Of a stretch of 64,000 nt of DNA, positions 1 through 64,000 are shown piece by piece. Made by a program: the position numbers and the translations under genes. Within the stretch, counting starts at the first letter, position 1. Each line of letters starts with the position of its first letter. The notes under the pieces were generated by a model. The model worked only from the letters and a program-made list of their open reading frames with translations. It did no database searches and had not been told where the DNA came from. This stretch comes from Naegleria gruberi. Lineage: Eukaryota. The stretch is from assembly GCA_000004985.1 (NCBI GenBank), contig GG738860.1; one strand, written 5' to 3'.

Positions 1-1029
1 ATTCCGAATGACAAGAACAAAACCCCTACATGTAAGAATGGAAGGCTTATTACAAATACCACTACTCCTCAACAATTTGCCTCAACCAAATGTTCATGTT
101 TTAAGGGATATTCGGGAAGTGATTGTAACATACCAGTTTGTTTTGGATTGAAGGCAAGTTCAAAATCTGTATGTGGTGGCAAAGGTAACTCCAAATGTAT
201 TGCTCCAGATACATGCATTAAAATCAATGAAGCAACAATCATGAAGCGATTTCAATCCAATGCTAAAGAGGACAGTTCATGTTCCAATCGTGGTCAAATG
301 AGTAATGGTCAATGCATATGTAGTGAGGGATTCTATGGAGAATCTTGCGAATATTCTAATTGTTATGATACAGCTAGCCAGCTCACTTGTAGTGGAAGAG
401 GAGAATGCTCCTCTGATAATATTTGCACTTGTAGAGAGAATGATATGTTTGGCGATAGATGTCAATACACACTCCCAGATAAGATTTATCAAAATGATGT
501 TTGTGGGTCATGTATCATTGTGGCTGGTGTCAGTGGAGATGCTATTCCATCGAAGTATTCACTCTTGAACAATCCTACTGGACTATTTGTGGATGAAACA
601 ACTGGTTTCATCTTTTTCGCAGATCAAGGCAATGCAAAGGCAAGAGTTCTCACAAGGGATGATACTATCTATTCGATTGCCTCTGTTTCCACACCAACTA
701 GTATAGCATTCGATAAGAAAACAAGAGATGTCTATATTGGTACTAGAAATGGACTATTCAAATTGAACAGCAAGAGAGAACTCTCTAAATTGAACAGCTT
801 GTATTGTAGCAGTGTCATTGTTAATGGTCAGGGACATGTTGTGTTTACACAGGGACCATATAACAAGATTTCAAAACTTGTAAATGGTGTGCAAGTTGAG
901 GTGGCAGGGGATAATGACGGCGAAGGAAAATATGATGGTGACAACAAAGTGGCAACGGATGCAAGTGTCAACAATCCAGCTTATTTGAGCTACCATGCTG
1001 ACTCTGATACAATTTACTTTATGGACAGA
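1..1029 (+). CDS. Partial gene, with the 5' end outside the window and the 3' end in the gap at 1030-1079. It encodes an extracellular EGF-like/NHL-repeat protein that is a paralogue of the giant receptor-kinase gene downstream.
   Basis: Frame 1 is open from position 1. It contains Cys-rich modules of the form C-x-C-FKGYSGSDC-NIPVCFG and CSGRGEC...C-C, matching the repeat pattern at 12340-14010. These are followed by NHL-like beta-propeller repeats (LNNPTGLFVDETTGFIFFADQGN). The apparent C-terminal tail in the ORF track (TEWLRPYHDECTSSRPI) is read-through into the 5S rRNA gene and is not coding. Confidence 0.6.
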
Positions 1030-1079
1030 NNNNNNNNNNNNNNNNNNNNNNNNNNNNNNNNNNNNNNNNNNNNNNNNNN
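1030..1079. other. Assembly gap of 50 N (conventional unsized gap)
   Basis: Run of N. Confidence 1.
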
Positions 1080-1087
1080 AACTGAAT

Positions 1088-1207
1088 GGCTACGGCCATA
1101 TCACGATGAATGCACCTCATCCCGTCCGATTTGAGAAGTTAAGCATCGTCGAGCCACATCAGTACTGAGGTTGGAGACAACTTGGGAACCTGTGGTGCTG
1201 TAGTCTA
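1088..1207 (+). rRNA. 5S: 5S ribosomal RNA
   Basis: The sequence GGCTACGGCCATATCACGATGAATGCACCTCATCCCGTCCGATTTGAGAAGTTAAGCATCGTCGAGCCACATCAGTACTGAGGTTGGAGACAACTTGGGAACCTGTGGTGCTGTAGTCT aligns along its full length with eukaryotic 5S rRNA. Box A/C region, loop E motif AGTACT..GGGA and a closing helix that pairs the 5' and 3' ends are present. The GC content is locally much higher than the flanks, and T-rich runs follow the 3' end. Confidence 0.85.
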
Positions 1208-1723
1208 TTTAAATTCAACTTTTTAGATGTCGATTTTCAGAACAATTTGAAAGTTCAATAAACTTGTGAATAATTAATGCTTCAAAGCTTATAAAAAGTT
1301 TAACCACAATTATTAATAGATTTTAAATTAATTGAATACATAGAGAGATCAACATTCATCATTCCATAGCAATCACACTGCAATCCAACAACCAAAGGTA
1401 TCAGCAAAAGGCAACTTATGGGTTAGGGTATTCGATTGCTGTGAAGTGGGTACACTAGCTCAGTTGTCTTTTTTTCTATTTCCCAATCAATGAGTGCTTT
1501 TGGAGTATGTTGATACATTTATTATTTACAAACTTTTTTGTTACAAATTTCAATCGAAATGCCTGAGAAATTTTTTAAAATGAAAGTGCCCAATCATTGA
1601 TTATTTTCTCTATGGTTTTAAGAAATGAAACTTTGAAAATTGAATCTTAGCTAGATTACATATAATTTATCATATAATGATAAAATTAAATGTCAAATAT
1701 AGGAGATGGAGTCAAAAATTAAT

Positions 1724-1794
1724 CTCGAGTGCCGGGAATTGAACCCGGGTCGCCAGAGTGACAGTCTGGAATGCTACCACTATACCACACCCGA
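1724..1794 (-). tRNA. tRNA-Asp (anticodon GUC)
   Basis: The reverse complement folds as a cloverleaf: acceptor TCGGGTG/CACTCGA, anticodon stem CCAGA/TCTGG with loop CTGTCAC, T-arm GGGTTCAATTCCC and discriminator G. Confidence 0.9.
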
Positions 1795-2261
1795 TTTCAC
1801 ATGTTGTATCACCAGTAACAGTATTTGTAGTTGTTCAAACGGATTACCATAAAAGGAACCTTAGTGTTTCTTTTTAATATAATTATACTTACATATATGT
1901 ATACCTACTGAGAATGGATCCATACAATCGATTACTCCAACGAACTAAATTTTGAATCTGCTAATTGTCAACAAATGATATTGTTAAACAAAATACAAAC
2001 ACTATGAAATGCACAACTTCATTCTAAACATTGTATTAGAAAAATTGGAAATAGGAAAGAATCGGTAAAATTGTCTCATAGTGATTCTCTCTTGTTTATG
2101 GCCATAAATACTTTTTTGGACAGTTTCGTATGAAATTGGGTTTTGTAATATTTATTTTCTATGACATGTCATGCATAATTTCTTGTACTTGCCATCTCAA
2201 TGGCACACAAGGGTCACAACAAATTTTTTCTTCAAGAGGCACCANCTCCTTCTTGCTTGTT

Positions 2262-5200
2262 NNNNNNNNNNNNNNNNNNNNNNNNNNNNNNNNNNNNNNN
2301 NNNNNNNNNNNNNNNNNNNNNNNNNNNNNNNNNNNNNNNNNNNNNNNNNNNNNNNNNNNNNNNNNNNNNNNNNNNNNNNNNNNNNNNNNNNNNNNNNNNN
2401 NNNNNNNNNNNNNNNNNNNNNNNNNNNNNNNNNNNNNNNNNNNNNNNNNNNNNNNNNNNNNNNNNNNNNNNNNNNNNNNNNNNNNNNNNNNNNNNNNNNN
2501 NNNNNNNNNNNNNNNNNNNNNNNNNNNNNNNNNNNNNNNNNNNNNNNNNNNNNNNNNNNNNNNNNNNNNNNNNNNNNNNNNNNNNNNNNNNNNNNNNNNN
2601 NNNNNNNNNNNNNNNNNNNNNNNNNNNNNNNNNNNNNNNNNNNNNNNNNNNNNNNNNNNNNNNNNNNNNNNNNNNNNNNNNNNNNNNNNNNNNNNNNNNN
2701 NNNNNNNNNNNNNNNNNNNNNNNNNNNNNNNNNNNNNNNNNNNNNNNNNNNNNNNNNNNNNNNNNNNNNNNNNNNNNNNNNNNNNNNNNNNNNNNNNNNN
2801 NNNNNNNNNNNNNNNNNNNNNNNNNNNNNNNNNNNNNNNNNNNNNNNNNNNNNNNNNNNNNNNNNNNNNNNNNNNNNNNNNNNNNNNNNNNNNNNNNNNN
2901 NNNNNNNNNNNNNNNNNNNNNNNNNNNNNNNNNNNNNNNNNNNNNNNNNNNNNNNNNNNNNNNNNNNNNNNNNNNNNNNNNNNNNNNNNNNNNNNNNNNN
3001 NNNNNNNNNNNNNNNNNNNNNNNNNNNNNNNNNNNNNNNNNNNNNNNNNNNNNNNNNNNNNNNNNNNNNNNNNNNNNNNNNNNNNNNNNNNNNNNNNNNN
3101 NNNNNNNNNNNNNNNNNNNNNNNNNNNNNNNNNNNNNNNNNNNNNNNNNNNNNNNNNNNNNNNNNNNNNNNNNNNNNNNNNNNNNNNNNNNNNNNNNNNN
3201 NNNNNNNNNNNNNNNNNNNNNNNNNNNNNNNNNNNNNNNNNNNNNNNNNNNNNNNNNNNNNNNNNNNNNNNNNNNNNNNNNNNNNNNNNNNNNNNNNNNN
3301 NNNNNNNNNNNNNNNNNNNNNNNNNNNNNNNNNNNNNNNNNNNNNNNNNNNNNNNNNNNNNNNNNNNNNNNNNNNNNNNNNNNNNNNNNNNNNNNNNNNN
3401 NNNNNNNNNNNNNNNNNNNNNNNNNNNNNNNNNNNNNNNNNNNNNNNNNNNNNNNNNNNNNNNNNNNNNNNNNNNNNNNNNNNNNNNNNNNNNNNNNNNN
3501 NNNNNNNNNNNNNNNNNNNNNNNNNNNNNNNNNNNNNNNNNNNNNNNNNNNNNNNNNNNNNNNNNNNNNNNNNNNNNNNNNNNNNNNNNNNNNNNNNNNN
3601 NNNNNNNNNNNNNNNNNNNNNNNNNNNNNNNNNNNNNNNNNNNNNNNNNNNNNNNNNNNNNNNNNNNNNNNNNNNNNNNNNNNNNNNNNNNNNNNNNNNN
3701 NNNNNNNNNNNNNNNNNNNNNNNNNNNNNNNNNNNNNNNNNNNNNNNNNNNNNNNNNNNNNNNNNNNNNNNNNNNNNNNNNNNNNNNNNNNNNNNNNNNN
3801 NNNNNNNNNNNNNNNNNNNNNNNNNNNNNNNNNNNNNNNNNNNNNNNNNNNNNNNNNNNNNNNNNNNNNNNNNNNNNNNNNNNNNNNNNNNNNNNNNNNN
3901 NNNNNNNNNNNNNNNNNNNNNNNNNNNNNNNNNNNNNNNNNNNNNNNNNNNNNNNNNNNNNNNNNNNNNNNNNNNNNNNNNNNNNNNNNNNNNNNNNNNN
4001 NNNNNNNNNNNNNNNNNNNNNNNNNNNNNNNNNNNNNNNNNNNNNNNNNNNNNNNNNNNNNNNNNNNNNNNNNNNNNNNNNNNNNNNNNNNNNNNNNNNN
4101 NNNNNNNNNNNNNNNNNNNNNNNNNNNNNNNNNNNNNNNNNNNNNNNNNNNNNNNNNNNNNNNNNNNNNNNNNNNNNNNNNNNNNNNNNNNNNNNNNNNN
4201 NNNNNNNNNNNNNNNNNNNNNNNNNNNNNNNNNNNNNNNNNNNNNNNNNNNNNNNNNNNNNNNNNNNNNNNNNNNNNNNNNNNNNNNNNNNNNNNNNNNN
4301 NNNNNNNNNNNNNNNNNNNNNNNNNNNNNNNNNNNNNNNNNNNNNNNNNNNNNNNNNNNNNNNNNNNNNNNNNNNNNNNNNNNNNNNNNNNNNNNNNNNN
4401 NNNNNNNNNNNNNNNNNNNNNNNNNNNNNNNNNNNNNNNNNNNNNNNNNNNNNNNNNNNNNNNNNNNNNNNNNNNNNNNNNNNNNNNNNNNNNNNNNNNN
4501 NNNNNNNNNNNNNNNNNNNNNNNNNNNNNNNNNNNNNNNNNNNNNNNNNNNNNNNNNNNNNNNNNNNNNNNNNNNNNNNNNNNNNNNNNNNNNNNNNNNN
4601 NNNNNNNNNNNNNNNNNNNNNNNNNNNNNNNNNNNNNNNNNNNNNNNNNNNNNNNNNNNNNNNNNNNNNNNNNNNNNNNNNNNNNNNNNNNNNNNNNNNN
4701 NNNNNNNNNNNNNNNNNNNNNNNNNNNNNNNNNNNNNNNNNNNNNNNNNNNNNNNNNNNNNNNNNNNNNNNNNNNNNNNNNNNNNNNNNNNNNNNNNNNN
4801 NNNNNNNNNNNNNNNNNNNNNNNNNNNNNNNNNNNNNNNNNNNNNNNNNNNNNNNNNNNNNNNNNNNNNNNNNNNNNNNNNNNNNNNNNNNNNNNNNNNN
4901 NNNNNNNNNNNNNNNNNNNNNNNNNNNNNNNNNNNNNNNNNNNNNNNNNNNNNNNNNNNNNNNNNNNNNNNNNNNNNNNNNNNNNNNNNNNNNNNNNNNN
5001 NNNNNNNNNNNNNNNNNNNNNNNNNNNNNNNNNNNNNNNNNNNNNNNNNNNNNNNNNNNNNNNNNNNNNNNNNNNNNNNNNNNNNNNNNNNNNNNNNNNN
5101 NNNNNNNNNNNNNNNNNNNNNNNNNNNNNNNNNNNNNNNNNNNNNNNNNNNNNNNNNNNNNNNNNNNNNNNNNNNNNNNNNNNNNNNNNNNNNNNNNNNN

Positions 5201-8200
5201 NNNNNNNNNNNNNNNNNNNNNNNNNNNNNNNNNNNNNNNNNNNNNNNNNNNNNNNNNNNNNNNNNNNNNNNNNNNNNNNNNNNNNNNNNNNNNNNNNNNN
5301 NNNNNNNNNNNNNNNNNNNNNNNNNNNNNNNNNNNNNNNNNNNNNNNNNNNNNNNNNNNNNNNNNNNNNNNNNNNNNNNNNNNNNNNNNNNNNNNNNNNN
5401 NNNNNNNNNNNNNNNNNNNNNNNNNNNNNNNNNNNNNNNNNNNNNNNNNNNNNNNNNNNNNNNNNNNNNNNNNNNNNNNNNNNNNNNNNNNNNNNNNNNN
5501 NNNNNNNNNNNNNNNNNNNNNNNNNNNNNNNNNNNNNNNNNNNNNNNNNNNNNNNNNNNNNNNNNNNNNNNNNNNNNNNNNNNNNNNNNNNNNNNNNNNN
5601 NNNNNNNNNNNNNNNNNNNNNNNNNNNNNNNNNNNNNNNNNNNNNNNNNNNNNNNNNNNNNNNNNNNNNNNNNNNNNNNNNNNNNNNNNNNNNNNNNNNN
5701 NNNNNNNNNNNNNNNNNNNNNNNNNNNNNNNNNNNNNNNNNNNNNNNNNNNNNNNNNNNNNNNNNNNNNNNNNNNNNNNNNNNNNNNNNNNNNNNNNNNN
5801 NNNNNNNNNNNNNNNNNNNNNNNNNNNNNNNNNNNNNNNNNNNNNNNNNNNNNNNNNNNNNNNNNNNNNNNNNNNNNNNNNNNNNNNNNNNNNNNNNNNN
5901 NNNNNNNNNNNNNNNNNNNNNNNNNNNNNNNNNNNNNNNNNNNNNNNNNNNNNNNNNNNNNNNNNNNNNNNNNNNNNNNNNNNNNNNNNNNNNNNNNNNN
6001 NNNNNNNNNNNNNNNNNNNNNNNNNNNNNNNNNNNNNNNNNNNNNNNNNNNNNNNNNNNNNNNNNNNNNNNNNNNNNNNNNNNNNNNNNNNNNNNNNNNN
6101 NNNNNNNNNNNNNNNNNNNNNNNNNNNNNNNNNNNNNNNNNNNNNNNNNNNNNNNNNNNNNNNNNNNNNNNNNNNNNNNNNNNNNNNNNNNNNNNNNNNN
6201 NNNNNNNNNNNNNNNNNNNNNNNNNNNNNNNNNNNNNNNNNNNNNNNNNNNNNNNNNNNNNNNNNNNNNNNNNNNNNNNNNNNNNNNNNNNNNNNNNNNN
6301 NNNNNNNNNNNNNNNNNNNNNNNNNNNNNNNNNNNNNNNNNNNNNNNNNNNNNNNNNNNNNNNNNNNNNNNNNNNNNNNNNNNNNNNNNNNNNNNNNNNN
6401 NNNNNNNNNNNNNNNNNNNNNNNNNNNNNNNNNNNNNNNNNNNNNNNNNNNNNNNNNNNNNNNNNNNNNNNNNNNNNNNNNNNNNNNNNNNNNNNNNNNN
6501 NNNNNNNNNNNNNNNNNNNNNNNNNNNNNNNNNNNNNNNNNNNNNNNNNNNNNNNNNNNNNNNNNNNNNNNNNNNNNNNNNNNNNNNNNNNNNNNNNNNN
6601 NNNNNNNNNNNNNNNNNNNNNNNNNNNNNNNNNNNNNNNNNNNNNNNNNNNNNNNNNNNNNNNNNNNNNNNNNNNNNNNNNNNNNNNNNNNNNNNNNNNN
6701 NNNNNNNNNNNNNNNNNNNNNNNNNNNNNNNNNNNNNNNNNNNNNNNNNNNNNNNNNNNNNNNNNNNNNNNNNNNNNNNNNNNNNNNNNNNNNNNNNNNN
6801 NNNNNNNNNNNNNNNNNNNNNNNNNNNNNNNNNNNNNNNNNNNNNNNNNNNNNNNNNNNNNNNNNNNNNNNNNNNNNNNNNNNNNNNNNNNNNNNNNNNN
6901 NNNNNNNNNNNNNNNNNNNNNNNNNNNNNNNNNNNNNNNNNNNNNNNNNNNNNNNNNNNNNNNNNNNNNNNNNNNNNNNNNNNNNNNNNNNNNNNNNNNN
7001 NNNNNNNNNNNNNNNNNNNNNNNNNNNNNNNNNNNNNNNNNNNNNNNNNNNNNNNNNNNNNNNNNNNNNNNNNNNNNNNNNNNNNNNNNNNNNNNNNNNN
7101 NNNNNNNNNNNNNNNNNNNNNNNNNNNNNNNNNNNNNNNNNNNNNNNNNNNNNNNNNNNNNNNNNNNNNNNNNNNNNNNNNNNNNNNNNNNNNNNNNNNN
7201 NNNNNNNNNNNNNNNNNNNNNNNNNNNNNNNNNNNNNNNNNNNNNNNNNNNNNNNNNNNNNNNNNNNNNNNNNNNNNNNNNNNNNNNNNNNNNNNNNNNN
7301 NNNNNNNNNNNNNNNNNNNNNNNNNNNNNNNNNNNNNNNNNNNNNNNNNNNNNNNNNNNNNNNNNNNNNNNNNNNNNNNNNNNNNNNNNNNNNNNNNNNN
7401 NNNNNNNNNNNNNNNNNNNNNNNNNNNNNNNNNNNNNNNNNNNNNNNNNNNNNNNNNNNNNNNNNNNNNNNNNNNNNNNNNNNNNNNNNNNNNNNNNNNN
7501 NNNNNNNNNNNNNNNNNNNNNNNNNNNNNNNNNNNNNNNNNNNNNNNNNNNNNNNNNNNNNNNNNNNNNNNNNNNNNNNNNNNNNNNNNNNNNNNNNNNN
7601 NNNNNNNNNNNNNNNNNNNNNNNNNNNNNNNNNNNNNNNNNNNNNNNNNNNNNNNNNNNNNNNNNNNNNNNNNNNNNNNNNNNNNNNNNNNNNNNNNNNN
7701 NNNNNNNNNNNNNNNNNNNNNNNNNNNNNNNNNNNNNNNNNNNNNNNNNNNNNNNNNNNNNNNNNNNNNNNNNNNNNNNNNNNNNNNNNNNNNNNNNNNN
7801 NNNNNNNNNNNNNNNNNNNNNNNNNNNNNNNNNNNNNNNNNNNNNNNNNNNNNNNNNNNNNNNNNNNNNNNNNNNNNNNNNNNNNNNNNNNNNNNNNNNN
7901 NNNNNNNNNNNNNNNNNNNNNNNNNNNNNNNNNNNNNNNNNNNNNNNNNNNNNNNNNNNNNNNNNNNNNNNNNNNNNNNNNNNNNNNNNNNNNNNNNNNN
8001 NNNNNNNNNNNNNNNNNNNNNNNNNNNNNNNNNNNNNNNNNNNNNNNNNNNNNNNNNNNNNNNNNNNNNNNNNNNNNNNNNNNNNNNNNNNNNNNNNNNN
8101 NNNNNNNNNNNNNNNNNNNNNNNNNNNNNNNNNNNNNNNNNNNNNNNNNNNNNNNNNNNNNNNNNNNNNNNNNNNNNNNNNNNNNNNNNNNNNNNNNNNN

Positions 8201-11200
8201 NNNNNNNNNNNNNNNNNNNNNNNNNNNNNNNNNNNNNNNNNNNNNNNNNNNNNNNNNNNNNNNNNNNNNNNNNNNNNNNNNNNNNNNNNNNNNNNNNNNN
8301 NNNNNNNNNNNNNNNNNNNNNNNNNNNNNNNNNNNNNNNNNNNNNNNNNNNNNNNNNNNNNNNNNNNNNNNNNNNNNNNNNNNNNNNNNNNNNNNNNNNN
8401 NNNNNNNNNNNNNNNNNNNNNNNNNNNNNNNNNNNNNNNNNNNNNNNNNNNNNNNNNNNNNNNNNNNNNNNNNNNNNNNNNNNNNNNNNNNNNNNNNNNN
8501 NNNNNNNNNNNNNNNNNNNNNNNNNNNNNNNNNNNNNNNNNNNNNNNNNNNNNNNNNNNNNNNNNNNNNNNNNNNNNNNNNNNNNNNNNNNNNNNNNNNN
8601 NNNNNNNNNNNNNNNNNNNNNNNNNNNNNNNNNNNNNNNNNNNNNNNNNNNNNNNNNNNNNNNNNNNNNNNNNNNNNNNNNNNNNNNNNNNNNNNNNNNN
8701 NNNNNNNNNNNNNNNNNNNNNNNNNNNNNNNNNNNNNNNNNNNNNNNNNNNNNNNNNNNNNNNNNNNNNNNNNNNNNNNNNNNNNNNNNNNNNNNNNNNN
8801 NNNNNNNNNNNNNNNNNNNNNNNNNNNNNNNNNNNNNNNNNNNNNNNNNNNNNNNNNNNNNNNNNNNNNNNNNNNNNNNNNNNNNNNNNNNNNNNNNNNN
8901 NNNNNNNNNNNNNNNNNNNNNNNNNNNNNNNNNNNNNNNNNNNNNNNNNNNNNNNNNNNNNNNNNNNNNNNNNNNNNNNNNNNNNNNNNNNNNNNNNNNN
9001 NNNNNNNNNNNNNNNNNNNNNNNNNNNNNNNNNNNNNNNNNNNNNNNNNNNNNNNNNNNNNNNNNNNNNNNNNNNNNNNNNNNNNNNNNNNNNNNNNNNN
9101 NNNNNNNNNNNNNNNNNNNNNNNNNNNNNNNNNNNNNNNNNNNNNNNNNNNNNNNNNNNNNNNNNNNNNNNNNNNNNNNNNNNNNNNNNNNNNNNNNNNN
9201 NNNNNNNNNNNNNNNNNNNNNNNNNNNNNNNNNNNNNNNNNNNNNNNNNNNNNNNNNNNNNNNNNNNNNNNNNNNNNNNNNNNNNNNNNNNNNNNNNNNN
9301 NNNNNNNNNNNNNNNNNNNNNNNNNNNNNNNNNNNNNNNNNNNNNNNNNNNNNNNNNNNNNNNNNNNNNNNNNNNNNNNNNNNNNNNNNNNNNNNNNNNN
9401 NNNNNNNNNNNNNNNNNNNNNNNNNNNNNNNNNNNNNNNNNNNNNNNNNNNNNNNNNNNNNNNNNNNNNNNNNNNNNNNNNNNNNNNNNNNNNNNNNNNN
9501 NNNNNNNNNNNNNNNNNNNNNNNNNNNNNNNNNNNNNNNNNNNNNNNNNNNNNNNNNNNNNNNNNNNNNNNNNNNNNNNNNNNNNNNNNNNNNNNNNNNN
9601 NNNNNNNNNNNNNNNNNNNNNNNNNNNNNNNNNNNNNNNNNNNNNNNNNNNNNNNNNNNNNNNNNNNNNNNNNNNNNNNNNNNNNNNNNNNNNNNNNNNN
9701 NNNNNNNNNNNNNNNNNNNNNNNNNNNNNNNNNNNNNNNNNNNNNNNNNNNNNNNNNNNNNNNNNNNNNNNNNNNNNNNNNNNNNNNNNNNNNNNNNNNN
9801 NNNNNNNNNNNNNNNNNNNNNNNNNNNNNNNNNNNNNNNNNNNNNNNNNNNNNNNNNNNNNNNNNNNNNNNNNNNNNNNNNNNNNNNNNNNNNNNNNNNN
9901 NNNNNNNNNNNNNNNNNNNNNNNNNNNNNNNNNNNNNNNNNNNNNNNNNNNNNNNNNNNNNNNNNNNNNNNNNNNNNNNNNNNNNNNNNNNNNNNNNNNN
10001 NNNNNNNNNNNNNNNNNNNNNNNNNNNNNNNNNNNNNNNNNNNNNNNNNNNNNNNNNNNNNNNNNNNNNNNNNNNNNNNNNNNNNNNNNNNNNNNNNNNN
10101 NNNNNNNNNNNNNNNNNNNNNNNNNNNNNNNNNNNNNNNNNNNNNNNNNNNNNNNNNNNNNNNNNNNNNNNNNNNNNNNNNNNNNNNNNNNNNNNNNNNN
10201 NNNNNNNNNNNNNNNNNNNNNNNNNNNNNNNNNNNNNNNNNNNNNNNNNNNNNNNNNNNNNNNNNNNNNNNNNNNNNNNNNNNNNNNNNNNNNNNNNNNN
10301 NNNNNNNNNNNNNNNNNNNNNNNNNNNNNNNNNNNNNNNNNNNNNNNNNNNNNNNNNNNNNNNNNNNNNNNNNNNNNNNNNNNNNNNNNNNNNNNNNNNN
10401 NNNNNNNNNNNNNNNNNNNNNNNNNNNNNNNNNNNNNNNNNNNNNNNNNNNNNNNNNNNNNNNNNNNNNNNNNNNNNNNNNNNNNNNNNNNNNNNNNNNN
10501 NNNNNNNNNNNNNNNNNNNNNNNNNNNNNNNNNNNNNNNNNNNNNNNNNNNNNNNNNNNNNNNNNNNNNNNNNNNNNNNNNNNNNNNNNNNNNNNNNNNN
10601 NNNNNNNNNNNNNNNNNNNNNNNNNNNNNNNNNNNNNNNNNNNNNNNNNNNNNNNNNNNNNNNNNNNNNNNNNNNNNNNNNNNNNNNNNNNNNNNNNNNN
10701 NNNNNNNNNNNNNNNNNNNNNNNNNNNNNNNNNNNNNNNNNNNNNNNNNNNNNNNNNNNNNNNNNNNNNNNNNNNNNNNNNNNNNNNNNNNNNNNNNNNN
10801 NNNNNNNNNNNNNNNNNNNNNNNNNNNNNNNNNNNNNNNNNNNNNNNNNNNNNNNNNNNNNNNNNNNNNNNNNNNNNNNNNNNNNNNNNNNNNNNNNNNN
10901 NNNNNNNNNNNNNNNNNNNNNNNNNNNNNNNNNNNNNNNNNNNNNNNNNNNNNNNNNNNNNNNNNNNNNNNNNNNNNNNNNNNNNNNNNNNNNNNNNNNN
11001 NNNNNNNNNNNNNNNNNNNNNNNNNNNNNNNNNNNNNNNNNNNNNNNNNNNNNNNNNNNNNNNNNNNNNNNNNNNNNNNNNNNNNNNNNNNNNNNNNNNN
11101 NNNNNNNNNNNNNNNNNNNNNNNNNNNNNNNNNNNNNNNNNNNNNNNNNNNNNNNNNNNNNNNNNNNNNNNNNNNNNNNNNNNNNNNNNNNNNNNNNNNN

Positions 11201-11231
11201 NNNNNNNNNNNNNNNNNNNNNNNNNNNNNNN
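2262..11231. other. Sized assembly gap of 8970 N. All ORF-track entries of the form 2130..13386 that consist of X residues are artefacts.
   Basis: Run of N. An isolated N also occurs at 2245. Confidence 1.
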
Positions 11232-14200
11232 TACTGGAACAATTGCCAAAGTCTTTTCTGCTCCATACGGTGTTAAAAGCTTCCACAAACTTGAGAATGG
11301 TAATTTTATTTTCGCAGAGAAAAATTATCCTAGAATTGCCCTTTTCAAGACCAATAGCAGCAAGATTATCTACTTGGCTGGTCAATACGAACAAGGTTAC
11401 GATCCAATCGTTATTTCTGACAATGTGTTAGCAACCACAACAAGTGTGAATCATCCTCGATCACTCTATGTAAAGAATGGAGAGCTCTATTTTGCAGATA
11501 CCTACAACTCTCTCGTGAGAAAAATCACCCTCTCAACAGGAGTTCTCTCAACCATTGCTGGTAATGGAGGTGAGCGTTTTTATGGGGATGGTGGATTGGG
11601 AACGAGTGCTTCTTTGAACTATCCATATGGAATTCACTTACATACTGATGGTTCTATCTACATTGCCGATACTTACAATAGTAAGATTAGAAAGTTAGAC
11701 TCTTCCAAAAAGATTAGCTCAGTTGCTGGAAATGGATATTTGGGATATTCGGACAATACTCAACCATTGAGAGCTTCATTCAATTTGGCAGTAAGCGTTC
11801 TCATTAACAACGTAGGGGACATGTACATTTCAGATTATGCAAACAATGTAATTAGAAAGATGAGCTCCTCTGGTGCCATTACAACTATTGCTGGACAAGC
11901 AAAGATTTCTGGTTTTGCTGATAGTTTAAATGCAAAGACTGCTCTATTGAATGGTCCATTTGGATTATATTATCAGGAATCCACACAAACTCTCTTTTTT
12001 GCTGACAGTCTCAATGGTAGAATAAGAAAGCTAACAAAGAATGGAGCAATTGAAACAGTTCTTGCTTCAATTAACGATCCAAGAGAAATCTCATTCCACA
12101 CAACCCATGGTCACATGTACTTTACTTCTGGAGGTGACCAAACCATTAAGGTTCTATTCTCCAATGGTACTCTTTCTGTGCTCAACATTCCAAAAGATTA
12201 CTACATTGGTCTCCATGTTGATTCCACTAATGATTATCTCTATGCAAGTGGTTATACATACATTTATAGATTTTCCATTGCAGGAGGTAGTAGCATTGAT
12301 CACAATCAAACCGATCCAATCATCGATAACATTTCTAAGAATTGTACTAAGGGATGTGAAAAGGGTGAATGTGTGAATGGAACTTGCGTCTGTAAGGAAA
12401 ATTATGGAGGTGAAATTTGTGATAGGCCAATGTGTTTTGGAAAATTGAGCAATGAGAGTGGTGTGTGTAATACTCACGGAGTTTGTCTGCAACCAAACGT
12501 TTGCTACTGTTACGGAAATTGGGAGGCCGAAGAATGCACCCAATGTAAGAGTGGATTTACTGGTTCTAATTGCAGAACCTGTGCCGATGGTTTTGTTGGA
12601 GAATTGTGTAATATCCCTATTTGTTTCAACGTATTTGCTAATGAATCAAACGTTTGTTCTGGACATGGTTCTTGCAAATCTCCAAACAATTGTTCATGCT
12701 TTGGAAATTGGGAGGGAGAAAGTTGTCAATCTTGTAAGGAGGGATACACTGGCTCAGAATGTGACACTCCAGTTTGTTTCGGGTTCAGNNNNNNNNNNNN
12801 NNNNNNNNNNNNNNNNNNNNNNNNNNNNNNNNNNNNNNNNNNNNNNNNNNNNNNNNNNNNNNNNNNNNNNNNNNNNNNNNNNNNNNNNNNNNNNNNNNNN
12901 NNNNNNNNNNNNNNNNNNNNNNNNNNNNNNNNNNNNNNNNNNNNNNNNNNNNNNNNNNNNTGGGTTGGAGATTGTGTGATTCCTGTCAAGCTGGATACAG
13001 TGGTTCAAATTGTGATATTCCTGTTTGTTTTGGATCAAGCGTTGAAGGAGATGGTTCTTTGGTTTGCTCAGGGCACGGTAACTGTTCAGGACCAGATATG
13101 TGCACTTGTAACGAAAACTGGTCTGGAAATGATTGTTCCACTTGTAGAGAAGGTTATTATGGAGAAGACTGCTCCTCATGTACACCTGGATTCAGTGGTG
13201 AGAGATGTGACATTCCTTCATGCTTTGGTATTTCAGCAAATGCTAGTAATGTATGTTCTGGAAATGGTTATTGTTTCAGTCCAGATTTGTGCTCCTGCTT
13301 TGAGAATTGGAAGGGTGAAAGTTGTAATCAATGCAGTAGCGATTACATTGGTGAATTGTGTGATATTCCGTCCTGTTTTGGAGTGAATGGTAATGATAGA
13401 TCAGTTTGTTCTGGTCATGGCTCTTGTATTACCCCATCCAATTGTTCTTGTTTCAATAACTGGGAAGGAGCAATGTGTGAAAATTGTCCAACAGGTTTCT
13501 CTGGAGATGACTGCAAATCCTGTGACGAAAGTCACACTGGAGAGGGATGTGATGTTCCAATCTGTTACGGCCTTGCAGCTAATAATGAAAGTGTTTGCTC
13601 TGGAAATGGCAAGTGCATTGAGTCCTCTGTATGTGTTTGTTCTGGTTTTTGGACTGGAGCTAATTGTGATACTTGTCCAGAAAAGTATTCAGGATCGGCT
13701 TGTGATGTGCCAGTTTGTTATGGAGTAAGCGCTAACGATTCTATGGTTTGCTCTGGACATGGTTCTTGTGTTGCACCTTCTCAATGTTTTTGTGAAGGAA
13801 GATGGGCTGGAGAATTGTGTGATTCCTGCGTGGCTGGATATAATGGTTCAAATTGTGAAAATCCAATCTGCTTTGGAGAATTCAACACCTCTATTGTTTG
13901 TTCTGGTCATGGTTTGTGCTCAGCACTAGATGTTTGTGTGTGTAGCGAGCAATGGGCTGGAGAAACTTGTGGCAAATGTAATTCTGGATATTACGGAATA
14001 ACTTGTGAGCTTTCTTGTGATCCACAAATAGTGAAACCATCTCTCACAATCAAGCAAGGTTCAATAATTTCCTATGTGATTGGAACTTCTATTGCTTTGG
14101 AACCAGAATTGACAATTCCATTGTGCTATGCCGGTCATTTCAGCTCCATTAGCTATGGATATGCTTCTGATTTCTTTAACCAATCTCAACTGGTTCAGGT

Positions 14201-17200
14201 TGATAAATTCCTTGTCATTGGCGAATCAACCAAGAGCTCTGGAACTTTAATTTCTAACGAAGGTGAATATTCATTCAAGGTTATTGCTACACTTGGCAGG
14301 TTGGAAATTTCCACTTCCTTTGAATTTATTGTCAAGTCCAATTTGGCTTCGCTCACTCTTGATTTCAACATTCCAAATATGCTCACTCAATCCTTTGAAA
14401 AACCTTTGGAATTTGAAGTTAAAGCCTCTGATCCAAGCTTCCCTAGTGATTTAACTGAGGGTGATTTATCACTCAATTGTTGGAATCAAGATAATCAATT
14501 GGTAGAAAAGTTGGTTGACACTGTTTTCAATCATACTATTACAGTCTCAAAACAACTCAATCCAGGGCAATATGTTTGTGAAGCAACATTCAAGAAGGAT
14601 TCCAGAGTTATTACCAAGTCAATTCAGGTTGTCCTTGTTGATGTCTCTTCATCAAATGTACTCACTGTTACTCTTAAATTGGAAGGTCAAAATCCAACTT
14701 GGGTAAATCCAACAAAAGATTTGACCATATCAGCTGATATCAAAGAATCTATTGGTCCAAATGTTGTGTATGATTGGAAATCTCCATTCCAACCAATGGA
14801 TACAACTGTCTCGAATCAATTAGTTATTCCATCCAGTCAATTAGCTCTTGGAAAGAGGTATAACATTTCTCTGATTGTTACAGATGGAAGTAAGAAGGGA
14901 TTTGGATTTATTTCCTTCAAGACCTATAGTCCTCCTTCAATGGGATCATTCTCTGTTTCTCCTCTCTTTGGTTACTCTCTCACAACCAATTTCATGCTAT
15001 CTGGTGGTGTTGATTGGATTTCTTTCAATCAAGATGTCTTGACATTTACATTCATTTATAGAAGTGTAGGTTCTTTGGCATGGAAATCATTGGCTGAAAG
15101 TTCTGTTCAAACATCTCTCAATACTACTCTCCCTTCAGGAACATGGGAAACTTCAGTTTCAGTTTCCGATTCATTCTTATCATACACAATCTATGATAAA
15201 CCAGTCATAGTCCAGGTGAATACTACAGATTTAACTGTTGCTCAATTGAATTATGTTGCCTCTAATCCAATTACTCCATCAGTCATTTCTTCATTGATTA
15301 GTTATGTGAGCAGTGGTTCTTCTTCCAAGTGAAAGAACAATCAAAACAAATTGTCATGGATAGTATCAAGACATCTTTGACAAAGGAGACTCTTGACACT
15401 ACATTGACAGTTTCTTCATTGAAATCTGCCATTTCAGTTATTGATTCGGTGAGCTCAGTTGTTAATGTCTTTAGGGATAGTGAAAGTACTGTTGTTTTGG
15501 AATACTTTTCGACAGTATTACACAAGACAATATCCAATGGAATTCAAATGTCTTCTGATGATATTCAGCTATGTTTGAACTCTGCTACAAAATTTGAAGA
15601 ATTCTTCTTTGGATCAAAGAGACGAACTTCTCGTGCAGTATCTGATTCACTTGAAAAGATCACTCAGATTTATAATATTCTCACAGAAGTTCAGTTCAGA
15701 AAACTAAAGGAAGGCGAAGGCCCTTCAAGAATTTCAAGTTTATCATACTACTCGTATTGCAAATTTATGAAATCTGATTCGATTGCTCCATATTCTGATA
15801 CCATCACTCAAACTTCTCTTCAATTCTCCTTGTTGCAAGCCCTTAATACTTCAAGAGATACTTTGGGCGTTCCAGAGAATTCAATGGTATGCCTCAAGAT
15901 GTATTATGTTCAATCTTGGAGAAGTGTCATGCCAAGCTCTTATACTGTTGAGTTATCATTCTTGGATATTAAGCGTGATTATGCCTCTGTTTCAATTTCT
16001 AGTAGCCACAATATTGCAAAATTGACCATTCCAAGAATGAATACTGGAGTTGATAAGAAACAAACATGTTACCTTGTTGATACAATGAAAAAGGAAGAAT
16101 GCTCAATTTCCTCTACTAGTCCTCTTCAAATAGTTATTCAAACCACCAAGACTGGAAAATTCTTTGTTGGTTACTATGAAGATGCTGCAACGCCAATTGT
16201 TAATCCTTCCAATGGTGACGTTTCCCTCAGTGCTTTTATTGTCATATTTGCCATCATTCTTCCAATATTAGTTTGTGGTTGTATTTGTGCAGCACTTGCT
16301 ATTGTTTGTGGTTGTGCCTGTAAGAAATGGAAAGCTAGAGCAGCATTGAACAGCCATTCAATTCTCCGAAGTACTCAATCATTACCACTTCCAAATGAAC
16401 GATTGGATGTAACATTTGATGATATCAATGTCTATAATACTGGAATTAATAGTAGTCCTTTATTGCCACTCTATATTCAACCAAGTGAACTTAAACTCTT
16501 GTCGAAACTGGGAAGTGGTGGATATGGAAGTGTTCATAAGGCCTATTGGAAAGATCAACTTGTTGCTGTCAAGTCTACTCCAGTTCCAGATAACTCCAAG
16601 CAAATTGAAATTCCAAGAGAAGCTGCACTCATGTATTCATTGAAACATCCAAATATTGTTGAATGTTACGGTATTTCTATTAAGGGAAAGGAACAATTAA
16701 TTGTTATGGAATATGTTAATGGAAATTTGAATCAATTGATTGGGGATTTGTGTAGAAAATCTATCAAGATGGATTTGGATGAAAAGATTGAAATTTTACT
16801 TCAAATTGCCACTGGTATGAATTACTTGCATCAATTGAATCCTTCCATTGTTCACAGAGATTTGACTCCTGCTAATGTGTTATTTGATCCAAGAACAAAA
16901 GCTTGTAAGATTTGTGATTTTGGTCTCAGTAAGCCGCTCAACTTGGAAAATACTGAAACCAAGAATAGGAGTACCATATATTTCGTTCCTAACGAGCTTA
17001 TTTGTTGTACAGATCCAAATTTAACCAATAATCCACGTGCCATTGATGTTTACAGTTTCTCCATTCTTGCTTGGCAAGTAATCTTTGAAGACCATCCTTA
17101 TCTGTATATCAATAAGGAAAAACTCTTCTCCAACTCTAAATTCAAACACACTCCATATGTTGATGTGACCAATGACAACTTATTGGCAAGAGTTGCTACT

Positions 17201-17434
17201 GGATTGAGACCTGTCATTCCATTCAATGCTGATACAGTTTCTAAATGGACTCAAAAATTCATCAAATCCAAGTATGATAATGATTTGATAGCACTCTCAA
17301 TGATTGCCATAGCTCAACTCGTTCAAAATTGTTGGAACTTGAATCCTCATTTGAGACCCAACTTCCAAGATGTTAGTGATACATTACAAACATGCAAAAA
17401 TACTCTCTCCAGTAACCATCCTCTCTTAGTTTAA
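11232..17434 (+). CDS. Giant receptor-type protein kinase. The 5' part lies in the gap, there is an internal 172-N gap at 12789-12960, and a frame discontinuity occurs near 15305-15371. Domain order is NHL beta-propeller, about 15 EGF-like modules, a beta-rich extracellular region, one TM helix and a cytoplasmic TKL-type kinase domain.
   Basis: NHL-type repeats span 11232-12300 (YPYGIHLHTDGSIYIADTYNSKIRKL). Tandem Cys-rich modules of the form C..C..GY.G..C..P.CFG....VCSGHG.C.....C.C...W.G..C span 12340-14010. The TM segment SAFIVIFAIILPILVCGCICAALAIVCGCAC lies near 16225-16320. The kinase carries GSGGYGSVHKAYW..VAVK, HRDLTPANVLF and DFG motifs at 16480-17400, with a TAA stop at 17432-17434. 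The ORF track splits the gene into 12774..15332 and 15329..17434 because of a -1 frame change. Confidence 0.75.
12789..12960. other. Assembly gap of 172 N inside the EGF-repeat region of the receptor-kinase gene
   Basis: Run of N. Confidence 1.
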
Positions 17435-17486
17435 CGCAACATTAATAAATTGTTACCAATAACAATTATAAAACAGTGGCAAAATT

Positions 17487-17560
17487 TGCCTCCCTTGGGA
17501 ATCGAACCCAAGACCTCTGTCTTACTAGGACAGCGCTACTGCCAACTGAGCTAGGAAGGC
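17487..17560 (-). tRNA. tRNA-Thr (anticodon AGU)
   Basis: Reverse complement is GCCTTCCTAGCTCAGTTGGCAGTAGCGCTGTCCTAGTAAGACAGAGGTCTTGGGTTCGATTCCCAAGGGAGGCA. Anticodon stem CTGTC/GACAG with loop CTAGTAA gives AGT, and acceptor GCCTTCC pairs with GGGAGGC. Confidence 0.9.
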
Positions 17561-17632
17561 TCACGTTAGTTTTTGCAAAATGGCTTACATAGTTTCAAAA
17601 TTATCATTATATTGTGTTTATTTAAGGTTTGG

Positions 17633-18019
17633 TTAAAGATTCAATGAGTCTCTTATTGCTTTGTTTTGCTCTTTTAAAACTTCAAGAGATCCATCCATTG
17701 ACAAGAGCTCTTCATCTACATCCTTTGTCTTTTCAATATCCTTCTTTACCATTTTGTGCATGTCACTAGCAAACATTTTGGATAATCCTGCAACAATACC
17801 CTTTGGAACAGAACCTTTCATATCCATGAAATCAAAAATGTAATATCTGGTCGAGTTTGTTGTTTGTCTCTCAATAACAACAGCTGTGTAGAGCGACACT
17901 CGAATAAAATCCTTCTTGATTGGTGAGTCATCGTGAGCTGAAGGCTTTGAAATAATTACAAATCTATCAAATTCATCCGTTTCCTCATTATATTTATCAG
18001 GTATGATGGTTCTAGCCAT
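17633..18019 (-). CDS. Hypothetical protein of 128 aa. It could be a START/Bet v1-like fold or the terminal exon of a larger gene.
   Basis: Open reading frame with protein-like composition and no diagnostic motif recognised. Confidence 0.35.
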   Translation of the reverse strand: MARTIIPDKYNEETDEFDRFVIISKPSAHDDSPIKKDFIRVSLYTAVVIERQTTNSTRYYIFDFMDMKGSVPKGIVAGLSKMFASDMHKMVKKDIEKTKDVDEELLSMDGSLEVLKEQNKAIRDSLNL

Positions 18020-18095
18020 GACAATTTCTCTCTTAGTGAATGGGAACCCAATCTATTAGTTTTAAGTTTTACAAATAGTATTATACATAGTAAAC

Positions 18096-19136
18096 TTAAT
18101 CACCCAACCAAATTGAATTTTGAAAACTTACATCCAACTGATGGTAAATAATAGTATTAGGATATTCAATTCCCTTTTCATGATTAATCTTTAAATATTC
18201 CAATTGGAATTTTCTCTTATAGAATGAGTTAATCTTCTTTTCAAATGATTTCTTAAAAAATAGATTGAAAATACTCTTGTGATCTCCACTCATCAATCCA
18301 GTAAAACAAATCACTGGTAGGGCTTCTTCACCTAAATTCATATAATAATTATTAACACTGGTAAGTGTTTTGGTTCCAGTCTTTTCATCTGCCACTTTCC
18401 ACCTGTTGCTATCGTTCAATGTTGATATTAATTCTTTCAAAATTTCATAATCCTTTGGAGTGACATAGATTGAGGTATTATCAATTAGGGGTCTATCTTT
18501 ATCCTTGATGGGTGTACTCTTTGCTATTTCCTCTATAAAGCTATCACTATCACTCGAATCCTGTGAAATGCTACTGTCTGATCTATCCAATGCTTTTTTG
18601 GTCCCTAATTGTTCAAGTAATTGTGACGGAGAGTCCTTGTATTCTGGCTTTTTAGCTTCCTTCTTTAAAAAGGATTTAAATTGTTCAGATTCGGTAAATC
18701 TTGGAAAATTATCTTGTTTCAATTCGGAAAAGATGACGTTCTGAGCTTTTTGGAACAAGTCCGATGGACATTCTATTAATTCAACTGCTTTTCCTTCATT
18801 AAATTCTTGAGTTAAACTCCAAATCTTTAGAATATCTTTCCTAATGGTCATTGACAAGTTTAATTCATGTTTGGCACTCACAACAATAAAAGTATTCATA
18901 ATTTCCACAGCCATATCAAATCTATTCTTGTCCAATCTTGTTTTTTGATACTTTTCAACCATTTCATAAAACATGAAAGGATCTTCATTCAAATTATCCT
19001 TTAAAAACTTTCGGAAACAATCACGAGCACTTTCATGATCAAAAACTGCTTCAATATTGAATTTATATCGTTGAATGAGAGAATCGTCCAAACCAACTGT
19101 TGGTTTCTGCGGTTGGCCTGACAGGTTATTCAACAT
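18096..19136 (-). CDS. RGS (regulator of G-protein signalling) domain protein of about 346 aa
   Basis: RGS-domain hallmarks are present in the N-terminal 150 aa: FEAVFDHESARDCFRKFLKDNLNEDPFMFYEMVEKYQK ... SAKHELNLSMTIRKDI ... FSELKQDNFPRFTESEQFKSFL. The start is taken as ATG MLNNLSGQPQ at 19134-19136, because the ORF-track start is a TTG. Confidence 0.75.
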   Translation of the reverse strand: MLNNLSGQPQKPTVGLDDSLIQRYKFNIEAVFDHESARDCFRKFLKDNLNEDPFMFYEMVEKYQKTRLDKNRFDMAVEIMNTFIVVSAKHELNLSMTIRKDILKIWSLTQEFNEGKAVELIECPSDLFQKAQNVIFSELKQDNFPRFTESEQFKSFLKKEAKKPEYKDSPSQLLEQLGTKKALDRSDSSISQDSSDSDSFIEEIAKSTPIKDKDRPLIDNTSIYVTPKDYEILKELISTLNDSNRWKVADEKTGTKTLTSVNNYYMNLGEEALPVICFTGLMSGDHKSIFNLFFKKSFEKKINSFYKRKFQLEYLKINHEKGIEYPNTIIYHQLDVSFQNSIWLGD

Positions 19137-19378
19137 TTTTTTCTTATTAGTTTCGGATGAGATAACTATTGTCTTCCAACACAATACCACATAGCTCTAA
19201 GATATTTATTACTCCATACTATTTTGATTGTGTTCGTTCTTCTATTAATATAACCATTGAAGGTTTGTATATCCGAGGCCCTAGCAGCAAGTCCTCTCCG
19301 TTGTCCGATTCCAACCAAGGCTTTCATTCACTGATCATCATCATTAAACATTAAATAATAATTAATAATAAATTATAA

Positions 19379-19642
19379 TTAATTAATCCATTCAAAATCG
19401 GAAGGAGGAGGTACATTATCATCATCTATATGATTTGTTAAATAGGAGGTTGTTACTGATGATGATGAATTGAATAATGTTTCTTCGGAAACGTCCTTTT
19501 TATTCTTTTTAGAACGATCATCATCAGAGTCTTGTCTTTTTCGCTTTTTAAAATCCTGATCATCGTGATCCGAGAGGTTAACCTGTTGTGAGTAGTGGTG
19601 GTAAAACATTGAGTTATTATTTGAGGTGTTGGTGGTGTTCAT
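19379..19642 (-). CDS. Small acidic, basic-patch hypothetical protein of 87 aa
   Basis: ORF only, with low complexity. Confidence 0.3.
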   Translation of the reverse strand: MNTTNTSNNNSMFYHHYSQQVNLSDHDDQDFKKRKRQDSDDDRSKKNKKDVSEETLFNSSSSVTTSYLTNHIDDDNVPPPSDFEWIN

Positions 19643-19980
19643 GATTTGTAGATGATTAGAGTATTTTTTTACAAATTCAAATTTATTTGATATTTTTGAA
19701 ATAGAGTTTCAATTCTTGTTGGCGGGAAACAATGATAATATCCAACACAGAGTACTTCAATTCTTGATCAAGTTTCTCCAGAGTTTAAAGATTGAGAATT
19801 TAATGTTGTGAAAAGTTGAAAGTTAAGTTTCGAATAAAAAAACATTTGATATCAAAGTTAGTCGAAAGTTCTTCCTTATTGGTCATGTGAAATTGATGTT
19901 TTGCTTTGAAATGTTTGTTTCCTTTTAACCACCAATCATCAAAAAAATTCATCATCCATTTACTCACTTTCGAATAAAAT

Positions 19981-21486
19981 ATGATGGAGGGACGAAACTT
20001 ATTCTCTCGATGTATTTCCATCTTTCTAATAGTTATTGGCATTTGTTGTTTGTTTGGAAGTGGCACTTTTGTGGAAGGAAAGTTTAGTTTCAAGTCAGCC
20101 ATTAGTAAAGTAAAGAATAGCGTTTCGAATAAAATTAAACAGGCAGAAAGAAAGATAAAGGATCGCATTCGTCAGGTCAAAGATGTATCTTTTGGCAAGT
20201 GGAAGAATATCAAACAGAAAGCTAAAAAGAAGTTATTCGATTCTGTTTCAAAGGTTTCTAACAAGTTGAAGAATAGGGCCAACAAGAAGAAACAATTGTT
20301 CATGAAATATTCCTCTAAAATTAAACAACAAGCAAAGAAATTGAAGGGAAAATACAAGAAACTCTCCAACAAATTGAAGAATAGCAAAATTGTAAAGAAA
20401 ATCAAAGAAAAATCACAGAAATTTAAAAAGAGCAAATTTGGACGAAAGATTTCTTCCAAGATTGAAACAACTAAACAAGCATTGAGAAAGGCAGGTAAGA
20501 AAATTGACAAAATCTTCTCTCCAATCAAGAAATCTCTAAAGAAAGTTTCTCAAAAGATTGCAAAGAAGGCATTGAAAGAATTAAACAAAATTGGAAAGAA
20601 AATTAGCGAAACTAAAGGTTGGAAAATCTTGAAAAAACAAGCAAAGAAACTTTTACATTGGAAGAGTGGTGCAAAGAATGACCAAACTAAAGGTGTTACC
20701 AAATTGGAAACTTTAAACGGAATGAATAGTAATCAAAAGGTCACACCCAAGTCATCAATCACTGCCAAATCAGTTGAATTGGCATCTGAATTCTCAAAAG
20801 CCAATGACAATGATGCAAAGAGTGAAGCATTATTGAAACAACAAGGTTACAAGCCAATTCTTGAAAAGGATCACAAAATTGAAAAGATTGCTTCTAAAGT
20901 TTGGTACAATGAAAAAGATAAGACCCTTGTAGTTTCGTATAGAGGAACTGATGTAAATTCTGTTGTGGATTGGGGAAATAACTTTGATATGAAGATGAAA
21001 CCTGCCTATTTCAATGGAAAATACGTTGGAAAAGTTCACTCTGGTTTCTATAAGCATTACATGAAAGATAGAAAGGAAATCAACAAGCTCATTAATCAAT
21101 ATCAAAAGGAAGGAAAAGTTTCCAAGATTGTTTTCACAGGACACAGTAAGGGAGGCGCACTGAGTGAACTTGCAGCCACCGATTACAAATTGAATCACAA
21201 GAATAATGCAGCCAAAATTGAATTAATTACATTTGGTAATCCAAGAGTTGGAGATAAGGAACACGCTCAAATAGTCAATAAGAATATTAAGGATTTCGTT
21301 CGTGTTGTCAATATGGTGGATAAGAATGGTAATGGACCAGCTCAGAAAGACATTGTTGCTCAAATGCCACCACAAGAATTAGGATTTGCTCATGCAGGAA
21401 ATGAAGTTCAAATTGAATGTGAACAAGGTGGATATGCTTCATGCCATGGATTGGATAATTATATGAAAAATTTGGATCCAAAATAA
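19981..21486 (+). CDS. Secreted class-3 (fungal-type) triacylglycerol lipase with a Lys-rich repetitive N-terminal region
   Basis: Signal peptide MMEGRNLFSRCISIFLIVIGICCLFG is followed by a long K-rich low-complexity stretch. The lipase_3 core carries YRGTDVNSVVDWGNN, and the nucleophile elbow GHSKGGALSELAA is of the GHSxG type. Confidence 0.85.
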   Translation: MMEGRNLFSRCISIFLIVIGICCLFGSGTFVEGKFSFKSAISKVKNSVSNKIKQAERKIKDRIRQVKDVSFGKWKNIKQKAKKKLFDSVSKVSNKLKNRANKKKQLFMKYSSKIKQQAKKLKGKYKKLSNKLKNSKIVKKIKEKSQKFKKSKFGRKISSKIETTKQALRKAGKKIDKIFSPIKKSLKKVSQKIAKKALKELNKIGKKISETKGWKILKKQAKKLLHWKSGAKNDQTKGVTKLETLNGMNSNQKVTPKSSITAKSVELASEFSKANDNDAKSEALLKQQGYKPILEKDHKIEKIASKVWYNEKDKTLVVSYRGTDVNSVVDWGNNFDMKMKPAYFNGKYVGKVHSGFYKHYMKDRKEINKLINQYQKEGKVSKIVFTGHSKGGALSELAATDYKLNHKNNAAKIELITFGNPRVGDKEHAQIVNKNIKDFVRVVNMVDKNGNGPAQKDIVAQMPPQELGFAHAGNEVQIECEQGGYASCHGLDNYMKNLDPK

Positions 21487-22312
21487 ATGCAAACAAGTGA
21501 TATACTCCAACATAAAAACTTTGAAATATTTACATACATGTTGGCTGGTGGAATTTGTGAAGGCATTACAAGTTTGGGTTACTCCTCGAAATTTCAACAC
21601 CACCCCCATTTATCAAATCAAGAAATTCAATGATGAGGACAATATGAACAAATTGAGTCCTTTCATTATTCCAAATTGGTACTAATATTTCCAGTCTTCT
21701 ATCTCCATTTACTCCCTTTGAAGGTTGTTAAATTAATATCATATTCCAATAAGTGTTGTATTAGAAATATTGGGTCAATTGAAACTTACCTCTGTTTCTA
21801 GGCTTAAAATTGTATAGGCAGTGTCAATTTCGTCTTCATAGGAATTTTCCTCACTTCTGGTCGAGCTGACATCGCTGGACTTTTTCATCTTACTCTCATC
21901 CTCTTGAGATCTCTTTCTTTTAAGGTTATTTTCAATGGTTATGTCCTTCACCACTGCCTTGACAATTACATTAGTACGATGAAAACGTTAAAGAGTAGTA
22001 GGAATCTCAAATAATTCCTTGTAATAAATCCAAGGAATGTTGACATACCTTGCTTTGAATGATTCAAAATCTTGAAAGTCTGGAATAGGATATTGCCTCG
22101 AAGGTCCAAATGTTGTACATTCTGTTGTTCCAAATCGTCAAGTTTTCATTCATTTACCTGCAATGGGATTCAACCTTTACATCAATAAATTCACATTAAT
22201 TGAAAAGTTTAGGGTTATCACCTTAATAGAACATTGAGCTATTTCAGAATATTGAGCTATTTCTTTTTTTGGTATTAAGAGAAATATGAATACAATAAAA
22301 TGCAAAAGAACA

Positions 22313-22383
22313 GGGGGCGAGGGGGAATCGAACCCCCGGCCACAGCTTTGGAGGCTGCGATGTTACCATTACACCACCGCCCC
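22313..22383 (-). tRNA. tRNA-Trp (anticodon CCA)
   Basis: Reverse complement is GGGGCGGTGGTGTAATGGTAACATCGCAGCCTCCAAAGCTGTGGCCGGGGGTTCGATTCCCCCTCGCCCCC. Anticodon stem GCAGC/GCTGT with loop CTCCAAA gives CCA. Confidence 0.9.
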
Positions 22384-22471
22384 TGTTATCTTAATCTGTA
22401 AGACTTACAATCCTAACAATTAGCTTATCCCGTATTAGCACATAATAAAAGACCACATCTCAGTTCCATTC

Positions 22472-24361
22472 TTGATGGACAATGGTATTTTGAGATTAAC
22501 ATTGATGTTCAACAATCATAAAAAAATGTCAGAACAAGACACACCATCTTTCTCCAACAATCCGTTTGGTGGTTTTTTTTCTTTCACACCCAATAACAAT
22601 ACAACAACAACAACAAATAATCCATTTGCTGCTTTTTTAAATACTTCTTTGGAAGAAGCCATTTCATCAAGACCAATATTTGGTGGCGGTACATCAGACA
22701 GTTCTTCTTCATCATTGGTTGATGTTGTTGATTCCCAACCAAAACAGGAAGAAACTAAATATTCAATCGACTCAGTGATTTCTGTATTTTCGGAGAGTAT
22801 TTTGGGGATTACAGAAAGTAAAGGTCGTCATCATCAAGTTTACTTGTTAGATATTTCTGATGTTTCAAATATTAGCAAGGTTATCATTTCAGAATTTGAC
22901 ATCAACGTCAAGGGTCAAGAACAAGTCAATTGTGGTTTTAAGAATGTTTCATTAGATTTTGAAAGTTTAGTCTTGAATAAGATTGAAAATGATTCTAAAA
23001 AAGTGAGAGGTGTATGTAAATTATTCAAGAGAGAATACCCTGTAATTGAAAGTGCAATTATTTCAGATTGGAAACCTCATTCAATGTCTTTAAATAATGT
23101 AATTAGAACTCAGGACTATACAGTTATTGGATTTGTTGATCAATTAGCTGTGGCAACAAAATTTGGATGTAAAAATCCATTCTTAGAAAATAGTTCCACA
23201 GAATGTCTTTTCACAGAAGAATTAATATTGGATTCTAATTCAGTAGATCAGTATGCTGCCATTGATACAGATAGCCCTCTAGTTGTACTTCTCCCTTGTG
23301 AAAATTGCAAGGAGAGAAAATATTCATTGAATGGTTTATGTTTCAATGGATCCATCTTCCTATTCGATTTGAAAGAAAGAAAATTTACAAAATCTGTGAA
23401 ATTTACTGATGAATCATTGGGAAAGCAATTTATTTTAAAGAGATTTATGGATAATCCAGAGTTTATTCCCTATTTAGATGGAAATAGATTGAGAAGTTTC
23501 GTTCTCTCTGAACAGAAACTTTATGAATTTTATTGGAATGTCCAGTATGAGGAATTGGTGTGTGTTGAACATTGCATGTGGGTTAGTGGTCAAATTTCAC
23601 AAGTTCGTATCACAGATGAAGAGTTTGGATTCATTATCTCCACATGGGATAAAAAAATAGTTTTATACAAACCAGGTCAAGTGGGAAAACCTTATAATGA
23701 AGGACACGTTAGAATTATAGAAAAGGAAAAAGTGCTTACTCCATCCATTTGGTGCTCAAAGAGTAAGGTTCTCTTTGAAAGGAGCACATATTACAATTAT
23801 GTTCCACTCAATTTTGAAAACCACAATCTTACATTAGAAGAAATCACCAAATCAGAGGTAAAGAATCCTTTTCAACTTTTCAATATAGCAGACTATGCTA
23901 AAGAATTTGAATTTTCATGCTATGATGAATTAATTGATAATTGTTTGAGTATTAAGAAAATCAAGGTTGGCAGAAAACTCAAAGGCCTTAGATCAGAATT
24001 TATTTACAAAGTCGATAACAAAGAATTAGCTGTCCTAGAATTGGAAATTATTGCTGGACTGACCTCTAATCAATCAACCATCATGGTAGAAACAACCTCC
24101 ATTAGACAAAGTGAAAATTTCAAATTATTGGAATTGAAAGATTTTACCAATTTTCTTGGAGCTCCAATTATTTACAAACGTAAAGATGAGAAGAAATTTC
24201 AGTTTACTTCTTTCATTGATTTAAAAGATGGAAAGAAATCTTCTGAAACTGTAATTTTTGGAGATATTAATGAAGGAAGTGGATCCACTTCAACATCATC
24301 AACACCAATATCCAATTTGGAATTTATTGGCCTTTTAGCACCAAAACAAACCAGGAATTAA
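22472..24361 (+). CDS. Hypothetical protein of 629 aa with an N/T-rich N-terminus and NPF/FG-like motifs
   Basis: Long single-exon ORF. NPFGGFF and NPFAAF motifs occur near the N-terminus. No catalytic motif is recognised. Confidence 0.6.
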   Translation: MMDNGILRLTLMFNNHKKMSEQDTPSFSNNPFGGFFSFTPNNNTTTTTNNPFAAFLNTSLEEAISSRPIFGGGTSDSSSSSLVDVVDSQPKQEETKYSIDSVISVFSESILGITESKGRHHQVYLLDISDVSNISKVIISEFDINVKGQEQVNCGFKNVSLDFESLVLNKIENDSKKVRGVCKLFKREYPVIESAIISDWKPHSMSLNNVIRTQDYTVIGFVDQLAVATKFGCKNPFLENSSTECLFTEELILDSNSVDQYAAIDTDSPLVVLLPCENCKERKYSLNGLCFNGSIFLFDLKERKFTKSVKFTDESLGKQFILKRFMDNPEFIPYLDGNRLRSFVLSEQKLYEFYWNVQYEELVCVEHCMWVSGQISQVRITDEEFGFIISTWDKKIVLYKPGQVGKPYNEGHVRIIEKEKVLTPSIWCSKSKVLFERSTYYNYVPLNFENHNLTLEEITKSEVKNPFQLFNIADYAKEFEFSCYDELIDNCLSIKKIKVGRKLKGLRSEFIYKVDNKELAVLELEIIAGLTSNQSTIMVETTSIRQSENFKLLELKDFTNFLGAPIIYKRKDEKKFQFTSFIDLKDGKKSSETVIFGDINEGSGSTSTSSTPISNLEFIGLLAPKQTRN

Positions 24362-24415
24362 ATCTTATTTTCAAAATGGATAAAAACTAAGCCATTGGTC
24401 GCCAACTGAATAATA

Positions 24416-25477
24416 CTAATTAATATCAATTGATTTTAATTGTTTCATTTCAATTATGAATTTGGCTACTTCATCACCAATTTGATTTCTACCAATATCA
24501 AGTGATGTTAATTGTTTCATTTCAATTATGAACTTGGCTCCTTCATCACCAATACAATTGTTACTAATATTAAGTGATGTTAATTGTTTCATTTCACTTA
24601 TGAACTTGGCTCCTTCAGCATAAATTTGATTGTCAGAAATATCAAGTGATGTTAATTGTTTCATTTCACTTATGAATTTGGCTCCTTCAGCATAAATTTG
24701 ATTGTTATTAATACCAAGTGATTTTAATTGTTTCATTTCACTTATGAACTTGGCTCCTTCCACACCAATACGATTGTTATTGACAGTAAGTGATGTTAAT
24801 TGTTTCATGTCACTTATGAATTTGGCTACTTCATCACCAATGTGATTTCTACCAATATCAAGTGATGTTAATTGTTTCATTTCACTTATTGGTTTGATTC
24901 CGTCTATACCAATCCAATCGTTATAAATATTAAGTGATTTTAATTGCTTCAGTTCACTTATGAATTTGGCTCCTTTATCATATATTCGATTTCCACCAAT
25001 ATCAAGTGATGTTAATTGTTTCATTTCACTTATTGATTTGGCTCCTTCAGCATAAATTAGATTGTAAGAAATATCAAGTGATGTTAATTGTTTCATCTTA
25101 GTCATTTCATTTATGAATTTAGGTGTTTCTTCAGAGTTAAACAACATTTCAGAAAATTTAACATCAACAATACTACTCATAAATCGACTATTCATGAATA
25201 ATTTAATTCTATATCCAGTAAATTTTTTTTTAAATTTAATAACCAGTTTGGAACGTTCCTTGATCACATTAAAGAATTGTTTTGAAATTAAAACGCAATT
25301 TTTTAAAATAAACCACGAATCATCAATCATGGAAATTATTTCAAAACAAATATCATCTGAAAATATTTCTTGTTCTGGGAGTGCAACAAGTTTTTTCTTT
25401 TTTGCCTTCTCCTCCATGTCATTATTGTCTAGCTCCTCCGAAATTAATATTTTTCTAATCCTGCTTCGTTTGCTCAT
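24416..25477 (-). CDS. F-box-like N-terminus followed by an RNI-type leucine-rich-repeat protein
   Basis: About ten 24-aa LRR units of the form AKFISEMKQLTSLDI..N.I..EG are encoded by 72-bp DNA repeats. The N-terminus carries the F-box-like segment ICFEIISMIDDSWFILKNCVLISKQFFNVI. The ATG lies at 25475-25477. Confidence 0.75.
   Translation of the reverse strand: MSKRSRIRKILISEELDNNDMEEKAKKKKLVALPEQEIFSDDICFEIISMIDDSWFILKNCVLISKQFFNVIKERSKLVIKFKKKFTGYRIKLFMNSRFMSSIVDVKFSEMLFNSEETPKFINEMTKMKQLTSLDISYNLIYAEGAKSISEMKQLTSLDIGGNRIYDKGAKFISELKQLKSLNIYNDWIGIDGIKPISEMKQLTSLDIGRNHIGDEVAKFISDMKQLTSLTVNNNRIGVEGAKFISEMKQLKSLGINNNQIYAEGAKFISEMKQLTSLDISDNQIYAEGAKFISEMKQLTSLNISNNCIGDEGAKFIIEMKQLTSLDIGRNQIGDEVAKFIIEMKQLKSIDIN
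24440..25110. repeat. Array of about ten tandem 72-bp repeats, near-identical at the DNA level, which encode the LRR units
   Basis: The anchor GTGATGTTAATTGTTTCATTTCACTTATGAA recurs at 24505, 24577, 24649 and so on with a 72-nt period. Confidence 0.7.
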
Positions 25478-25639
25478 TTTTTTTGTAAAATTTCTAAAGC
25501 GCTGTTTTTTGCTTGATATCAAGTAAGTGCTTTACAATTTCTTTTTACAATTCATGTTTGATTGACTTCAAACTTCCACCAATAATAAGAAAAAATTTTA
25601 ATGTGGAGGACTACGTGCTAAATTGTTGTGCAAAAAAAA

Positions 25640-26452
25640 ATGGCGCGAACCAAACAAACCAAAAGAAAAACATGCCCAAACACTGAAGAAGAACGAATCG
25701 AAAAGATTAAACAACGTAAAATCCTTCTTGGTCAAGAAAATCACTCATGGAAAAGAACCTCTCCTTCCTTCATTCTCTACCCGACCGATATTTCCATCCG
25801 CTGCACGATTACCAACTCTGAAACTGATCCGAATTCTAATCAATTATTATTATTATTGGGAAATAAGTTTGTAGAACATGTATGCTCTGATTCAACTTGT
25901 CATTGCGATCTTCCACGAATTAATTGGCAAAAAACTGGATTTTATACACAATTTTTTAGTGATGTTTTGGTTAACCCTAGAAATGATTATACGTTCCTAG
26001 GTGATGGGGAAGCTAGTGAAGAGTATTCAGAAAGGGCAATGAATATTCTTGAAAAAGTGTTAAATAATGTTCAAGCTTATGAAATGAATACGAAACTGAT
26101 CGAATGTGAAAGAAAAAAAGAAAGTATCAACAGTATTACCATTGAATATTCAACATGTGGATCAAAGTGTTATTACAAATCAAATTGTGATTATGAATAT
26201 GAATTTGTAGTATTACTAGTGAGCGAGGATGAACATCTTGCATTTGGACATATTGGATGTCATGCTTTCTATTTATTACCTGGATTGGAATATTTAAATT
26301 CAGATGGAAGTTCACCCAATGTCTGCTCTGATTCCATTATAACCTATGATGAGGAGAATGATATGTACCATCCAAATATTATTCCACTTTCTAAGGTTTT
26401 GAAAAAATCGAAAGAATTTTTAAGAAATGTTTTAGATGACAGATATCACTAG
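25640..26452 (+). CDS. Hypothetical Cys-containing protein of about 270 aa
   Basis: Single-exon ORF beginning MARTKQTKRK, with no recognised domain. Confidence 0.55.
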   Translation: MARTKQTKRKTCPNTEEERIEKIKQRKILLGQENHSWKRTSPSFILYPTDISIRCTITNSETDPNSNQLLLLLGNKFVEHVCSDSTCHCDLPRINWQKTGFYTQFFSDVLVNPRNDYTFLGDGEASEEYSERAMNILEKVLNNVQAYEMNTKLIECERKKESINSITIEYSTCGSKCYYKSNCDYEYEFVVLLVSEDEHLAFGHIGCHAFYLLPGLEYLNSDGSSPNVCSDSIITYDEENDMYHPNIIPLSKVLKKSKEFLRNVLDDRYH

Positions 26453-26598
26453 AGAGTTTATTTTACATATTTGAATTATTGACTGGTACTGTAACAATAA
26501 AATTTATTTTTTGAAACGACAAAATTTGGCGGGGCTGTGTAATGGAAGATCCATATTATTCGAAACAAAAAGAAAGTACCTACGTGAATATTTCGTAA

Positions 26599-27591
26599 AT
26601 GAATGAACTCCATTCACAATTAAAACAATTAGAAAAATCAGAAGAAATTCTTTCGGAAAATCCACACCGTTTCACTCTCTTTCCGATTCAATATCCTAAA
26701 CTGTGGGAAATTTATAAAAAGAGATTGGCATCTTCCATTTGGAGTGTTGAACAATTTGATCAAATTATTAGAAATGACATTTCTAAATTATCGGAAATTT
26801 GCAATTCTGATCACAGTTTCATCAAGATTATTCTTGCGTTTCTTGTTGCAAATTGTAAACAGAAAACAAATCTATGGGGAGCATTCAAAGATATTCAAAT
26901 ACTAGAAGCAAAACATTTCCACGGCTTTCGGCTGGCCATGAAGAATATTCATTACGAAATGTATTGTAATCTATTCGAAATTTTAACAGAAGAAACAGAA
27001 AGAAGTGAACTAATAGAAAAAATGATCAATTCAACCATGAAGAAATCTCAATATACAAAGAAATGGCTCAATTCTGACAATTTATTTTCTGAAAGATTGA
27101 TAGGTTTAGTTTGCATTGAACAGATTTTCCTTTCTGCAAGTTTCTTTTCCATTTTTTGGCTAAAGAAGCGTGGATTAATGTCAGCTTTAACAATTTCCAA
27201 CGATTTGATTTTCAGAGATGAAGAATTTCATTCCAATTTTTTATATTCTCTATATTCGAATTTGAAACATTCTAAACTTCCTCAAACTCTCGTTCATTCA
27301 CTTGTCAAGGAAGCAGTTGACATTGAAAAGGAATTTATTACAAGTTTACCCACTGAATTGATTGAATTGGATAGAAACTCCATGTATCAGTATGTGGAAG
27401 TAGTTTCAGATAACATTCTAATTTCATTTGGTTATGAAAAACTCTTCCATACTGAAAATCAATGTTCATGGATTCAAGACATGTTAATGAACAAGTCGGG
27501 TTTCTTCTGGAAAATTGGATTAGAATCCTATTCTTCCATTCCACATTTCCCAACCATTAACAATGAATTAAAATTGGATGAAGATTTTTAA
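26599..27591 (+). CDS. Ribonucleotide reductase small subunit (R2/RNR2 family), divergent
   Basis: It aligns along its full length with eukaryotic R2: FPIQYPKLWEIYKK, AMKNIHYEMY, IEQIFLSASFFSIFWLKKRGLM, RDEEFH, and a C-terminal R1-binding tail ending ...NELKLDEDF that resembles mouse ...NSFTLDADF. The ExxH ligand Glu is Lys in AMKNIH. The first Asp ligand appears to be Asn in LAFLVANC. Confidence 0.85.
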   Translation: MNELHSQLKQLEKSEEILSENPHRFTLFPIQYPKLWEIYKKRLASSIWSVEQFDQIIRNDISKLSEICNSDHSFIKIILAFLVANCKQKTNLWGAFKDIQILEAKHFHGFRLAMKNIHYEMYCNLFEILTEETERSELIEKMINSTMKKSQYTKKWLNSDNLFSERLIGLVCIEQIFLSASFFSIFWLKKRGLMSALTISNDLIFRDEEFHSNFLYSLYSNLKHSKLPQTLVHSLVKEAVDIEKEFITSLPTELIELDRNSMYQYVEVVSDNILISFGYEKLFHTENQCSWIQDMLMNKSGFFWKIGLESYSSIPHFPTINNELKLDEDF

Positions 27592-28234
27592 CCATTTTCC
27601 AAAACCTCAAATAATTTTGAACTACTTTATATATTTACAAGATTTTTTGAGCAAACAACTTATTGTTTTTGTTGGCTTAATGGTTGTTTTGATGTTGTGT
27701 TCCTTGTTCTTGGTAAACTTGTTCTGGATCAACTTGAGGATAAACTTGTTGGTAAGTATTTAGGGAGTGTTGTTCTCTTTGTGTTTGATAAGAAACTTGT
27801 TGTGGTTGAGTTTCTTGTTGACCTTGACTAATTGCTTTGGCTTGTTTCTTAATAAAAATGACTGAAATAATGGCAATCAATGGATAACCAATTGCAAACC
27901 AAACTCAGACTCATTCGCATTTGGCTGGCTGGTTCAGTAATTAGTCTTTCTCTCAATACAGACACTCCCTCCAATTAAGTAAATAGTCTCAAATATAGTT
28001 ATCACAATTTTGAAAATGATGGAAAAGGAAGCTCTGTTGTTCTTTCACATAAGTGTTTAATTGTTGACTACATTTCCGTACAACCAATTGATCGATTGAA
28101 ATCTGCTTGAACTAATCCAAGTCTTTTTCCTTTGAAAATGTCGTAAAACTGAACTGTACTCGACAAGTGTTCAATGTTCTCAGACTCTCAAAAAAAATTT
28201 GAGCCATCTTGAATCCATTGTAACTTTAAAAAAA

Positions 28235-28999
28235 ATGGCAAACATGATTACTGACATTCCCAATGATGTTCTATTAGACATTCTCTCCGATTTTGACCTA
28301 AAAGATTTATTCAATCTCTCACTCTGTAATCAATTCTTTTTAAAATTAATATTCAATCAGACATTGAAAGATTTCTCCAAGTTTAATCTTGTTAAAAATC
28401 TATCCGAAAAGCCAATACTCTCCCGATACGAATTTAGATATACGAAAGATGAGAAGGATTTTGAATTTTGTAAAACTCAGAATAGAATTTGGAGAATTCA
28501 TTTGATTTCCTACTTTCCCAAATTTAAAAGTGATTTGAATGTGAAAAATTGGCTCCATGTATTGAGGTGGGTAGTTTACAAAGTTTACAATAATTCCAAT
28601 ATTGAAACTCTTACATTTTTTATTTTAATGAAATATTGATTATTTATCATGAAAAGGAGGAGAATTCTCCATTTGAAATTGTATGATCCATCCAAATTAC
28701 CCCTCACTCCAAATACAAATAGTAAATCATTCGAGGTGGAGAAGCCAATCTTTGTACATAGTAACAATGACTCGAAATTTATTGAAGGTTGTGAATGGAT
28801 TTATAAGTGTCCACTCAAATATGAAGAATTATCATTTTTGAAGGAGAATTCAAGATTATGTAAGGAATGTTCCAAAGTTGTTTATTTTGTGAATAATATT
28901 GAGGATTTTACGGAAAAGATTGAGGAAGGAAAGTGTGTAGCATATCAAGCAAAGGTTAAAACGAATTATGTTATTCACATGGGAAGAAAATGTTTTTAA
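28235..28999 (+). CDS. F-box-like protein. ORFs 28199..28639 and 28649..28999 share a frame and are separated by one in-frame stop, so they are either one gene with a short intron or two adjacent genes.
   Basis: F-box-like N-terminus IPNDVLLDILSDFDLKDLFNLSLCNQFF. The downstream segment is Cys-containing, with C-x2-C in KECSKV. Confidence 0.45.
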
Positions 29000-29311
29000 A
29001 ATAATTCCATAAATGGAAATTTAAATTCTCAATTCCAAAAAGTGATGATGAGAACTCATCTCTCAGTTAATCTTTGAATAAGTTCAACACTCTAAATCTC
29101 TATCCAATTAATAAATGATAGTATGATGTGGAATTTATTGTAAATTTTACATTGTTACTTGAAAGTGGTAACATTCTCAGTTCATTAGAAAGGAAGTATG
29201 GAAAATATCACAATTCTAAATCATTGGTTGCAAAAGAGTGGATAAATATGTCATTTGTTAATAAACCAGCGAACAGTCAACTTGAGGATAAAACTCAAAA
29301 AAAACATCATC

Positions 29312-29632
29312 ATGGCCATCACTTGTTGCTTCTCTGACAAACCAATCAATGCATGGGATAAAGGAGATTGGTTATTTGCTTTCATTTTGCTCATGTCTGT
29401 CATTTGTCCACCACTGACAGTTTGTTACTGCTTCTTTTGCATTCCACTCAATAAGAAGAGAATTCACGAGGTTATGGAAGATCCTAGCAGGAGTTTATGG
29501 TGTTCACCTGAAACTAATCCTGCACTTCATATATTCTTGAGCTTTTTATTCACATTACTGTTTTGGTTGCCTGGTGTTTTTCATGCTTGGTATGTCATCT
29601 TTGCAGTTTCAGTTGCTGTACATGGTAAATAA
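29312..29632 (+). CDS. Small two-TM membrane proteolipid of the Pmp3/UPF0057 family
   Basis: Motifs CPPLTV and LFWLPGVFHAWYVIF resemble the Pmp3 signature (LPPLGV ... LGYIPGIIYAIYV). Confidence 0.5.
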   Translation: MAITCCFSDKPINAWDKGDWLFAFILLMSVICPPLTVCYCFFCIPLNKKRIHEVMEDPSRSLWCSPETNPALHIFLSFLFTLLFWLPGVFHAWYVIFAVSVAVHGK

Positions 29633-29770
29633 TTATAAACAGTATTCCAATAAAAGAACACAATATAATGCTTATCTACTAAACCACGTAATTACTCCGT
29701 TGTCGATTAGTAAAAAAAACCTCAACACCAATTTCTCCGCTCAAATAATTTCATATTTACAGTAAAAAAA

Positions 29771-31514
29771 ATGAAAAAAACCGTTGTAAATAATAAGGCA
29801 GACTCATCGGCAACAAAACCAACATTTCAACCGGAGACTTCACATAAGAAGGCCCTTTCAATTTATGGAGGCAGTGCAAAGACGGTAGTAGCTCCCACTG
29901 CTGTGTCTACCTCAAAATCAAATTCTCAGCAAGCAAAAAAAGTTCCGATAATTGTTGATGCTTCTTCTGGTAGTAGTAGTAAATCACAAACAAAAGTTTC
30001 AATTAAGACGGCAACTGTGTCGTCTCAAAAGGATGCCTCTGTTACTCAATCGAAAGAAGAGAAATTAAAGGAATTGTTTGCTCAATTACCTCAAGAAATT
30101 GTGTTGCAAGTTTTGGATTATTATGTTGGTTCGGGATTTAAAGCTTGTTTTCCAAGATTTGAAAAATTGGCAAATACTAATTTTAAGGAAGCATTTGAAT
30201 ACGATTCTTTGAGTTTTGATGAATCAATGTTTTACAAACAATATTTTGGAAAGTTCAAAAACAGAGGAGACACAAACCCAAAACCTATTTTCTGGAGGTC
30301 AGCAAGTGAAAATCTTGTAGATTTAAATAGAATTTCTAAGGAATTCCATTACTTGTTATCATTGCAAATTTAGGTCGAGAACCTATTGATATTTATTACA
30401 AAAAGTTGTGTACTTTATATTTTGCAATTAGAAAGAAAAGACCAAGTGATCTGGAGCAAATAGAGACCAGAAGATTGAATTATATTGCTAATATTTTCGA
30501 GAAGGATAAAGGCTTATGTGAAAAGGTTAAAATTCTTGATTTTTACGGATTGGAAACGTTTGAAGGGACTATTGATTTTGCAGCAAATAATTTTCCAAAT
30601 ATAGAAATACTAACACTAGGGTTTCAACAAGGATTACTAAAGGTTATGAATTTCGTAGAACAATAGATATGTACCAAATTGTTTCTGCAATCTGCAAAAT
30701 GAGCAAATTGAAGGAGTTCAAATTTAAGGGAAGGAACTTTTACTTTGAGGGCATTGAAGAAATCTCAAAGTCAACACCTCTTATTCAGAAATTTTCACTC
30801 ATAGGCTCTAGATCAATTCTTGAATGTGGTAAATCTATTGGAAATTGGAAACATTTAAGAGAAATAGAAGGAGCAGTCCATTCCTACTTTGATAATAGTT
30901 CCATTGCAACTCCACCAACTCCACAAGAACAAACAAATTTCTTCACAGTCATTAATGAAATTAATTTAGAAAAGTTAGAGCTGCTGAATGATGATATTTC
31001 CAGTGCCAAGTTCCATAAACTGCCATCTTCACTCATAACTCTTAACTTGGAAAGAACAAGAGTTAGTTCTAAATTATTTGAAGCAATTTCAGAGTTGGAA
31101 AATCTCAAGATTCTTATTCTTGACAGCACATCTGGGTTCGAAAGTGAAGATTTCCAACATCTCAATAGTTTGCCAAACCTTGAAGAGTTATCACTTAATA
31201 AGAGTTCTCATTGTGGAGATGTTGGGTTGAAACACATCTCTGCCGTTAAAAGTTTGAAAAGAGTTTTCTTGAACAAGTGTGAGATACATGATGAAGGAGG
31301 AATCTCACTTTCCAAATTGAGTAATCTTGAAATTATTGACCTTCAATATTCTGATATTACAGAGAAAACAATTAACAATATTGTTCAAAACTGTAAGAAA
31401 ATCAAAAAGATTTGCGTGTATAAATGTCAGAAAATCTCTAAAAATAAGATAGCTGACCTTCCCAACATAAAACAGATTCTCTCAGAAAATCCAATCAACA
31501 GAGAGTATTATTAA
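29771..31514 (+). CDS. F-box/LRR (FBXL-like) protein. The ORF track splits it into three frame segments, 29771..30373, 30406..30666 and 30669..31514, and the junctions are unresolved.
   Basis: F-box LPQEIVLQVLDYYVG. Cys-containing LRRs run in all three segments (LNSLPNLEELSLNKSSHCGDVGLKHISAVKSLKRVFLNKC). Each junction needs a -1 frame correction. Confidence 0.55.
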
Positions 31515-31551
31515 CATTTAATGATTTGTTTGTTCGAACTTGAGACATTTA

Positions 31552-34359
31552 TTACAAAAACTCACTAGTTTTTGCAGGACGTCTAATTGAATTTGTCATA
31601 CCATCATGAAATTCCAAATACATGGTATGAATTGATTTGAGTTGAGATCGTCTTCTATTCTTTTGCTCAATAGCAACTTGAGCACTGACATTCTTTGGAG
31701 AGGCCATTGGAGAAGATTTAATCTTTTCTAACATTTCTTCATTGGTTTGTTCATTCTTCTTTTTGAACTTTCTCTCTAATTTTTCAAAGTGAAGAGCGGA
31801 AGAGATAATCTTTTTGAAAGACTCACTAATTACAACAGGATTATTTTCCTGGTTTGGAGTAGATGAGTTTGGTGGTTGTGGGATTGTTTTTTGGGAGGTT
31901 TTTTCTTGCTTTTGGTTGGATGGATACACACTCACTTCATCAAGTGGAGGATCAATCATATTTTCATGAGTTTCATTCACATAGGTCTGTTTGACATTAA
32001 TTCCATATGAAATACAAATATCCAAAATCCTCTCAAAAGCAAATCTTTCCATATCATTTCTAAACAGTTGTCTCAAACCCTTCATACCAGAATGAGCCAA
32101 GGAAGAAAGTGCTGATCCGCTGTTCAAATTTGCAAAGTGTTTGTTGGAAAGGATTTGATAAATAAATGGAGAGACATCGGTGGCCAAATCCTTTACTGAC
32201 ATGGCTGTTGGACATGTAGAGTAATCTTCACTATCATATGTATTTGGAGTGAAACAATTCGAATGTAAAGTCTTGAAAATATTTTCCTTATGTGTTAAGC
32301 TTCTCTTGAAATCACCTTGTTGTTTTGGATATTGAATAAAATCACTGGAAATATCAAATCCTGATTTTTTACAATCCTTAAATATCTTGGTAAGGGTAGC
32401 TACACGATAGACTTGAAGTGACCTTTCCTGATGTCTGTTAGAAGTAACATCCAACATATCAGACCATTCAACCCATTCCAAAACATTAGAAATATCCTTC
32501 ATTGATGAACCAGTACTGAAAGTAGGATAATTTTCAAAGCAACCATTCATAAGACTATCCATCTTATCCAACTCTCCCAACAAGTTATTATACAAGCTTA
32601 AAATATTATGTTGATATTTTGTGATTAGTGTTGAGTCTGCCTTTTTTGTTTTGAATATTATGTTCATGGCATCGAAAATATCCTTCTTTACATCCTTGGT
32701 GATGGACATCATTTCTGTTATAGATTTAGACTTGTCAAAACTCATGAATTGGATAGTATTCAAACATGAACGAATATCATTGTCAGAGTCCTTTACAAAA
32801 AGTGTCAAATCATGTCTGGACACACTGCTTAATAAATGTTCCCTCTTCAATATCATGCTCAATCTATCCACAATTCTTTGAGTATTATCAGTTCTGACGT
32901 CATCTCTTCTAAAGACAAGTAATTTACTTCTTTGTCTCAATTCTTTCAATCCAGGTGAGTAACTGTATTATATTTCACAATTCCATATTGACATGTTTAT
33001 AAATTAATAAAACAATTAAAATTATTAAATAGTATAAATAAGAAACATGTAAAATAATACAAATACTCACTGATCATTGCAAATACAAATAATTGGACGC
33101 AAAAGTCCTGGATCTTTCTTCTTCTTATTCTTTTCAACTTTAACTCCTGATTTGTTCTTCTTACTCTTTGAAGATTCAGGCTTTTCCTTCTTTGTTTCTT
33201 TGGATACTTTTGGATAGGCAATTTTTAAAATTTCAGAAACAACCGACTTGTTCTCAGAGTTGTGCACTCCATCAATTTCGTCCAAAATCAATAGCTTTGG
33301 CTTTTTACTTCCAAAGACTGTTTGCATTTGTGTGACTTTTTGAATTTCTGGAATGAGTTTTTCCTTAGATCTATCATCAGATGCATTCACTTCAATTGGT
33401 TCATAACCTGCTTGCTTGGCTGCAATGTGAGCAAGAGTAGTTTTACCAATACCAGGAGGTCCAGCAATGAGGAGAATCTTGTGTTCAGGACCAATAGTTT
33501 GCTTCTTTTGAAACTTTTTAGAAGGATCATTATTTTGATGTTGTTGTTGTTGTTGTTGTTATCCTTCTTTTGAGAATTGTTGTTATTGTTTGATCTTGGA
33601 GCAAAAAAGTTTCTTGCCTTATCTGAGGATGAGCTTGTTGTTGTAGAGGCATTACTCGATTGTAAATTCTTCTTTTGTTTGGCCAATTCTGGGAAAACAA
33701 TTGTATCCCATTCCTTTATCCATCTCAAAACTTCTGAATTTGTTTTCTTTACAGAATGTCACATTAATAATGGCAAAATGACAACTTACATCATCAGTTA
33801 AGAGATCCAAGTATGACTTTGGAGAATACTTGTCGACCAATAGTTCAAACTTTTTTGGTTTTGTATCTACAATTTCCACATCTCCATCATTGTCATGTTT
33901 GGATGATACTTGTTCTTTACTCTTTAAATTTTCTCTTGCCTTCTTTTTAATTTCAGTCTCGTATCTGATCCTTTTGACATCTTCCAATAGATCGTTGAAA
34001 GGTGTTTTGAGAAAACTTCTTCCAATATTTAATTTACTGGAAACATTATCGAGAGGTTTAATTTCATTGTCTTCTTCCATAAACGTCAGATAACACATAT
34101 CACCATCCTTTGATCCAATGCAAGCAATAAAATCCTTGTCAGTTGGTGGCAAATCATCATAGTAAATTCCTTTAAAAGTCTCCGATTTCATATCACTACT
34201 GTCCTCATCATCTACAATAATGGATGAACCGTAAACACTCAAAGTGTGTGATGGTGGTGAGTGAAACTTTAATCTCTTCAATTCTTGTTCGGCAAGAGAG
34301 TTTCCACCACAGTGTTTTTGATCCTTCTCTTCATAATCCAAACGATTTCTTTTAGACAT
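31552..34359 (-). CDS. Ctf18/RFC1-like AAA+ clamp-loader large subunit with three exons: 33790..34359, 33071..33746 and 31552..32962
   Basis: The first intron, 33747..33789, is 43 nt with a GTAAGT donor and a ..TAAAG acceptor. Splicing restores LLTDD|KTNSEVLRWIKEWD. Walker A is LLIAGPPGIGKTTLAHIA, Walker B is KLLILDEIDG and sensor-1 is RPIICICND. The second intron, 32963..33070, is 108 nt with a GTGAGT donor and restores RPIICICND|HYSPGLKELRQRSKLL. There is an extra -1 frame break in exon 2 at the (AAC)n microsatellite near 33541-33561. Confidence 0.8.
33541..33561. repeat. (GTT)7 on the plus strand, equivalent to (AAC)7 coding, a microsatellite inside Ctf18-like exon 2. It coincides with a frame shift.
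   Basis: ttgttgttgttgttgttgtt. Confidence 0.8.
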
Positions 34360-34463
34360 TTTTTATTTATTTAAATTTTTCAAAATTTGAATGGCGGCAA
34401 ACAAGAAAACTAGCCGTTAACAAATCAAAAAAATTCAAATCTCACCAATCCATCCGTGAGTCT

Positions 34464-35252
34464 TTATTTCGATGCAGAAGCAGATGAAGGTTTAGATTTT
34501 GGTACTCTGGCATTTCTACTCTTGTTTGCTACTCGTAAATCATTGATATATTGTTTCATCATGGTATATTTGTGCTTTCCTAGAGCGTGCAGATAATTCC
34601 ACGAGTAGATACCTGAATCGTGTCCATCCGAGAAGATTATCCTAATAGCATACGTTCCAACCATTTCAATATTCGATATTTTAATTCCTCTCTTTCCAAA
34701 GACAAGTCGTTTCTGTCCTCCCTCACCTTGTACTTCAGCAGAGGGACTCTCCACTCGTAGAAATTCTGCCAACAGACTTGTTACTACTAGTGATTGTGGA
34801 TTATTGATAGTAAAGTGGAGTTCGAGAGTGGTCTTTTGTTTCCTCAGCTTGATTTCCTTCATTTGAATATTGTCTCCGTATGGCTTCTTTGGATCCATTG
34901 GAAGATCGATGGAGAGTTTTCTCGACTTGTTGATTTCATGTTGTTCTGTAGCTACAGTGGTTGCTGCTGGATTCATTCGTGAGGAAGCCCTTACCAAGTG
35001 ATCAGGTATCGAGTGAGAATATTGTTGTATCATGTCTCTGAGTTTTTCTCTAGATGAAGATGAGGGAGAAGAATTATCATTATCGGAACAAGCCTTCTCT
35101 TGATGTTGTGTAATGTGGTTAATATTATGTGAGAAGGAGCAATGTTGTTGATTGTTGCTGTAAAAGAAGTTGAAGAAATTGTTTTTGTAGTATGATGATG
35201 GAAGCTTGTTCTTCTTTAGCAGTAAGGAAAGCTTGAGTGTTGATGCAAACAT
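34464..35252 (-). CDS. DUF971 protein (the N-terminal-like family of gamma-butyrobetaine hydroxylase), possibly mitochondrial
   Basis: The C-terminal segment IEMVGTYAIRIIFSDGHDSGIYSWNYL matches the DUF971 signature (VGNYA..I.WSDGH.SGIY....L). The N-terminus, MFASTLKLSLLLKK, resembles a presequence. Confidence 0.6.
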   Translation of the reverse strand: MFASTLKLSLLLKKNKLPSSYYKNNFFNFFYSNNQQHCSFSHNINHITQHQEKACSDNDNSSPSSSSREKLRDMIQQYSHSIPDHLVRASSRMNPAATTVATEQHEINKSRKLSIDLPMDPKKPYGDNIQMKEIKLRKQKTTLELHFTINNPQSLVVTSLLAEFLRVESPSAEVQGEGGQKRLVFGKRGIKISNIEMVGTYAIRIIFSDGHDSGIYSWNYLHALGKHKYTMMKQYINDLRVANKSRNARVPKSKPSSASASK

Positions 35253-35705
35253 TTTTTGATAGGTTTGATTGTTCTCTATTCGTGCATGTTGAGTTGTTAA
35301 CAATTAAATAATATTAAATATTATTCATTCAATGAACAGATTCTCAACCATTTCGAAATCTAACAATTATTGCTGCATACGTAGGATAACACAAGATTCT
35401 CAGGTTCATAAAGTTAAATTCTAATATTTAACGGATTAATATTCCCGCCAATTTAAAAAAGTGTTTTCTCAAAAAAAAGAGTGTGGTAATATTTTGAAAA
35501 TTGCCAGAAAAGTTGTTGCAAGCTAAAAGGTGTGAAGAAAAACAAGACAGGAGAGGATTGATCAAACACAAGAATAATCGGATGACCTTTTCATCATCAA
35601 CAAGAAGAGCAACAAGACTTTAATATACAGATAAAAAGGAACAACATCAGCAACCTTTTCAAATTATCAATAATACCAACACAATAATTTATTAACAACT
35701 TCATC

Positions 35706-38675
35706 ATGTTCGGAAGTACAAACAATAAGACTCAATACAATTTTGAAACCACTTCAACAACACCTTTCCAACAACAATTACACAATGAATCAACGAGAAC
35801 TCCAAACACAGCACTAAACAATCTGATCGGAAGAAAATTAATCGATACTAGTCTCTATTCTACTGATTATTCAACAACTGAGGATGCTTCAGTGTTCTAT
35901 ACTCCCCATTCAAACTTGGGAGGCCAGCAAGCCGACATGTTAAAGAAGAACTCTTGCCCTCAAAATCCACCAATTTCAAACACTACCAAATTTGCCCAAG
36001 CACCCTTTGGTTCATTCAATAACGAATTGAGGGGTCAATTCAAGTCATCATCTCAAATCAATAACCATACTCAAACGAGTGGTAACAATAGTTTACTTCG
36101 CAGAGCCATCTCTCAAAAGTATTCACCAAATGTTGCAGCAAACACTGTAACTTTTATAAGTAATAACACGACAGCAAGTACTGAGGATTTGGAAGATGAT
36201 TGCTTTGGATCTCCAACAACACCATCCTCGTATCATCAACAGTATGAAGTTATGACTTCAGATTCTGCAACACCAGTTTCAAAGCTTAGTACGAGTACCA
36301 TTTCCAAGAAATCTCCCCTTCTGACCGATGATTATTCCTCCCATCAATCTACTAATAAGAGTACAACAGGATGTAACACTTTGAGTAGTGGCAGGACCAA
36401 GTCAAGTGAGGCACTTTCATCTACCAAATCATCGTGGTCCAAGCCAAAAGCTTGTCACAGTTTTAAGATTGATAATCCATTTCTCAATGACAAGAGTCAT
36501 TTAAATGAAAATTATTCTTGCTCGTATGTGAGAGAGGACAATTTCATGGCCAATCATCACTTTAATCGTCACAATACCAGTGGTCATTGTAATAATAGAG
36601 AGAAGAAAGCCATTTTTGAATTAAGCGTCAATGAAGAAGATTTGAGAATACTCGAGGAGGGTATTCCATATCAAAACAATTCATCATCCAACACAACGTG
36701 GTTTAATACTACCATTCAACCACAACAATTTTCCAATAATAAGGAAGAGACAATCAAACCAGTCAACCCAATTTCACCTCCATTTTTGAATTCACCACAA
36801 AGAGATCATCAAGGCAATTTTACCAAGAGCCAAATCGAGACTGACAAAAGCTACAATAACATTAGCAAATCTTCCACTAGTAAGGACTCTGCAAGGTATT
36901 TATCAATAATAGACCATCAACATACTATTGCATCCACCAATTATGAAAATAACAAGTTAGAGAAAATCCATACTGATCACTGTGATCCATCACATCAAAT
37001 TGATACCGCACGATGTGTTCCAAAAAATTCTACATTTGAAATCAATCTTGATGGGTCGAGAAGTTGTACATCAAGCAATGATAAGCTGCAAGACTTTAAA
37101 AGTTGTATGGAAGAAGTGCAAGAAAGTGCAAAATTCCAGCCTGAAAAAAAACAAACATCATCTCGAGGCACTACATCTGCTGTGTTTTGCTCGAGTATCA
37201 TCACTCATACTGCTGCTGAAACAGGAATTGAGAATAATCCTCTACTTGACGATTGTACTTTCCTACCATCACCAATATTACCAAAGGAGAGTGTCAGGTC
37301 AAACAATACATCGACTCTACATATCATTGATCATTCTTTATTGTTCAGAGACGATCAAGAAGAAGAAGAAACCAAGTCAATCGAAAAGACAACTTTGGTT
37401 AAGCCTGATATTAATAGCAGAGAATCAACACAAGGCGACAAGATGCTTCAAGCAGTTTCCATCAGAAATGATTTGAACCACTTTTCTAATCAACTCCAAT
37501 TTGTAAGAATGCCAATTGGTGGTAACAAGGCTAGACATCAACAACAAGAACAACCAATGGTCACCCTAAAGAAAGTTACTACCACACCAAAGAAGAATAT
37601 TCTCAAGCAAGAGATTAATAGACCTGCTGCTATTTCCGAATTGGCTTGCTCATTCAAAGCTAATGACGGATTTTTCATGAATCAAAGCATACTTCATCAA
37701 GATGATATGGACATTGATGATTGTGAGGAATTCGAAAAGAATAAGCAAAGATTCAAGAACAAGTTCATCAAGAGAAGAGCCAAACTCTTACTCAACTCTG
37801 AACAAGTCAATATCATTACAGCTAGAAGCTTGAGTGAAAATCTGAGAATTGTCACTGAAAAGGCTTGCCTTCTTCAAAAGCTCAAATTACAACTTGAAGA
37901 AAAGACCTTGGCCATCCAACGTGTTTGTGATAGAATTGTCCATGAAGATTTATCTTGGCAATTGGAAGATATCATTACAGAGTCAACAACCTTTTGGTCA
38001 ACATGTGATCAAGTGAATACTGCCTCACCTTTCTCTGTTCTTCAATTTTTAAATAAGGTCTGTGAATCTGAGAATGAAATCATCAATGCCATTGAAGATT
38101 TGATTGACTTTGTCATTACCTCAGCAAAGAGAATGTGTAAAAAGCATTCTTTAAACATTAATATAATCCTAGATACAATCAGAGAGTCTGCTGCTATAGA
38201 ATTATCGAGTACAAGATCATACACCCAACTCAAATCTGCTGCCAGTAAGCAGCAACAACGTTCCTCCTCTACCAAACCATCCACCACCATTAATCACCAC
38301 ATTTCCTCTAACTTTTCTCCAATCACATCCTTCTCCTCCACTAGTGAATATAGCCTATACTCGATGAAACCATCCAACAAGAATATCACCAATTTTGAGC
38401 ATACCACAACACCTGAAACACTTGACCAAGTTTTTGATATCAAGAAGAGAAGCGAGCTCTTTGAAATTATTGATAATAACGTAGATACAGTGCTGGATAT
38501 TTGTTCTGCCATTCGTCACTATGCCAGTGATGAAAAGATGGAAGCTCTTGATACTGTATTTGAGGAAAAGTTTTCAGCATATTGCAAGATTTTGGATGAA
38601 ATGAAAAATTACTCTGGTATTGATTTTGATATTTCCCTTAGTGGTTCAGATGTCTGTGGTGTTTCCTTTTACTAA
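35706..38675 (+). CDS. Large S/T/N-rich hypothetical protein of 989 aa
   Basis: Single-exon ORF that is mostly low-complexity, with a structured C-terminal 250 aa. Confidence 0.6.
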   Translation: MFGSTNNKTQYNFETTSTTPFQQQLHNESTRTPNTALNNLIGRKLIDTSLYSTDYSTTEDASVFYTPHSNLGGQQADMLKKNSCPQNPPISNTTKFAQAPFGSFNNELRGQFKSSSQINNHTQTSGNNSLLRRAISQKYSPNVAANTVTFISNNTTASTEDLEDDCFGSPTTPSSYHQQYEVMTSDSATPVSKLSTSTISKKSPLLTDDYSSHQSTNKSTTGCNTLSSGRTKSSEALSSTKSSWSKPKACHSFKIDNPFLNDKSHLNENYSCSYVREDNFMANHHFNRHNTSGHCNNREKKAIFELSVNEEDLRILEEGIPYQNNSSSNTTWFNTTIQPQQFSNNKEETIKPVNPISPPFLNSPQRDHQGNFTKSQIETDKSYNNISKSSTSKDSARYLSIIDHQHTIASTNYENNKLEKIHTDHCDPSHQIDTARCVPKNSTFEINLDGSRSCTSSNDKLQDFKSCMEEVQESAKFQPEKKQTSSRGTTSAVFCSSIITHTAAETGIENNPLLDDCTFLPSPILPKESVRSNNTSTLHIIDHSLLFRDDQEEEETKSIEKTTLVKPDINSRESTQGDKMLQAVSIRNDLNHFSNQLQFVRMPIGGNKARHQQQEQPMVTLKKVTTTPKKNILKQEINRPAAISELACSFKANDGFFMNQSILHQDDMDIDDCEEFEKNKQRFKNKFIKRRAKLLLNSEQVNIITARSLSENLRIVTEKACLLQKLKLQLEEKTLAIQRVCDRIVHEDLSWQLEDIITESTTFWSTCDQVNTASPFSVLQFLNKVCESENEIINAIEDLIDFVITSAKRMCKKHSLNINIILDTIRESAAIELSSTRSYTQLKSAASKQQQRSSSTKPSTTINHHISSNFSPITSFSSTSEYSLYSMKPSNKNITNFEHTTTPETLDQVFDIKKRSELFEIIDNNVDTVLDICSAIRHYASDEKMEALDTVFEEKFSAYCKILDEMKNYSGIDFDISLSGSDVCGVSFY

Positions 38676-39202
38676 AGATGAATTAAGTTTCCTCTTTATC
38701 ATTTAATGTGTAGCCATCTACCACCAAGTTCATCTCCATTCATTGATTGTTACACACAAAGAAGAAATAAATCTCTCCTTCTTAGAGAGACATTATTATT
38801 GATACCCACTACATTTTATACAATAAGAGCATGGATATTGATTGATTATCCAATCGATTGGAGGAACATTAATTGATCAACTAGAGTGACCCTTATTACA
38901 ATTAATTGTAAACACTGTATCAATACCAATCCGAAATAGGTCATAAATAGGGTCGCAGCGTTATCAACTCAACCAACGAACCTTCAACAATCTGTTCATG
39001 AACATGCTCACTCTAGTAAGCTTTTTTGTAACACGACACGCAATGCGTGGCCTTAAAGCTTTGACCTCATTATTTTGAATAATTCCATTAAGCGCACAAT
39101 GTTAAAATTGTCCAAATATGGGCAATTTTATGTTGTGGTCAGAGCCTTAAATACTCAACCAAAGATTAACTTTATTTCACACACAAGCAAACAAACAAAA
39201 AA

Positions 39203-39562
39203 ATGTCTTTCCCAATCCCATCTCCATACCAATACGACGATTCCTTCTGCGTTGGAAACGCTGAAATCAATGAGCAACATAAGAAGCTTTTCGAATTGAT
39301 CAATGCTTTGGACGCCAACAGAACTTGTGGTACCACTTTGAAGACTTTGTTGGACTATGTTGTTATGCACTTCAAGACTGAAGAAGATTTGTTTGCCAAG
39401 CACGCTTGGTCTGAATCTGCTGCTCACAAGGAAATTCACGACAAGTTTGTTCAAGATGCTTTGGGTTTGACCTCAGTTGGTGATGCTGAAATGCAATTCA
39501 TCAGACAATGGTTGGTTGATCACATTATGGGATCTGACATGAAGTACAAGGGTGTTATCTAA
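39203..39562 (+). CDS. Hemerythrin of 119 aa, Nfa1-type
   Basis: All diiron ligand motifs are present in the canonical spacing: EQH, VMHFKTEED (HxxxE), HKEIHDKF (HxxxH) and WLVDHIMGSD (Hx4D). Both the length and the opening PIPSPYQYDDSFCVGN match the hemerythrin family. Confidence 0.85.
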   Translation: MSFPIPSPYQYDDSFCVGNAEINEQHKKLFELINALDANRTCGTTLKTLLDYVVMHFKTEEDLFAKHAWSESAAHKEIHDKFVQDALGLTSVGDAEMQFIRQWLVDHIMGSDMKYKGVI

Positions 39563-39690
39563 ATTCTCTGGAGAATAAAAACAATTGTATTTTTAAAGTA
39601 AAATAACCTTCATAAAATTGTTGTAATAAAGGAAATGAAATCATTGTTTTGGGAAAAGGAAACCAGGTTGCTAAACACCAGATAATTAAA

Positions 39691-39779
39691 AGGCGACTGA
39701 GGGAATTGAACCCTCGACCCTCAGTTATCTCAGCATTACTGCCTACAAGACTGATGCACTACCACTGTGCTAAGCCGCC
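39691..39779 (-). tRNA. tRNA-Thr (anticodon UGU) with a 17-nt intron at the canonical position between 37 and 38
   Basis: Reverse complement is GGCGGCTTAGCACAGTGGTAGTGCATCAGTCTTGTA[GGCAGTAATGCTGAGAT]AACTGAGGGTCGAGGGTTCAATTCCCTCAGTCGCCT. The exonic sequence closely resembles eukaryotic tRNA-Thr(UGU): anticodon loop CTTGTAA, variable loop GGGTC and discriminator T. Confidence 0.8.
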
Positions 39780-40497
39780 TTACATGTAACTGAAAACATT
39801 TTAACATACATACAATATCAACACCAACCTTTATCGGCCAAGTGAACCAACGTTGAATGTTTTAATGATAATAATATTCTTATAGGGAAAATAATGTTAT
39901 GAAACATCAGATTTATACTTTAGATATTGCTTGAATAATGTATGAAGATATGAAATTCACACCACCACCTTGGAAATATGATTTTTCAGAAGCTTTTTGG
40001 ATGGAACACAGATCTTGAAATCAAATCGATTCACTTTCGTTTCATTTGACTATGGTGGAATGAAATTTTTGATAAGTGTAAAAGTTGAACTTTGGATTTG
40101 AAAATAATATTATTGCTTGCCATTCAATTCGTTTTGATTTGTTCATTGATTGTATTGGTATTAATCTGTTCCATGTCTATTGTGTGAAAGAGAGAAGGAA
40201 AGGAACAAGACACCACAATAAATTGAATACTCAACATTCAATAGACAATTTGTAAATTAAAATTGATCAAAACGTACTTTACACTATTTTACACTATAAT
40301 TTCAATTAAACTTTTCAAATTCCTTTCCAAAATTATTATTCCGAATATTTCTCCCATTTCCTTTCCTTGAAATTACAAAACATCACAAAAAAATAGAACA
40401 AAGTTGCAACTAGATTTATTTAATTTCTTCTGCATGAAACTCTATCTCTCAAGATCCTTCTAGAAAAAAGAGAGATCATCACAAGTAGATAAAGACA

Positions 40498-42095
40498 ATG
40501 CACACTAAAGATTTTCTCTCCTTTGTAAATTCTTCCGAGCCATGTACTTCAAAAACTGGCTTACCATCATCATCAAGTAATAATAATACAACAACAACTA
40601 CCACTACTAATAATACGAATACAAATACAAATAATAATAATACAACAGCAATAGTAAATAATGGTATTACACCATGGAAACCCTATTCTATTGATACATT
40701 TTCTGCTAATTTTGCACAACCTTTGAATAGTAATTTTGCTAGTGAAGTAACAAATCAACCTTCTGTACAAAGTTCTTATCCGAATAGTAGTTGTATTAAT
40801 AGTGATGTAAATTCGGATGCTTCACGTAATTCATCTCAACCTTCTTCTTTCTATGATTTCTTATTAATTAATACTGGTCTTATTTCATCGCCAACAATTC
40901 CCTTCTTGGCATCACCTTTTGATCAGAATGATCAACCTCTTGTTAGTATGTATCAATATTAATTATATAATTAATCGTCATCTTTAATTATTTTAATACA
41001 ATTTTGTATACAGTACAAGGAAGTAAAGTTGGTAAAAAACTAATCTTTACAGTTGGACCTAATGGGTTAATGCCTGGAGAAATGTGTGAAGGTCATATTA
41101 ATATACCCTATGATGATTTGGAGCTAGTAGGAAAATATGTGGGAAGTGGAAGTTTTGGACATGTTGTAGTTGCAAAACATAAAGTTACTGGAAAGAAGTA
41201 TGCTCTCAAAATGATCTATCAAGATAGTAATCATTTGGAATTATCTCAAAAGATGGAATGGGCCGAGTTTGCAGCCATTTACTTTTGTGATCACTTGTCA
41301 TTGATCAAGGTTCATGAATGTTACTATAGAAATTTATGTTTTTATATGCTATTGGATTATTGTAATTGTGGAAGTTTGAGAGATATCTTAAAGGTAGTGC
41401 CAGTGGAAAATATCACTGAGAGAATATTATCAGTTATTGCAGAAAAGGTTTTAATTGGATTGGACCATTTGCAACAAAATCATGTCATTCACAGAGACAT
41501 CAAACCTGAAAATATTCTTGTAAACTATGACAAGACAATTAAGAAGGCTGAGATTAAAATTGGAGACTTTGGACTCTGTGGACACAAGAAATTGGAGACT
41601 GGTTCTACATTTTTCAAGACAGTGAATGGAACATTTATCTATAGATCTCCAGAAAGACTTTTAGAGGATAATTACAACTATACAAGTGATATTTGGAGTC
41701 TGGGAGTGATGGCTGTAGAGCTCATAGTTGGAAGTCACCCTCTCATAGATATGGACATTACTGATAGTAATAGAGACAACCTCTATCAAATACCAGAAAT
41801 TATAATGAATGCTGTAAATAATCACAAGTTTGGAAAAAATTCTGAGAAGGTTCTGAGTGAAGAATTTAAAAATTTTGTAAAGAAGTGTTGTGAATATGAG
41901 CAACAGAAGAGACCATTTGCTCGTGAAATGCTCTCACACGCTTGGATTAAAAAGTTCAAAGACAGAGATAATGATGTTTTGTTTAGTGAGTGGCTAGCCT
42001 TATTCTATCTCAAAAAGAAGAATCAATTCAACATTCCAGCAGAATCACCTAAAAATCAATTGAACGCCTTTACTGGATTCAGTCACCATAAGTAA
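40498..42095 (+). CDS. STE/MAP2K-like Ser/Thr protein kinase with an N/T-rich N-terminal region. Two exons, 40498..40945 and 41014..42095.
   Basis: A 68-nt intron at 40946..41013 has a GTATGT donor and a ..TATACAG acceptor, joining ...DQNDQPLV|IQGSKVGKK. Kinase motifs are VGSGSFGHVVVAKHKVTGKKYALK, HRDIKPENILVN, GDFG, SPERL and SDIWSLG. Confidence 0.75.
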
Positions 42096-42237
42096 CCATT
42101 TCTTACAAGAATAAACGCAACACTACAAGAATTATAATACCAGCTAAGTCAGCTCGCAAGCGTATGTAGTACCACTAACAAGTGCTGGTTAAATTCCTTG
42201 CTTGCACGATTTGGCCTTAATACTATCTTAATCACCA

Positions 42238-42320
42238 GCCCGCGTAGCAGAGTGGTCAAATGCGTAAGACTTAAGATCTTATCCCGAATGGGTTCGTGGG
42301 TTCGAACCCCACCGCTGGCA
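42238..42320 (+). tRNA. tRNA-Leu (anticodon UAA), class II with a long variable arm
   Basis: GCCCGCGTAGCAGAGTGGTCAAATGCGTAAGACTTAAGATCTTATCCCGAATGGGTTCGTGGGTTCGAACCCCACCGCTGGCA. Anticodon stem TAAGA/TCTTA with loop CTTAAGA. D-arm and T-arm as in eukaryotic tRNA-Leu(UAA). Confidence 0.85.
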
Positions 42321-42438
42321 ATTCCTTTTGACATATTTCATTTTTTTACAACAATGTACAATAACAACAGCAGAATTTACTATTGAGGAAGGGAGACTGA
42401 GATGGTGAGTTTATTTTTGTGAGAGCATTTAGAATAAA

Positions 42439-45400
42439 TCAGTTTGATTTAAGGAGCGATCTAAGCTTTCCAAGTAGGTTAATCACAAAACAGATTAAGA
42501 ACGGAATGGTCCATATAGTATCATCCTGTTCCTCCTCTTTTTTGGTTGTTTTCACAGTTGTGGGATAATGTTGATCATCCTCTTGCCTGCCGTGTTGATG
42601 AGATTCCTTTTCCTTCTCTCCAAAATATTCCTCAGGTTCCTCAATATCATCATCCTCTTGGTCAACTTCCTGGTCATCCTCAATATCTTGTTCTTCCTTT
42701 TTTTGAGCTTCTAATGTTTCTGGATCTTCTGAATAGAGTGTTGGAAAATGCTTACAAAAACACCTTAATGACAAGCCAATATTAATCACATATTCCAAGT
42801 AAGATTTACCATTCATTTCAACCACTCGAGGCTTAAAGTATTTACCATTAATTGGCAACATCATGGAATTATACATATTGTCTAACTGAATTCTCTTACG
42901 ACGTGTTGACTCTGGAAGAAAATCTGAATTGGAGGAGAAGGCTTTGAGATTCACAAGGCAAACATTATTGCTAATAGAGTTGTAGTCAAAGGAACATAGA
43001 GTTAATTTGATTGTATCCTGGAGAGTTTTGTTTTCTAACAGCTCAGTAGTGCCGCCACTCTTTTCATTCATATAAATTCCAAGTGCAAATTTAAATCCAA
43101 AAACTTCGAATTGATCTCCAAATATCCAAGTTTCATGAGTTTTCATACAGACACGAATGACACATGTTTGGATAAGGGTTGGGAACTTGTTTGCCAATGT
43201 GTAAATAAATGAAGGATAATTGGTTGAAGAAAGGTCCTTTCGTCCATTATGAATAATTTCCTCATTAAAATCTTGAATTGGTTCGAATTGTAAATTTCTC
43301 AATCCTACCACAAATTTGTAAACTAGAAAATCATCATTTCTTGAATAAGGTTCTAAGAATTTCTTTTTTACATGATAGCTCATGACCCTTCCATTCCAAT
43401 TAATTTTTCTGCTATTGGAAAAGTATGTTTGGGGTTCGAAATCATAATTACACATGACAATATCCACCATTCCCCTTTGCTTAGTTTCTGGTTTAGTTTG
43501 TTGTAGATTAATTTTGAAACTGTCTTTAGTGGAATATAGCACGTATTTAGGATTTGGAATAAACTCAATACACCATTCGTATCCTAGTGCATTAAAAGTT
43601 GTGCTTGTATACTCTTCATTTCTCAAATATTGATCAAGCAAGGGAACTTTAACCAACACTTCATTCAATATAAATTCCTTTCTATTAAACAAATTTGTGA
43701 AATATTCCAAATCTTTCTCAAGAATTGGTGATGTCTCAGTACTAGGTTTAAGAACCTGAATTGTCTTGTGTGAGTGTTTGTAAAATTCATGCCCAATTAG
43801 AAACTCAATAAAACTATTCATTATCTTCTTGGCTGGAATGAAATGTTTTAGAGCTCCTTTTGCAATTTTCACAATATCGAACCCAGAGAATGATGTTAAA
43901 TCCTGTTCTCCACTGATAAAATCAGTAAACAGTCTTTCGATAATGGCACTCGTCTCATCTGGAATGTCATTTTTCAGCATTAAATAACTAAGAGTCTCAA
44001 TAACTGTAGAGTAGTATCCCAAATCAAGTAAAATTGGTGCAAACTGGCAAAAAGCTATTGAGGATCTTCTGGAAATGTTCTCCAAATATCCAATTTCAAC
44101 CTTGGTGAATTCAATTTTCTTTTCATTCCACATCTTGTTAATTACTGGGAGAATTGAAGTGGCATCCCTAAGGTATGAATCATATCTGTAAGATTTGAGG
44201 AAAAGTTTGCAAATTTCGTCTAGATTTGGAATATCTTCAATTTGGTTTCCAAAATGGTGAAAAAGGCCAATAATAATTACATATGCTTCTTTCATATCTT
44301 GTGATTTCACTCTTTCCTTCACAGCTGACACTACTGAGTCAATTTTCGTATAGTCAAGTTTAGGATATAAAAGATTGCGCTTATCCATTTTTTGAGTCTT
44401 TCGTATTATGCAAACCTTTGGTGTTTCCTGACAAAATATGGAGAATTGTGAACCTAGTACTGAATCACTGAAGCAATCCCAAAGCAAAACCCTACAATTC
44501 GTAAACTTTTTCAAATGTTCAATAGTTTCTAATGTGAGATCAGTATTGTATATAACAATGAGATCGTCCAATTGATAAGACATTGGTATAATTTTCTCAA
44601 AGAACCCATCTTGTAATTTTGAATTTTCAAATGAAAGTTTTTGTAAATTGACTGCTGATAGTAACATGTCAGAGAATCCACGTTCCATACCAGTTATTTC
44701 TCCACTAAATTTGATGGTGAGTAGAAATTTTGGGAGCTTACATTGAGAATAATCATTAATCATTTCAGGAACATGCAAAATTAAACTATGTAAATTGGAG
44801 AAATTTGTCAATTTGGAGAAGTGATGAATGTTTCCATTATTCAGTTCCAACTGGAGATACTTCATAGTATCCTGTGGCAGCATATCAACCAATGATGCAC
44901 AACTATTATTTGAATGGAGCTTTTCCAATTTGCATTCTTTCATTGATTCTAATTGCTTTCGAATAAAAGTATTTGTGGATTTATCTTCACCATTTACCAC
45001 CAATTCCACCAAGTTTTCACATTCAAATTCTACATTATCAATGGCATTCTTCCCATAGTTCCAACTCAGCTTTTTCAAATCTTTTGTAATGAAAGACTTG
45101 ACAATATCAATATAGTCATCACAATCAAAATTTCCGATTGTTAAAGAATGCAGAGAAAGATTTTCATGTAATTTGGCAAGTATTTCCATGTCTGTGAGAA
45201 TAACATGTAAGGATTCCTTAAAGTTCAATTGTAAAGTTGCTAAATTAGACAGCTTGCTCAAACAATTCAATAATGGATCAATCACACGACTAGCATTTGA
45301 TATTGAAAGTGTGTTGATTGTTAGATTTTCAAGAGTTGGTGCAAGATTACTCAAATTCATGTGCCAGTTTGTGAAAGTTTGACTCGTTGTGAAATTCCAA

Positions 45401-46298
45401 ATCAATTCGAGAGTCTTCAAGTTTGGAAATGAGTTTGATTTTTCGAATACTGAATAGAAAGGACCATGGATTGCATAATCATTCTTATAATTATAATCAT
45501 AAACCAATTCCATTTTCTTAATTGTTTTAGAATATTTTGAAAGTGCCATCTTGGCTGCTTTGTCATTATACGGTATAAATTTCAATTCTGTTAAATTCTC
45601 ACACTGCTCTGTAAATTGTGAAACAACCTTATCAGTTATCATCACAGTTTCAAAGGAAAGGCATTCTAGTGATCTAGGAAAGTTCATTTTCGTGCAACTC
45701 AAATCATCTTTATAATATGAATGGCCCAGGTAAGTGAAAGATATTTCAAGTTTTTTGAGATTTTGAAATTCATTGAAAAATTGAAAACTATCCAATTCCA
45801 AATCACAAACTGATAAACTTTGTAAAGTTTCCAATATTGGGCTCTTATTAGAAATCCATTTGGAAATAAAACCTGCACAATTATTCAACAAACCCTTCCC
45901 AAATTTTAATTCTTCAACTTTCTTCAACTTTCCAATTTCAACCAATCCAAAACCTTGAAATTATTAAAATTCTTGCAAGAAAATTCACTCAACTTACCAT
46001 CAACCCGAATATTATTTAATTTTCCCTCGAAAAAATTACAATCAATTCTTGTCAAATTTTCCAATTTGATCAAATAATTGTCAATTATTTCACACAAAAT
46101 CCGATCGGTGGCTGAGGAACGAATTGTAAAGGTTGTCTTGTTGTGGATCAGATAATTATTCACCCATTCGAAAAAGTGTGTTGAAACCAATCTCAAATTA
46201 AATAAATGGTGGTTTTCTTTCAAGAAGCAAAACACATGTTGAATGAAGAGTTCTGCAGGTAATTCCAACAGTTTCATTTTTTTCTTCTGGAATTGCAA
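42439..46298 (-). CDS. Large F-box-like/LRR protein of about 1270 aa. Two exons, 45998..46298 and 42439..45953.
   Basis: A 44-nt intron at 45954..45997 has a GTAAGT donor and a ..TTTCAAG acceptor, joining ...NNIRVD|G|FGLVEIGKLKK. The N-terminus is F-box-like (LPAELFIQHVFCFLKENHHLFNLRLVSTHFF). LRR-like repeats run throughout. Confidence 0.7.
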
Positions 46299-46431
46299 GA
46301 TTCAATTTCAAAGATTGATCAAAAGTTGCAATTATTTGATGATAAATTGATCAATAAAGTTATTTCTTATTATCTATCAAATTCTGATGGAAGGAGACAA
46401 GCAATTTGCTCTATAGAAATGGAGCGGTATT

Positions 46432-48158
46432 TTATTCATCTTCATCACTTATGCAATACCAATTCATTTCATTCCATTTTCTCAATTTTTTAAATCCAAA
46501 AGAAGTAATCAATGAGCTTTCCTTGATACCAATATTTCTCAATAATTTCAGTACTGTTTCATTTGTTTCTGCATTAAAATTATTCCATAAATAATCAATA
46601 TCATCATCAGAAAAGTAATATCCCAAACGATTCAAATTCTTGAAGGTTTCATTCTTTGCCAATATTTCAACAAAATCAATATCAACCACTTGCTCCTCAT
46701 CAATTTCATCACCTTCATTATAAACTGAAAGATCTCGTAAATTTACGAGAATATTTGATTTGGCAAGATATTCTAAATCTGATATTGTTGATGGCATGGA
46801 CAAGTGTAAAGTATTAAGGTTGGAAAAGTATTGGGAATCTGAATAAAATAACTTGAACCCATTCAAGCAACTATTGGCTTTGTGAATTTCCAAACATTCA
46901 AGAGATTTTGCGGTCGAATTAATGACACTAACCAAATGGTCAGAACCGTGTTCTAGTTTGACTTTTCCATTTATGAGTAATATTTGGAGATTGCTAATAT
47001 AGTTGGATTGCATAATTTCATCAATATCACGAACTTGACTCAAAAATTCTAAATATGTCATATTACTCAATGTTTCATTCTCTGAAAGTGATAAAACTCC
47101 CTTATTCGATATTTGAAACAGTGTTAAACTTTCTAACATTGGCATTTTGAACCTACAAACAAGATCGGTAGCAAAGGATGAACAATCAAAAGTTAATGAT
47201 ACTAAATTTGGACATTCGATATTGATTTCCTCATTTTCCTTCTCACTACGCAATTCGAACCAGTCTCCCTCATCAATAGTACAATATCTCAGGGATGGAC
47301 ATTCAAAAATCTCGAACAACTCTGCAAAAGAACAAGTGGCAGTCAAATTGTGCAATGTCAAATATTCTAATACTGGTAATGATGCAATGTAAGAAATTCC
47401 ACTCGCATCCATATTTTCCAACTCCAAACTCCTCAAACAATTAGTATATCTGTTGACGTATAGAGCTACATTATTCAAGCGTTTAGTACCTCTAATTGTC
47501 AGTGATGTTAAATTGTGCAACAAGTGTGAATCCAGATACATTCTTCCCTCTCCTGTCATCCAAAAATCCAAACGTTTAATATTCATAATGTTTACATTAT
47601 CCAAATCTGAGAATAAGAGTTCAGATTGCAAACAGAGCTTTAGGCTTTTTAAATTTCCAAATTGTTGAATATATCAGCAGGTCTGTCATATTCAGAAGAT
47701 GTTATTATTGCATTTTCCATAGAGTTGAAATATTTAGATTTTACAAACTCAATCAAATCTGGTCTATTCTCATCTAAATAATAATGGAATTGCCTCAAAT
47801 GTCCAACTGCTCTATAAAATTGTTTAGAAACAAGTAAAAGCTTAAAACCCTCCAAATTTGGCAAATAGGATAGAATGACAGCAATTACATCATCACAGGC
47901 ATTTTCCATCACATTTTGCCGATGTTTCTTCTTTGAATTTTTTAACTTTGCTTCATCACAAATATTTGAATATTTTCTCTTCCGATCCAGTATTTCCAAT
48001 TCCAAGTGTAAATGCTTAGTACGTTCCCTAGCCATCAGGAGTTGAAATATTTGATCGGAGTTCAATCCCACATCATTCAATGCTACCAATTCATTGTTAA
48101 GATTTCCATCAGAAATATTTTTTACATCTTGATTGGATAAAGATGGTTGTAGAGACAT
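46432..48158 (-). CDS. F-box/LRR protein with a -1 frame disruption near 47632-47650, so it is either a pseudogene or an assembly error
   Basis: The upstream ORF 47649..48302 carries the F-box VIAVILSYLPNLEGFKLLLVSKQFYRAV. The downstream ORF 46432..47631 carries LRRs. No GT donor is available before the stop, so an intron cannot repair the break. Confidence 0.5.
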
Positions 48159-48274
48159 TTTTTTGGAATTGTTGCACTTTTTACAATAACAATTTATTTT
48201 TAATGCACAATAGAAGTTCATATTTAAATTTGAATATAAAAATAGAATTTTATAATAGAATTTTATAAAAAAAA

Positions 48275-49426
48275 ATGAGCGATTTGGCATCAAGCACAAC
48301 ATCCTATCATAGAGTTACACAATTTAATTCTCCTCATGCCTCCAATGTCCTTCCACAAATATTGAAACTCTTATCGGAGATTGAAAAGGAAAATCGAGTA
48401 AAAATTTTGTATGTTTGTGATGCTGGATCGAGAGCCATGTCGATTCATGATCAATCGGAGTGATTCTAGTGATTATGATGTTAGATTTGTATATGTTCAT
48501 CCAGTTGATTGGTATTTGAGAGTTAGAGATGAAGTTGATTTGGAAATTAGAAAGAAGGTGATGATTAAATTGGATCATTTGAAAGGAGATGAAACTGAGA
48601 TTGATTTTGTTGGATATGAATTTAGGAAAATGTTGAGCTATACTGCAAAATCAAATCCTACAGCAATGGAATGGATGGTTCAGAGTGAAATTATTTATTA
48701 TTGTTATGATGAAAAGTGGTTGAAAGAAATGAAAGAATTTTGGAATGTTTATTATTTTAATTTAAAGACAATTGGTATGTTCTTTCATTTGCTTTTTATT
48801 TACACAATTGATGTTTTGAATAATTTATATTTTACATATTTGGAAATATAGTATATCACTATTTGAATATTGCAAAGGATAATTATTGTGATTATTTAAG
48901 AAACAAAGCAGAAGTGAATAGAAAAAAGTACATTTACGTAATGAGATGTTTATTGTGGGTTGAGCATGCCAAACTTTCTCACTTTTCAGCTTGGAAAAAT
49001 GGACAAACTGTAGAAAAGATTACTCCAATTATACCTGTACCACCTTTCGATGTTAATCTTCTACTTTCTGAAACATTGGAAAAACAAAAGGAATATTTGG
49101 AATATCCTGAAAAGGATAAGTATCCAATACAGTTCAATTTCTTTGATAAGCAAACCCAAGCTCTTGAACAATTGAATTATTTGATTGATAGAAAGAAGGC
49201 TAGTTCTGGGCAATGGACTAAACAACCTAGAATTCCAGTATTAGACGATTGGCTCATGTTTCTTAGAATGGAAGAAAAAGTTTTTGCAGACAAGATTCTT
49301 TCACTAGAGAAGAGAAAGATTGATTGCATTACACAAGAAGAAAAGAACTCACTCCAACAACGATTCGATTCTTTATTCTATGAGCATGTTATGGGTTTTG
49401 ATAAGATTCCATCTGTATTAGAATAA
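48275..49426 (+). CDS. Nucleotidyltransferase-like protein of the Pol-beta/MNT fold. It has one frame break near 48440-48465 and one 77-nt intron at 48775..48851.
   Basis: The hG[GS]-x9-13-D.D signature is LYVCDAGSRAMSIHDQS|SDSSDYDVRFVYVHP, split across a +1 frame change. The GTATGT intron restores ...KTI|V|YHYLNIAKDNYCDYL. Confidence 0.5.
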
Positions 49427-49474
49427 AGAGGTGAATTGAAAATGGAATTAATGTCTGCCACGAATGCCTGACTT

Positions 49475-50893
49475 TCAATGGTTAACTTCTCTGGTATTTT
49501 CAAGATCGATATCATAGTCAACTTCTGGCACTTCTGATTCATGATCTTGGTATAATTCAACTTTTTCGCTTTCTCTACGAACCATGAACCTTTCATCTCC
49601 TTCAAGACCGAATTCATTGGTGAGGGATTGTTCACGTTCTTGATTATTGGACTCATTTGACTCTTCGCTGTTATCACTTACTGATTGATCTTTGTTTTCA
49701 TCACCCTTGTCTTCGTCATTTGAGTAAGAAGGAGCATTTAATGAACTTGTATCCTTAATGTTTTGATTTCCAGATTCAACTTGGTCATTTGTTGGAGATT
49801 CAATTGAAACACTTGGTTTAGTAGACAGAGTATCCATTCTTGTGTTTGGAGGAAGAGGCATTCCACTTTCGTCAACCGTTTTGCTGACCTCCTCTTCTGA
49901 TTGTTGTGGAACTTCTCCTGGTGGAGAAATAGGCTTTTCATCCTCTTTCTCTAAATTTGTGCTGTCACTTGTCTGGGAATTAATTGGTGCTTCATTTTCT
50001 CCCAAGTTGATGATATTTGGTTGAAGAGGCTCTGGATTAATCATTGGAGGAAGAGGCATTCCACTTTCGTCAACATTTTTGCTGACCTCTTCTTCTGATT
50101 GTGAGGATTGAGCTGGTGGAACTTCTCTTGGTGGAGGAATATGCTTTTCCTCGTTAACTGAATCTGTACTCTCATTGGCCTGGGAATTACTACTACTATC
50201 GTCAGTAGCTGAACCTCTTTCCCTTGGAAGAGGTTCTGTTTGAGAAGAGCTTGTTTCCTGTGAAGGTGAAAGCGCAATTTCTGGTTCAGCAGTTGCTTTT
50301 TCTTCCTTTGGTTGTGATGCTGTTGAAGGATTTTGATTCTCTTCATTCTTAACAGGTTGTTGTTCTGAAACAGGTCCATCATTTGATTTTTCAGATTCTT
50401 CCTTTGGAAGAGGTTCAGAAGTTGGTTCAGATGACTTTGATTCATTTTCAATTGATTTTTCTGAAGGTTTCTCTGGAATTGGTTCAGATTTCAAACTAGC
50501 ATCCTGCTTAATTTCAGTATTTTGCTTTTTGTTGGTAGTCCATAAATTACACATTTGAGAAAGCTCCCTTTTTGACATACCAAGCCATTTCTTTTCCTTT
50601 TTAATGTCATCCTTCAATTGTTGTAAATCTAAAGCGTACTGATTCTTCAACAAGGTATTCTTACTTCCCGAGTGAATGTTTTTAATCAATCTATTAAGAA
50701 CCCTATTAGCTCTAATCATTTTCTTCATTTCATGCTTACTTCGCATTCTAATATCTAATAATTTACATGCGTACTCATTCTCATCTGATACAACAGCACC
50801 CTCAACCATGCAAATCATCAGCATCAGTATGATGCTCATCAAGAACAGAACCAACACCCCAACGGCCCTCTTACCACCCTCTTTTCCCTTCAT
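49475..50893 (-). CDS. Secreted or membrane-anchored acidic S/E/P-rich repeat protein of 472 aa
   Basis: The N-terminus carries the hydrophobic segment VLVLFLMSIILMLMICMV. An internal near-duplicate segment EVP..QS.EEEVSK.VDESGMPLPP appears twice, with the DNA copies near 49841-49935 and 50040-50135. Confidence 0.6.
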   Translation of the reverse strand: MKGKEGGKRAVGVLVLFLMSIILMLMICMVEGAVVSDENEYACKLLDIRMRSKHEMKKMIRANRVLNRLIKNIHSGSKNTLLKNQYALDLQQLKDDIKKEKKWLGMSKRELSQMCNLWTTNKKQNTEIKQDASLKSEPIPEKPSEKSIENESKSSEPTSEPLPKEESEKSNDGPVSEQQPVKNEENQNPSTASQPKEEKATAEPEIALSPSQETSSSQTEPLPRERGSATDDSSSNSQANESTDSVNEEKHIPPPREVPPAQSSQSEEEVSKNVDESGMPLPPMINPEPLQPNIINLGENEAPINSQTSDSTNLEKEDEKPISPPGEVPQQSEEEVSKTVDESGMPLPPNTRMDTLSTKPSVSIESPTNDQVESGNQNIKDTSSLNAPSYSNDEDKGDENKDQSVSDNSEESNESNNQEREQSLTNEFGLEGDERFMVRRESEKVELYQDHESEVPEVDYDIDLENTREVNH

Positions 50894-51225
50894 GTTTCAA
50901 TAATACAAATAAACCAACTACAGTCACACAGATCTACAGTGATATGCTTAGTGGCTTTTTTTTTGATCTGATATTCTACATCGAATCATCAACCCTGTAA
51001 AACGACCTATTGAGATGGTGGAGAACTAACTGTAGTGTGAGGTTGATAGCTGGAGAGCGCACATTTAAGCTAGTTATTGTAAAAAATTTAACACTACTGG
51101 TTGGAATGGATTGGATAAAATGGCATTGTATAATATGTTTGTTATCCATATATCAGCAATTTTCAATAGATTATGAACATTTTGTAAAGTATTATTTAAA
51201 ATTAATTATTTAAAAATTAAAAAAA

Positions 51226-52105
51226 ATGGCCAGTTTGGAAGAATTGTTGAGTAAACGTATTGCAACCCTCTCACAAAATCATACACAATTTCTTCTCACA
51301 ACCTCGAATGCACCCAAAATAGCCTACTATATGGGTGAAGCACTCGATGCAAAGGATGTTACCTGGAAGAAATTTGTAGAGAAATTAAAGGCTGATTTTT
51401 CCATTGCGCAAGTGAGTGGTCAAATGATTCGGGATGGTTGTCTGGTTCGGGATGGATTTGATATATTGTTCATGCCGGGAGGGGATCCTGCTCAACACGT
51501 CAAGTTGATGGGCGAAGAGGAAGGTATGAGGAGAGTGAAGGAATTCTTGTCTCTTCCATTGAAGGGATATGTTGGATCGTGTGCTGGAGCTTATTGTGCA
51601 ATGGCTATGGAAACTATGGAAGGTTATCCGAAATTACAGGAATTTATGCCAAAAACTTTGGATATTTTGGAGGTAATTTTATAATAATTTTTAATTATTT
51701 AATCGATTGATGGAATATTGTTACAAATTATAGGGATTTATTATTAAAGATAGAGAAGTACACAATTGGAAGAGAGGATTTGGAACATCATATGTTAAAT
51801 TTACAGAAATTGGAAAGGAAATATTCGGAGAGAAGAGGGATGAAGCATCCATGTTTTACAGAAATGGTCCAATATTACATGTGACAGATTCATCTAAATG
51901 TCAGGTATTATGTGAATATACTAATGAGTTTACTGTCGATCCAGCTGTTCAGAAGGGATTCATGATTGGAAGTGCTGCCTCAGTATGTGGACGATTTGAG
52001 GGTGATAAGGGAAGAGTCTTGTTATTCTCTGCACATCCAGAAACATCTGGTGATGATATGAATCAATTATTAATCAATTCCTTCAAATTTGTTATCACTC
52101 CTTGA
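51226..52105 (+). CDS. Biotin-protein-ligase N-terminal (BPL_N, class-I glutamine-amidotransferase-like) domain protein. Two exons, 51226..51672 and 51734..52105.
   Basis: Motifs ILFMPGGDP and GYVGSCAGAYCA. The 61-nt intron at 51673..51733, running GTAATT...TATAG, keeps the frame through to ORF 51851..52105. Confidence 0.7.
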
Positions 52106-52431
52106 AGAAGAATCAAAGAATTTTGGAACATTTGAATTACCTGAAAAGTGGAGACAATGTCGGAAAGTTTGAAATAGAATGATGATCATCATTTCTAAAA
52201 CAATGATCCATTCTAATATCATTCATCATAATACTACAAAATGATAATACTCCAATATATATATTTACATAAAGTATTAATCAAAGTTTTTATACAAGTA
52301 AAATTTACAAGCTGAATAGCGACAACTATTAAAAACTGTTCGACAATGAGTAATTATCGAATCGTGTGTGATGGTGGTAGTAGGTACTAATATATCTGAT
52401 GATGAAAACAACACACAATATCATTAGAAAT

Positions 52432-52788
52432 TTAGATTTCACCAAAGGTGTTTTCTCCATTGTAGGTTACATACAAGAAACCATCATCGTCCTTTTGTTC
52501 TTCATAAAGTTGACTCATCAGTGTGGCGCTTGGTGGAAGAACGTTATTAACGAAAATGAAAATATTTGTTGTTGAATCAATCTTGATACGTTTACGAATA
52601 ATATACACAAATTGTGCCACTGTAAGATCGGCAGGAACTAAATATTTCTTCTTATCAATATCTGGGAAATTTGATTTATCAGCCTTTTCGCAAATGACTG
52701 GAATACGATCAGAGTAACGTTGTCTAATTCTAGAGGCTTCAGCTTGTCTCTTTTCAAAGGTATTTTCTGGGTCTTCCTTATATTTCAT
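52432..52788 (-). CDS. atg8: Autophagy-related ubiquitin-like protein Atg8 (GABARAP/LC3 family)
   Basis: The 118 aa align with the Atg8 family along their full length: [25 protein letters not shown]...[24 protein letters not shown]...[40 protein letters not shown]. Confidence 0.9.
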
Positions 52789-53169
52789 GATGATGATGTT
52801 GGTTTAAAATGCTGTTCTTTTTGATTTTTTTAATAAATTATTATTAATTATTTTTAAATCAAGGAGTTGTTTCACGTTTGTTTTGCTTTGCTTCAAAATA
52901 ACTTCCAATTCATTCAAATAAAAGGTTACTGGAAGGTAATAGCAATTTGAAGAAGGGACATTCGTTGTAGTGTTGTTGATTCTAATTGGTTTGGGGGTAG
53001 CCTTTCTTCGGATTTGAAAAGTATTATCTTAATATTCTTCTTATTAAAACTTATTGTCCGGTCTTTTTTGTATTCGAATAGTTGGAAGAATTTGATTTTG
53101 ACTTGGTTTGAATTAGTGTTTGTCTCATCCTTAGAATTTTGCTGGAAGGAAATTTTGTGCAATCTTGGT

Positions 53170-54885
53170 TTAAATAAATTCAAAGAATTCCCGCTCCAAA
53201 TCTCCCAAACTTTCTGAAGGTTTAAAAGTAGGAATGTTTTCTGAAACAGTTTGTGAAATTTCTTGAAGGTATCTCAGTACCGATTGTAACCTTTCATCTC
53301 TTTGTTGAAGAGGAATAGCACCATTCGAAACTCCTTGAGGAGGCAGTATGGAATTGTAATTTGGCATTGTGATAATGAGTGGATTCTTTTGTCTTTCCAA
53401 TATTTCTTCCATTTCTCTTACAATATTAGAGCATTTGTTTTTGATTCTCAAATATTTCTGAGAGAGTGATTGAAGAGCACGCAAATCCTTTTCCAAAACT
53501 TGAAAATAATCGACATATAATGATTTACCATTGGTTATGAGTGGAAGATTGTTTTGTCTCAACCCAGATTCAATTAATTTACAAATTTCAATGTGAATTT
53601 CACTAACCAACATGATGATAATCCCAGCATCAGAATAAATGTATCTTTGTTATTCAATACAAGATGTGAGATACATGCTGAATACATGCAATAAACTTAC
53701 TTGAAAAGTTCATGTTCAGTGGACAGTGTAATTTTGAGAGCCATTTCCTCGACTAGACTCCTCAATTCTGGAATATTTCTGTAGAAGGATAAGCTTGTAG
53801 AATTGTAAGTGAAAATAATGTGTAATTGCATAAATTCTGTAAACCTTTCAGTTCTACAATCATTAAATAGTTTAAAATGTTCTGATTTGAGTGAAACGAC
53901 AACTTTGAATACAAAATCAATTACTTGTTTGAATAGCATACAATTTTCAGATGTGACTTTTGCTGTTTTCATATAATCTAATGTTCCAGTTGTTAATAAA
54001 TTATCCAATTTCTGATCTACAGACAATTCCACAATCCTTGGCATGTGTTCAATAAACTCAGGTAATGCACTAATCAATTCATCCATTGACTTGGACAAAA
54101 AGACAGTTCTCCTCTCTAAATTCTTACATATAATATCAGTTGTATCTTTCAAGCATTCACTCACAAAATTTTCAACCATTGACAAGTAAATCTTTCTCTT
54201 TAGAATATCTCCCTTTCCGTTATAAAATGCAGACAATTGCTGACATGCACAATACAAGTAATAATTCTGGGAATGATCCACAAACAATTTCCCAATTTCC
54301 ACTTCAGCATTCTTTGCATACTGATCAGCCAAATCCAATTCAGCTCTCAATTGATGATGAATAGCCTTTATCGACAAGTAAAATGCATAAATACAATTTA
54401 CATCTTCCAAATTTGAAATAAACTCATTTTCCTCCAATGAAATCTTCCTCTTTGAAATGTTCTCTATCTTTCCCAGATAATTATTCAGAAAATGTTCTAA
54501 AACGCCACGTTTAATAACTGGATGTCCTACACATATAAAATCAAAATATTCATCAACAAAAGTTCCATCACCTTCTTTTTTCTTTTTGAGATTTTCTTGA
54601 TATAATTCCGAAGCTCTTCCTCTTTTTTTAGGTTCTTCATACTATTTAAATATTTAATTATTGAATAATTAAATAAATGTAATGGAATTAACTACTAACC
54701 ACACATTCTAAATTTCTGGAAACACAATAGGAACATTTAGGCTCCAACTTGTCGCACTTTTTGTGATTTCTTTTGCATTGGACACAGGATGGCGTTGAAT
54801 TATTGTTGGATTTTTTCTTTTTTTTAGAGTTTGATGATGAGGAACAAGTTGAAGGAGAGTCGTTAGCATTCTCAAATTCCGACAT
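53170..54885 (-). CDS. Zn(II)2Cys6 (Gal4-type) binuclear-cluster transcription-factor-like protein of about 533 aa. Three exons, 54700..54885, 53701..54641 and 53170..53644.
   Basis: Exon 1 carries CVQCKRNHKKCDKLEPKCSYCVSRNLEC, which is C-x2-C-x6-C-x6-C-x2-C-x6-C, preceded by a basic K-rich patch. The first intron, 54642..54699, runs GTTAGT...AAATAG. The second, 53645..53700, runs GTAAGT...ACAAAG. Together they join ORFs 54688..54885, 53697..54437 and 53170..53613 in frame. Confidence 0.65.
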
Positions 54886-55397
54886 TTTTTTTGAATCATG
54901 AAAAATTTTGTAACAAATTCAGATATTTTCAAATAGCAAATTAACGTTAACTTTAGAATTAATTGTTGGAATATTACCTTTGAATATTCATATTAAAACC
55001 AATTTCTATGTAATTGCTCTTATAAAAGTATCACCTTATTCATTGACCTTAAATTCTATTGATTCAACTATACTCTATCCTTTACAATAATTCTAAACCA
55101 AAATATTCCATGGCAGTAAATGCGGCCAAACTTTACAACGTTCAGCCAAATGAACTCTGTTGGCCAAAATATTTCGAATTCGAAAGACATGGAAAAAATG
55201 GTGCGCGCTCATTTTTTCTTTCTAAAACAAAAAAAGCGTAAAACCTTGCAAGTGCGCTTTAAAGAAATTTCATATTTTAAAAAAACTGAATTCATCACTA
55301 ACCATCATCAAAAACTTCGGAGAAAATTTTGCTCTAGTTGATGAAGAATTTAACGAATAATAATACGAGAAGAAATCTACTGAATACAATAACGAAA

Positions 55398-56671
55398 ATG
55401 AAGGCTATGATTATTGAGGATTATTGTGAGGAACCAGATTTTAAATTGGTTACCGATTTTGAAAAACCTAAAGTTTCATCTTCCAAGCAAGTTCTTGTGA
55501 ATTTAAAGACTGCTTCTGTCAATCCTGTGGATTACAAGTTGAGAAAGGGAGCAATGAAGATGGCTGCATCTATGAAATTCCCAGCAATTCTTGGAAAGGA
55601 TGGTTCTGGTGTTGTGGAGCAAGTCGGAGCTAAGGTTGATAGATTTAAAGTGGGAGATCGTGTGACTGGATTCTTGCCAAATAACAAAACTGGAAGTTAT
55701 GCTGAGTATGCTGTGTTTGAGGACGATGAATTGACACTCTATCCTGACCAATTGACTCACCAACAAGCAGCTGCATTTCCATTGGCTGGTAAGTTTCAAG
55801 CTAATTATTTTAACTAATTTGGAAATTTATCTTGTTTAAATATAATTGGAATTTCAATTAATAATTGATCACAGGATGTACTGTTTTGGAAATGTATAGA
55901 AGACATCCACTTATTGGAGAAGTTTTAGATAGAGAAGGTGAAAGTGCCTACAAGACTGGAAAGATTTCTGATGCACTCACTGGTACAAAGAAGGATTTGA
56001 AAATTCTCATTATTGGAGCATCTGGCGGCACTGGTAGTATTGCTGTAATGGTTGCTAAACAATTCTTGAGTAGATATTTCAACACCAAGATTTATGCAGT
56101 TTGTTCAGAGAGAAATTCTCAATTTGTTACTTCTCTTGGAGCTGATGTCGTAATTGATTATAACAAGACCTCTGCAAAGGCCGGTGCTCACACTACACAC
56201 GCATCTGGTGGTTTGGCAGATAGTATGAAGAGTATTTGTCAATTGATTAGTGAAACACATGGTGACAAGTATGTGGATATTGTTATTGACACAGTTGGCG
56301 GATATTATTACTATGAGGATGTTTGTCAACATTTGGACTGTAAATCAGCTGAAAAGGGAGTTACATTCTCAACCATTTCTACACCTAATCCAAACGAATA
56401 TACTTTGACCTTCTCCAGCTTGGTAAAGATTGGTTGTTACATTTCCTCAAACAAACTCAAATCAATGTCCAGCTGCTATCCATCCTATCATATGGTATTT
56501 CTTGGAAAGAATGCAAAGGATATGAATTTACTTTTGAATCACATTGTTGTTTCAAATGATGCCTACAAATTATTGCCTCTCATTCCATTCTCATTGGAAA
56601 ATACTAAGGATGCTCACTTACAAATGCAATCTCAAAGAACAGTGGGTAAAATCATCATTGACATTGAATAA
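55398..56671 (+). CDS. Medium-chain dehydrogenase/reductase (quinone-oxidoreductase/zeta-crystallin-like). Two exons, 55398..55788 and 55875..56671.
   Basis: The GroES-like N-domain carries VLVNLKTASVNPVDYKLRKG and GKDGSGVVEQVGAKVDRFKVGDRV. The Rossmann-fold motif is ILIIGASGGTGSIAVMVAK. An 86-nt intron at 55789..55874 runs GTAAGT...CACAG. Confidence 0.8.
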
Positions 56672-57239
56672 ACAACTGTAAATAATACTCTTCACTTTCT
56701 ACTGTAAATTGAAATTCGAAATACCCATAAAAACATTATTAGAAAATTGGGTATTCTACTGCCATTTCCAAATAAAGAAAACTGGCCATCACCCACGTCA
56801 GGTTATGAAATATCCTCCTTTCCCCTTAAATCACTTACTAGAATCAATTATCACTAGCCACATTTCTTAATACTCTTAATCACCACACAAGAGATTCAAA
56901 TAATGCGTTTCATTATCCCTCGAGTAGGGACATTCATTGTGTGACTACATTGATTTAACCTGGTTTTCTCACTCTTTCAAGTAATACGGATAATATTCCT
57001 AACACTGACCCACTCAATAACTTAGTATCACAATTGTTGTAATAACTGATTCGATGTGTATGCCCTCTCCCCATAAAAAGAAAGAAAACTCTTTTAAGAC
57101 TGTTGAACAAATTCAAAAAAAACAACACAAACAAACTCTCCTCCATTCGAACATCTCTCAAACACGATTATTATAACTGAGCGAGAAAAAACTTATTAAC
57201 AGTCGGAAGAAGAAGAATAATACATCAAATATATAAAGA

Positions 57240-59236
57240 ATGGCTCCTCAAAGTAATAAGTATTCTAACAAGGTGGATGATGAAGATTATGAAGATTCAT
57301 TTTCTGCAGCAATGATGGATGATACCGGAGGTGATAATTCATATGAAAATAATAGGCTTCAGCTGGAAGAAACAGGAGGAAGACTACACATTGACGATCA
57401 CCATCTACAAGAAACAGAATTACAAGATGTGGATTTGGTAAAAAGTTCAAATTCTAGTTCTGCCAACAGTAGAGAACCATTGAAAGAGGATGATGTGGCG
57501 GAGTTGAAAGTTATGACAAATACAAAGAAGAGATTGTCACCCAAAGAGATTTTAGCAAATATGAAATCAGTCTTGTTGACAAAGGCCTTTTTACAAACCA
57601 TGTTATTGAACTTTGCCATTTTGTGCATGTGTATTTCGTGTAAGTTTTACTGTTGAATTTCATAGTAATGTAATTGATTATTATCCATTTCACATTTTGG
57701 GCAAATTATTTCATCATCTTCATCATCTGTTGATCAACATTATTTCAATACAATGAAACAGCTAGTAGTGTAGGATCACTTATCAATGTTTTTGCCAAAC
57801 AAACCAATACAGACCGATCTGAAGTTGGTATTGTTTTCACAATCAGAGGTATCGGAGCACTTGTGACAACACTTATTGGAGGATTTGTCATGGATGCAAT
57901 GAAGAAATTTATGGACAAGAAGATTAAGGATCATCACAAGAGAACTCTCTATGAAACTCTTACAAATTATGCATTGATTATTGTGTCCATTCTCATCATG
58001 ACTCTTGCATCTGCATTGATGCCTTTTGGTTCTTCATTGTGGTCTCTATGTGCAATCTTCTTACTGTGGGGTGTAGGGCAGGGATATTTAGGTATTTGTG
58101 CTCAAGCTTTATTATTCAGTATTTGGAATGAGATGAAGATTAATGTCACACCATTCTCACAATTATTCCACTTTTCTGCAGGTCTTGGTTTATTCTTTGG
58201 ACCATTTACTGTTTTGGTTGTGAATAGTATTTTGGGAGTTGATAATTCACAAGTTGTAGTTCCTGCTGATGAAGGTGCTGAATCATTGTCATCCATTTTA
58301 CAAAATAATGTGACATTTATTAATTCTACCATTGGAAATTCTACTGAGGGAACACCAGCTGGATTTATTGAAGGAACACTCATTTCCAAGTCTGTTTTGG
58401 GAACTAACTTTATTGTCTGTCTCTTGTACTTGCTTTCCATTGGTTTGTTCATTATTTACATGGTCTACATGTGGATGAAGAGAAACGAAATCTCTGACGA
58501 TGTTAAACCAATCAATGATGGAGAAGAGGATGACACTGCTTCTGTTGGTAGTATTGAACATGGAGAAGCAAAGAAACCAAATAATTCTAGAACTGTATTC
58601 CTTACCAAGCTTTTTGTTACCATTTTGGTTGCTTTGGCTCTTTTATCATACTGTATGGCTGAGAGCACTTATGGTAACGTTATTTATTCATACTTGACTG
58701 CTATGGAATTGGCAGATGACAGTGAAGCAAACATGATCAATTCTGGTTTTTGGCTGTTGTTCACAATTGGCAGAGGTATTGCCATTCCAATTTCATATTT
58801 CATTCCACCATTTATCATGTTACTTGTTGACTTTATTGGAATTACGATTAGTGTTTCGTTATTATGGATTTTCTCTACCAATATTTCAGTTTTGTGGGTT
58901 GCAAGTCTCTTGTTAGGTCTTTCCATTGCCAGTTTGTATCCAACAACCATTTCAATTCCATCATCAGTAATGAATTTGGAAATTACTGGCTTAATGACCA
59001 GTTTGATGGTTTTGGGAGGCTCTGGAGGTGCAATGTCTGGTCCATACATTACCCTTGCTCTCTTCAAGAAGATTAGTCCAAAAGTTATCTTTGCAACAGT
59101 TACAATCAGTGTAGTTTGTTTGGCCCTCGTTATTATTTCTCTATTCATTTTCAGCCGTATTTACAATAGAAGAAGAAATACCAAAGAAGTTGCCACTCAA
59201 TCTGAAAAAGTTCATGAAGTTTCTCCAGTTGAGTAA
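57240..59236 (+). CDS. Major-facilitator-superfamily transporter (MFSD4-like) with an acidic N-terminal extension. Two exons, 57240..57639 and 57762..59236.
   Basis: A 122-nt intron at 57640..57761, running GTAAGT...AAACAG, joins TM1 (FLQTMLLNFAILCMCIS|SSVGSLINVFA) to a 12-TM body carrying the MFS-type loop motifs GIVFTIRGIGALVTTLIGG. Confidence 0.65.
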
Positions 59237-59314
59237 TTTTCTTCAAAGACTTTAAACAACGAGAAATCAATTAATTTAGTTTACAATAAAAATATTTATT
59301 TCAATTAAAAAAAA

Positions 59315-61198
59315 ATGAAAGAAAACAAACATTGTGATGAAACAACTCCTGGAGGATCATCAGGAGAAGAAGGAATTTCAGGAAAATACTCTCAAATATT
59401 AATTGCCATCCTTCCCACATTTCTAACGAGTATTCTCGATGTTTATATTGATATGCACTTGACTAAATATTACATGGAAGATATTTGTAAATATTATTCG
59501 GATAAATCATGTATAGAGGCTTCAAGGTTTGGATTGGTAAATTCCTTCATCCGATCATTAAGTTTAATAACAGATTTCTTCAGTGCAACCTTGATTGATT
59601 CAAGTAGCCTTGGACAACAAACTCTCTTGATGATTTGTGCACCAATTTATTGGATGAGTATTGTTGGATTGTTTTTGGGACCTTCATTGTATAGATCGGA
59701 GATGATTCCCACATTTATTTGGTTTATTATTTGTTCATTATTGAAGAATATGGTACCACTGAGAGTTTTATATGATACATCAATTGTGAGAATGTGTAAA
59801 TTGTGGAATGTGAAGGATAGATCGGATTTATTTTCTGTGAAACATCAAGCTTCAATGTATGGAGGAGTTTTGGGAGCATTCTTGCCATCGCTGCTGAGAT
59901 TTATATTATCTTCGTTGACTTTGAGTGAAAATCAAATTACAAGAGTATATATCATGATTGGAAGTTTACTAATTATTGGATCTTATGTATTCATGTCGAG
60001 TTTCTTTCGAAATTCAAGAGAAATGAATAGTTTCAAAAAGGAAAAAACAGAGGAAAAGAAATCAGTCTCATGGATTCCTGCATTGAAAAAGTGCTTTGAA
60101 AATAGAGCCTTTGTAGCTCTACTTTGCTTGTTTAGTTATGAAACATTGAGAGGATTATTGTGGAATGGTCTATACATTTTCTACATTACTAAAGTATTGA
60201 ATTTGGAGGGAGCTAATTTTGATTTTTGGACTGGAGTTCTCAACACGACTGGAATGATATTTGCCATGATATTCTCCCCACTATGGCAATATATGGCTTC
60301 CAAGTATGGTAATTATAATACTTGGCTAGTTTCATATCTAGTTCAGATACCTATTGGTGTTTTTGTGTACTTGTTTGTGGATTATTCGAGTACAGAACCT
60401 CAAATTTGGAATTATCTTCCATTCTTTGTCTTGCTGACAATTACTGGAAGGTCTAGCGGATTCCTTCTCGATAGTATCAAGACTACCGTCTTTGATTATG
60501 ATGAATTGAGAACTGGAGAGAGAAGGGAAATTTCTTTGGAGGCCACCTGGTCGTTCCTACCAAGATATATTGATTTAATATCTAGCTCTGTATCTTTTGG
60601 AATTTTATCATATTTCAATACTTATGGACTGTCTGTTGAGGAGAGAACATCTTTGAAGAGTGGAACTTATACCCTAATGGGAAAACACTCGATATCTGTG
60701 CAAGCTGCTCTACTCCCAAGCTTGACCTCAATAGTATGCCTTTTCCTCATGTACAGATTCCCAATCAACGATCAAAAACATGCCGAAATTTTGGATTTAA
60801 TCAGGAAGAGAAAGGAAGAGGATAATCACTCTAAAATTATTGATCCATTAACAGGAGAGGAAATCATAATCCATGAAGAATCCGACAAGAATTCTCAAAA
60901 AATCAATAAGAAATCAAGAGAGGAAGAGGATTATTTCTTTACCTTTGAATTGGACATGATAAAGAGTAACACTAGTTGGTATGGTAAATGGTTGGTAGAA
61001 ATTGAGATTATCACCACCATTTCCATGACCATTCTCTTTGGAATATTTGGCTACAAATTTATAATGAATGTTTTATTTGGTGAGGATATCTACGCAAGTT
61101 TATTCCTTTGGTTAAGCTCTGTAACATTTACCTTGTCCACATTCTTCCTCTCCAGAATAAGTGTTGCTAAGAAATTGAGGAAACAAAATTGTTTTTGA
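59315..61198 (+). CDS. Polytopic membrane transporter that resembles the GPH/MFSD2 cation-symporter family
   Basis: A 627-aa single-exon ORF with about 12 predicted hydrophobic helices and a central loop. The family assignment is tentative. Confidence 0.6.
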   Translation: MKENKHCDETTPGGSSGEEGISGKYSQILIAILPTFLTSILDVYIDMHLTKYYMEDICKYYSDKSCIEASRFGLVNSFIRSLSLITDFFSATLIDSSSLGQQTLLMICAPIYWMSIVGLFLGPSLYRSEMIPTFIWFIICSLLKNMVPLRVLYDTSIVRMCKLWNVKDRSDLFSVKHQASMYGGVLGAFLPSLLRFILSSLTLSENQITRVYIMIGSLLIIGSYVFMSSFFRNSREMNSFKKEKTEEKKSVSWIPALKKCFENRAFVALLCLFSYETLRGLLWNGLYIFYITKVLNLEGANFDFWTGVLNTTGMIFAMIFSPLWQYMASKYGNYNTWLVSYLVQIPIGVFVYLFVDYSSTEPQIWNYLPFFVLLTITGRSSGFLLDSIKTTVFDYDELRTGERREISLEATWSFLPRYIDLISSSVSFGILSYFNTYGLSVEERTSLKSGTYTLMGKHSISVQAALLPSLTSIVCLFLMYRFPINDQKHAEILDLIRKRKEEDNHSKIIDPLTGEEIIIHEESDKNSQKINKKSREEEDYFFTFELDMIKSNTSWYGKWLVEIEIITTISMTILFGIFGYKFIMNVLFGEDIYASLFLWLSSVTFTLSTFFLSRISVAKKLRKQNCF

Positions 61199-61370
61199 AA
61201 TATGATCTCTGCATTGAAATGATTCGTGCATTACTTTTGAAACGCCCTCTCATGTTCTGGTATGTCTGTTACAATCTGTTGATTATAAAATACATTTTAG
61301 TAAATGAGGACATTTTTTTAAACAACAAGATTAGTCTGTCACTTCGACGAATCATCTCAAATATAGATGT

Positions 61371-62025
61371 ATGAAAAAAAACATGGCAGAACGGAAAACT
61401 AATCTCACACTCTTTTTAATTTTCTGCCTGAGCATTTGTTGTCTTTGTTTGTGTTGTGTGAATGCCACTGCTTCAACATGTAATAGTCCACATGCAAACA
61501 TGATATCGAGCTCTAAAAGAAGTGTTGTTGTTTTGGCAAATGAACAGCTTCTAACAGGAGTAGTACCACTACGACCAATGTAAGTACTATTAAACATACA
61601 TGTTTATTCGAAATATTCAGAAATTGGACGAAAGCCAACCTTCACTCTCAACCTCTTCTTATCCAATTTCTCCAGAGGCAAAATATTACATTGACAAACA
61701 ACCATCCACATATCACATTACAGGTCCACTCAATCTCAAACTCTCCAAAAGATCAAGAACATTTCATGGCTCTGACCAAGCAACCAAATGTGTTGCATGT
61801 AGGTTAGATTGCATGAAGAAGATCCATCCAGAAATTGGTTCCTTCTTTGAATCATGTAGAAATCAATACTATTACTATGGTTGTAAGAAGAGACATCCGT
61901 GCTATGAGGAAGGTGATGGAGATTTTGTGATGGAGATGGCTATTGGAATTTGTTTGGAAAAGAATGGATGTATTATGAGAAGGGAATTCCTTAGTAATGT
62001 CGACGATGATCAGGATGAACAATAA
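61371..62025 (+). CDS. Secreted cysteine-rich small protein. Two exons, 61371..61579 and 61635..62025, with the intron boundary uncertain.
   Basis: Signal peptide MAERKTNLTLFLIFCLSICCLCLCCVNATA. A GTAAGT donor at 61580 overlaps the ORF-track stop. A 55-nt intron would join to the Cys-patterned ORF 61600..62025. Confidence 0.4.
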
Positions 62026-62139
62026 TTTAGTTTGCATTAACAAGTTCTGGCAATTCTTTGAAATTCTTCCTTCTCAGCACCTTGTTGCCATTCAAGTTCG
62101 AATAAATGATGATGGAAGATCTGTTCATTGTTTATCTTT

Positions 62140-62300
62140 AGAATGGAAACTGAATATTTTAGATACAAATTTATAATAAATGTTTTATTTGGAGAGGGAT
62201 ATGTACGCTAGCTTATTCTTTTGGTTAAGCTCTGTAACATTTACTTTGTTCGCATTCTTCTTCTCGAGAATAAGTGTAGCTCAAAAATTAAACAAATAAA
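62140..62300 (+). pseudogene. Duplicated relic of the 3' end of the 59315..61198 transporter gene
   Basis: The segment 62163-62290 is about 85-90% identical at the DNA level to 61058-61190. The relic reads KFIINVLFGEGYVRSLFFWLSSVTFTLFAFFFSRISVAQKLNK*, against KFIMNVLFGEDIYASLFLWLSSVTFTLSTFFLSRISVAKKLRK in the parent gene. Confidence 0.6.
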
Positions 62301-62332
62301 TTACTTTACAAAATATTACTAGCTCAATATTA

Positions 62333-63957
62333 TTAACCAGATGTAACAAGTTGGACAACGTCTTCATCTGCCAATTCGTGACTCAAACCAACTCTTTGAG
62401 GTGTATGTTTAGCTCTATTTGTGTTCATATTATAGAATAACGGAATATAAGAAGTAATAGGAGAAAAAAATAGAATAAATAAAAATATTGTAAAAAAACT
62501 TACGATTTGCCCCACACAATAGCATATTTAAAGTTCTTCTTCATGTCCTTGTGTACGCTGTTACAGATATCTTCAATTGTGGAACCTTCTCTCAAAACGA
62601 CTGGATCTTTGAAATCTGGAGCACAACCTCTCTTCTTGGTATAAGCTCTAACCAATCCCAAGTGTTCCCAAATTTGTTCAATCAAGTAATCCAAATTCAA
62701 ATCCCAGTTACATGATATCACAACAGAGTTTTCCCTCTTGGCCAACTTGTCAACTTCTTCCAAAGTTATGGTATCGACCTTGTTGTAAACACAGAGACAC
62801 TTAATATATTGTCTGTTACCTTCCACCAAATCAATAAAGTCATCAATTTCAGCATCGTATCTGATAACAACTTCAGCATTGTGAATCTTTTGTTCTCTCA
62901 AGATGTCAGAAACAAGCTTTTCAGTAACACCCTTAGTTTGTTTACAAGTTGTTGTAAATCTGAGACCACCAGTTTTAAGTGGTTTGAAGTACATGTTTGG
63001 TTTTGGTTTGTTCAATCTGATACCAACACTTTCCAATTCTTGTTCCAAAAGATGTTTGTGAATTTCACCCTTTGAGGCATCCAACATCATCAAAACCAAA
63101 TCAGCAGTTCTTGCAGTAGCAATAACTTGTTTACCTCTTCCTTTACTATTTTCCATAAAGTCATTAGTAATATAATCAATTTTTAAATTATCCAAATATT
63201 TCAGCAAATAGTTTTGATGATAATTCAAGTACATTCCGTTTTCAATAGAGTAATCATATTATCATTTGTTATAATATTATTATTATTGTTAATATTGTTA
63301 ATATATTGATAATGATAATAAACAAACATACCCTTCAGCAGCACCTTCAATAATACCAGGCAAATCCAAAAGTTGGATTCTTGATCCGTTATATTCAATA
63401 ACACCAGGAATACAAGTCAATGTAGTAAATTCATAGGCACCAGTTTCAGATTCAGTTCCTGTAATCTTATTCAACAATGTAGATTTACCAACAGATGGGA
63501 AACCAATCAAAGCAACACGAGCATCACCTGCTTTTCTGGCTTCAAATCCATCACCACCTCCACCACCTCCTTTCTTTTCAGAGTCAATGAGTTGTGAACG
63601 TACTATCAATTTATCAATTCAATAATCAAGTTGAAATTTTGTATCATTCCATATGTGATCGGATTGTTGTTGTTGTTGATATTCATATTGTTGAGTGTTA
63701 ATACTTACACCTGGCCAATCTAGCCTTCAACAGACCAATGTGGTATTCAGTGGCCTTGTTCTTTTGGGTTTTGTTCATTTCATTTTCAATATCTATGATT
63801 ATCATCCGATAAATATATTTAAATTAAATTCCAAATCAACAAAATTATTATCAGTGTGATAATATATCCATCACATTATTTTCCATCACATCATTAATTA
63901 AATATATTACCGAAACAAAAGTAACAACTCACCCTTTATCTTTTCTAGAATGCCCAT
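62333..63957 (-). CDS. Developmentally regulated GTP-binding protein (DRG, Obg-family GTPase with a TGS domain). Five exons: 63933..63957, 63709..63792, 63332..63602, 62504..63145 and 62333..62414, giving 367 aa.
   Basis: Introns are 63793..63932 (140 nt, GTGAGT), 63603..63708 (106 nt, GTAAGT), 63146..63331 (186 nt, GTATGT) and 62415..62503 (89 nt, GTAAGT). The spliced product reads [42 protein letters not shown]...[20 protein letters not shown]...[27 protein letters not shown]...[33 protein letters not shown]. The length of 367 aa matches that of DRG1. Confidence 0.85.
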
Positions 63958-64000
63958 TTTTAATTTTTTTAAATTCGAATTTTATTGTTCAATTCTTTCT

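Follow-up and report, generated by a model that had tools for sequence, protein, structure and literature searches.

A Naegleria gruberi gene for a probable single-pass receptor-like kinase with NHL, EGF and REJ modules and a predicted GAIN-fold domain

The window analysed here is a 64,000-nt stretch of a Naegleria gruberi draft scaffold. We assign the region that ends with a stop codon at 17432-17434 to the N. gruberi gene annotated NAEGRDRAFT_66049, and propose with a probability of about 0.7 that this gene encodes a type-I single-pass receptor-like protein kinase. The gene is already public as an unnamed entry (XP_002678784.1 / D2VB11_NAEGR, 2331 aa, "predicted protein"), with which the REJ part of our sequence is 100% identical. 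If ectodomain and kinase are made as one polypeptide, the product would be a receptor kinase with the membrane-proximal REJ-GAIN unit of polycystin-1 and adhesion GPCRs. We favour by a little the reading that such a stalk is coupled straight to the kinase of a single-pass receptor in this discoban protist; so far, REJ-GAIN has been known only before the 7-TM region of adhesion GPCRs, before the 11-TM region of the polycystin-1 family, or on tail-less single-pass proteins.

The coding sequence falls into three blocks: NHL blades followed by EGF units in 11233-12786 (frame 1), EGF units followed by a beta-rich region in 12963-15329, and an extracellular part, the TM helix and the kinase domain in 15335-17431. 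The contig that starts at 12961 is free of gaps and contains, in order, EGF units, the REJ module, the GAIN-fold domain, one TM helix and, after about 60 aa of juxtamembrane sequence, a TKL-like kinase; GAIN, TM helix and kinase share one uninterrupted ORF (15329-17434), which confirms the single TM helix between ectodomain and kinase of the initial annotation. Upstream of the 172-N gap, further EGF units and seven NHL blades lie in the same frame family. N runs lie at the three gaps in Table 1 and at position 2245.

Table 1. Features of the receptor kinase locus and its surroundings (positions in the window)
Feature	Position	Strand	Remarks
5' coding fragment	1..1029	+	truncated at the window edge and at the 50-N gap
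Assembly gap, 50 N	1030..1079	.	directly 3' of the cut NHL blade
5S rRNA gene	1088..1206	+	105.4 bits, E 4.4e-22; outside the receptor coding sequence
tRNA-Asp(GTC)	1724..1794	-	same small contig as the 5S rRNA gene
"ORF 2130" (MKLGFVIFIFY...)	2130..2261	+	44 real codons, then N run
Assembly gap, 8970 N	2262..11231	.	size is an estimate
NHL beta-propeller blades	11233..12288	+	tail strand b0 (TGTIAKVFSA), then b1-b7
10 laminin/teneurin-type EGF units	12343..14006	+	Pfam EGF_Teneurin 3.2e-28, EGF_2 2.1e-16
Assembly gap, 172 N	12789..12960	.	splits one EGF unit
REJ module	14040..15328	+	Pfam PF02010 match covers 14532-15224
1-nt frameshift site	15321..15335	+	TGA stop 15330-15332 in frame 0; frame +2 from 15329
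GAIN-fold domain (predicted)	15329..16177	+	five-helix subdomain, then beta sandwich of ~13 strands
GPS-equivalent position TK↓TGKFFVGYY	16145..16177	+	T-G invariant in the family
Single TM helix FIVIFAIILPILVCGCICAALAIVCGCAC, 29 aa	16235..16321	+	hydrophobic; predicted helix 298-329
Protein kinase domain, TKL-like	16490..17383	+	Pkinase 3.8e-44, PK_Tyr_Ser-Thr 1.2e-42
tRNA-Thr(AGT)	17487..17560	-	53 nt past the stop codon; marks the 3' limit of the gene

The frame at 11233 is open right at the edge of the gap. Consistent with the NHL beta-propeller noted previously from 11232 on, the seven blades matched Pfam TEN_NHL (2.6e-12) and NHL (1.4e-07); a single-sequence AF2 model of this region reached a pLDDT of 38.7. 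The EGF modules follow the six-Cys pattern P.C[FY]G....VCSGHG.C...C.C..W.G..C, after which come one or two C..GY.G..C hairpins. The array itself stands as annotated, with a lower count: instead of about 15 tandem modules we find about 10, nine complete and one split by the 172-N gap at 12789-12960.

The beta-rich region before the TM helix is also present, but it spans about 740 aa rather than 400 and consists of a REJ module and a GAIN-fold domain of about 280 aa. The initial annotation had recognised neither domain. The REJ match (E 1.6e-17; 63.7 bits, cut-off 25) covers profile positions 161-416 of 452, the segment 14040-15328 is collinear throughout with 13 Naegleria paralogues, and the family-invariant residues in REJ are W, G, D and P. 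The following segment, immediately before the TM helix, is predicted to adopt a GAIN fold, judging from a fold comparison of a structure model built from a 12-sequence alignment. Fold comparison alone revealed GAIN: the Pfam GPS/GAIN models did not match, and PDB sequences searched with a profile of the GAIN alignment gave no match. The invariant residues of the domain are C245, C256, T273 and G274, two Cys preceding the T-G of the GPS-equivalent position. Autoproteolysis at a canonical GPS uses the triad His-Leu↓Thr/Ser (PMC3321182). As TK↓TGKFF has no His at -2 and no Leu at -1, with only the +1 Thr conserved, cleavage at this position appears unlikely.

The TKL-type kinase previously placed after the TM helix was likewise found. 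It contains the motifs GSGGYGSV, VAVK, HRDLTPAN, DFG, DVYSFSILAWQV and CW..P..RP.F, and thus the G-loop, the VAVK Lys, the alphaC Glu, the HRD Asp, the Asn and DFG. The catalytic loop (HRDLTPAN) has Thr in place of Lys, which leaves kinase activity uncertain; the other motifs are intact. The best PDB matches were CTR1 (7e-31), EGFR, MAP3K9/MLK, RIPK4, MLK4 and TNNI3K, mostly TKL kinases with some TK among them; together with the TK/TKL-type motifs DVYSFSILAWQV and CW..P..RP.F of subdomains IX and XI, they suggest a TKL-like kinase. A metagenome scan returned only a kinase-only match, of 27%.

The 5' part of the gene is obscured by the assembly. The fragment that opens the window encodes about three EGF-like modules (31-462) and NHL blades a1-a4 (514-1029), a4 being cut after ..TIYFMDR; Pfam matches were EGF_TEN (9.3e-10) and EGF_Teneurin (1.5e-07), and a metagenome scan found no relative of this 5' NHL fragment. 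The order of EGF-like signature and NHL repeats was thus described correctly, but the proposed truncated paralogue and local duplication were not supported: we found no DNA similarity of the fragment to the remaining window, and its protein identity to the downstream modules is 27-35%. Nor is it truncated by biology; the window edge and an assembly gap cut it. The fragment corresponds to residues 56 to about 376-398 of XP_002678784.1, a model that joins it to the kinase gene. Moreover, its end and the start of the contig at 11232 onward break at complementary points of an NHL blade, which about 10 aa would complete. On balance we lean towards the fragment being the 5' end of the kinase gene, in which case the contig with the 5S and tRNA genes would be misplaced in the scaffold. 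The whole protein would have roughly 2400-2600 aa rather than 5000. The signal peptide of the public model (MKNKSRKGWSNALFLLNYFIIMMIILQISTNYYCLA, opening 55 aa upstream of the window start), known from that model alone, would apply to the kinase gene only if the fragment belongs there.

The contig between the two parts (1080-2261, 1.18 kb) is flanked by gaps on both sides and has 22-30 stops in every frame. The 5S rRNA gene, the tRNA-Asp gene and an estimated 9 kb separate the fragment from 11232, which argues against simple adjacency. Two tandem genes, an arrangement close to that of the initial annotation, are a tentative alternative to which we give real, if lesser, weight: the fragment would form the start of a separate NHL/EGF gene upstream, the rest of which lies in the 50-N gap, the contig with the 5S and tRNA genes would be genuinely intergenic, and the kinase gene would start within the 8970-N gap, possibly at ORF 2130. 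The scaffold order sets the stop-rich contig between the coding fragments, the other tRNA genes in the window are intergenic, and the estimated distance of about 10.2 kb would leave room for what remains of a ~6-kb gene, for a spacer and for a ~1.2-kb 5' end. However, the 50-N gap would have to hide several kilobases, the lack of DNA similarity gives no sign of recent duplication, the contigs end at complementary positions of one blade, and the public model joins both parts. ORF 2130, which the initial annotation considered as a possible first exon, does start like a signal peptide, with a short hydrophobic stretch and then Cys-rich residues, but it is 44 codons long, has 34.8% GC, like non-coding DNA (38.6% in the coding parts), would be open by chance with P of about 0.07, and is no more open into the Ns than other frames or the opposite strand. 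That one N run is crossed by six "ORFs" of 3018-3728 aa on the two strands, which marks the ORFs across 2262-11231, ORF 2130 included, as artefacts.

With ORF 2130 gone, and with the 8970-N gap size only an estimate, the proposed gene span (>15 kb) and protein size (about 5000 aa) were not upheld, although a very large receptor kinase with an NHL and EGF ectodomain was; both the upstream duplicate and the 5000-residue size come entirely from assembly gaps. The public model has problems of its own. Mapped back, it covers 1-1023, 11314-12774, 12975-15350 and 15365-17431, and its three "introns" in the window (965-11317, 12776-12990 and 15329-15363) all coincide with assembly defects; the first, of 10.35 kb, encloses the 5S rRNA gene. 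The annotation needs correcting, since these introns patch over the defects.

The third of them concerns the link between ectodomain and kinase. What had been described as a single reading unit from 11232 to 17434 is not one in the deposited sequence: frame 0 meets a stop at 15330-15332, and the ORF goes on in frame +2 from 15329, a frameshift that the initial annotation had missed. An intron was considered as the cause of the frame change; the only GT..AG candidate of the right phase, the 35-nt "intron" 15329-15363 of the public model, would remove residues conserved across the paralogues, as it encodes KEQSKQIVMDS, which aligns with their (T/S)xEQK(Q/A)A.. motif. Because 11 paralogues are collinear straight through this point, the frameshift near 15330 is probably a draft error and the intron an artefact. 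If the stop reflects such a 1-nt error, ectodomain and kinase would form one polypeptide.

The stop is part of the deposited record and may be real. The gene would in that case be recently inactivated or split, with a secreted NHL-EGF-REJ protein as one product; the kinase part would give either nothing or an N-terminally truncated GAIN-TM-kinase that starts at Met 15356 and lacks a signal peptide. Besides the stop itself, the atypical catalytic loop HRDLTPAN and our failure to find an orthologue of the same architecture in other Naegleria species would fit, but we regard this outcome as unlikely. ORFs of 518, 789 and 699 codons with no other stop are incompatible with long-term decay in a genome of 34% GC, in which about 6% of codons would be stops; the shift sits in a TCTTCTTCCAAGTGAAAG stretch of a poorly assembled region with three gaps and a single N nearby; and a GAIN-TM-kinase would need a signal peptide to insert in the correct topology. 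A search of contig records returned no entry encoding the 692-aa ORF from Met 15356, nor one for the RNR gene.

One giant gene of about 15 kb and 5000 aa, in which the 9-kb gap hides near-identical NHL/EGF modules unresolved by Sanger assembly, is very improbable: large draft gaps often mark repeats, the protein is modular, its 11 visible blades are not a multiple of six and both gap edges have an open frame, but the gap length is estimated, the interval includes the non-coding 5S/tRNA contig, the Naegleria paralogues have 1029-2643 aa (none near 5000), and the visible modules, 27-35% identical, are hence not the near-identical repeats that collapse assemblies.

The paralogue check proposed with the initial annotation revealed a whole family, and the proposed Pfam search returned NHL/TEN_NHL, EGF_Teneurin, REJ and Pkinase matches. 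By phmmer, 12 Naegleria proteins matched with E values from 2.9e-38 to 9.4e-19. N. gruberi has at least 11 EGF-REJ-GAIN paralogues; others occur in N. fowleri and N. lovaniensis. Examples, all uncharacterised, are XP_002677046.1, XP_002683274.1 and XP_002672407.1 of N. gruberi, FDP41_001861 of N. fowleri and C9374_009380 of N. lovaniensis. The source record of a further member from N. gruberi, XP_002678591.1, calls it "basal body protein". The kinase protein is a member of this Naegleria-wide single-pass membrane family: the proteins are collinear, with 23-33% identity over about 700 aa, and share the teneurin/laminin-type EGF array, REJ, the GAIN-fold domain with its invariant two Cys and T-G, and one TM helix. 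In contrast to the kinase protein, the paralogues have neither kinase nor NHL blades; their C-terminus is either a short basic tail or hydrophobic, and they carry other N-terminal modules (a subtilase in one member). Those inspected also contain a PKD/REJ segment of about 220 aa that the kinase protein lacks. Within the family, a cytoplasmic kinase and NHL propellers at the N-terminus were acquired by NAEGRDRAFT_66049 alone (REJ in 14/14 members, kinase and NHL in 1/14 each). A kinase was absent from all 26 more distant REJ proteins, and neither N. fowleri nor N. lovaniensis yielded an orthologue with this domain architecture. The architecture is thus as unusual as first suggested, this protein being the sole carrier of a kinase or of NHL among 40 relatives detectable in 1.84 billion representative proteins.

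We propose that the NHL propellers and the EGF array would bind an extracellular or cell-surface ligand, that a rigid, probably uncleaved REJ-GAIN stalk would link this part to the membrane, and that clustering by ligand or force might activate the kinase via trans-autophosphorylation. A REJ-GAIN stalk coupled to a receptor kinase would mean that GAIN is an ancient portable juxtamembrane sensor that can have a kinase output without the tethered-agonist or 7-TM mechanism, and Naegleria would offer a natural test case for the role of an uncleaved GAIN domain. An earlier study reported the GAIN fold in a range from Tetrahymena and Dictyostelium to mammals (PMC3321182); a single polypeptide here would extend the fold to Heterolobosea and combine it with a different effector, a kinase. 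The comparison also defines a Naegleria-wide family of EGF-REJ-GAIN surface proteins.

Plant RLK/Pelle and Entamoeba transmembrane kinases are TKL receptor-like kinases of plants and protists. The Naegleria protein resembles them in its single-pass topology, its TKL-like Ser/Thr kinase (CTR1, MLK and RIPK closest) and an ectodomain that is Cys-rich or made of repeats, but differs in its catalytic loop, HRDLTPAN and not HRDLKxxN, and in its NHL, EGF, REJ and GAIN ectodomain, found in no other kinase here. A literature search for Naegleria with a REJ domain, or with a GAIN domain and a protein kinase, found no paper. Both ectodomain modules match the teneurin-specific Pfam models (TEN_NHL 2.6e-12, EGF_Teneurin 3.2e-28, EGF_TEN). 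However, the Naegleria protein is type I and not type II, its NHL blades precede the EGF array, and its visible sequence has no RHS/YD or Tox-GHH match; the resemblance is one of generic NHL and EGF folds. Compared with adhesion GPCRs (BAI, CELSR, latrophilin, GPR126, GPR110), it has one TM helix instead of seven, no HormR and only 7-11% sequence identity, and it probably lacks autoproteolysis and the tethered-agonist mechanism. In polycystin-1, PKDREJ and sea-urchin suREJ, as in Naegleria, REJ is followed directly by GAIN, which adjoins the first TM helix, and suREJ1 combines EGF modules, REJ, a GPS and a single TM helix. A GAIN domain in PKD1-related proteins has been described (PMC3321182). 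Unlike the polycystin-1 family, the kinase protein has no PLAT, no 11-TM or channel-like region, no PKD_channel match and no canonical GPS, and its cytoplasmic effector is a protein kinase.

The core observation of the initial annotation, a receptor kinase with an NHL and EGF ectodomain, is real and richer than described there, while the claims of its size and of a paralogue are products of assembly gaps. A full HMMER run over 1.84 billion representative proteins, queried with the product's REJ part (14073-15329), retrieved a 2331-aa protein with 100% identity. Exact look-up identified it as XP_002678784.1 (EFC46040.1, D2VB11_NAEGR), the "predicted protein" NAEGRDRAFT_66049 of Naegleria gruberi. 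Thus, the window (GC content 33.7%) comes from the draft assembly of N. gruberi, and the observation overlaps a gene model that already exists but is uncharacterised. The public gene has no published description, and full-text searches for Naegleria with "REJ domain", or with "GAIN domain" and "protein kinase", found no paper.

The coding sequence at 11233-17434 consists of three pieces (see the table). The NHL domain, EGF array, single transmembrane (TM) helix and kinase claimed for this region agree with the translation and with Pfam, where the domain search proposed at the outset matched NHL (TEN_NHL, 2.6e-12; NHL, 1.4e-07), EGF (EGF_Teneurin, 3.2e-28; EGF_2, 2.1e-16) and kinase (Pkinase, 3.8e-44; PK_Tyr_Ser-Thr, 1.2e-42) models, and additionally REJ (PF02010, 1.6e-17). 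Instead of about 15 EGF modules, we counted about 10 units: nine whole six-Cys modules and one split by a gap, each with one or two C..GY.G..C hairpins behind it. The closest solved structures of the kinase are CTR1, EGFR, MAP3K9/MLK, RIPK4 and TNNI3K. It carries a G-loop, VAVK, HRD, DFG and subdomains IX and XI of the TK/TKL type. The label "TKL-like" seems reasonable. In the catalytic loop, HRDLTPAN, a Thr replaces the Lys of Ser/Thr kinases, which puts the catalytic competence and the substrate specificity of the predicted kinase in doubt.

Coordinates of the features in the window
Feature	Position	Strand	Score
EGF-like modules (about three), then four NHL blades, with a gap cutting the fourth	1-1029		
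N runs	1030-1079, 2245, 2262-11231, 12789-12960		
5S rRNA gene	1088-1206	+	105 bits
tRNA-Asp(GTC) gene	1724-1794	-	
NHL tail strand and seven NHL blades, then EGF units	11233-12786		
Past the 172-N gap, a further six EGF units, then a beta-rich stretch of about 430 aa	12963-15329		
About 300 extracellular residues, 29-aa hydrophobic helix, protein kinase	15335-17431		
"Introns" of the public model	965-11317, 12776-12990, 15329-15363		
tRNA-Thr(AGT), 53 nt past the kinase stop codon	17487-17560	-	
RGS-domain protein gene	18096-19190	-	
Class-3 lipase gene	19981-21486	+	
tRNA-Trp(CCA)	22313-22383	-	
LRR protein gene	24416-25522	-	
Ribonucleotide reductase small-subunit gene	26599-27591	+	Pfam 2.1e-64
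tRNA-Thr(TGT), 91 nt	39690-39780	-	
Second (soluble) protein kinase gene	41004-42095	+	
tRNA-Leu(TAA)	42238-42320	+	
MFS_2 transporter gene	59315-61198	+	

The beta-rich region of about 400 aa that had been claimed ahead of the TM helix exists, but it is a REJ module and a predicted GAIN domain. Aligned with the paralogues, the stretch of some 300 residues from the REJ module to the TM helix shows two invariant Cys residues and an invariant Thr-Gly just ahead of the last strand. The AlphaFold2 model obtained from this alignment (pLDDT 80.9, pTM 0.72) has five helices, a beta sandwich of about 13 strands, a linker and the TM helix. In a Foldseek search of the PDB, ranks 1-6 were all GAIN domains: BAI3 (two chains; best match, E 7e-10, TM 0.58), BAI2, CELSR1, GPR110 and CD97. 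The Pfam GPS and GAIN models did not match this domain, and a profile search of PDB sequences with the alignment found nothing. Thus, it is the modelled structure that points to a GAIN fold. The autoproteolysis triad of GAIN domains is His-Leu↓Thr (Arac et al., PMC3321182). As Thr-Lys↓Thr stands in its place in the window's protein, self-cleavage appears unlikely.

The region had been described as a single reading unit, but frame 0 stops at a TGA at 15330-15332 and the downstream ORF continues in frame +2 from 15329. The public model spans this change with a 35-nt GT..AG intron. In all 11 aligned Naegleria paralogues the polypeptide is continuous through this point, and the frame +2 peptide that the intron removes, KEQSKQIVMDS, matches their conserved (T/S)xEQK(Q/A)A motif. 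Hence, we rejected the intron, which would excise residues aligned with a conserved motif, as a modelling patch. The frame change comes from a 1-nt indel in TCTTCTTCCAAGTGAAAG. This indel more likely arose as a draft error, in which case the true sequence would have one extra base, e.g., CCAAAGTG, since the assembly around it is poor and since the three coding pieces (518, 789 and 699 codons) are otherwise free of stops, which occupy about 6% of codon positions genome-wide. A very recent, genuine inactivating mutation is the less probable origin.

Each of the three introns that the public model places in the window falls on an assembly defect, two on N gaps and one on the frameshift. The gene is probably intronless within the window. 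The deposited protein is therefore missing genuine NHL sequence at the first junction (about 50 aa) and a further 12 aa at the third.

As claimed, the first 1029 nt encode the EGF-like signature followed by NHL repeats, as seen in Pfam and in the translation of frame 1, which is open from end to end. This fragment had been taken for a truncated paralogue left by a local duplication. At the DNA level it resembles no other part of the window, and its protein identity to the downstream modules is 27-35%, which fits modules within one protein rather than a recent local duplication. The window edge and an assembly gap account for its truncation, which is not demonstrably biological. In the public model, whose signal-peptide-like start lies 55 aa upstream of the window and which splices 964 to 11318, the fragment forms residues 56 to about 376.

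We consider it slightly more probable than the alternatives combined (about 0.55) that the fragment and the kinase part belong to one gene. They share strand and order, a signal-peptide fragment without a 3' end lies directly upstream of a 3'-end fragment without a 5' end, and the contig ends are complementary within one NHL blade, which ..TIYFMDR, about 10 aa and TGTIAKVFSA.. would complete. However, a contig with 5S rRNA and tRNA genes and an estimated distance of about 10 kb separate them. The same contig and distance favour two tandem genes, a less probable reading, against which stand the complementary blade ends and the shared strand and order. The 5S rRNA and tRNA-Asp genes share this 1.18-kb contig (1080-2261), which has a gap on either side and, in all six frames, 22-30 stops per frame; its placing inside a protein-coding gene is suspect. 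A giant gene of about 15 kb with further NHL and EGF modules in the 9-kb gap is improbable: its proposed first exon, the ORF at 2130, has 44 real codons (GC content 34.8% versus 38.6% in the coding parts; probability of being open by chance about 0.07), and six "ORFs" (3018-3728 aa), on one strand or the other, run through this N stretch too, so that the figure of about 5000 aa is without sequence support.

Besides the 5S rRNA gene, the window holds five tRNA genes, including tRNA-Thr(TGT), whose length implies an intron. Against eukaryotic R2 proteins of solved structure, the ribonucleotide reductase small subunit reached no more than about 200 bits, the best matches being to Plasmodium R2. 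No Pfam match was found for the long ORFs 22472-24361, 35706-38675 and 42439-45945.

Relatives elsewhere, the search for which had been suggested, were found by the HMMER scan: the look-ups covered 12 of the 13 best non-self matches (P0122-P0134, without P0133), and all were Naegleria proteins of 582-2643 aa. Within the 14-member family, Pfam matched REJ in 14 and EGF_Teneurin in 13, a kinase and NHL in the window's protein only, and an N-terminal subtilase domain in one other member. At their C-termini, the paralogues have either a TM helix plus a short, basic tail or a hydrophobic segment. Among 26 more distant matches, 25 had REJ, two had GPS and none had a kinase domain. These counts (kinase in 1/14 and 0/26) bear out the claim of an unusual architecture, and the REJ-GAIN-TM-kinase order appears unique to this gene within the detection reach of HMMER. 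GAIN, TM helix and kinase lie in one unbroken ORF on a gap-free contig; thus, the gene model did not create their fusion.

A more canonical GPS-like motif, CA[MF]WN...SCKIVE..., is kept in N. lovaniensis C9374_009380 (P0129) and N. fowleri FDP41_001861 (P0132). The former reads AQVHRTGLFM, in which a His stands at -2 relative to the conserved Thr, and the latter AQVFRTGLFM in the same region; the N. lovaniensis protein might still self-cleave, unlike those of N. gruberi. The source record of another N. gruberi member, XP_002678591.1 (1474 aa, from the 90% cluster of P0134), calls it a "basal body protein", a name that hints at a possible tie of the family to flagellar differentiation and recalls the polycystins of cilia.

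What the sequence shows directly is the order of the domains and that GAIN, TM helix and kinase are physically linked. In a type-I receptor of this kind, the NHL propellers and EGF array would bind an external ligand or surface, a rigid, probably uncleaved REJ-GAIN stalk would link this ectodomain to the membrane, and clustering or force would turn on the TKL-like kinase.

The REJ-GAIN unit, which is membrane-proximal in polycystin-1-type proteins, is common to the window's gene and polycystin-1/suREJ proteins, and the GAIN fold is common to it and adhesion GPCRs, but the gene lacks the membrane domains that define either group. Its likeness to teneurins is confined to generic NHL and EGF modules. 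By sequence it is a member of the Naegleria EGF-REJ-GAIN family, and it would work like a protist receptor-like kinase.

Follow-up and report, generated by a model that had tools for sequence, protein, structure and literature searches.

The 64-kb stretch of Naegleria gruberi DNA analysed here (hereafter the window) carries near its beginning a complete 5S rRNA gene which, judged from the sequence and with a probability of about 0.85, is an ordinary chromosomal gene, predicted to be functional, from this organism's large family of dispersed 5S genes (Table 1). The Rfam model RF00001 matches it on the plus strand over its entire length (model positions 1-120 of 120) with 105.4 bits, compared with a gathering threshold of 38, and an E-value of 4.4e-22. 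An earlier note on this DNA had proposed a full-length 120-nt gene at 1088-1207 and named a covariance-model scan of that segment as the test; the 5S scored well above the threshold and its full length is borne out, whereas the model ends at 1206, which makes the gene 119 nt long. The cmscan alignment flags no non-canonical pair (standard pairs run throughout helices I-V), and the minimum free energy (MFE) fold of the 119 nt is the canonical three-helix junction, at -41.5 kcal/mol and z = -2.6 against shuffled sequences. Inside the gene, position 50 holds an exact match to the box A pattern and position 80 a box C-like element with two mismatches to a pattern that is vertebrate-derived; the intermediate-element pattern matched 11 times and is too loose to inform. 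Behind the gene, ATTT occupies +1 to +4 and TTTTT +15 to +19, and T-runs were present downstream of all seven Pol III genes examined. BLAST detected no additional copies or fragments of either the 5S or the neighboring tRNA-Asp gene in the 64-kb window, and a permissive Rfam scan of 1080-2261 gave no RNA family beyond 5S and tRNA, apart from chance-level matches to bacterial sRNAs that overlap the tRNA.

In the scheme that we propose, Pol III would transcribe the 5S gene from an internal control region formed by box A at +50 and the box C-like element at +80, an upstream TATA-like element, which for this copy is hidden in an assembly gap, would probably assist, and termination would occur at the T-runs immediately downstream. 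The two mismatches in box C, and the finding that N. gruberi yielded no TFIIIA (PMC3369914), make it uncertain what role the internal control region plays. That the gene, intact though it looks, is in fact a silent pseudogene, as might be suspected from an upstream promoter lying out of sight in the gap, from the T at position 24 where an environmental copy has A, and from the fragments and low-similarity copies in the published 5S table (15 matches shorter than 110 nt; PMC3369914 Table S1), seems to us very unlikely: the score of 105.4 bits is essentially that of the environmental relative (106.3), position 24 is the single nucleotide in which the two genes differ and sits in an unpaired loop, and the base pairs, box A and terminator are all intact.

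The dispersal of 5S genes in N. gruberi is already in print, and the gene of the window is an ordinary copy belonging to this known family. A survey published in PLoS One in 2012 listed 279 putative 5S genes in the JGI assembly, unlinked to the rDNA, and described an internal control region, a TATA box and T-run terminators for them (PMC3369914). Our genome-wide picture is the BLASTn table of that paper (Table S1), whose coordinates were re-analysed, and not a covariance-model scan. Its 279 matches are spread over 117 scaffolds and reach at least 110 nt in 264 cases; the match length is 117 nt in 235. Neighbors on the same scaffold are separated by a median of 33.8 kb, with only two spacings below 1 kb and 23 below 3 kb, and 198 of the copies (71%) have no listed neighbor within 10 kb. 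The family is dispersed with some loose kilobase-scale clusters, and the label “tandem: Y”, given to the 5S arrangement in the same paper, conflicts with the paper's own coordinates. The window, with one 5S gene in 64 kb, fits the dispersed pattern. Its 5S was compared with the table as a family, without being tied to one row, and agrees with the published genes in species, gene length class, T at -1, internal control region, T-run terminators and dispersed context. Dispersed 5S genes are also known from fungi, for instance Neurospora crassa (about 100 copies) and Schizosaccharomyces pombe (about 30), and the likeness extends to single scattered Pol III units that stand between protein-coding genes and are unlinked to the large rDNA; N. 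gruberi differs in having more copies (about 280) and in that the large rRNA genes of Naegleria are not chromosomal. Since Naegleria's rDNA plasmids, which are extrachromosomal, carry 18S, 5.8S and 28S only and no 5S, chromosomal 5S genes are to be expected (PMC12482156).

Table 1. Features of the window and of the environmental contig L001, with positions on the respective sequence.
Feature	Positions	Strand	Evidence and remarks
Left coding fragment: teneurin-like EGF modules, then NHL-like region, cut by gap	1..1029	+	Pfam EGF_Teneurin, EGF_2; BLASTP
Mechanical ORF of 328 aa running through the N gap into the 5S (artefact)	148..1134	+	ORF list
50-N scaffold gap between left coding fragment and 5S contig	1030..1079	.	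N-run count
Sole remaining 5' flank of the 5S, 8 nt	1080..1087	+	AACTGAAT; 50-N gap upstream of it
5S rRNA gene, full length, 119 nt	1088..1206	+	Rfam RF00001, MFE fold, box A
Putative Pol III termination region of the 5S	1207..1225	+	ATTT, then TTTTT at 1221-1225; function inferred from sequence
T5 run, probable Pol III terminator, 6 nt past the tRNA-Asp 3' end	1713..1717	-	minus strand ATTAATTTTTGAC; function inferred
tRNA-Asp, anticodon GTC, 71 nt	1724..1794	-	ARAGORN; Rfam tRNA 57.1 bits; convergent with 5S
8,970-N scaffold gap, right bound of the 5S/tRNA contig	2262..11231	.	N-run count
Right gene, receptor kinase: NHL, many teneurin-like EGF, REJ, TM, protein kinase	11233..17434	+	Pfam, ORFs
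tRNA-Thr(AGT)	17487-17560	-	Rfam/ARAGORN; 53 nt past receptor kinase stop codon
tRNA-Trp	22313-22383		Rfam/ARAGORN
Intron-containing tRNA	39690-39780	-	about 19 extra nt immediately 3' of anticodon (canonical intron position)
tRNA-Leu(TAA)	42238-42320		Rfam/ARAGORN
L001: 5S, singleton, environmental Naegleria-like	539-657	-	RF00001 106.3 bits
L001: alpha/beta-hydrolase ORF	823-1908	+	divergent; start codon 165 nt from 5S

The flanks of the gene could be compared with one further locus. A metagenome scan with Naegleria-specific 5S yielded a sole contig of 1,964 bp (L001), our only flank comparator, and no match was obtained from bacterial and archaeal genome contigs or from viral contigs scanned with two Naegleria-specific 5S segments. 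The 5S of this environmental contig has a TATA-like TTATAGAA at about -23 to -16, in agreement with the TATA box described for N. gruberi (PMC3369914), and it is followed by TTT at +1 and TTTT at +13, an arrangement like that behind the window 5S. Its 5' flank reads AAGTAGAT where the window has AACTGAAT, with T at -1 in both, and no tRNA adjoins it.

The earlier note had asked whether the 5S copies are dispersed singletons or belong to a 5S-associated element. The first half is answered by the published dispersal (PMC3369914), whereas for the second the 1,055 nt 3' of the window 5S matched neither the environmental contig nor any other part of the window significantly, the best hit having an E-value of 0.07 over 16 nt, in a comparison with a single comparator and with the 5' flank missing. 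A mobile or retroposed element, SINE-like or cassette-like and possibly including the tRNA, could in principle have spread the 5S, and such an origin would suit the high copy number and wide dispersal, the uniform match length (117 nt in 235 of 279) and a contig break that falls directly at the gene's 5' edge. We regard it as highly improbable, given the lack of flank similarity just described, with its one comparator, a 5S that is full length with all helices intact, the want of any poly(A) or LINE-like tail, and the environmental 5S that stands without a tRNA beside it. What follows the window 5S is Pol III T-runs only, with no A-rich, poly(A) or LINE-like tail. 5S-derived SINEs, such as SINE3 of zebrafish, combine a 5S head with a LINE-related tail; the window 5S shares with them a dispersed 5S-like Pol III promoter sequence, and it differs in being complete with helices I-V, in having no tail and in that no shared flank was found. 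A retroposed 5S copy was rejected on the same three grounds of tail, intactness and flank.

The tRNA-Asp gene lies 517 nt beyond the 5S on the opposite strand (1207 to 1724), as the earlier note had it and as ARAGORN and Rfam agree. It folds into a cloverleaf with a GUC anticodon, and its B-box, read from the sequence, is GGTTCAATTCC. With its own A and B boxes (a standard type 2 promoter) and T5 terminator, it would be an independent Pol III unit. The description of the two genes as a Pol III gene island finds no support, because the spacing is expected by chance: the 54.8 kb of real sequence contain six Pol III genes (the 5S and five tRNAs), and six random points in 54.8 kb gave a closest pair no farther apart, start to start, than the observed one in 30% of trials (P = 0.30). 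The closeness of 5S and tRNA would reflect a high density of Pol III genes in the short intergenic regions of a compact genome. Tight packing of Pol III genes among protein genes is also seen where tRNA-Thr(AGT) follows the kinase stop codon at 53 nt. The intron-containing tRNA is called Thr(TGT) by ARAGORN in bacterial mode. In the spacer between 5S and tRNA-Asp, at 1448-1475 on the plus strand, GGGTACACTAGCTCAGTTG followed by T7 resembles a tRNA acceptor/D-arm half with a terminator; it received no Rfam score even at permissive thresholds and is probably a chance resemblance or a decayed remnant.

The 5S-tRNA pair is very probably neither a functional nor a mobile unit, and its members are independent transcription units. 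Being on opposite strands, convergent and each provided with a T-run terminator, the two genes cannot be co-transcribed. Dicistronic tRNA-5S genes reportedly occur in Yarrowia lipolytica, where the absence of TFIIIA is said to go with tRNA-driven 5S transcription. The resemblance to that yeast is a 5S near a tRNA in a genome where TFIIIA was not found; unlike there, the tRNA of the window is downstream, antisense, 517 nt off and separately terminated, without fusion. No tRNA directly upstream of the 5S on the same strand and without an intervening terminator was found, the visible upstream sequence being the 8 nt before the gap. A functional Pol III unit of 5S and tRNA-Asp, co-regulated or dicistronic after the manner of Yarrowia, can appeal to the distance of 517 nt and to the absence of a reported TFIIIA, which in Yarrowia reportedly accompanies tRNA-driven 5S transcription, and still is hardly credible against a proximity that lies within chance (P = 0.30) and an environmental 5S without a tRNA within 1.3 kb upstream.

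Both genes sit on a contig of 1,182 bp (1080-2261) that is bounded by gaps on the left and on the right. The N runs of the window are 1030-1079 (50), 2245 (1), 2262-11231 (8,970) and 12789-12960 (172); its GC content is 33.7% and its coding style is intron-poor, both in keeping with N. gruberi. The earlier note had placed the 5S immediately 3' of a truncated receptor paralogue. However, the left fragment is broken off by an assembly gap partway through an NHL-like repeat and the adjacency comes from scaffolding; since the contig is bounded by gaps, truncation and adjacency are properties of the scaffold and not of the chromosome. The apparent place of the pair behind a truncated receptor would result from a 1.18-kb contig scaffolded between two gaps.

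We consider it unlikely, though with a real chance of being true, that this contig is misplaced or mis-sized, lying elsewhere or several kilobases from the left fragment, and the two coding regions may even both belong to one long receptor gene. Several observations point that way: the contig has an N gap at either end (50 N on the left, 8,970 N on the right) and begins only 8 nt before a repeat of about 280 copies, low-coverage read ends are suggested by the single ambiguous base at 2245, close to its right end, the left ORF is interrupted in an NHL-like repeat and could not complete a receptor built like the right-hand one (at least 6.2 kb) within 50 nt, no gene model for either coding region turned up in the searched proteome, and the published table contains many tiny scaffolds with a 5S near the end (PMC3369914 Table S1). 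A weak argument to the contrary is an ATG at 2130 (+), from which a signal-peptide-like ORF extends into the 8,970-N gap; it shares its strand with the receptor downstream, as would be expected if the contig were correctly placed and oriented. On one of the tiny scaffolds in the table, scaffold_975, the 5S match (9-125) starts at base 9, the same 8-nt offset as from 1080 to 1088; this could be a redundant copy of the locus, an effect of the assembler at a repeat boundary, or a coincidence. We give little credence to a further reading, in which the roughly 280 near-uniform 5S genes would have been spread and homogenised by active copying of a promoter-plus-gene cassette with its 5' edge a few nucleotides upstream, together with TFIIIA-free transcription from the TATA box. 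If it were true, the contig break 8 nt upstream and the 8-nt offset of scaffold_975 would mark the cassette boundary.

The two flanking coding regions had been taken as the products of a Pol II gene duplication. Residues 169-342 of the left fragment are similar to the NHL region of the right gene in BLASTP; the identity between left and right is 27-35% and is confined to the EGF/NHL repeat modules, and the domain order is opposite, with EGF before NHL on the left and NHL, EGF, REJ, TM and kinase on the right, which speaks against that description. A recent (tandem) receptor duplication was rejected on the identity of about 30% and the non-collinear domains. The resemblance is of the kind expected for distantly related members of one family, or the two regions may even belong to a single long gene, about 10 kb between them being unsequenced. 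The 5' part of the right gene lies in the 8,970-N gap, and its reading frame changes at about 15330, through an intron or a frameshift. A protein search with the left fragment returned no match at E <= 1e-10, and the kinase ORF of the right gene had no self match in the searched protein collection, which includes another N. gruberi protein of the window. The ORF at 2130-2261 (+) opens with MKLGFVIFIFYDMSCIISCTC and runs into the large gap; on weak grounds, this may be where the receptor-kinase gene downstream actually begins, in which case tRNA-Asp would be divergent from the kinase gene by 335 nt.

Runs of N have also left their mark on the ORF list. The mechanical ORF that crosses the 50-N gap ends in ...YFMDR, 17 X and TEWLRPYHDECTSSRPI before its stop codon, and the last 17 residues are translated from 7 nt of flank followed by 5S positions 1-47; the claim that this tail is gained from the 5S across the gap was confirmed, as it is mostly 5S plus those 7 nt. 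The same artefact recurs on a larger scale in six phantom ORFs, 3,018-3,728 aa long and lying on both strands of 2130-13386, in which nearly every residue is an X contributed by the 8,970-N gap. As an annotation trap, the effect exists in the mechanical ORF list, whereas no matching public protein was found in the searched proteome for either flanking receptor. Elsewhere in the window, the ORF 26599-27591 (+) encodes a ribonucleotide reductase small subunit with 100% identity over 330 aa to a “predicted protein [Naegleria gruberi]”. Its best non-self matches are metagenome proteins at 46% identity, and plant and Bacteroidota proteins follow at 38-41%. On sequence comparison, this is an unusually isolated sequence for so conserved an enzyme.

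False protein tails arise when an ORF list is translated through N's, as with the 17-residue tail here and the six phantoms of about 3,000 aa, and claims of neighborhood or truncation beside scaffold gaps should not be taken as biology. The locus itself adds little biology, since it is a further member of a 5S family already described as dispersed, next to an ordinary tRNA gene, and it brings nothing new on 5S dosage relative to rDNA plasmid copies. In Naegleria the chromosomes retain no rRNA genes other than those for 5S, whose dosage must therefore match thousands of rDNA plasmid copies.

Follow-up and report, generated by a model that had tools for sequence, protein, structure and literature searches.

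A fast-evolving, ligand-deficient paralogue of the ribonucleotide reductase small subunit in Naegleria gruberi: a candidate Rnr4-like partner

The gene NAEGRDRAFT_32493 of N. gruberi codes for a third paralogue of the small subunit (R2, β) of ribonucleotide reductase (RNR), present in addition to two canonical R2s. It keeps four of the six metal ligands of the family, together with the residue at the radical-site Tyr position and the C-terminal motif predicted to bind the large subunit (R1). On balance, we lean towards reading it as an independently evolved, non-catalytic subunit comparable to yeast Rnr4, which would be expected by analogy to form a heterodimer and to take part in RNR. The coordinates of the gene and of its principal features are given in table 1.

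Table 1. Positions of the R2 paralogue and of its features in the window, i.e. the whole 64-kb stretch of DNA analysed.
Feature	Position	Strand	Basis
Candidate E2F-like motif TTTGGCGG, 67–74 nt before the ATG; tentatively a promoter element (post hoc observation)	26525..26532	+	
Divergent R2 paralogue, complete single-exon CDS, 330 aa + stop	26599..27591	+	ORF listing, translation
N85, C86 (AAT TGT) at the lost Asp ligand site (E. coli D84 equivalent; canonical ‘AASDG’)	26851..26856	+	alignments, codons
K115 (AAG) in place of the bridging Glu, first ExxH (E. coli E115 equivalent)	26941..26943	+	every alignment
H118 (CAT, 26950-26952) and radical-site Y122 (TAT, 26962-26964), both kept	26950..26964	+	
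E174 (GAA), kept Glu ligand in CIEQIF (E. coli E204 equivalent)	27118..27120	+	
D207-E208-E209-F210-H211: second ExxH (E208, H211) and D207, kept	27217..27231	+	
E309-S310-Y311, flexible tail; Ser in the ‘GEY’ radical-transfer Tyr column (E. coli Y356 equivalent)	27523..27531	+	equal-length tail alignment
LKLDEDF, C-terminal heptapeptide, predicted R1-binding tail motif	27568..27588	+	sequence alignments

Identity, predicted fold and paralogues

The open reading frame at 26599-27591 is an exact match to NAEGRDRAFT_32493 (XP_002678788.1, EFC46044.1, D2VB17), annotated merely as a ‘predicted protein’. The protein matches PF00268 over its full length (E = 2.1e-64; a score of 218 bits for a cut-off of 33.6; profile positions 1–280 of 281), and its phmmer matches to solved eukaryotic R2 chains in the PDB have E-values of about 1e-60. 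The motifs FPIQY, AMKNIH, YEMY, CIEQIF, RDEEFH and the C-terminal LKLDEDF are all present. The initial annotation, which was made from the sequence alone, had called the protein unmistakably an R2, and this holds: it is a eukaryotic-type class Ia RNR small subunit (R2/β; clade R2_e1 in PMC3824934) paralogue, an assignment that amends the uninformative database label. Membership of class Ic (Mn/Fe, Chlamydia type), whose R2s combine a complete ligand set with Phe or another non-Tyr residue at the radical-Tyr position, was rejected, the Tyr being kept and the ligand set incomplete; Chlamydia NrdB is a distant match (E ~1e-11). The AF2 model (pLDDT 81.8, pTM 0.83) predicts a ferritin-like helical R2 fold, and the best 24 Foldseek matches to this model are all eukaryotic R2s, led by those of P. 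vivax, human and yeast (TM to target 0.78–0.90).

The two canonical R2s of N. gruberi are NAEGRDRAFT_56348 (XP_002671386.1) and NAEGRDRAFT_31365 (XP_002680453.1). They are 91 per cent identical, carry the motifs AASDG/IENIH/VEGIFF/RDEGLH, and are encoded on scaffolds other than that of NAEGRDRAFT_32493. They belong to the same family as the divergent paralogue, are similar to it in length (338 versus 330 aa) and have the same N-terminus, but possess six ligands each and deviate from the consensus in only about 2 of 131 near-invariant columns. The existence of a second, canonical R2 had been named as the key question in the initial annotation, which would have been contradicted by a sole R2; the presence of two such genes leaves its reading in place.

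A class I large subunit (NrdA) has been reported for N. gruberi (PMC3019208). No gene for R1, a second R2 or a redoxin was found in the genomic neighbourhood of NAEGRDRAFT_32493, where the neighbours code for a lipase, LRR and F-box proteins, kinases, an RGS protein and MFS transporters. A search of the literature by the accession numbers of the protein returned no citing paper, and no expression data for it were found in the literature searched on Naegleria RNR and iron.

Metal ligands, radical path and C-terminal tail

The six metal ligands of class I R2s are an Asp, a Glu-x-x-His, a Glu and a second Glu-x-x-His. In NAEGRDRAFT_32493, the Asp and the Glu of the first ExxH are lost. The replacement of this Glu by Lys, read in the initial annotation from an aag codon, is unambiguous in all alignments and the codon is confirmed. 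The Asp was described at the same time as replaced by Asn, which is correct as to the loss of the Asp and uncertain as to its substitute. The segment 82-LVANCKQKT-90 is without any Asp or Glu, a result on which three alignment methods agree, and a profile HMM made with 149 canonical R2 sequences, a check that could have refuted the initial annotation, places neither Asp nor Glu in either of the two ligand columns. The occupant of the Asp column is C86 in phmmer alignments with PDB chains and N85 in the MAFFT alignment, and the column is deleted in the profile HMM alignment. The helix holding this site has a deletion of one residue, and the disagreement of the aligners makes the Asn call ambiguous.

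The four other ligands and the radical Tyr are retained, as first described (H118, E174, E208, H211 and Y122), and the radical-transfer path keeps its W48 and D207. E209, a change from Gly to Glu, introduces a new acidic residue adjoining a ligand, and conserved second-shell residues are widely lost. The full canonical pattern is present in 331 of the 384 R2 sequences of one profile alignment, in which NAEGRDRAFT_32493 is the sole carrier of its residue combination; this is not a product of chance. Since both the Asp and the bridging Glu are missing, the protein is, judging from its residues, almost certainly unable to build a di-iron/tyrosyl-radical cofactor by itself. Given the kept Tyr, W48, D207 and four ligands, it may have some residual or altered metal/radical chemistry.

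The C-terminal LKLDEDF, also recorded in the initial annotation, fits the family consensus F.LDEDF as a putative R1-binding tail; the corresponding heptapeptide of the canonical N. gruberi R2s is FRLDDDF. The terminal motif is kept next to residues 311–323, which are unconserved and have low pLDDT. The tail has the length of that of canonical R2s, with Y311 one residue past the conserved tail-Tyr column, occupied here by S310. Upstream of the gene, TTTGGCGG is the sole match to TTTSGCGS within the 64-kb window, with 0.82 matches expected for the whole window.

Origin, rate of evolution and selection

NAEGRDRAFT_32493 is 45–49 per cent identical to the canonical Naegleria/Willaertia R2s (BLAST or MAFFT; 45–47 per cent to the N. 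gruberi pair by BLAST). Its closest relatives are the R2s of N. gruberi, N. lovaniensis and Willaertia (47–49 per cent, versus 39–42 per cent to others). The N-terminus KQLEK.EEIL.ENPHRF is common to the paralogue and to the Naegleria/Willaertia R2s; a 1-aa insertion in LK.(S/T)KLPQ is shared by these proteins and also found in other Heterolobosea. A first neighbour-joining (NJ) tree, in which the protein was placed with ligand-deficient R2s of Chlorella, was rejected as an instance of long-branch attraction. In the tree rebuilt without the Chlorella sequences, its place is with the R2s of Naegleria and Willaertia (bootstrap 83%). These relationships indicate an origin within the Naegleria/Willaertia R2 clade, and not as an orthologue of Rnr4 or of the apicomplexan R2_e2. 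Orthology with fungal RNR4 is not supported, as the protein groups with Naegleria/Willaertia R2s and not with fungal sequences; R2_e2 membership was rejected on the basis of its nesting in the heterolobosean canonical clade (NJ tree without R2_e2 sequences).

No orthologue was detected by a word-indexed search of 5.8 billion proteins (best non-self match, a canonical Naegleria-type R2, 46%), by an exhaustive phmmer comparison with 1.84 billion cluster representatives (next-best match, 40%) or by a scan of metagenome contigs (one canonical match, 39%). The same protein and contig searches found none in N. fowleri, N. lovaniensis or Willaertia. A scan of viral contigs found nothing, which argues against a giant-virus origin. 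The absence of the gene from the pathogen N. fowleri means that it is no drug target, and its practical impact is modest.

The protein evolves about 8–16 times faster than the Naegleria/Willaertia canonical R2s, with approximately 100 unique changes compared with 6–14 on the canonical lineages (Tajima test, p ~1e-17). It is off consensus in 56 of 131 near-invariant R2 columns (56–57 of 131–133), as against 45 for Rnr4 and 2–5 for canonical R2s; the median among other R2 sequences is 1.

For the codon analyses, the gene was compared with a Naegleria-type gene from a metagenome contig (L001), which is 87 per cent identical to the canonical N. gruberi R2 genes and was used in their place. Against this gene dS is saturated and NG86 gives no dN/dS value; ORF-retention simulations, tests of substitution conservativeness and relative-rate tests were used in place of dN/dS. 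When a canonical Naegleria-type gene was made to evolve neutrally in simulation, the frame was still open at 50 per cent amino acid identity in 0 of 3000 runs (expected ~9e-7). The observed mismatches are conservative, with a mean BLOSUM62 score of +0.06 versus −0.62 ± 0.13 under neutrality, and identity rises from 32 per cent in variable columns to 59 per cent in conserved ones. Differences from the canonical-type gene amount to 0.59 at third, 0.36 at first and 0.30 at second codon positions, and all indels are in frame. The ORF and the fold of NAEGRDRAFT_32493 are still under selection. Its GC3 is 0.28, approximately the genomic background, versus 0.50 in the canonical Naegleria-type gene on L001; a value at background level hints at low expression.

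These data bear directly on the possibility that the gene is a decaying duplicate, which has recently lost its function or is barely expressed and is drifting, its open frame being a leftover. Such decay would suit an orphan without orthologue in N. fowleri, N. lovaniensis, Willaertia or the metagenomes searched, which changes some ten times faster than its paralogues, has lost catalytic ligands and shows background GC3. We nevertheless consider it unlikely: an intact 330-codon frame at about 50 per cent amino acid divergence, in a gene of 31 per cent GC, would very rarely survive neutrally (0/3000, expected ~1e-6), the indels are all in frame, and the substitutions lean towards conservative ones and avoid the columns conserved in the family. 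Moreover, the terminal R1-binding motif is kept beside a scrambled tail, and the fold is predicted confidently.

Candidate role and comparison with known systems

We propose that an ordinary R2 of the Naegleria/Willaertia type was duplicated, giving rise to a lineage-specific third copy in N. gruberi. This copy would then have diverged roughly ten times faster than its parents, losing two ligands, the Asp and, by change to Lys, the bridging Glu, while selection would have kept the R2-shaped fold and the R1-binding C-terminal tail. The resulting non-catalytic β′ could pair with a canonical β (NAEGRDRAFT_56348 or NAEGRDRAFT_31365) and/or dock R1 via its LDEDF tail; it might stabilize, help to load or regulate the single active β, in the manner of yeast Rnr4 and Plasmodium PfR4. 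Most likely, NAEGRDRAFT_32493 joins a known and recurrent kind of ligand-deficient R2 paralogue, which has arisen several times in eukaryotes.

The retention of the LKLDEDF tail together with the loss of cofactor ligands would also suit a regulatory decoy, in which the R2 shape and the tail occupy R1 or the canonical β without delivering a radical and so damp RNR, for instance in differentiating cells or outside S phase, a form of negative regulation by subunit mimicry. The Ser in the tail-Tyr column and the Tyr shifted by one residue could break radical transfer through the protein, and with two canonical βs a helper is not obviously needed. However, in the literature searched, the ligand-deficient R2 paralogues that have been studied experimentally (Rnr4, PfR4) figure as parts of the enzyme complex, and the E2F-like motif TTTGGCGG, if real, suggests co-expression in S phase and not the opposite regulation. 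We therefore attach little probability to a decoy. Neofunctionalization outside RNR, with the ferritin-like four-helix bundle serving, for example, in ligand binding or as a scaffold (cf. R2lox), might account for the extreme divergence and the remodelled metal site but is very unlikely, as the conserved C-terminal R1-binding heptapeptide would be useless outside RNR, the closest folds are all RNR R2s, and the protein has acquired no domain, signal or extension.

Least credible is a radical-generating subunit with an unconventional cofactor, whether a mononuclear or heterometallic site (H118/E174/E208/H211, with K115 in site 1) or a metal-free modified-Tyr radical like that of class Ie. The retention of Y122, W48, D207 and four of the six ligands, and the new E209 beside the site, would allow for it, and class Ie R2s (NrdF, VPK/QSK variants) can be active although the site contains a Lys and no more than three ligands (PMC11846895). 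NAEGRDRAFT_32493 shares with class Ie an incomplete ligand set and a Lys where a metal-binding Glu would otherwise be. In class Ie, however, all three Glu are replaced (Q/V, S/P, K), the Asp and both His are kept, NrdI is needed, the radical is a DOPA radical and the ancestry is class Ib (PMC11846895); with one Glu replaced, the Asp lost and a eukaryotic class Ia ancestry, NAEGRDRAFT_32493 was rejected as a member of this class. Furthermore, canonical R2s coexist in the genome, so activity is not forced; the second-shell residues are widely lost and the tail Tyr is displaced; and other ligand-deficient eukaryotic R2s, including Rnr4, keep the Tyr and Trp while being inactive. The probability that the protein is active or semi-active on a remodelled site (His118/Glu174/Glu208/His211, with Lys115 in metal site 1 and Cys86/Asn85 near) appears minimal; if it were, its R2 would be of a mononuclear-metal or metal-sparing type, and class Ia RNR would have an iron-economy variant hitherto unseen in eukaryotes.

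The favoured reading, that of a non-catalytic partner subunit, has several parallels. The apicomplexan R2_e2, including P. falciparum PfR4, is a non-canonical, long-branch R2 that occurs beside a single canonical R2. It conserves the C-terminal R1-binding motif and is regarded as the complementary, non-radical subunit of an α2ββ′ complex (PMC3824934). This clade is old and branches as the sister of all canonical eukaryotic R2s; it is present in several apicomplexan genera, is often without the radical Tyr and has no C-terminal Tyr (PMC3824934). NAEGRDRAFT_32493, in contrast, is a young offshoot inside the R2 clade of its own host, with the radical-site Tyr kept. Other ligand-deficient eukaryotic R2s were found in Chlorella sorokiniana (PRW20806.1), C. 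ohadii, Parachlorella kessleri, the foraminifer Nonionella stella and several further assemblies. Like NAEGRDRAFT_32493, they are missing ligands and are changed in 50–61 of the 131 near-invariant columns, and the four examined over their full length all end in a tail of the (D/E)xDF or SDEF type. Their relationship to it does not, however, go beyond the family (31–36 per cent identity), they have lost different ligands, and the Chlorella group is also without the radical Tyr.

Yeast Rnr4 is a known non-catalytic partner (PMC2704937; PMC3824934). Like NAEGRDRAFT_32493, S. cerevisiae Rnr4 (Y4, β′; PDB 1jk0_B, 1sms) is a paralogue with incomplete ligands found beside a canonical R2, and both proteins combine accelerated evolution with a radical-site Tyr, the Trp, the fold and a C-terminal D(D/E)DF tail. 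The inactive Rnr4-like partner envisaged in the initial annotation thus finds support in the ligand loss, the canonical paralogues and the Rnr4-like evolution, but not in the statement that the two are ligand-deficient ‘in the same way’. In Rnr4 the Asp and the Glu of the first ExxH are intact and the changes are H→Y, E→R and H→Y, whereas NAEGRDRAFT_32493 has lost the Asp and carries E→K. As the ligands lost are different, the defect is convergent and not homologous. Identity to the Rnr4 structures is 28–30 per cent, and the conserved columns changed in the two proteins show no significant overlap (Fisher p = 0.19). Rnr4 has been conserved among yeasts, and its heterodimer has been demonstrated experimentally, whereas NAEGRDRAFT_32493 is an orphan of one species, known from its sequence.

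If the proposed role is correct, Heterolobosea would join budding yeasts and apicomplexans in having independently made a cofactor-less partner of the RNR small subunit, as green algae (Chlorella and relatives), a foraminifer and several other assemblies also appear to have done. The ββ′ architecture would then be a recurrent evolutionary solution and not an oddity of yeast. The young Naegleria case nests among nearly unchanged canonical copies and so constitutes a clean natural experiment on the requirements of the partner role: the Asp and the bridging Glu would be dispensable for it, whereas the fold, the Tyr/Trp region and the R1-binding tail would be needed.

Identity and metal site of the divergent R2

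The subject of this analysis, P0001, is encoded by an uninterrupted open reading frame of 330 codons. It is identical over its full length to N. gruberi XP_002678788.1 (EFC46044.1, NAEGRDRAFT_32493, UniProt D2VB17), whose sole annotation is 'predicted protein', and is alone in its cluster at 90% identity. Sequence and structural model both identify it as a class I ribonucleotide reductase (RNR) small subunit, R2. The PF00268 match runs from position 1 to position 280 of the 281-position profile (E = 2.1e-64; score 218 bits, threshold 33.6 bits), and the solved R2 chains of Plasmodium, yeast, mouse and human match it with E-values of about 1e-59 to 1e-61. The AlphaFold2 model, computed from a 150-sequence alignment (mean pLDDT 81.8, pTM 0.83), is of good confidence and disordered at tail residues 311–325 only; its best structural matches are exclusively eukaryotic R2s, with a TM-score to target of up to 0.90.

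The initial annotation described an R2 lacking two of six di-iron ligands, and this is confirmed except for the residue replacing Asp. The first ExxH Glu is Lys in every alignment (K115; AMKNIH versus IENIH). The Asp ligand (AASDG) is also lost, but its proposed replacement by Asn is not fixed, as three alignment methods disagree. The helix at this site is one residue shorter than in canonical R2s, and the Asp column corresponds to C86 by phmmer and N85 by MAFFT, and is deleted when a profile HMM of 149 canonical sequences is used. None of the three finds an acidic residue in 82-LVANCKQKT-90, and profile alignment places neither Asp nor Glu at the two ligand columns. The other four ligands (H118, E174, E208 and H211) and the radical Tyr (Y122) are present, as originally read. 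The radical-transfer residues W48 and D207 are kept, as is the terminal motif binding the large subunit, R1 (LKLDEDF versus FRLDDDF in canonical Naegleria R2s). E209, adjoining ligand E208, is new in P0001, Gly being more than 95% conserved there elsewhere. In the flexible tail, the column of the conserved GEY Tyr is Ser, with Tyr one position later (ESY).

Whether the genome encodes a canonical R2 had been regarded as the key question. It encodes two, so P0001 is not the sole R2. They were retrieved with P0002, a Naegleria-type metagenome R2 that is the closest match to P0001, together with R2s of N. lovaniensis, N. fowleri and Willaertia magna. The two N. gruberi proteins, XP_002671386.1 (NAEGRDRAFT_56348) and XP_002680453.1 (NAEGRDRAFT_31365), are 91% identical, are encoded on scaffolds other than that of P0001 and carry every ligand (AASDG, IENIH, EMY, VEGIFF, RDEGLH). 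In a published survey, the NrdA and NrdB of N. gruberi are grouped with the class I RNRs of eukaryotes (PMC3019208). Both N. fowleri and W. magna have a full-length canonical R2; N. fowleri also has a 198-aa model of an R2 fragment (P0388, XP_044558344.1), and W. magna further canonical copies that fall into the same 90% clusters (P0392, KAL9655564.1). Duplicated R2 genes seem to be common in this group.

Origin, rate and constraint

P0001 is 47–49% identical to Naegleria and Willaertia R2s, 41–42% to those of other Heterolobosea (Percolomonas, Acrasis) and 39–41% to those of plants, fungi and eukaryote-like Bacteroidota. It shares the otherwise variable N-terminus MN..L...KQLEK.EEIL.ENPHRF with Naegleria/Willaertia R2s, and a one-residue insertion in LK(H/Y/F)(S/T)KLPQ with these and other Heterolobosea. 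A neighbour-joining tree places it inside the Naegleria + Willaertia clade (83% bootstrap), its position within the clade not being settled; a first tree including other long-branch ligand-deficient R2s was discarded for obvious long-branch attraction. Several Bacteroidota R2s (P0142, P0144, P0195 and others) are 71–73% identical to canonical Naegleria R2 and intermingle with eukaryotic R2s. This is consistent with the published eukaryote-to-Bacteroidetes transfer, in which the nearest eukaryotic neighbours include N. gruberi (PMC3019208).

No orthologue of P0001 was found among 5.8 billion proteins (best non-self match 46%, canonical) or by exhaustive phmmer of 1.84 billion representatives (next best 40%). 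Scans of metagenome and viral contigs added nothing, and the N. fowleri, N. lovaniensis and W. magna proteomes yielded canonical R2 copies only. P0001 is thus either an N. gruberi-lineage-specific duplicate or was lost everywhere else.

Relative-rate tests attribute about 100 unique changes to P0001 versus 6–14 to canonical Naegleria/Willaertia R2s (p about 1e-17). It departs at 56–57 of 131–133 near-invariant columns (conservation of 95% or more across 149 canonical R2s), the other sequences at a median of 1 and a maximum of 13. Its orphan status would fit a duplicate drifting without function, and so would its GC3 of 0.28, roughly the genomic background. Comparison of this value with 0.50 for the canonical Naegleria-type gene on metagenome contig L001, from another species, suggests low expression. 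We nevertheless consider functionless drift improbable, given the retained frame, the conservative substitutions and the conserved tail. In neutral simulations that began with a canonical Naegleria-type gene and drew mutations according to the base composition of the window, the frame stayed open in 0 of 3000 at 50% amino-acid identity (mean 14 stops; Poisson expectation about 9e-7). The real indels are all in frame, and the real mismatches are much more conservative than the simulated ones (mean BLOSUM62 +0.06 versus -0.62 +/- 0.13). Identity increases continuously with column conservation, from 32% where columns are variable to 59% where they are most conserved. Divergence is greater at third codon positions (0.59) than at first (0.36) and second (0.30); dS is saturated and yields no dN/dS. 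The open frame, in-frame indels, conservative mismatches and third-position excess argue against neutral decay.

Upstream motif and genomic surroundings

In animals and plants, genes for RNR are classical targets of E2F. The 64-kb window contains a single match to TTTSGCGS, the E2F-type consensus: the motif TTTGGCGG upstream of the P0001 gene. For the window as a whole, about 0.82 matches would be expected. E2F/DP/pRb have been reported from across the eukaryotes, Excavata among them (PMC4862756). TTTGGCGG may be a candidate S-phase promoter element. Should the motif be genuine, it would point to regulation of S-phase type and thus to an RNR role for P0001. The 390 nt upstream of the canonical R2 on L001 contain no E2F-like motif.

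The window, which the identity of P0001 shows to be nuclear DNA of N. gruberi, has a GC content of about 32% and three assembly gaps, the large one producing spurious 3000-aa 'ORFs' in all frames of the ORF list. The neighbouring genes are of kinds ordinary for an amoeba and encode a class-3 lipase, F-box and LRR proteins, kinases, an RGS protein and MFS transporters. No nucleotide-metabolism gene is among them, and the 64-kb window contains no second R2-like sequence. The F-box/LRR cluster looks like an expanded Naegleria gene family; its member nearest to P0001 encodes 368 aa with near-identical 24-residue repeats (MKQLTSL(D/N)I..N.IG.EGAKFISE). Five ORFs of 274–1168 aa gave no Pfam hit at thresholds of E<=1e-3 or 1e-4 and may be lineage-specific genes or parts of intron-containing genes.

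Coordinates of the P0001 gene and associated features (window positions unless L001 is indicated)
Feature	Position	Strand	Remark
P0001 gene	26599-27591	+	R2
K115 codon	26941-26943	+	AAG; replaces first ExxH Glu
E2F-like motif TTTGGCGG	26525-26532	+	67-74 nt upstream of P0001 ATG; noticed post hoc
F-box/leucine-rich-repeat gene	24416-25522	-	
F-box/leucine-rich-repeat gene	28199-28639	+	
F-box/leucine-rich-repeat gene	30669-31514	+	
F-box/leucine-rich-repeat gene	46432-47631	-	
Long ORF	22472-24361	+	
Long ORF	25628-26452	+	
Long ORF	35706-38675	+	
Long ORF	42439-45945	-	
Long ORF	49475-50893	-	
Assembly gap (run of N)	1030-1079		
Assembly gap (run of N)	2262-11231		
Assembly gap (run of N)	12789-12960		
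Palindrome GTGTAACGGTT...AACCGTTACAC	L001, about 694-733		Myb-like YAACGG cores; ~85-125 nt upstream of canonical R2 ATG

Proposed role and comparison with known systems

Among the carboxylates lost are the bridging Glu and, in metal site 1, the only Asp, and the centre of the site is now occupied by Lys; from established R2 chemistry, normal di-iron assembly and tyrosyl-radical generation would be expected to fail. Under selection, the R2 fold, the strongly conserved blocks FWLKKRGLM, SN.LI.RDE and EAV.IEKEF and the R1-binding C-terminus are preserved, the signature of a protein still working within the RNR complex. The best-supported model in our analysis is that P0001 would act as a non-catalytic beta-prime, pairing with either canonical beta, docking onto R1, or both. 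The original reading, an inactive Rnr4-like partner, is supported as far as computation allows. An inhibitory decoy, using the tail without radical delivery, would fit the displaced tail Tyr, and we regard it as rather unlikely. A function outside RNR, disfavoured by the conserved R1-binding tail, appears very unlikely. Least probable is a subunit still active with an unconventional cofactor, which nothing positively supports. The retained Tyr, Trp and tail are no argument for activity, because yeast Rnr4 retains them likewise.

Class Ie R2s have all three Glu replaced but the Asp intact, derive from class Ib and depend on NrdI (PMC11846895); assignment to this class was rejected on the first three points, and to class Ic because the Tyr is retained. 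Orthology with Rnr4 or the apicomplexan R2_e2 clade was rejected from the tree placement.

The model case for such a subunit is yeast Rnr4. It lacks three iron ligands and cannot hold a di-iron centre; it is ~55% identical to Rnr2, evolves faster (dN/dS 0.50 versus 0.12) and, as its obligate heterodimer partner, stabilises Rnr2 (PMC2704937). For PfR4, the Plasmodium R2_e2 member, an alpha2-beta-beta' complex is reported (PMC3824934). On the same profile, 45 of 131 near-invariant columns are changed in Rnr4 (sequence identical to PDB 1jk0_B) and 56 of 131 in P0001. The two are not ligand-deficient in the same way, contrary to the initial annotation: in Rnr4, SSD and MENI- are intact and the changes are H->Y, E->R and H->Y, whereas P0001 is without the Asp and first Glu but retains the two His and the last two Glu. 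The overlap of changed conserved columns is not significant (Fisher p=0.19).

Further ligand-deficient R2s occur among the 150 nearest cluster representatives of P0001. They include a Chlorella/Parachlorella group also lacking the radical Tyr (P0387, C. sorokiniana PRW20806.1; P0386, C. ohadii KAI7841796.1; P0359, Parachlorella kessleri GAB4819391.1), one from the foraminifer Nonionella stella (P0356) and eukaryotic paralogues from further assemblies (P0312, P0314, P0323, P0362, P0378, P0380), of which one appears related to yeast Rnr4. By sequence they are as divergent as Rnr4, with 50–61 of 131 near-invariant columns changed in each, and the ligands lost differ among them; at least four have an acidic ...DF C-terminal tail. 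A metagenome protein, P0276 (JGI, 482 aa), has the same single Glu->Lys at the first ExxH; it is otherwise fairly canonical (21 of 131 conserved columns changed) and unrelated to P0001 (35% identity). The ligand-deficient R2s show no specific kinship to P0001 (31–36% identity), which is thus an independent member of a repeatedly evolved, known kind. This suggests that cofactor-less R2 partners evolved many times, the cases described in PMC2704937 and PMC3824934 being yeast and apicomplexan only.

Follow-up and report, generated by a model that had tools for sequence, protein, structure and literature searches.

The 64,000-nt stretch of Naegleria gruberi DNA analysed here (contig GG738860.1 of assembly GCA_000004985.1, hereafter the window) carries, at positions 48275–49426 of its plus strand, a gene spread over three open reading frames: ORF1 (48275–48463) and ORF3 (48863–49426) in frame 0 and, between them, ORF2 (48411–48851) in frame +1. 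The initial annotation read the three as a single gene, and the profile searches bear this reading out, as the ORFs taken singly match consecutive parts of the Pfam profile PF10127 (RlaP), namely profile positions 4–32, 35–129, and 131–163. When one nucleotide is skipped near 48457–48461 and 48775–48851 is removed, the joined 357-aa product matches PF10127 with 130.8 bits (E=9.1e-38), above the gathering threshold (the Pfam cut-off for this family is 23 bits). This search, which the initial annotation had proposed alongside its claim of a nucleotidyltransferase-like gene, does place the protein in the nucleotidyltransferase (NTase) superfamily, among the RlaP members of its Pol-beta group, and the predicted structure of an ortholog, with an NTase fold and a helical domain, agrees with that placement. 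Searches of NCBIfam, and of the literature with the locus tag, gave no match. On the strength of its sequence, the locus is the N. gruberi ortholog of a Pol-beta-type nucleotidyltransferase of the RlaP family (PF10127) found in Heterolobosea.

The first coding segment, 48275–48460, starts at an ATG that lies just 3' of an in-frame TAA and encodes residues Met1–Glu62 in frame 0, including the hG[GS] motif with its GS at 48425–48430; it is 69% identical to the Naegleria lovaniensis protein over 39 aa. The second segment, 48462–48774, runs in frame +1 (DSSDYDVRF...NLKTI), matches the profile on its own with E=1.9e-18, is 75% identical to N. lovaniensis, and supplies the DxD carboxylates (48471–48473 and 48477–48479) as well as a third conserved Asp (48603–48605). 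The last segment, 48852–49426, is again in frame 0 (VYHYLN...SVLE, followed by TAA at 49424–49426) and encodes the C-terminal helical domain together with insertions specific to the Heterolobosea. The catalytic residues G51, S52, D66, D68, and D110 occupy columns that do not vary among 8 and among 37 aligned sequences, and the family-invariant residues, which comprise G51, S52, R53, S65, D66, D68, R70, D110, and others, are all kept. Besides the break at 48461 discussed below, no further stops or frameshifts were found in the gene.

The best homologs of the product are proteins of N. lovaniensis (C9374_002427, 64% identity), N. fowleri (60%), and Willaertia magna (ABK040_010408, 52%), whereas bacterial PF10127 proteins reach no more than 41%, and this along about half of the length. 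Further eukaryotic relatives were found in Acrasis kona (KAL0476686.1, annotated as ‘ycgL’) and Percolomonas (A0A7S1KMI8), both of them orthologs, and also on a protist metagenome contig and in a Vermistella transcript. The heterolobosean orthologs have in common with the N. gruberi gene the clade-specific motifs NRKKYIY, SSGQW.K.PRI, and FADK.LS.EKR.ID, the position of the first intron, and synteny; they differ from it in that their GS...DxD segment is uninterrupted and one codon longer. A Naegleria-clade RlaP gene also lies at 224–1397 of a JGI metagenome contig (3300002220, MLSBCLC_10095958; L010 below), where it has both of the introns described next, is followed by a CFAP77 gene, and is intact at the position of the break.

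The second and last coding segments flank a spliceosomal intron at 48775–48851 of the plus strand (77 nt, phase 1, GTATGT...ATATAG, 19% G+C), which is also part of the public gene model. The initial annotation had already described it as a clean 77-nt GTATGT intron, a description now substantiated by introns of identical position and phase in two Naegleria-clade loci, N. lovaniensis (GTTTGT...AACAG) and L010 (40 nt, GTAGGT...AATAG). With 48775–48851 removed, the sequence reads ...KTI|VYHYLN..., as it does in the orthologs; several other GT-AG pairs in the vicinity leave the frame open, but none of them matches that reading. A second intron (RIEV|LDDW), present in N. lovaniensis and L010, is absent from N. 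gruberi, and the Willaertia gene is devoid of introns.

The junction of the first two segments is of another kind. Frame 0 reads ...IHDQSE and then TGA (48461–48463), and skipping T48461 restores DSSDYDVRF. The initial annotation had located a frame change inside the Pol-beta signature, and the break does fall between the GS (48425–48430) and the DxD (48471–48479); the split point given there, ...QS/SDSS..., has to be corrected to GSRAMSIHDQSE/DSSDYDVRF. In a DNA alignment with N. lovaniensis, L010, and W. magna, a 2-nt gap appears in the N. gruberi window only, where the codons CAA TCG GAG T-- GAT TCT AGT GAT TAT GAT stand against GAA ATG GAT, GAA AAG GAT, and CCA TTA AAT in the orthologs, and T48461 is the remnant of the codon that these read as ATG, AAG, or TTA. 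At the protein level the alignment is QSE[M/K]DSSDYD, with GSRAMNIHDQSEMDSSDYDVRF in N. lovaniensis, ...QSEKDSS... in both N. fowleri and L010, and ...QSPLNSSDFD in Willaertia; N. fowleri, compared as protein, thus has the extra residue too. As all four orthologs are uninterrupted here and have one codon more, the window is a net 2 nt short. The leftover T48461 begins a TGA in frame 0, and the product initiated at ATG 48275 therefore ends after 62 aa. With GS in frame 0 and DxD in frame +1, the assembly offers no continuous frame for an active enzyme, whereas the orthologs are continuous throughout the signature. An intron bridging the break was considered and rejected; a single nucleotide separates the conserved QSE from the conserved DSSDYD, and this leaves no room for one.

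The public gene model deals with the break differently. This model, NAEGRDRAFT_79267 (XP_002678796.1, UniProt D2VB28; 332 aa), was reached by a profile search of 1.84 billion representatives, through a recovered protein whose 90% cluster contains the public protein. Removal of 48409–48484 (76 nt) and 48775–48851 (77 nt) from the window CDS reproduces it exactly, which identifies the window as N. gruberi NEG-M. The model shares with our reading the locus, start, stop, and 77-nt intron and is 100% identical outside the disputed segment; it differs in being without YVCDAGSRAMSIHDQSE-DSSDYDVR, the whole hG[GS]...DxD signature, which is cut out as a plus-strand intron at 48409–48484 (GTATGT...TGTTAG, 41% G+C). 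The public model, in other words, regains the frame only by splicing out the entire catalytic signature, and because of this deletion its Pfam match begins at profile position 43 and reaches 82.7 bits, as opposed to 130.8 for the joined product. An intron should be non-coding, and 48409–48484 is not, as it encodes the ortholog-conserved GSRAM.IHDQSE and DSSDYDVR in two frames. Its GTATGT forms part of the codons Leu-Tyr-Val, and a GTATGT also occurs in N. lovaniensis, at a distance of 3 nt and within translated sequence (Phe-Val-Cys). Judged by these features, the 76-nt intron is almost certainly an artefact of gene prediction. What is new here is the concealment of the lesion by the public gene model, which deletes the active site. 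For curation, XP_002678796.1/D2VB28 should be regarded as a mis-modelled RlaP whose catalytic motif has been spliced away; its use in family alignments, or as evidence of an ‘inactive’ eukaryotic RlaP, would be misleading.

As to the cause of the break, the initial annotation offered sequencing error or recent decay. Both are still live, and the word ‘recent’ has gained support from a relative-rate test with Willaertia as the outgroup, which gave no indication of long-term relaxation: the window has 29 lineage-specific substitutions vs 33 for N. lovaniensis (p=0.61), and 30 vs 34 in the comparison with N. fowleri. Where the window alone departs from the residue at an otherwise invariant position, the change is mostly a conservative one. 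The lack of rate acceleration, the lack of a second lesion, and the retention of the invariant residues together imply that the gene has been under purifying selection over essentially its whole history, and, there being no long-term decay, that the lesion is either very recent or artefactual. All in all, the RlaP gene is ordinary, native, and of ancient acquisition, and carries one 2-nt lesion of one or the other kind.

We give a genuine deletion of very young age about an even chance of explaining the missing 2 nt, which makes it slightly likelier than a consensus error. On this view the codon at 48461, between GS and DxD, suffered a net loss of two bases that broke the reading frame, and slippage in the GAGAG/AGTGATT-repeat context could have been the cause. 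The break site lies in a direct repeat of 7 nt, AGTGATT (48459 and 48468), and a hypothetical ancestor reading GAG-AGT-GAT would turn into exactly the present sequence if one AG dropped out. Such a deletion would be specific to the NEG-M laboratory strain or to a single haplotype, and the copy would thereby be a null allele or a nascent pseudogene. A null allele is made plausible by a report that N. gruberi is heterozygous and diploid (PMC9928731), and NEG-M, should the lesion be real, constitutes a natural null for the RlaP gene.

The leading alternative to a genuine deletion, slightly less probable, is an error in the consensus or assembly. In that event the true gene would have an intact codon at 48461 and encode a functional 358-aa RlaP, and both the break and the 332-aa model would be artefacts. 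An error would readily account for a sole lesion in an otherwise perfectly conserved ORF that keeps all catalytic residues, in a lineage without rate acceleration and at a site where four orthologs are intact, and the window derives from a draft scaffold interrupted by N runs. The pristine remainder of the gene, however, fits a genuine young deletion and an assembly error equally, and the features of the site count against an error: it lies in complex sequence without a homopolymer, no assembly gap in the window comes closer to it than about 35 kb, and a net deficit of 2 nt, rather than 1 nt, is unusual for a consensus error. Agreement with independent sequence also counts against an error. 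Over about 6 kb the window overlaps an independent assembly that is 99.4–99.5% identical to it, and there the shared ORFs are of equal length and have identical or near-identical products.

This independent sequence consists of two contigs of the ENA metagenome assembly ERZ929261 (ERR1078381, PRJEB11402), L003, corresponding to 57276–61313 of the window, and L008, corresponding to 48921–50945; their 99.4–99.5% identity to the window indicates that a wild N. gruberi-like strain was present in the ERR1078381 sample. The shared ORFs are a 457-aa and a 627-aa ORF in L003 and the last 161 RlaP codons in L008. The RlaP part of L008 is 99.5% identical to the window from 48921 onward, with one substitution, an E-to-D change. 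Alignment of the window with L008 requires zero gaps and with L003 six. L008, the only independent contig found for the N. gruberi RlaP gene, begins 3' of the break, and no N. gruberi-like contig across 48461 was recovered by exact look-ups of the ORFs, by gapped-DNA-pattern and protein-guided scans of JGI metagenomes, the latter of which returned distant relatives only, or by a protein search with the N-terminal half. The word-index protein search is incomplete, having missed a protein 99% identical over 161 aa in one run and three others in another, and for this reason the failure to find a contig across 48461 says little about whether one is absent. The raw reads of ERR1078381 might span the frame break.

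A further possibility is that the break is real and the locus nonetheless expressed, either by splicing out 48409–48484 or by a +1 ribosomal frameshift at GAG-UGA-U. We consider such a rescue improbable; if true, it would be a rare and datable case of a eukaryote saving a frameshifted, horizontally acquired gene. True splicing of 48409–48484, whether as coding sequence that turned into an intron after the frameshift or as an alternative splice, would give a 332-aa, catalytically dead RlaP-like RNA-binding protein, and is in itself an unlikely outcome. The segment does look the part, as its GTATGT donor is the same as that of the real intron, its acceptor is an AG, its length is similar, the frame is exactly restored, and the result matches the public model. 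Against these resemblances stand its composition (41% G+C vs 19% in the real intron), the residues kept in all orthologs that its two frames encode, and the GTATGT itself, which is a by-product of [Y/F]-V-C codons, as the translated N. lovaniensis copy 3 nt away illustrates. Gene predictors routinely mask frameshifts with false introns, and this habit also speaks against true splicing.

Programmed +1 frameshifting at GAG-UGA-U would deliver the full-length enzyme from the sequence as written, and is very unlikely. A stop codon at the shift site is a feature of the antizyme (UCC-UGA-U) and RF2/prfB (CUU-UGA-C) genes, and the 0-frame UGA here does sit exactly at the shift point, with GAU as the +1 codon, as in those cases. 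The 0-frame UGA is nonetheless all that is shared with antizyme- and RF2-type sites, as both a conserved site and a stimulatory element are absent: in four of four orthologs the site is an ordinary in-frame codon, and a 106-nt segment that starts 6 nt before the break (48455–48560) folds worse than shuffled sequences (z=+2.2). The P-site GAG, moreover, is unable to re-pair in the +1 frame.

The least probable reading, that the gene is a bacterial or phage contaminant or was transferred very recently and is not a resident of the eukaryotic genome, could appeal to a family that is mostly bacterial and phage-borne (PMC12776372), but it is refuted by a spliceosomal intron common to relatives, by eukaryotic neighbour genes, by orthologs 52–64% identical in N. 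lovaniensis, N. fowleri, and Willaertia vs at most 41% identity to bacterial proteins, and by a host-like base composition. The G+C content of the window outside N runs is 33.7%.

Resident though it is, the gene belongs to a family that is overwhelmingly bacterial, with additional phage members and few eukaryotes (PMC12776372). The initial annotation had called the family mainly prokaryotic or phage-associated, which proved accurate, the nearest named non-eukaryotic relatives found being bacterial; its argument for an old acquisition and against contamination is likewise upheld, by the shared intron, the synteny with N. lovaniensis, and the orthologs in Willaertia, Acrasis, and Percolomonas. 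The phylogeny it had suggested for judging a horizontal origin was built as a neighbour-joining (NJ) tree of 184 sequences, without support values, in which the eukaryotic sequences form a clade inside the mainly bacterial family: six full-length eukaryotic proteins make up an exclusive clade, and Percolomonas falls in a sister pair. No donor lineage was identifiable in this 184-sequence tree. The locus thus has eukaryotic genes on both sides, introns, orthologs by vertical descent, and a place in a clade that is nested within a prokaryotic family, as befits a horizontally acquired, resident eukaryotic gene. From these sequence comparisons, a single ancient acquisition from bacteria, early in the Heterolobosea, is the most likely origin; the RlaP gene would have been taken up once, would then have gained introns, and would since have been inherited vertically. 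The locus documents a bacterial-type RNA-repair nucleotidyltransferase long resident in the Heterolobosea (Naegleria, Willaertia, Acrasis, Percolomonas), a group that provides a eukaryotic setting for testing RlaP function. One of the relatives, on the protist contig mentioned above (L009; JGI 3300062347, Ga0606064_0345, 8001–8933), is an intron-less 310-aa RlaP encoded on a 24.7-kb contig of a compact-genome eukaryote; it groups with the heterolobosean clade and has Vps16, MCM5, SET, and GPS/RGS genes as neighbours.

What the Naegleria protein does can be gauged from the bacterial enzymes of the family. Researchers established that Pseudomonas RlaP (RNA-ligase-associated Pol-beta) adds one or two NMPs to RNA 3'-OH ends, with a preference for damaged tRNA mimics, that this activity requires three strictly conserved aspartates, and that the crystal structure comprises an N-terminal NTase domain and a C-terminal helical domain (PMC12776372). 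Family members add NMPs to damaged RNA, e.g. cleaved tRNA, ahead of religation and employ for this the GS motif and the three aspartates, residues that the N. gruberi gene encodes as well, and by analogy the Naegleria RlaP may trim or extend RNA 3' ends for repair. With bacterial and phage RlaPs, including those of Pseudomonas fluorescens and P. aeruginosa, NrdC.11 of phage T4, and the YcgL-type proteins of Bacillus subtilis, the Naegleria protein shares a strong profile match, the GS, DxD, and third Asp, a full-length alignment with the 250–260-aa bacterial members, and an architecture of N-terminal Pol-beta NTase domain, C-terminal helical domain, and terminal helix. It differs from them in that its gene is eukaryotic, contains an intron, and has a broken ORF in the assembly, and in being about 100 aa longer. 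Insertions account for the extra length: IHDQ follows the GS motif, and others fall within the NTase and helical domains.

A confident AlphaFold (AF2) model (pLDDT 88.6, pTM 0.87), of the N. lovaniensis ortholog rather than of the N. gruberi protein, likewise consists of an NTase domain and a C-terminal helical domain. In Foldseek searches, its best PDB matches were two-domain Pol-beta NTases of remote similarity; searches of the PDB copies used, with the single sequence and with the profile, found neither an RlaP structure nor a sequence relative. The NTase plus helical-domain layout is common to the kanamycin nucleotidyltransferase ANT(4') and other Pol-beta NTases (1kny, 6un8, 3c18, Tam41, Hailong HalB), and the match of the ortholog model to these has a Foldseek probability of 0.99 (E ~4e-4). 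At 9–14% identity and TM-scores of 0.25–0.37, however, these enzymes form a separate family and act on other substrates.

The RlaP family owes its name to a gene neighbourhood with RNA ligases (RtcB, Pnkp/Hen1, etc.). No RNA-ligase or RtcB neighbour was found among the ten large window ORFs scanned, nor beside RlaP in N. lovaniensis, Willaertia, or L009, and none would be expected in a eukaryote, which lacks operons. In N. gruberi, the RlaP gene is instead flanked by genes for F-box-like and leucine-rich-repeat (LRR) proteins upstream and by a BPL_N gene downstream, and the synteny with N. lovaniensis comprises RlaP and this downstream BPL_N gene. Just upstream of RlaP, and divergent from it with only about 116 nt of intergenic DNA in between, are an LRR ORF at 46432–47631 and an ORF with an F-box-like motif (DDVIAVILSYLP...) at 47649–48158, both on the minus strand; the two may be one gene. 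CFAP77 lies downstream of RlaP in N. lovaniensis, Willaertia, and L010, and at the corresponding place the N. gruberi window has a minus-strand ORF, 49475–50893, which codes for a 472-aa, acidic, Ser/Glu/Pro-rich protein with a hydrophobic N-terminus and no Pfam match. Near 50044–50189 this ORF repeats itself internally (about 150 nt, with 80% self-similarity), and 9 sites, 5 of them non-synonymous, differ between the window and the wild strain.

At the other end of the window, N runs occupy 1030–1079, 2245, 2262–11231, and 12789–12960 (50, 1, 8970, and 172 nt), and the six-frame ‘ORFs’ of about 3000 aa at 2130–13386 are artefacts of the large gap. At 12774–17434 of the plus strand, an ORF with EGF and REJ domains is directly followed by a protein-kinase ORF, and together they probably constitute one large receptor-kinase-like gene abutting an assembly gap.

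Follow-up and report, generated by a model that had tools for sequence, protein, structure and literature searches.

Zinc-cluster proteins are defined by six cysteines with the spacing CX2CX6CX5-12CX2CX6-8C, and carry a conserved Lys (or Arg, His or Gln) between cysteines two and three and a Pro between the two helices, near the fourth (PMC4053784 supplement). Clusters of the Gal4 type bind two Zn(II) ions and recognise CGG/CCG triplets, usually as dimers on paired half-sites (PMC2246632). Regulators that combine a zinc cluster with a middle homology region (MHR) have been described as unique to fungi, and the only MHR structure solved experimentally is that of Cep3 (10.64898/2025.12.09.693112). 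Clusters alone are documented in Amoebozoa, with 22 proteins in Acanthamoeba castellanii and three in Dictyostelium discoideum (PMC4053784). None of the papers searched discusses Zn2Cys6 proteins in Naegleria.

Here we describe a locus within a stretch of 64,000 nucleotides of Naegleria gruberi DNA, referred to below as the window. Judged from its sequence, the locus is an intact three-exon nuclear gene of N. gruberi NEG-M, and we put at about 0.8 the probability that its 533-aa product is a regulator of the Gal4/Zn2Cys6 class with sequence-specific DNA binding. The original prediction had joined three ORFs on the minus strand through introns of 58 and 56 nt into a protein of about 533 aa, with a Gal4-type C-x2-C-x6-C-x6-C-x2-C-x6-C cluster in exon 1. 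When the splice arithmetic was checked, strand, coordinates and intron lengths all held (Table 1), and the in-frame joined coding sequence of 1602 nt amounts to 533 aa and a stop, with no internal stop codons; its ATG at 54885 is the first in-frame start downstream of a stop. The fragmentation that had been pointed out is equally real: the ORF track displays the exons as individual ORFs, with lengths of 65, 246 and 147 aa, and the three-exon gene model is not visible from this track alone.

Table 1. Features of the three-exon locus and its upstream region (window coordinates)
Feature	Position	Strand	Description
Exon 1	54885-54700	minus	186 nt, 62 codons; Ser/Lys-rich N-terminus, basic run K21-K25, entire six-cysteine cluster
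Zn2Cys6 binuclear-cluster coding segment	54786-54703	minus	CVQCKRNHKKCDKLEPKCSYCVSRNLEC (C34..C61); Pfam PF00172, phmmer
Intron 1	54699-54642	minus	58 nt, GTTAGT...TAG, phase 0, 14% GC
Exon 2	54641-53701	minus	941 nt, residues 63-376 with a split final codon; carries the basic linker YEEPKKRGRASE..KKKK plus the bulk of the all-alpha domain
Predicted Cep3/middle-homology-like all-alpha domain	53371-54560	minus	~residues 90-467, contains intron 2
Intron 2	53700-53645	minus	56 nt, GTAAGT...AAG, phase 2
Exon 3	53644-53170	minus	residues 376-533, then the TAA stop; last part of the alpha domain, variable spacer, acidic/hydrophobic C-terminal tail
Acidic/hydrophobic C-terminal tail	53173-53217	minus	SESLGDLEREFFEFI, candidate activation motif
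Divergent intergenic (promoter) region	54886-55337		452 bp, common to the ADH-family gene at 55338-56671

The zinc cluster and its heterolobosean family

The cluster lies in exon 1 as predicted (C34-x2-C37-x6-C44-x6-C51-x2-C54-x6-C61, residues 34-61), and translation of the window in all six frames finds the motif just once. Two Pfam families had been named against which the protein could be checked. The first, PF00172 (Zn_clus), matches residues 33-69 of the full protein with 36.6 bits (E 4.8e-9), well above the gathering score of 21, and the N-terminal 86 aa by themselves reach 39.2 bits against the same threshold. The phmmer matches include the DNA-binding domains of LAC9, PUT3, GAL4, HAP1, Pho7 and LEU3, with LAC9, PUT3, GAL4 and HAP1 also recovered as sequence matches in the PDB. 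The cluster fits the published cysteine pattern and possesses both conserved features, a basic residue between Cys2 and Cys3 (in the segment KRNHKK, with His41 at +4 after Cys2 and Lys42/43) and a Pro near Cys4 (Pro49, at -2). This His and this Pro occupy the same positions in all 18 family clusters examined. The modelled cluster of the paralogue NAEGRDRAFT_75644, which is 54% identical to the window protein over residues 34-70, matches Gal4 (1d66_A) with a Foldseek probability of 1.00 and a TMt of 0.59, values that belong to the paralogue model and not to the window protein.

From sequence comparison, the gene is a member of a multigene family of vahlkampfiid amoebae (Naegleria, Willaertia) that has in common the cluster, a Y-x-EPKKRG linker, an all-alpha domain of ~380 residues and an acidic tail. 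The family signature C-x2-C-x3-H-x2-C-x4-P-x-C-x2-C-x6-C-x-Y is found in the window protein. NAEGRDRAFT_75644 (XP_002669386.1, 549 aa) aligns to it with an E value of 1.9e-110, 41% identity and 92% coverage, and NAEGRDRAFT_73161 (XP_002671856.1, 530 aa) with 40% identity over the full length; within exon 2 the identities are 45% and 41%, respectively, and residues 376-470 in exon 3 are 34.7% identical to NAEGRDRAFT_75644. Further members are NAEGRDRAFT_80888, 74868 and 50776 in N. gruberi, C9374_003541, 003262 and 008216 in N. lovaniensis, and ABK040_008020 in Willaertia magna. A profile of the exon 2 region matched 47 representative clusters at E<=1e-3, and Zn_clus was detected in 19 of the 49 family members scanned; a word-indexed profile search with 49 sequences gave five matches and was swamped by low-complexity words. 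End-to-end architecture, cluster spacing and signature residues of the family are identical to those of the window protein, which is nonetheless a distinct paralogue (~45% identity to its nearest relative in exon 2), and several hundred residues more are present in some relatives, which reach 900-1300 aa and begin with extended low-complexity stretches. Pfam and the paralogues thus strengthen the reading as a Gal4-type zinc cluster. The further claim, which held the presence of such a member to be remarkable for this genome, is weakened because at least seven N. gruberi paralogues, together with the N. lovaniensis and Willaertia relatives, are already contained in public protein sets, and UniProt names several of them 'Zn(2)-C6 fungal-type domain-containing protein'. 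As an individual gene, it is ordinary within the heterolobosean family.

It is the family as a whole that bears on the origin of such regulators. We tentatively suggest, at rather less than even odds, that the supposedly fungal-only architecture of Zn2Cys6 cluster, linker, Cep3/MHR-type alpha domain and acidic tail is a native, expanded family in Heterolobosea (Discoba), which would either predate the fungi, with an origin possibly as early as the last eukaryotic common ancestor, or derive from an old fungus-to-amoeba transfer, and that the window gene was missed by the N. gruberi annotation. It seems less likely than not that an ancestor of the vahlkampfiid amoebae gained the family by horizontal transfer from a fungus and not from an ancient eukaryotic Zn2Cys6 plus MHR gene, a scenario that bears on origin alone and does not conflict with the functional model. 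Such a transfer would account for the entire fungal-style architecture, including a Cep3-like domain, and for named relatives coming only from Naegleria and Willaertia. It would also fit the Gal4-like spacing of six residues between Cys3 and Cys4 with P-x-C, where amoebozoan clusters have five with the Pro next to Cys4 (PMC4053784 supplement). On the other hand, the genes have introns and composition of the host type, and in every member scanned the alpha domain has diverged beyond detection by PF04082 or PF11951, more than a recent transfer would lead one to expect. The cluster itself, with 28-40 residues, carries little phylogenetic signal. If Heterolobosea, distant from fungi, indeed possess an expanded family whose post-cluster region folds like Cep3 unseen by Pfam, as the modelling suggests, the question of where the largest family of fungal transcription factors came from becomes testable by structure-aware phylogenies that set ancient inheritance against horizontal transfer.

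The all-alpha domain and the proposed function

For the second of the two Pfam families, PF04082 (Fungal_trans), the outcome was negative at the sequence level. Neither PF04082 nor PF11951 (Fungal_trans_2) matches the window protein at E<=1, and among family members there was no match in 49 at E<=0.01 or in 34 at E<=10. Likewise, the family profile searched against PDB sequences returned no Cep3 or MHR sequence, the best hit being a weak TPR hint (IFIT1, E 0.064). In structural terms, the all-alpha domain that sits directly behind cluster and linker is predicted, from the model of a paralogue and not of the window protein, to fold like the body of yeast Cep3, which is of the middle-homology type; the Foldseek comparison between Cep3 and this model has an E value of 0.33, which is not significant, and a TM score of ~0.4. 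An AlphaFold model of exon 2 built from three sequences reached a pLDDT of 40.8, too low for use.

We propose that the cluster would bind two zinc ions and contact DNA through the major groove, where it would read a triplet resembling CGG, with the protein probably acting as a dimer on paired half-sites. Dimerisation could proceed via the helical domain, in a Cep3-like manner, or via a short helix behind the linker, and the alpha domain might serve as a module for regulation or for binding partners. Recruitment of the transcription machinery would fall to the acidic/hydrophobic C-terminus. The final 30 residues contain 7 D/E versus 2 K/R, and the tails of the paralogues are alike (..SSFDFDQFFD and ..DTFLDFEQLLR); members of the Gal4 family have acidic patches (PMC2246632), and by analogy this tail is a candidate for an activation function.

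A real zinc cluster could also belong to a structural anchor on DNA or chromatin, comparable to Cep3 in the yeast CBF3 kinetochore complex, instead of a gene-specific transcription factor. The nearest solved structure is indeed that of a kinetochore protein and not of a transcription factor (PMC2246632), and a half-site scan of the adjacent promoter revealed no target sites nearby. However, Cep3 is the sole solved structure to contain an MHR, and the match therefore reflects fold class and not function. Moreover, the many N. gruberi paralogues (at least 7-8) and the 47 clusters fit an expanded regulator family and not a single-copy structural factor, and an acidic C-terminal tail is present. 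We consider an anchor of this kind improbable, and retain a sequence-specific regulator as the preferred reading.

The 452-bp adjacent promoter contains no pair of CGG/CCG half-sites and has a triplet density equal to the window background, a result that says little either way. The adjacent ADH and MFS genes were considered as targets and found to be unsupported, the neighbouring promoters being at background density with 0 half-site pairs.

Annotation, integrity and predicted splicing of the gene

The ORFs of the window corresponding to ATG8 (XP_002678928.1), NAEGRDRAFT_79268 and NAEGRDRAFT_66074 match N. gruberi NEG-M proteins exactly, on one scaffold. Fungal contamination is ruled out by these flanking N. 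gruberi genes, by host-like composition and introns, and by paralogues that occur in three species of Heterolobosea. An exact look-up in the protein collection recovered neither the 533-aa product nor the ORFs of its exons, and neither the homology search nor an exhaustive representative search returned a self-match of the window protein. The gene may therefore be unannotated and have no entry among the N. gruberi reference proteins, or it may be annotated but lie outside the collection; the UniProt entries D2VB32-34, which fall between the flanking-gene accessions D2VB31 and D2VB35, could include it.

The same absence, with neighbouring genes present in the collection, might be taken as the mark of a non-functional or unexpressed paralogue, either a pseudogene of recent date or a copy that is silent. 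Also in line with this, 43-44-mers spanning the two spliced junctions have 0 exact matches in metagenome contigs, although this is a low-prior test and no evidence against splicing. Yet all 533 codons are open over three exons, and exon 2 alone is open for 313 codons, which has a chance probability of ~5e-11 at the ~0.073 stops per random codon given by this composition. Both introns have canonical GT..AG ends, and the six cysteines, His41, Pro49, Tyr63, EPKKRG and the FKQV.DFVFKVV block are all intact. The absence may simply mean that the gene model was missed or the entry withheld. That we are dealing with a dead or silent copy thus appears quite improbable, and we return to the gene as an intact one.

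The predicted splicing is supported by comparison with the paralogues. The annotated proteins of NAEGRDRAFT_75644 and NAEGRDRAFT_73161 align to the window protein gap-free over both splice junctions, and the DNA of NAEGRDRAFT_73161 (L002) contains two introns that agree with those of the window gene in both position and phase. Its intron 1 acceptor falls at an identical codon boundary, and its intron 2 (42 nt, GTAAGT..TAG; L002 958-999) follows the same TTC AA| codon position, the annotated protein reading ...EYFK|CCSAEM across this junction. In the window protein and in both paralogues, 15 residues separate the FK at the junction from the next conserved [IL]H motif. With intron 1 removed, Tyr63, whose codon opens exon 2, comes to lie two residues past Cys6, and a Tyr at this +2 position is found in 17 of 18 family members; in the window gene it is present only once the transcript is spliced. 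The spacing of Cys6-x-Y-x-EPKKRG is likewise the same in the three proteins. One could instead regard each of the three ORFs as a small gene of its own or as a product of chance, in which case the splicing model would be an artefact. This view has the ORF track in its favour and is hardly credible in the face of two full-length paralogues colinear over all three exons with identical junction spacing, of intron positions repeated in one of them, and of a Zn_clus match (residues 33-69) that itself spans junction 1. The neighbouring ADH gene, too, has an intron of this type (86 nt, GTAAGT..CAG).

Comparison with fungal and amoebozoan zinc-cluster proteins

The window protein resembles the fungal regulators Gal4, Lac9, Put3, Hap1, Leu3 and Ppr1 in its N-terminal CX2CX6CX6CX2CX6C cluster scoring over the Pfam threshold, in the basic residues that precede Cys3 and in the Pro between the half-clusters. 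As in the Gal4 family, a linker comes next, then a middle region that is large and alpha-helical, and finally an acidic C-terminus. It differs from these proteins in its host, the discoban amoeba Naegleria gruberi (Heterolobosea), in a middle region that is missed by PF04082 and PF11951, and in showing no evident long coiled-coil dimerisation element past the linker.

With the amoebozoan proteins it has in common the occurrence of a bona fide C6 cluster in a non-fungal amoeba, and Acanthamoeba likewise has a His at the conserved position between Cys2 and Cys3 (PMC4053784 supplement). The two groups are set apart by the distance between Cys3 and Cys4, which in amoebozoan clusters is always five residues with the Pro adjacent to Cys4 (PMC4053784 supplement), whereas heterolobosean clusters have six residues with the Pro at -2 (18/18 examined). 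As for the body of the protein, the nearest solved structure is Cep3 (PDB 6f07, 6fe8, 6p7v), subunit B of CBF3 in S. cerevisiae and K. lactis, with a sequence just 5-10% identical to the Naegleria protein. Cep3 is a single-copy kinetochore protein of point-centromere yeasts, whereas in Naegleria the proteins make up a family that has expanded.

Gene structure and splice junctions

The zinc-cluster gene consists of three exons and two short introns, and both the observation and the structural interpretation of the original prediction are correct. All its coordinates were reproduced, and the joined frame is open. The spliced CDS of 1602 nt has no internal stops and encodes 533 aa (about 533 aa had been proposed), and the ORF track, as anticipated, breaks the locus up into separate ORFs of 65, 246 and 147 aa. 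With a stop probability of ~0.073 per random codon in this composition, an open exon 2 of 313 codons would be expected with P ~5e-11. An ATG at 54897-54899 (minus strand) lies 14 nt 5′ of the proposed start and out of frame, within a 74 aa ORF that begins at an earlier TTG and overlaps the start. Either the transcript begins 3′ of this ATG or the ATG serves as a short upstream ORF.

The junctions were compared with two paralogues within the N. gruberi genome. The closest database relative is NAEGRDRAFT_75644 (P0001; 549 aa, E 1.9e-110, 41% identity, 92% coverage), and the second match (P0002), an exon-2-only ORF from an ENA assembly, clusters at ≥90% with NAEGRDRAFT_73161 (P0004; 530 aa). The spliced product aligns without gaps to both paralogues at junction 1 (..ECV/YEEPKKRG, the slash marking the junction, versus ..ACAYNEPKKRG and ..ECNYVEPKKRG) and at junction 2 (..ELFK/YIY.. 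versus ..EYFKYSV.. and ..EYFKCCS..), and the distance from FK to the next conserved [IL]H motif is exactly 15 residues in all three proteins. The ENA DNA carrying the NAEGRDRAFT_73161 copy starts within an intron ending ...aatag/TAT GTG GAA CCT and has a second intron of 42 nt (GTAAGT..TAG) placed after TTC AA/, so that both intron positions and phases are common to the two genes; the intron sequences differ. The annotated NAEGRDRAFT_73161 protein has the same junctions. A Tyr two residues past Cys6 is present in 17 of 18 family clusters and, being the first codon of exon 2 in the window gene, exists there only once the transcript is spliced. The two spliced-junction sequences had no exact match in the one collection scanned (metagenome contigs).

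Neighbouring genes and host DNA

Features of the window, with the exons and introns of the zinc-cluster gene
Feature	Coordinates	Strand	Remarks
Exon 1	54885-54700	-	starts at ATG 54885; 62 codons
Intron 1	54699-54642	-	58 nt, GTTAGT...TAG, 14% GC, phase 0
Exon 2	54641-53701	-	941 nt
Intron 2	53700-53645	-	56 nt, GTAAGT...AAG, phase 2
Exon 3	53644-53170	-	last exon, stop TAA
N runs	1030-1079, 2262-11231, 12789-12960		second is largest (8,970 bases)
tRNA Asp-GTC	1724-1794
tRNA Thr-AGT	17487-17560
tRNA Trp-CCA	22313-22383
tRNA Thr-TGT	39690-39780		91 nt
tRNA Leu-TAA	42238-42320
RlaP (PF10127) ORFs	48411-48851, 48863-49426	+	adjacent, different frames, consecutive profile parts
NAEGRDRAFT_79268	49475-50893		exact match to N. 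gruberi NEG-M protein
ATG8	52432-52788		exact match to N. gruberi NEG-M protein
MDR-type alcohol dehydrogenase/quinone oxidoreductase	55338-56671	+	ADH_N + ADH_zinc_N_2; two exons; intron 55789-55874 (86 nt, GTAAGT..CAG)
MFS_1 transporter	57240-59236	+	tandem with MFS_2 gene
NAEGRDRAFT_66074 (MFS_2/sugar transporter)	59315-61198	+	exact match to N. gruberi NEG-M protein
Developmentally regulated GTP-binding protein, C-terminal part	62500-63234	-	MMR_HSR1_Xtn + TGS domains

Outside the three N runs, which point to a gapped draft scaffold as the origin (N. gruberi NEG-M, 536,960 bp), the GC content is 33-34%. The three genes matching NEG-M proteins exactly are unspliced ORFs, all on one NEG-M scaffold, which assigns the window to N. 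gruberi, a heterolobosean amoeba rather than a fungus. The ENA 'metagenome' assembly ERZ929261 (run ERR1078381, project PRJEB11402) is 100% identical to the ATG8 locus, flanks included, and also carries a near-identical NAEGRDRAFT_73161 exon copy (same 90%-identity cluster), which argues that the sample contains N. gruberi or a near-identical strain.

The zinc-cluster gene is divergent to the ADH-family gene and lies beside two MFS transporters, an arrangement that recalls fungal regulator-plus-target layouts. In the promoter shared with the ADH-family gene, CGG/CCG occurs at background density only and no half-site pairs were found. The ADH-family intron is of the type seen in the zinc-cluster gene, and its removal leaves a clean frame of 415 aa; the MFS_1 gene possibly has an upstream exon in the 138-aa ORF at 57240-57656. 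The two RlaP ORFs (an RNA-repair-pathway DNA polymerase beta family nucleotidyltransferase) are probably a single gene, with either a frameshift or a short intron separating its two parts. As the RlaP family is mainly prokaryotic, this gene is a possible candidate for lateral transfer. Large minus-strand ORFs at 42439-48302 (1168, 124, 399 and 217 aa) match no Pfam family above cutoff and resemble leucine-rich repeats weakly at best; together they may make up one or two large LRR-type genes, each ORF being an exon. The tRNA Thr-TGT gene may contain an intron, and the N-terminal exons of the GTP-binding protein gene must lie upstream, past an intron.

A heterolobosean family and its annotation

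When 1.84 billion representative proteins were searched with an exon-2 profile, 47 clusters matched at E≤1e-3, of which 18 reached E≤1e-10. Zn_clus was detected in 19 of the 49 family members scanned, many of the remainder being exon fragments, and the named members all come from N. gruberi, N. lovaniensis or Willaertia magna. Several, Naegleria ones included, already bear the UniProt name 'Zn(2)-C6 fungal-type domain-containing protein'. The Gal4-type member announced for this genome is real, but less notable than had been supposed, because a recognised family of such genes is already there. Our literature search found no paper that discusses Naegleria zinc-cluster proteins; non-fungal zinc clusters are documented in Acanthamoeba (22) and Dictyostelium (3) (PMC4053784).

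The window protein had no self-match in the homology search, the exact look-up or the representative search even though its neighbours' proteins are present, and the gene may thus be missing from the N. gruberi reference annotation. On the other hand, the UniProt accessions D2VB32-34 form a gap between those of the flanking genes, so that the gene was possibly annotated and is merely missing from the collection searched. We regard it as a new, possibly unannotated paralogue of the known family. An exon fragment of the family falls into one cluster with the N. gruberi protein P0055 (EFC42060.1, 716 aa), whose public name is 'TB2_DP1_HVA22 domain-containing protein', so that P0055 is probably the product of a fused gene model. 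Its accession is three numbers away from that of the family member P0038 (EFC42063.1), and both are on one 381,539-bp scaffold; this points to paralogues lying close together and to a family that is prone to annotation errors.

Zinc cluster, alpha domain and relation to known regulators

Residues 34-61, CVQCKRNHKKCDKLEPKCSYCVSRNLEC, follow the pattern C-x2-C-x6-C-x6-C-x2-C-x6-C, the sole such motif in the six frames of the window, which bears out the proposed Gal4-type cluster. The match to Pfam Zn_clus (PF00172) covers residues 33-69, spanning the first splice junction, and reaches 36.6 bits (E 4.8e-9; gathering score 21). Among PDB sequences, phmmer matched the DNA-binding domains of LAC9, PUT3, GAL4, HAP1, Pho7 and LEU3. 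With accessory residues as defined in the Acanthamoeba genome supplement (PMC4053784), the cluster has the His/Lys run KRNHKK ahead of Cys3, a Pro (in EPKC) separating the two half-clusters, and basic flanks (K21-K25, EPKKRGR, KKKK), and every testable feature agrees with a Zn2Cys6 DNA-binding domain.

The remainder of the protein is invisible to Pfam. PF04082, which the original prediction had named for a search, and PF11951, the two families of the fungal middle homology region (MHR), matched none of the 49 family members at E≤0.01 and none of the 34 members of the family alignment at E≤10. An exon-2 model from 3 sequences was unusable (pLDDT 40.8). We modelled the paralogue P0001 with the 34-sequence alignment (mean pLDDT 81.1, pTM 0.71, mostly >90 across residues ~100-480), and the predicted structure is all-alpha plus one small hairpin. 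Its best fold matches are Cep3 of S. cerevisiae (6f07_A; score 18.6, length 315) and K. lactis (6p7v_B; 17.5, 308), and the next is a TPR protein (12.0, 283). The bulk of helical-repeat proteins lie at 8-10 (length varying), and the ligand-binding domain of the zinc-cluster factor Upc2 is at 9.3 (144). Foldseek gave no significant E-values with this model; its best global TM was 0.40/0.42 (CBF3 core complex chain 6fe8_A), and the model's cluster matched Gal4 1d66 with probability 1.00. Since the window protein is 35-44% identical to the modelled region without large indels, we infer a Cep3-like fold for its residues ~90-467. The last 30 residues contain 7 D/E versus 2 K/R and end in LEREFFEFI, and the paralogue C-termini resemble this acidic end.

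Cep3 is built like Gal4-family proteins and has an acidic patch, and its helical domain 1 mediates dimerization (PMC2246632). Sequence profiles and a heterolobosean host speak against membership of the fungal MHR family, whereas the one predicted paralogue structure speaks for it; given this split outcome, we describe the protein as Gal4/Cep3-like and keep it out of PF04082. It probably works like, and is distantly homologous to, a Gal4/Cep3-type regulator. To the gene structure, the cluster and family membership and the paralogue's predicted Cep3-like fold, as found here, the Gal4 family adds a mechanism by analogy: the cluster would bind two Zn(II) and read a CGG-like triplet, a dimer of the protein would occupy paired half-sites, the linker would set specificity, the alpha domain would serve in regulation or dimerisation, and the acidic tail would be the activator.

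From this one predicted structure, the family's Pfam-invisible domain appears to have a Cep3/MHR-type fold, which, if true, would put the complete 'fungal-specific' architecture in Discoba. All 18 clusters found in the family have a 6-residue Cys3-Cys4 spacing, a His at +4 after Cys2 and a Pro at -2 of Cys4. The same arrangement is found in Gal4 (CSKEKPKC). The amoebozoan clusters, in contrast to the 6-residue spacing and Pro -2 of the heterolobosean family, have a 5-residue Cys3-Cys4 spacing with the Pro adjoining Cys4 (PMC4053784 supplement).
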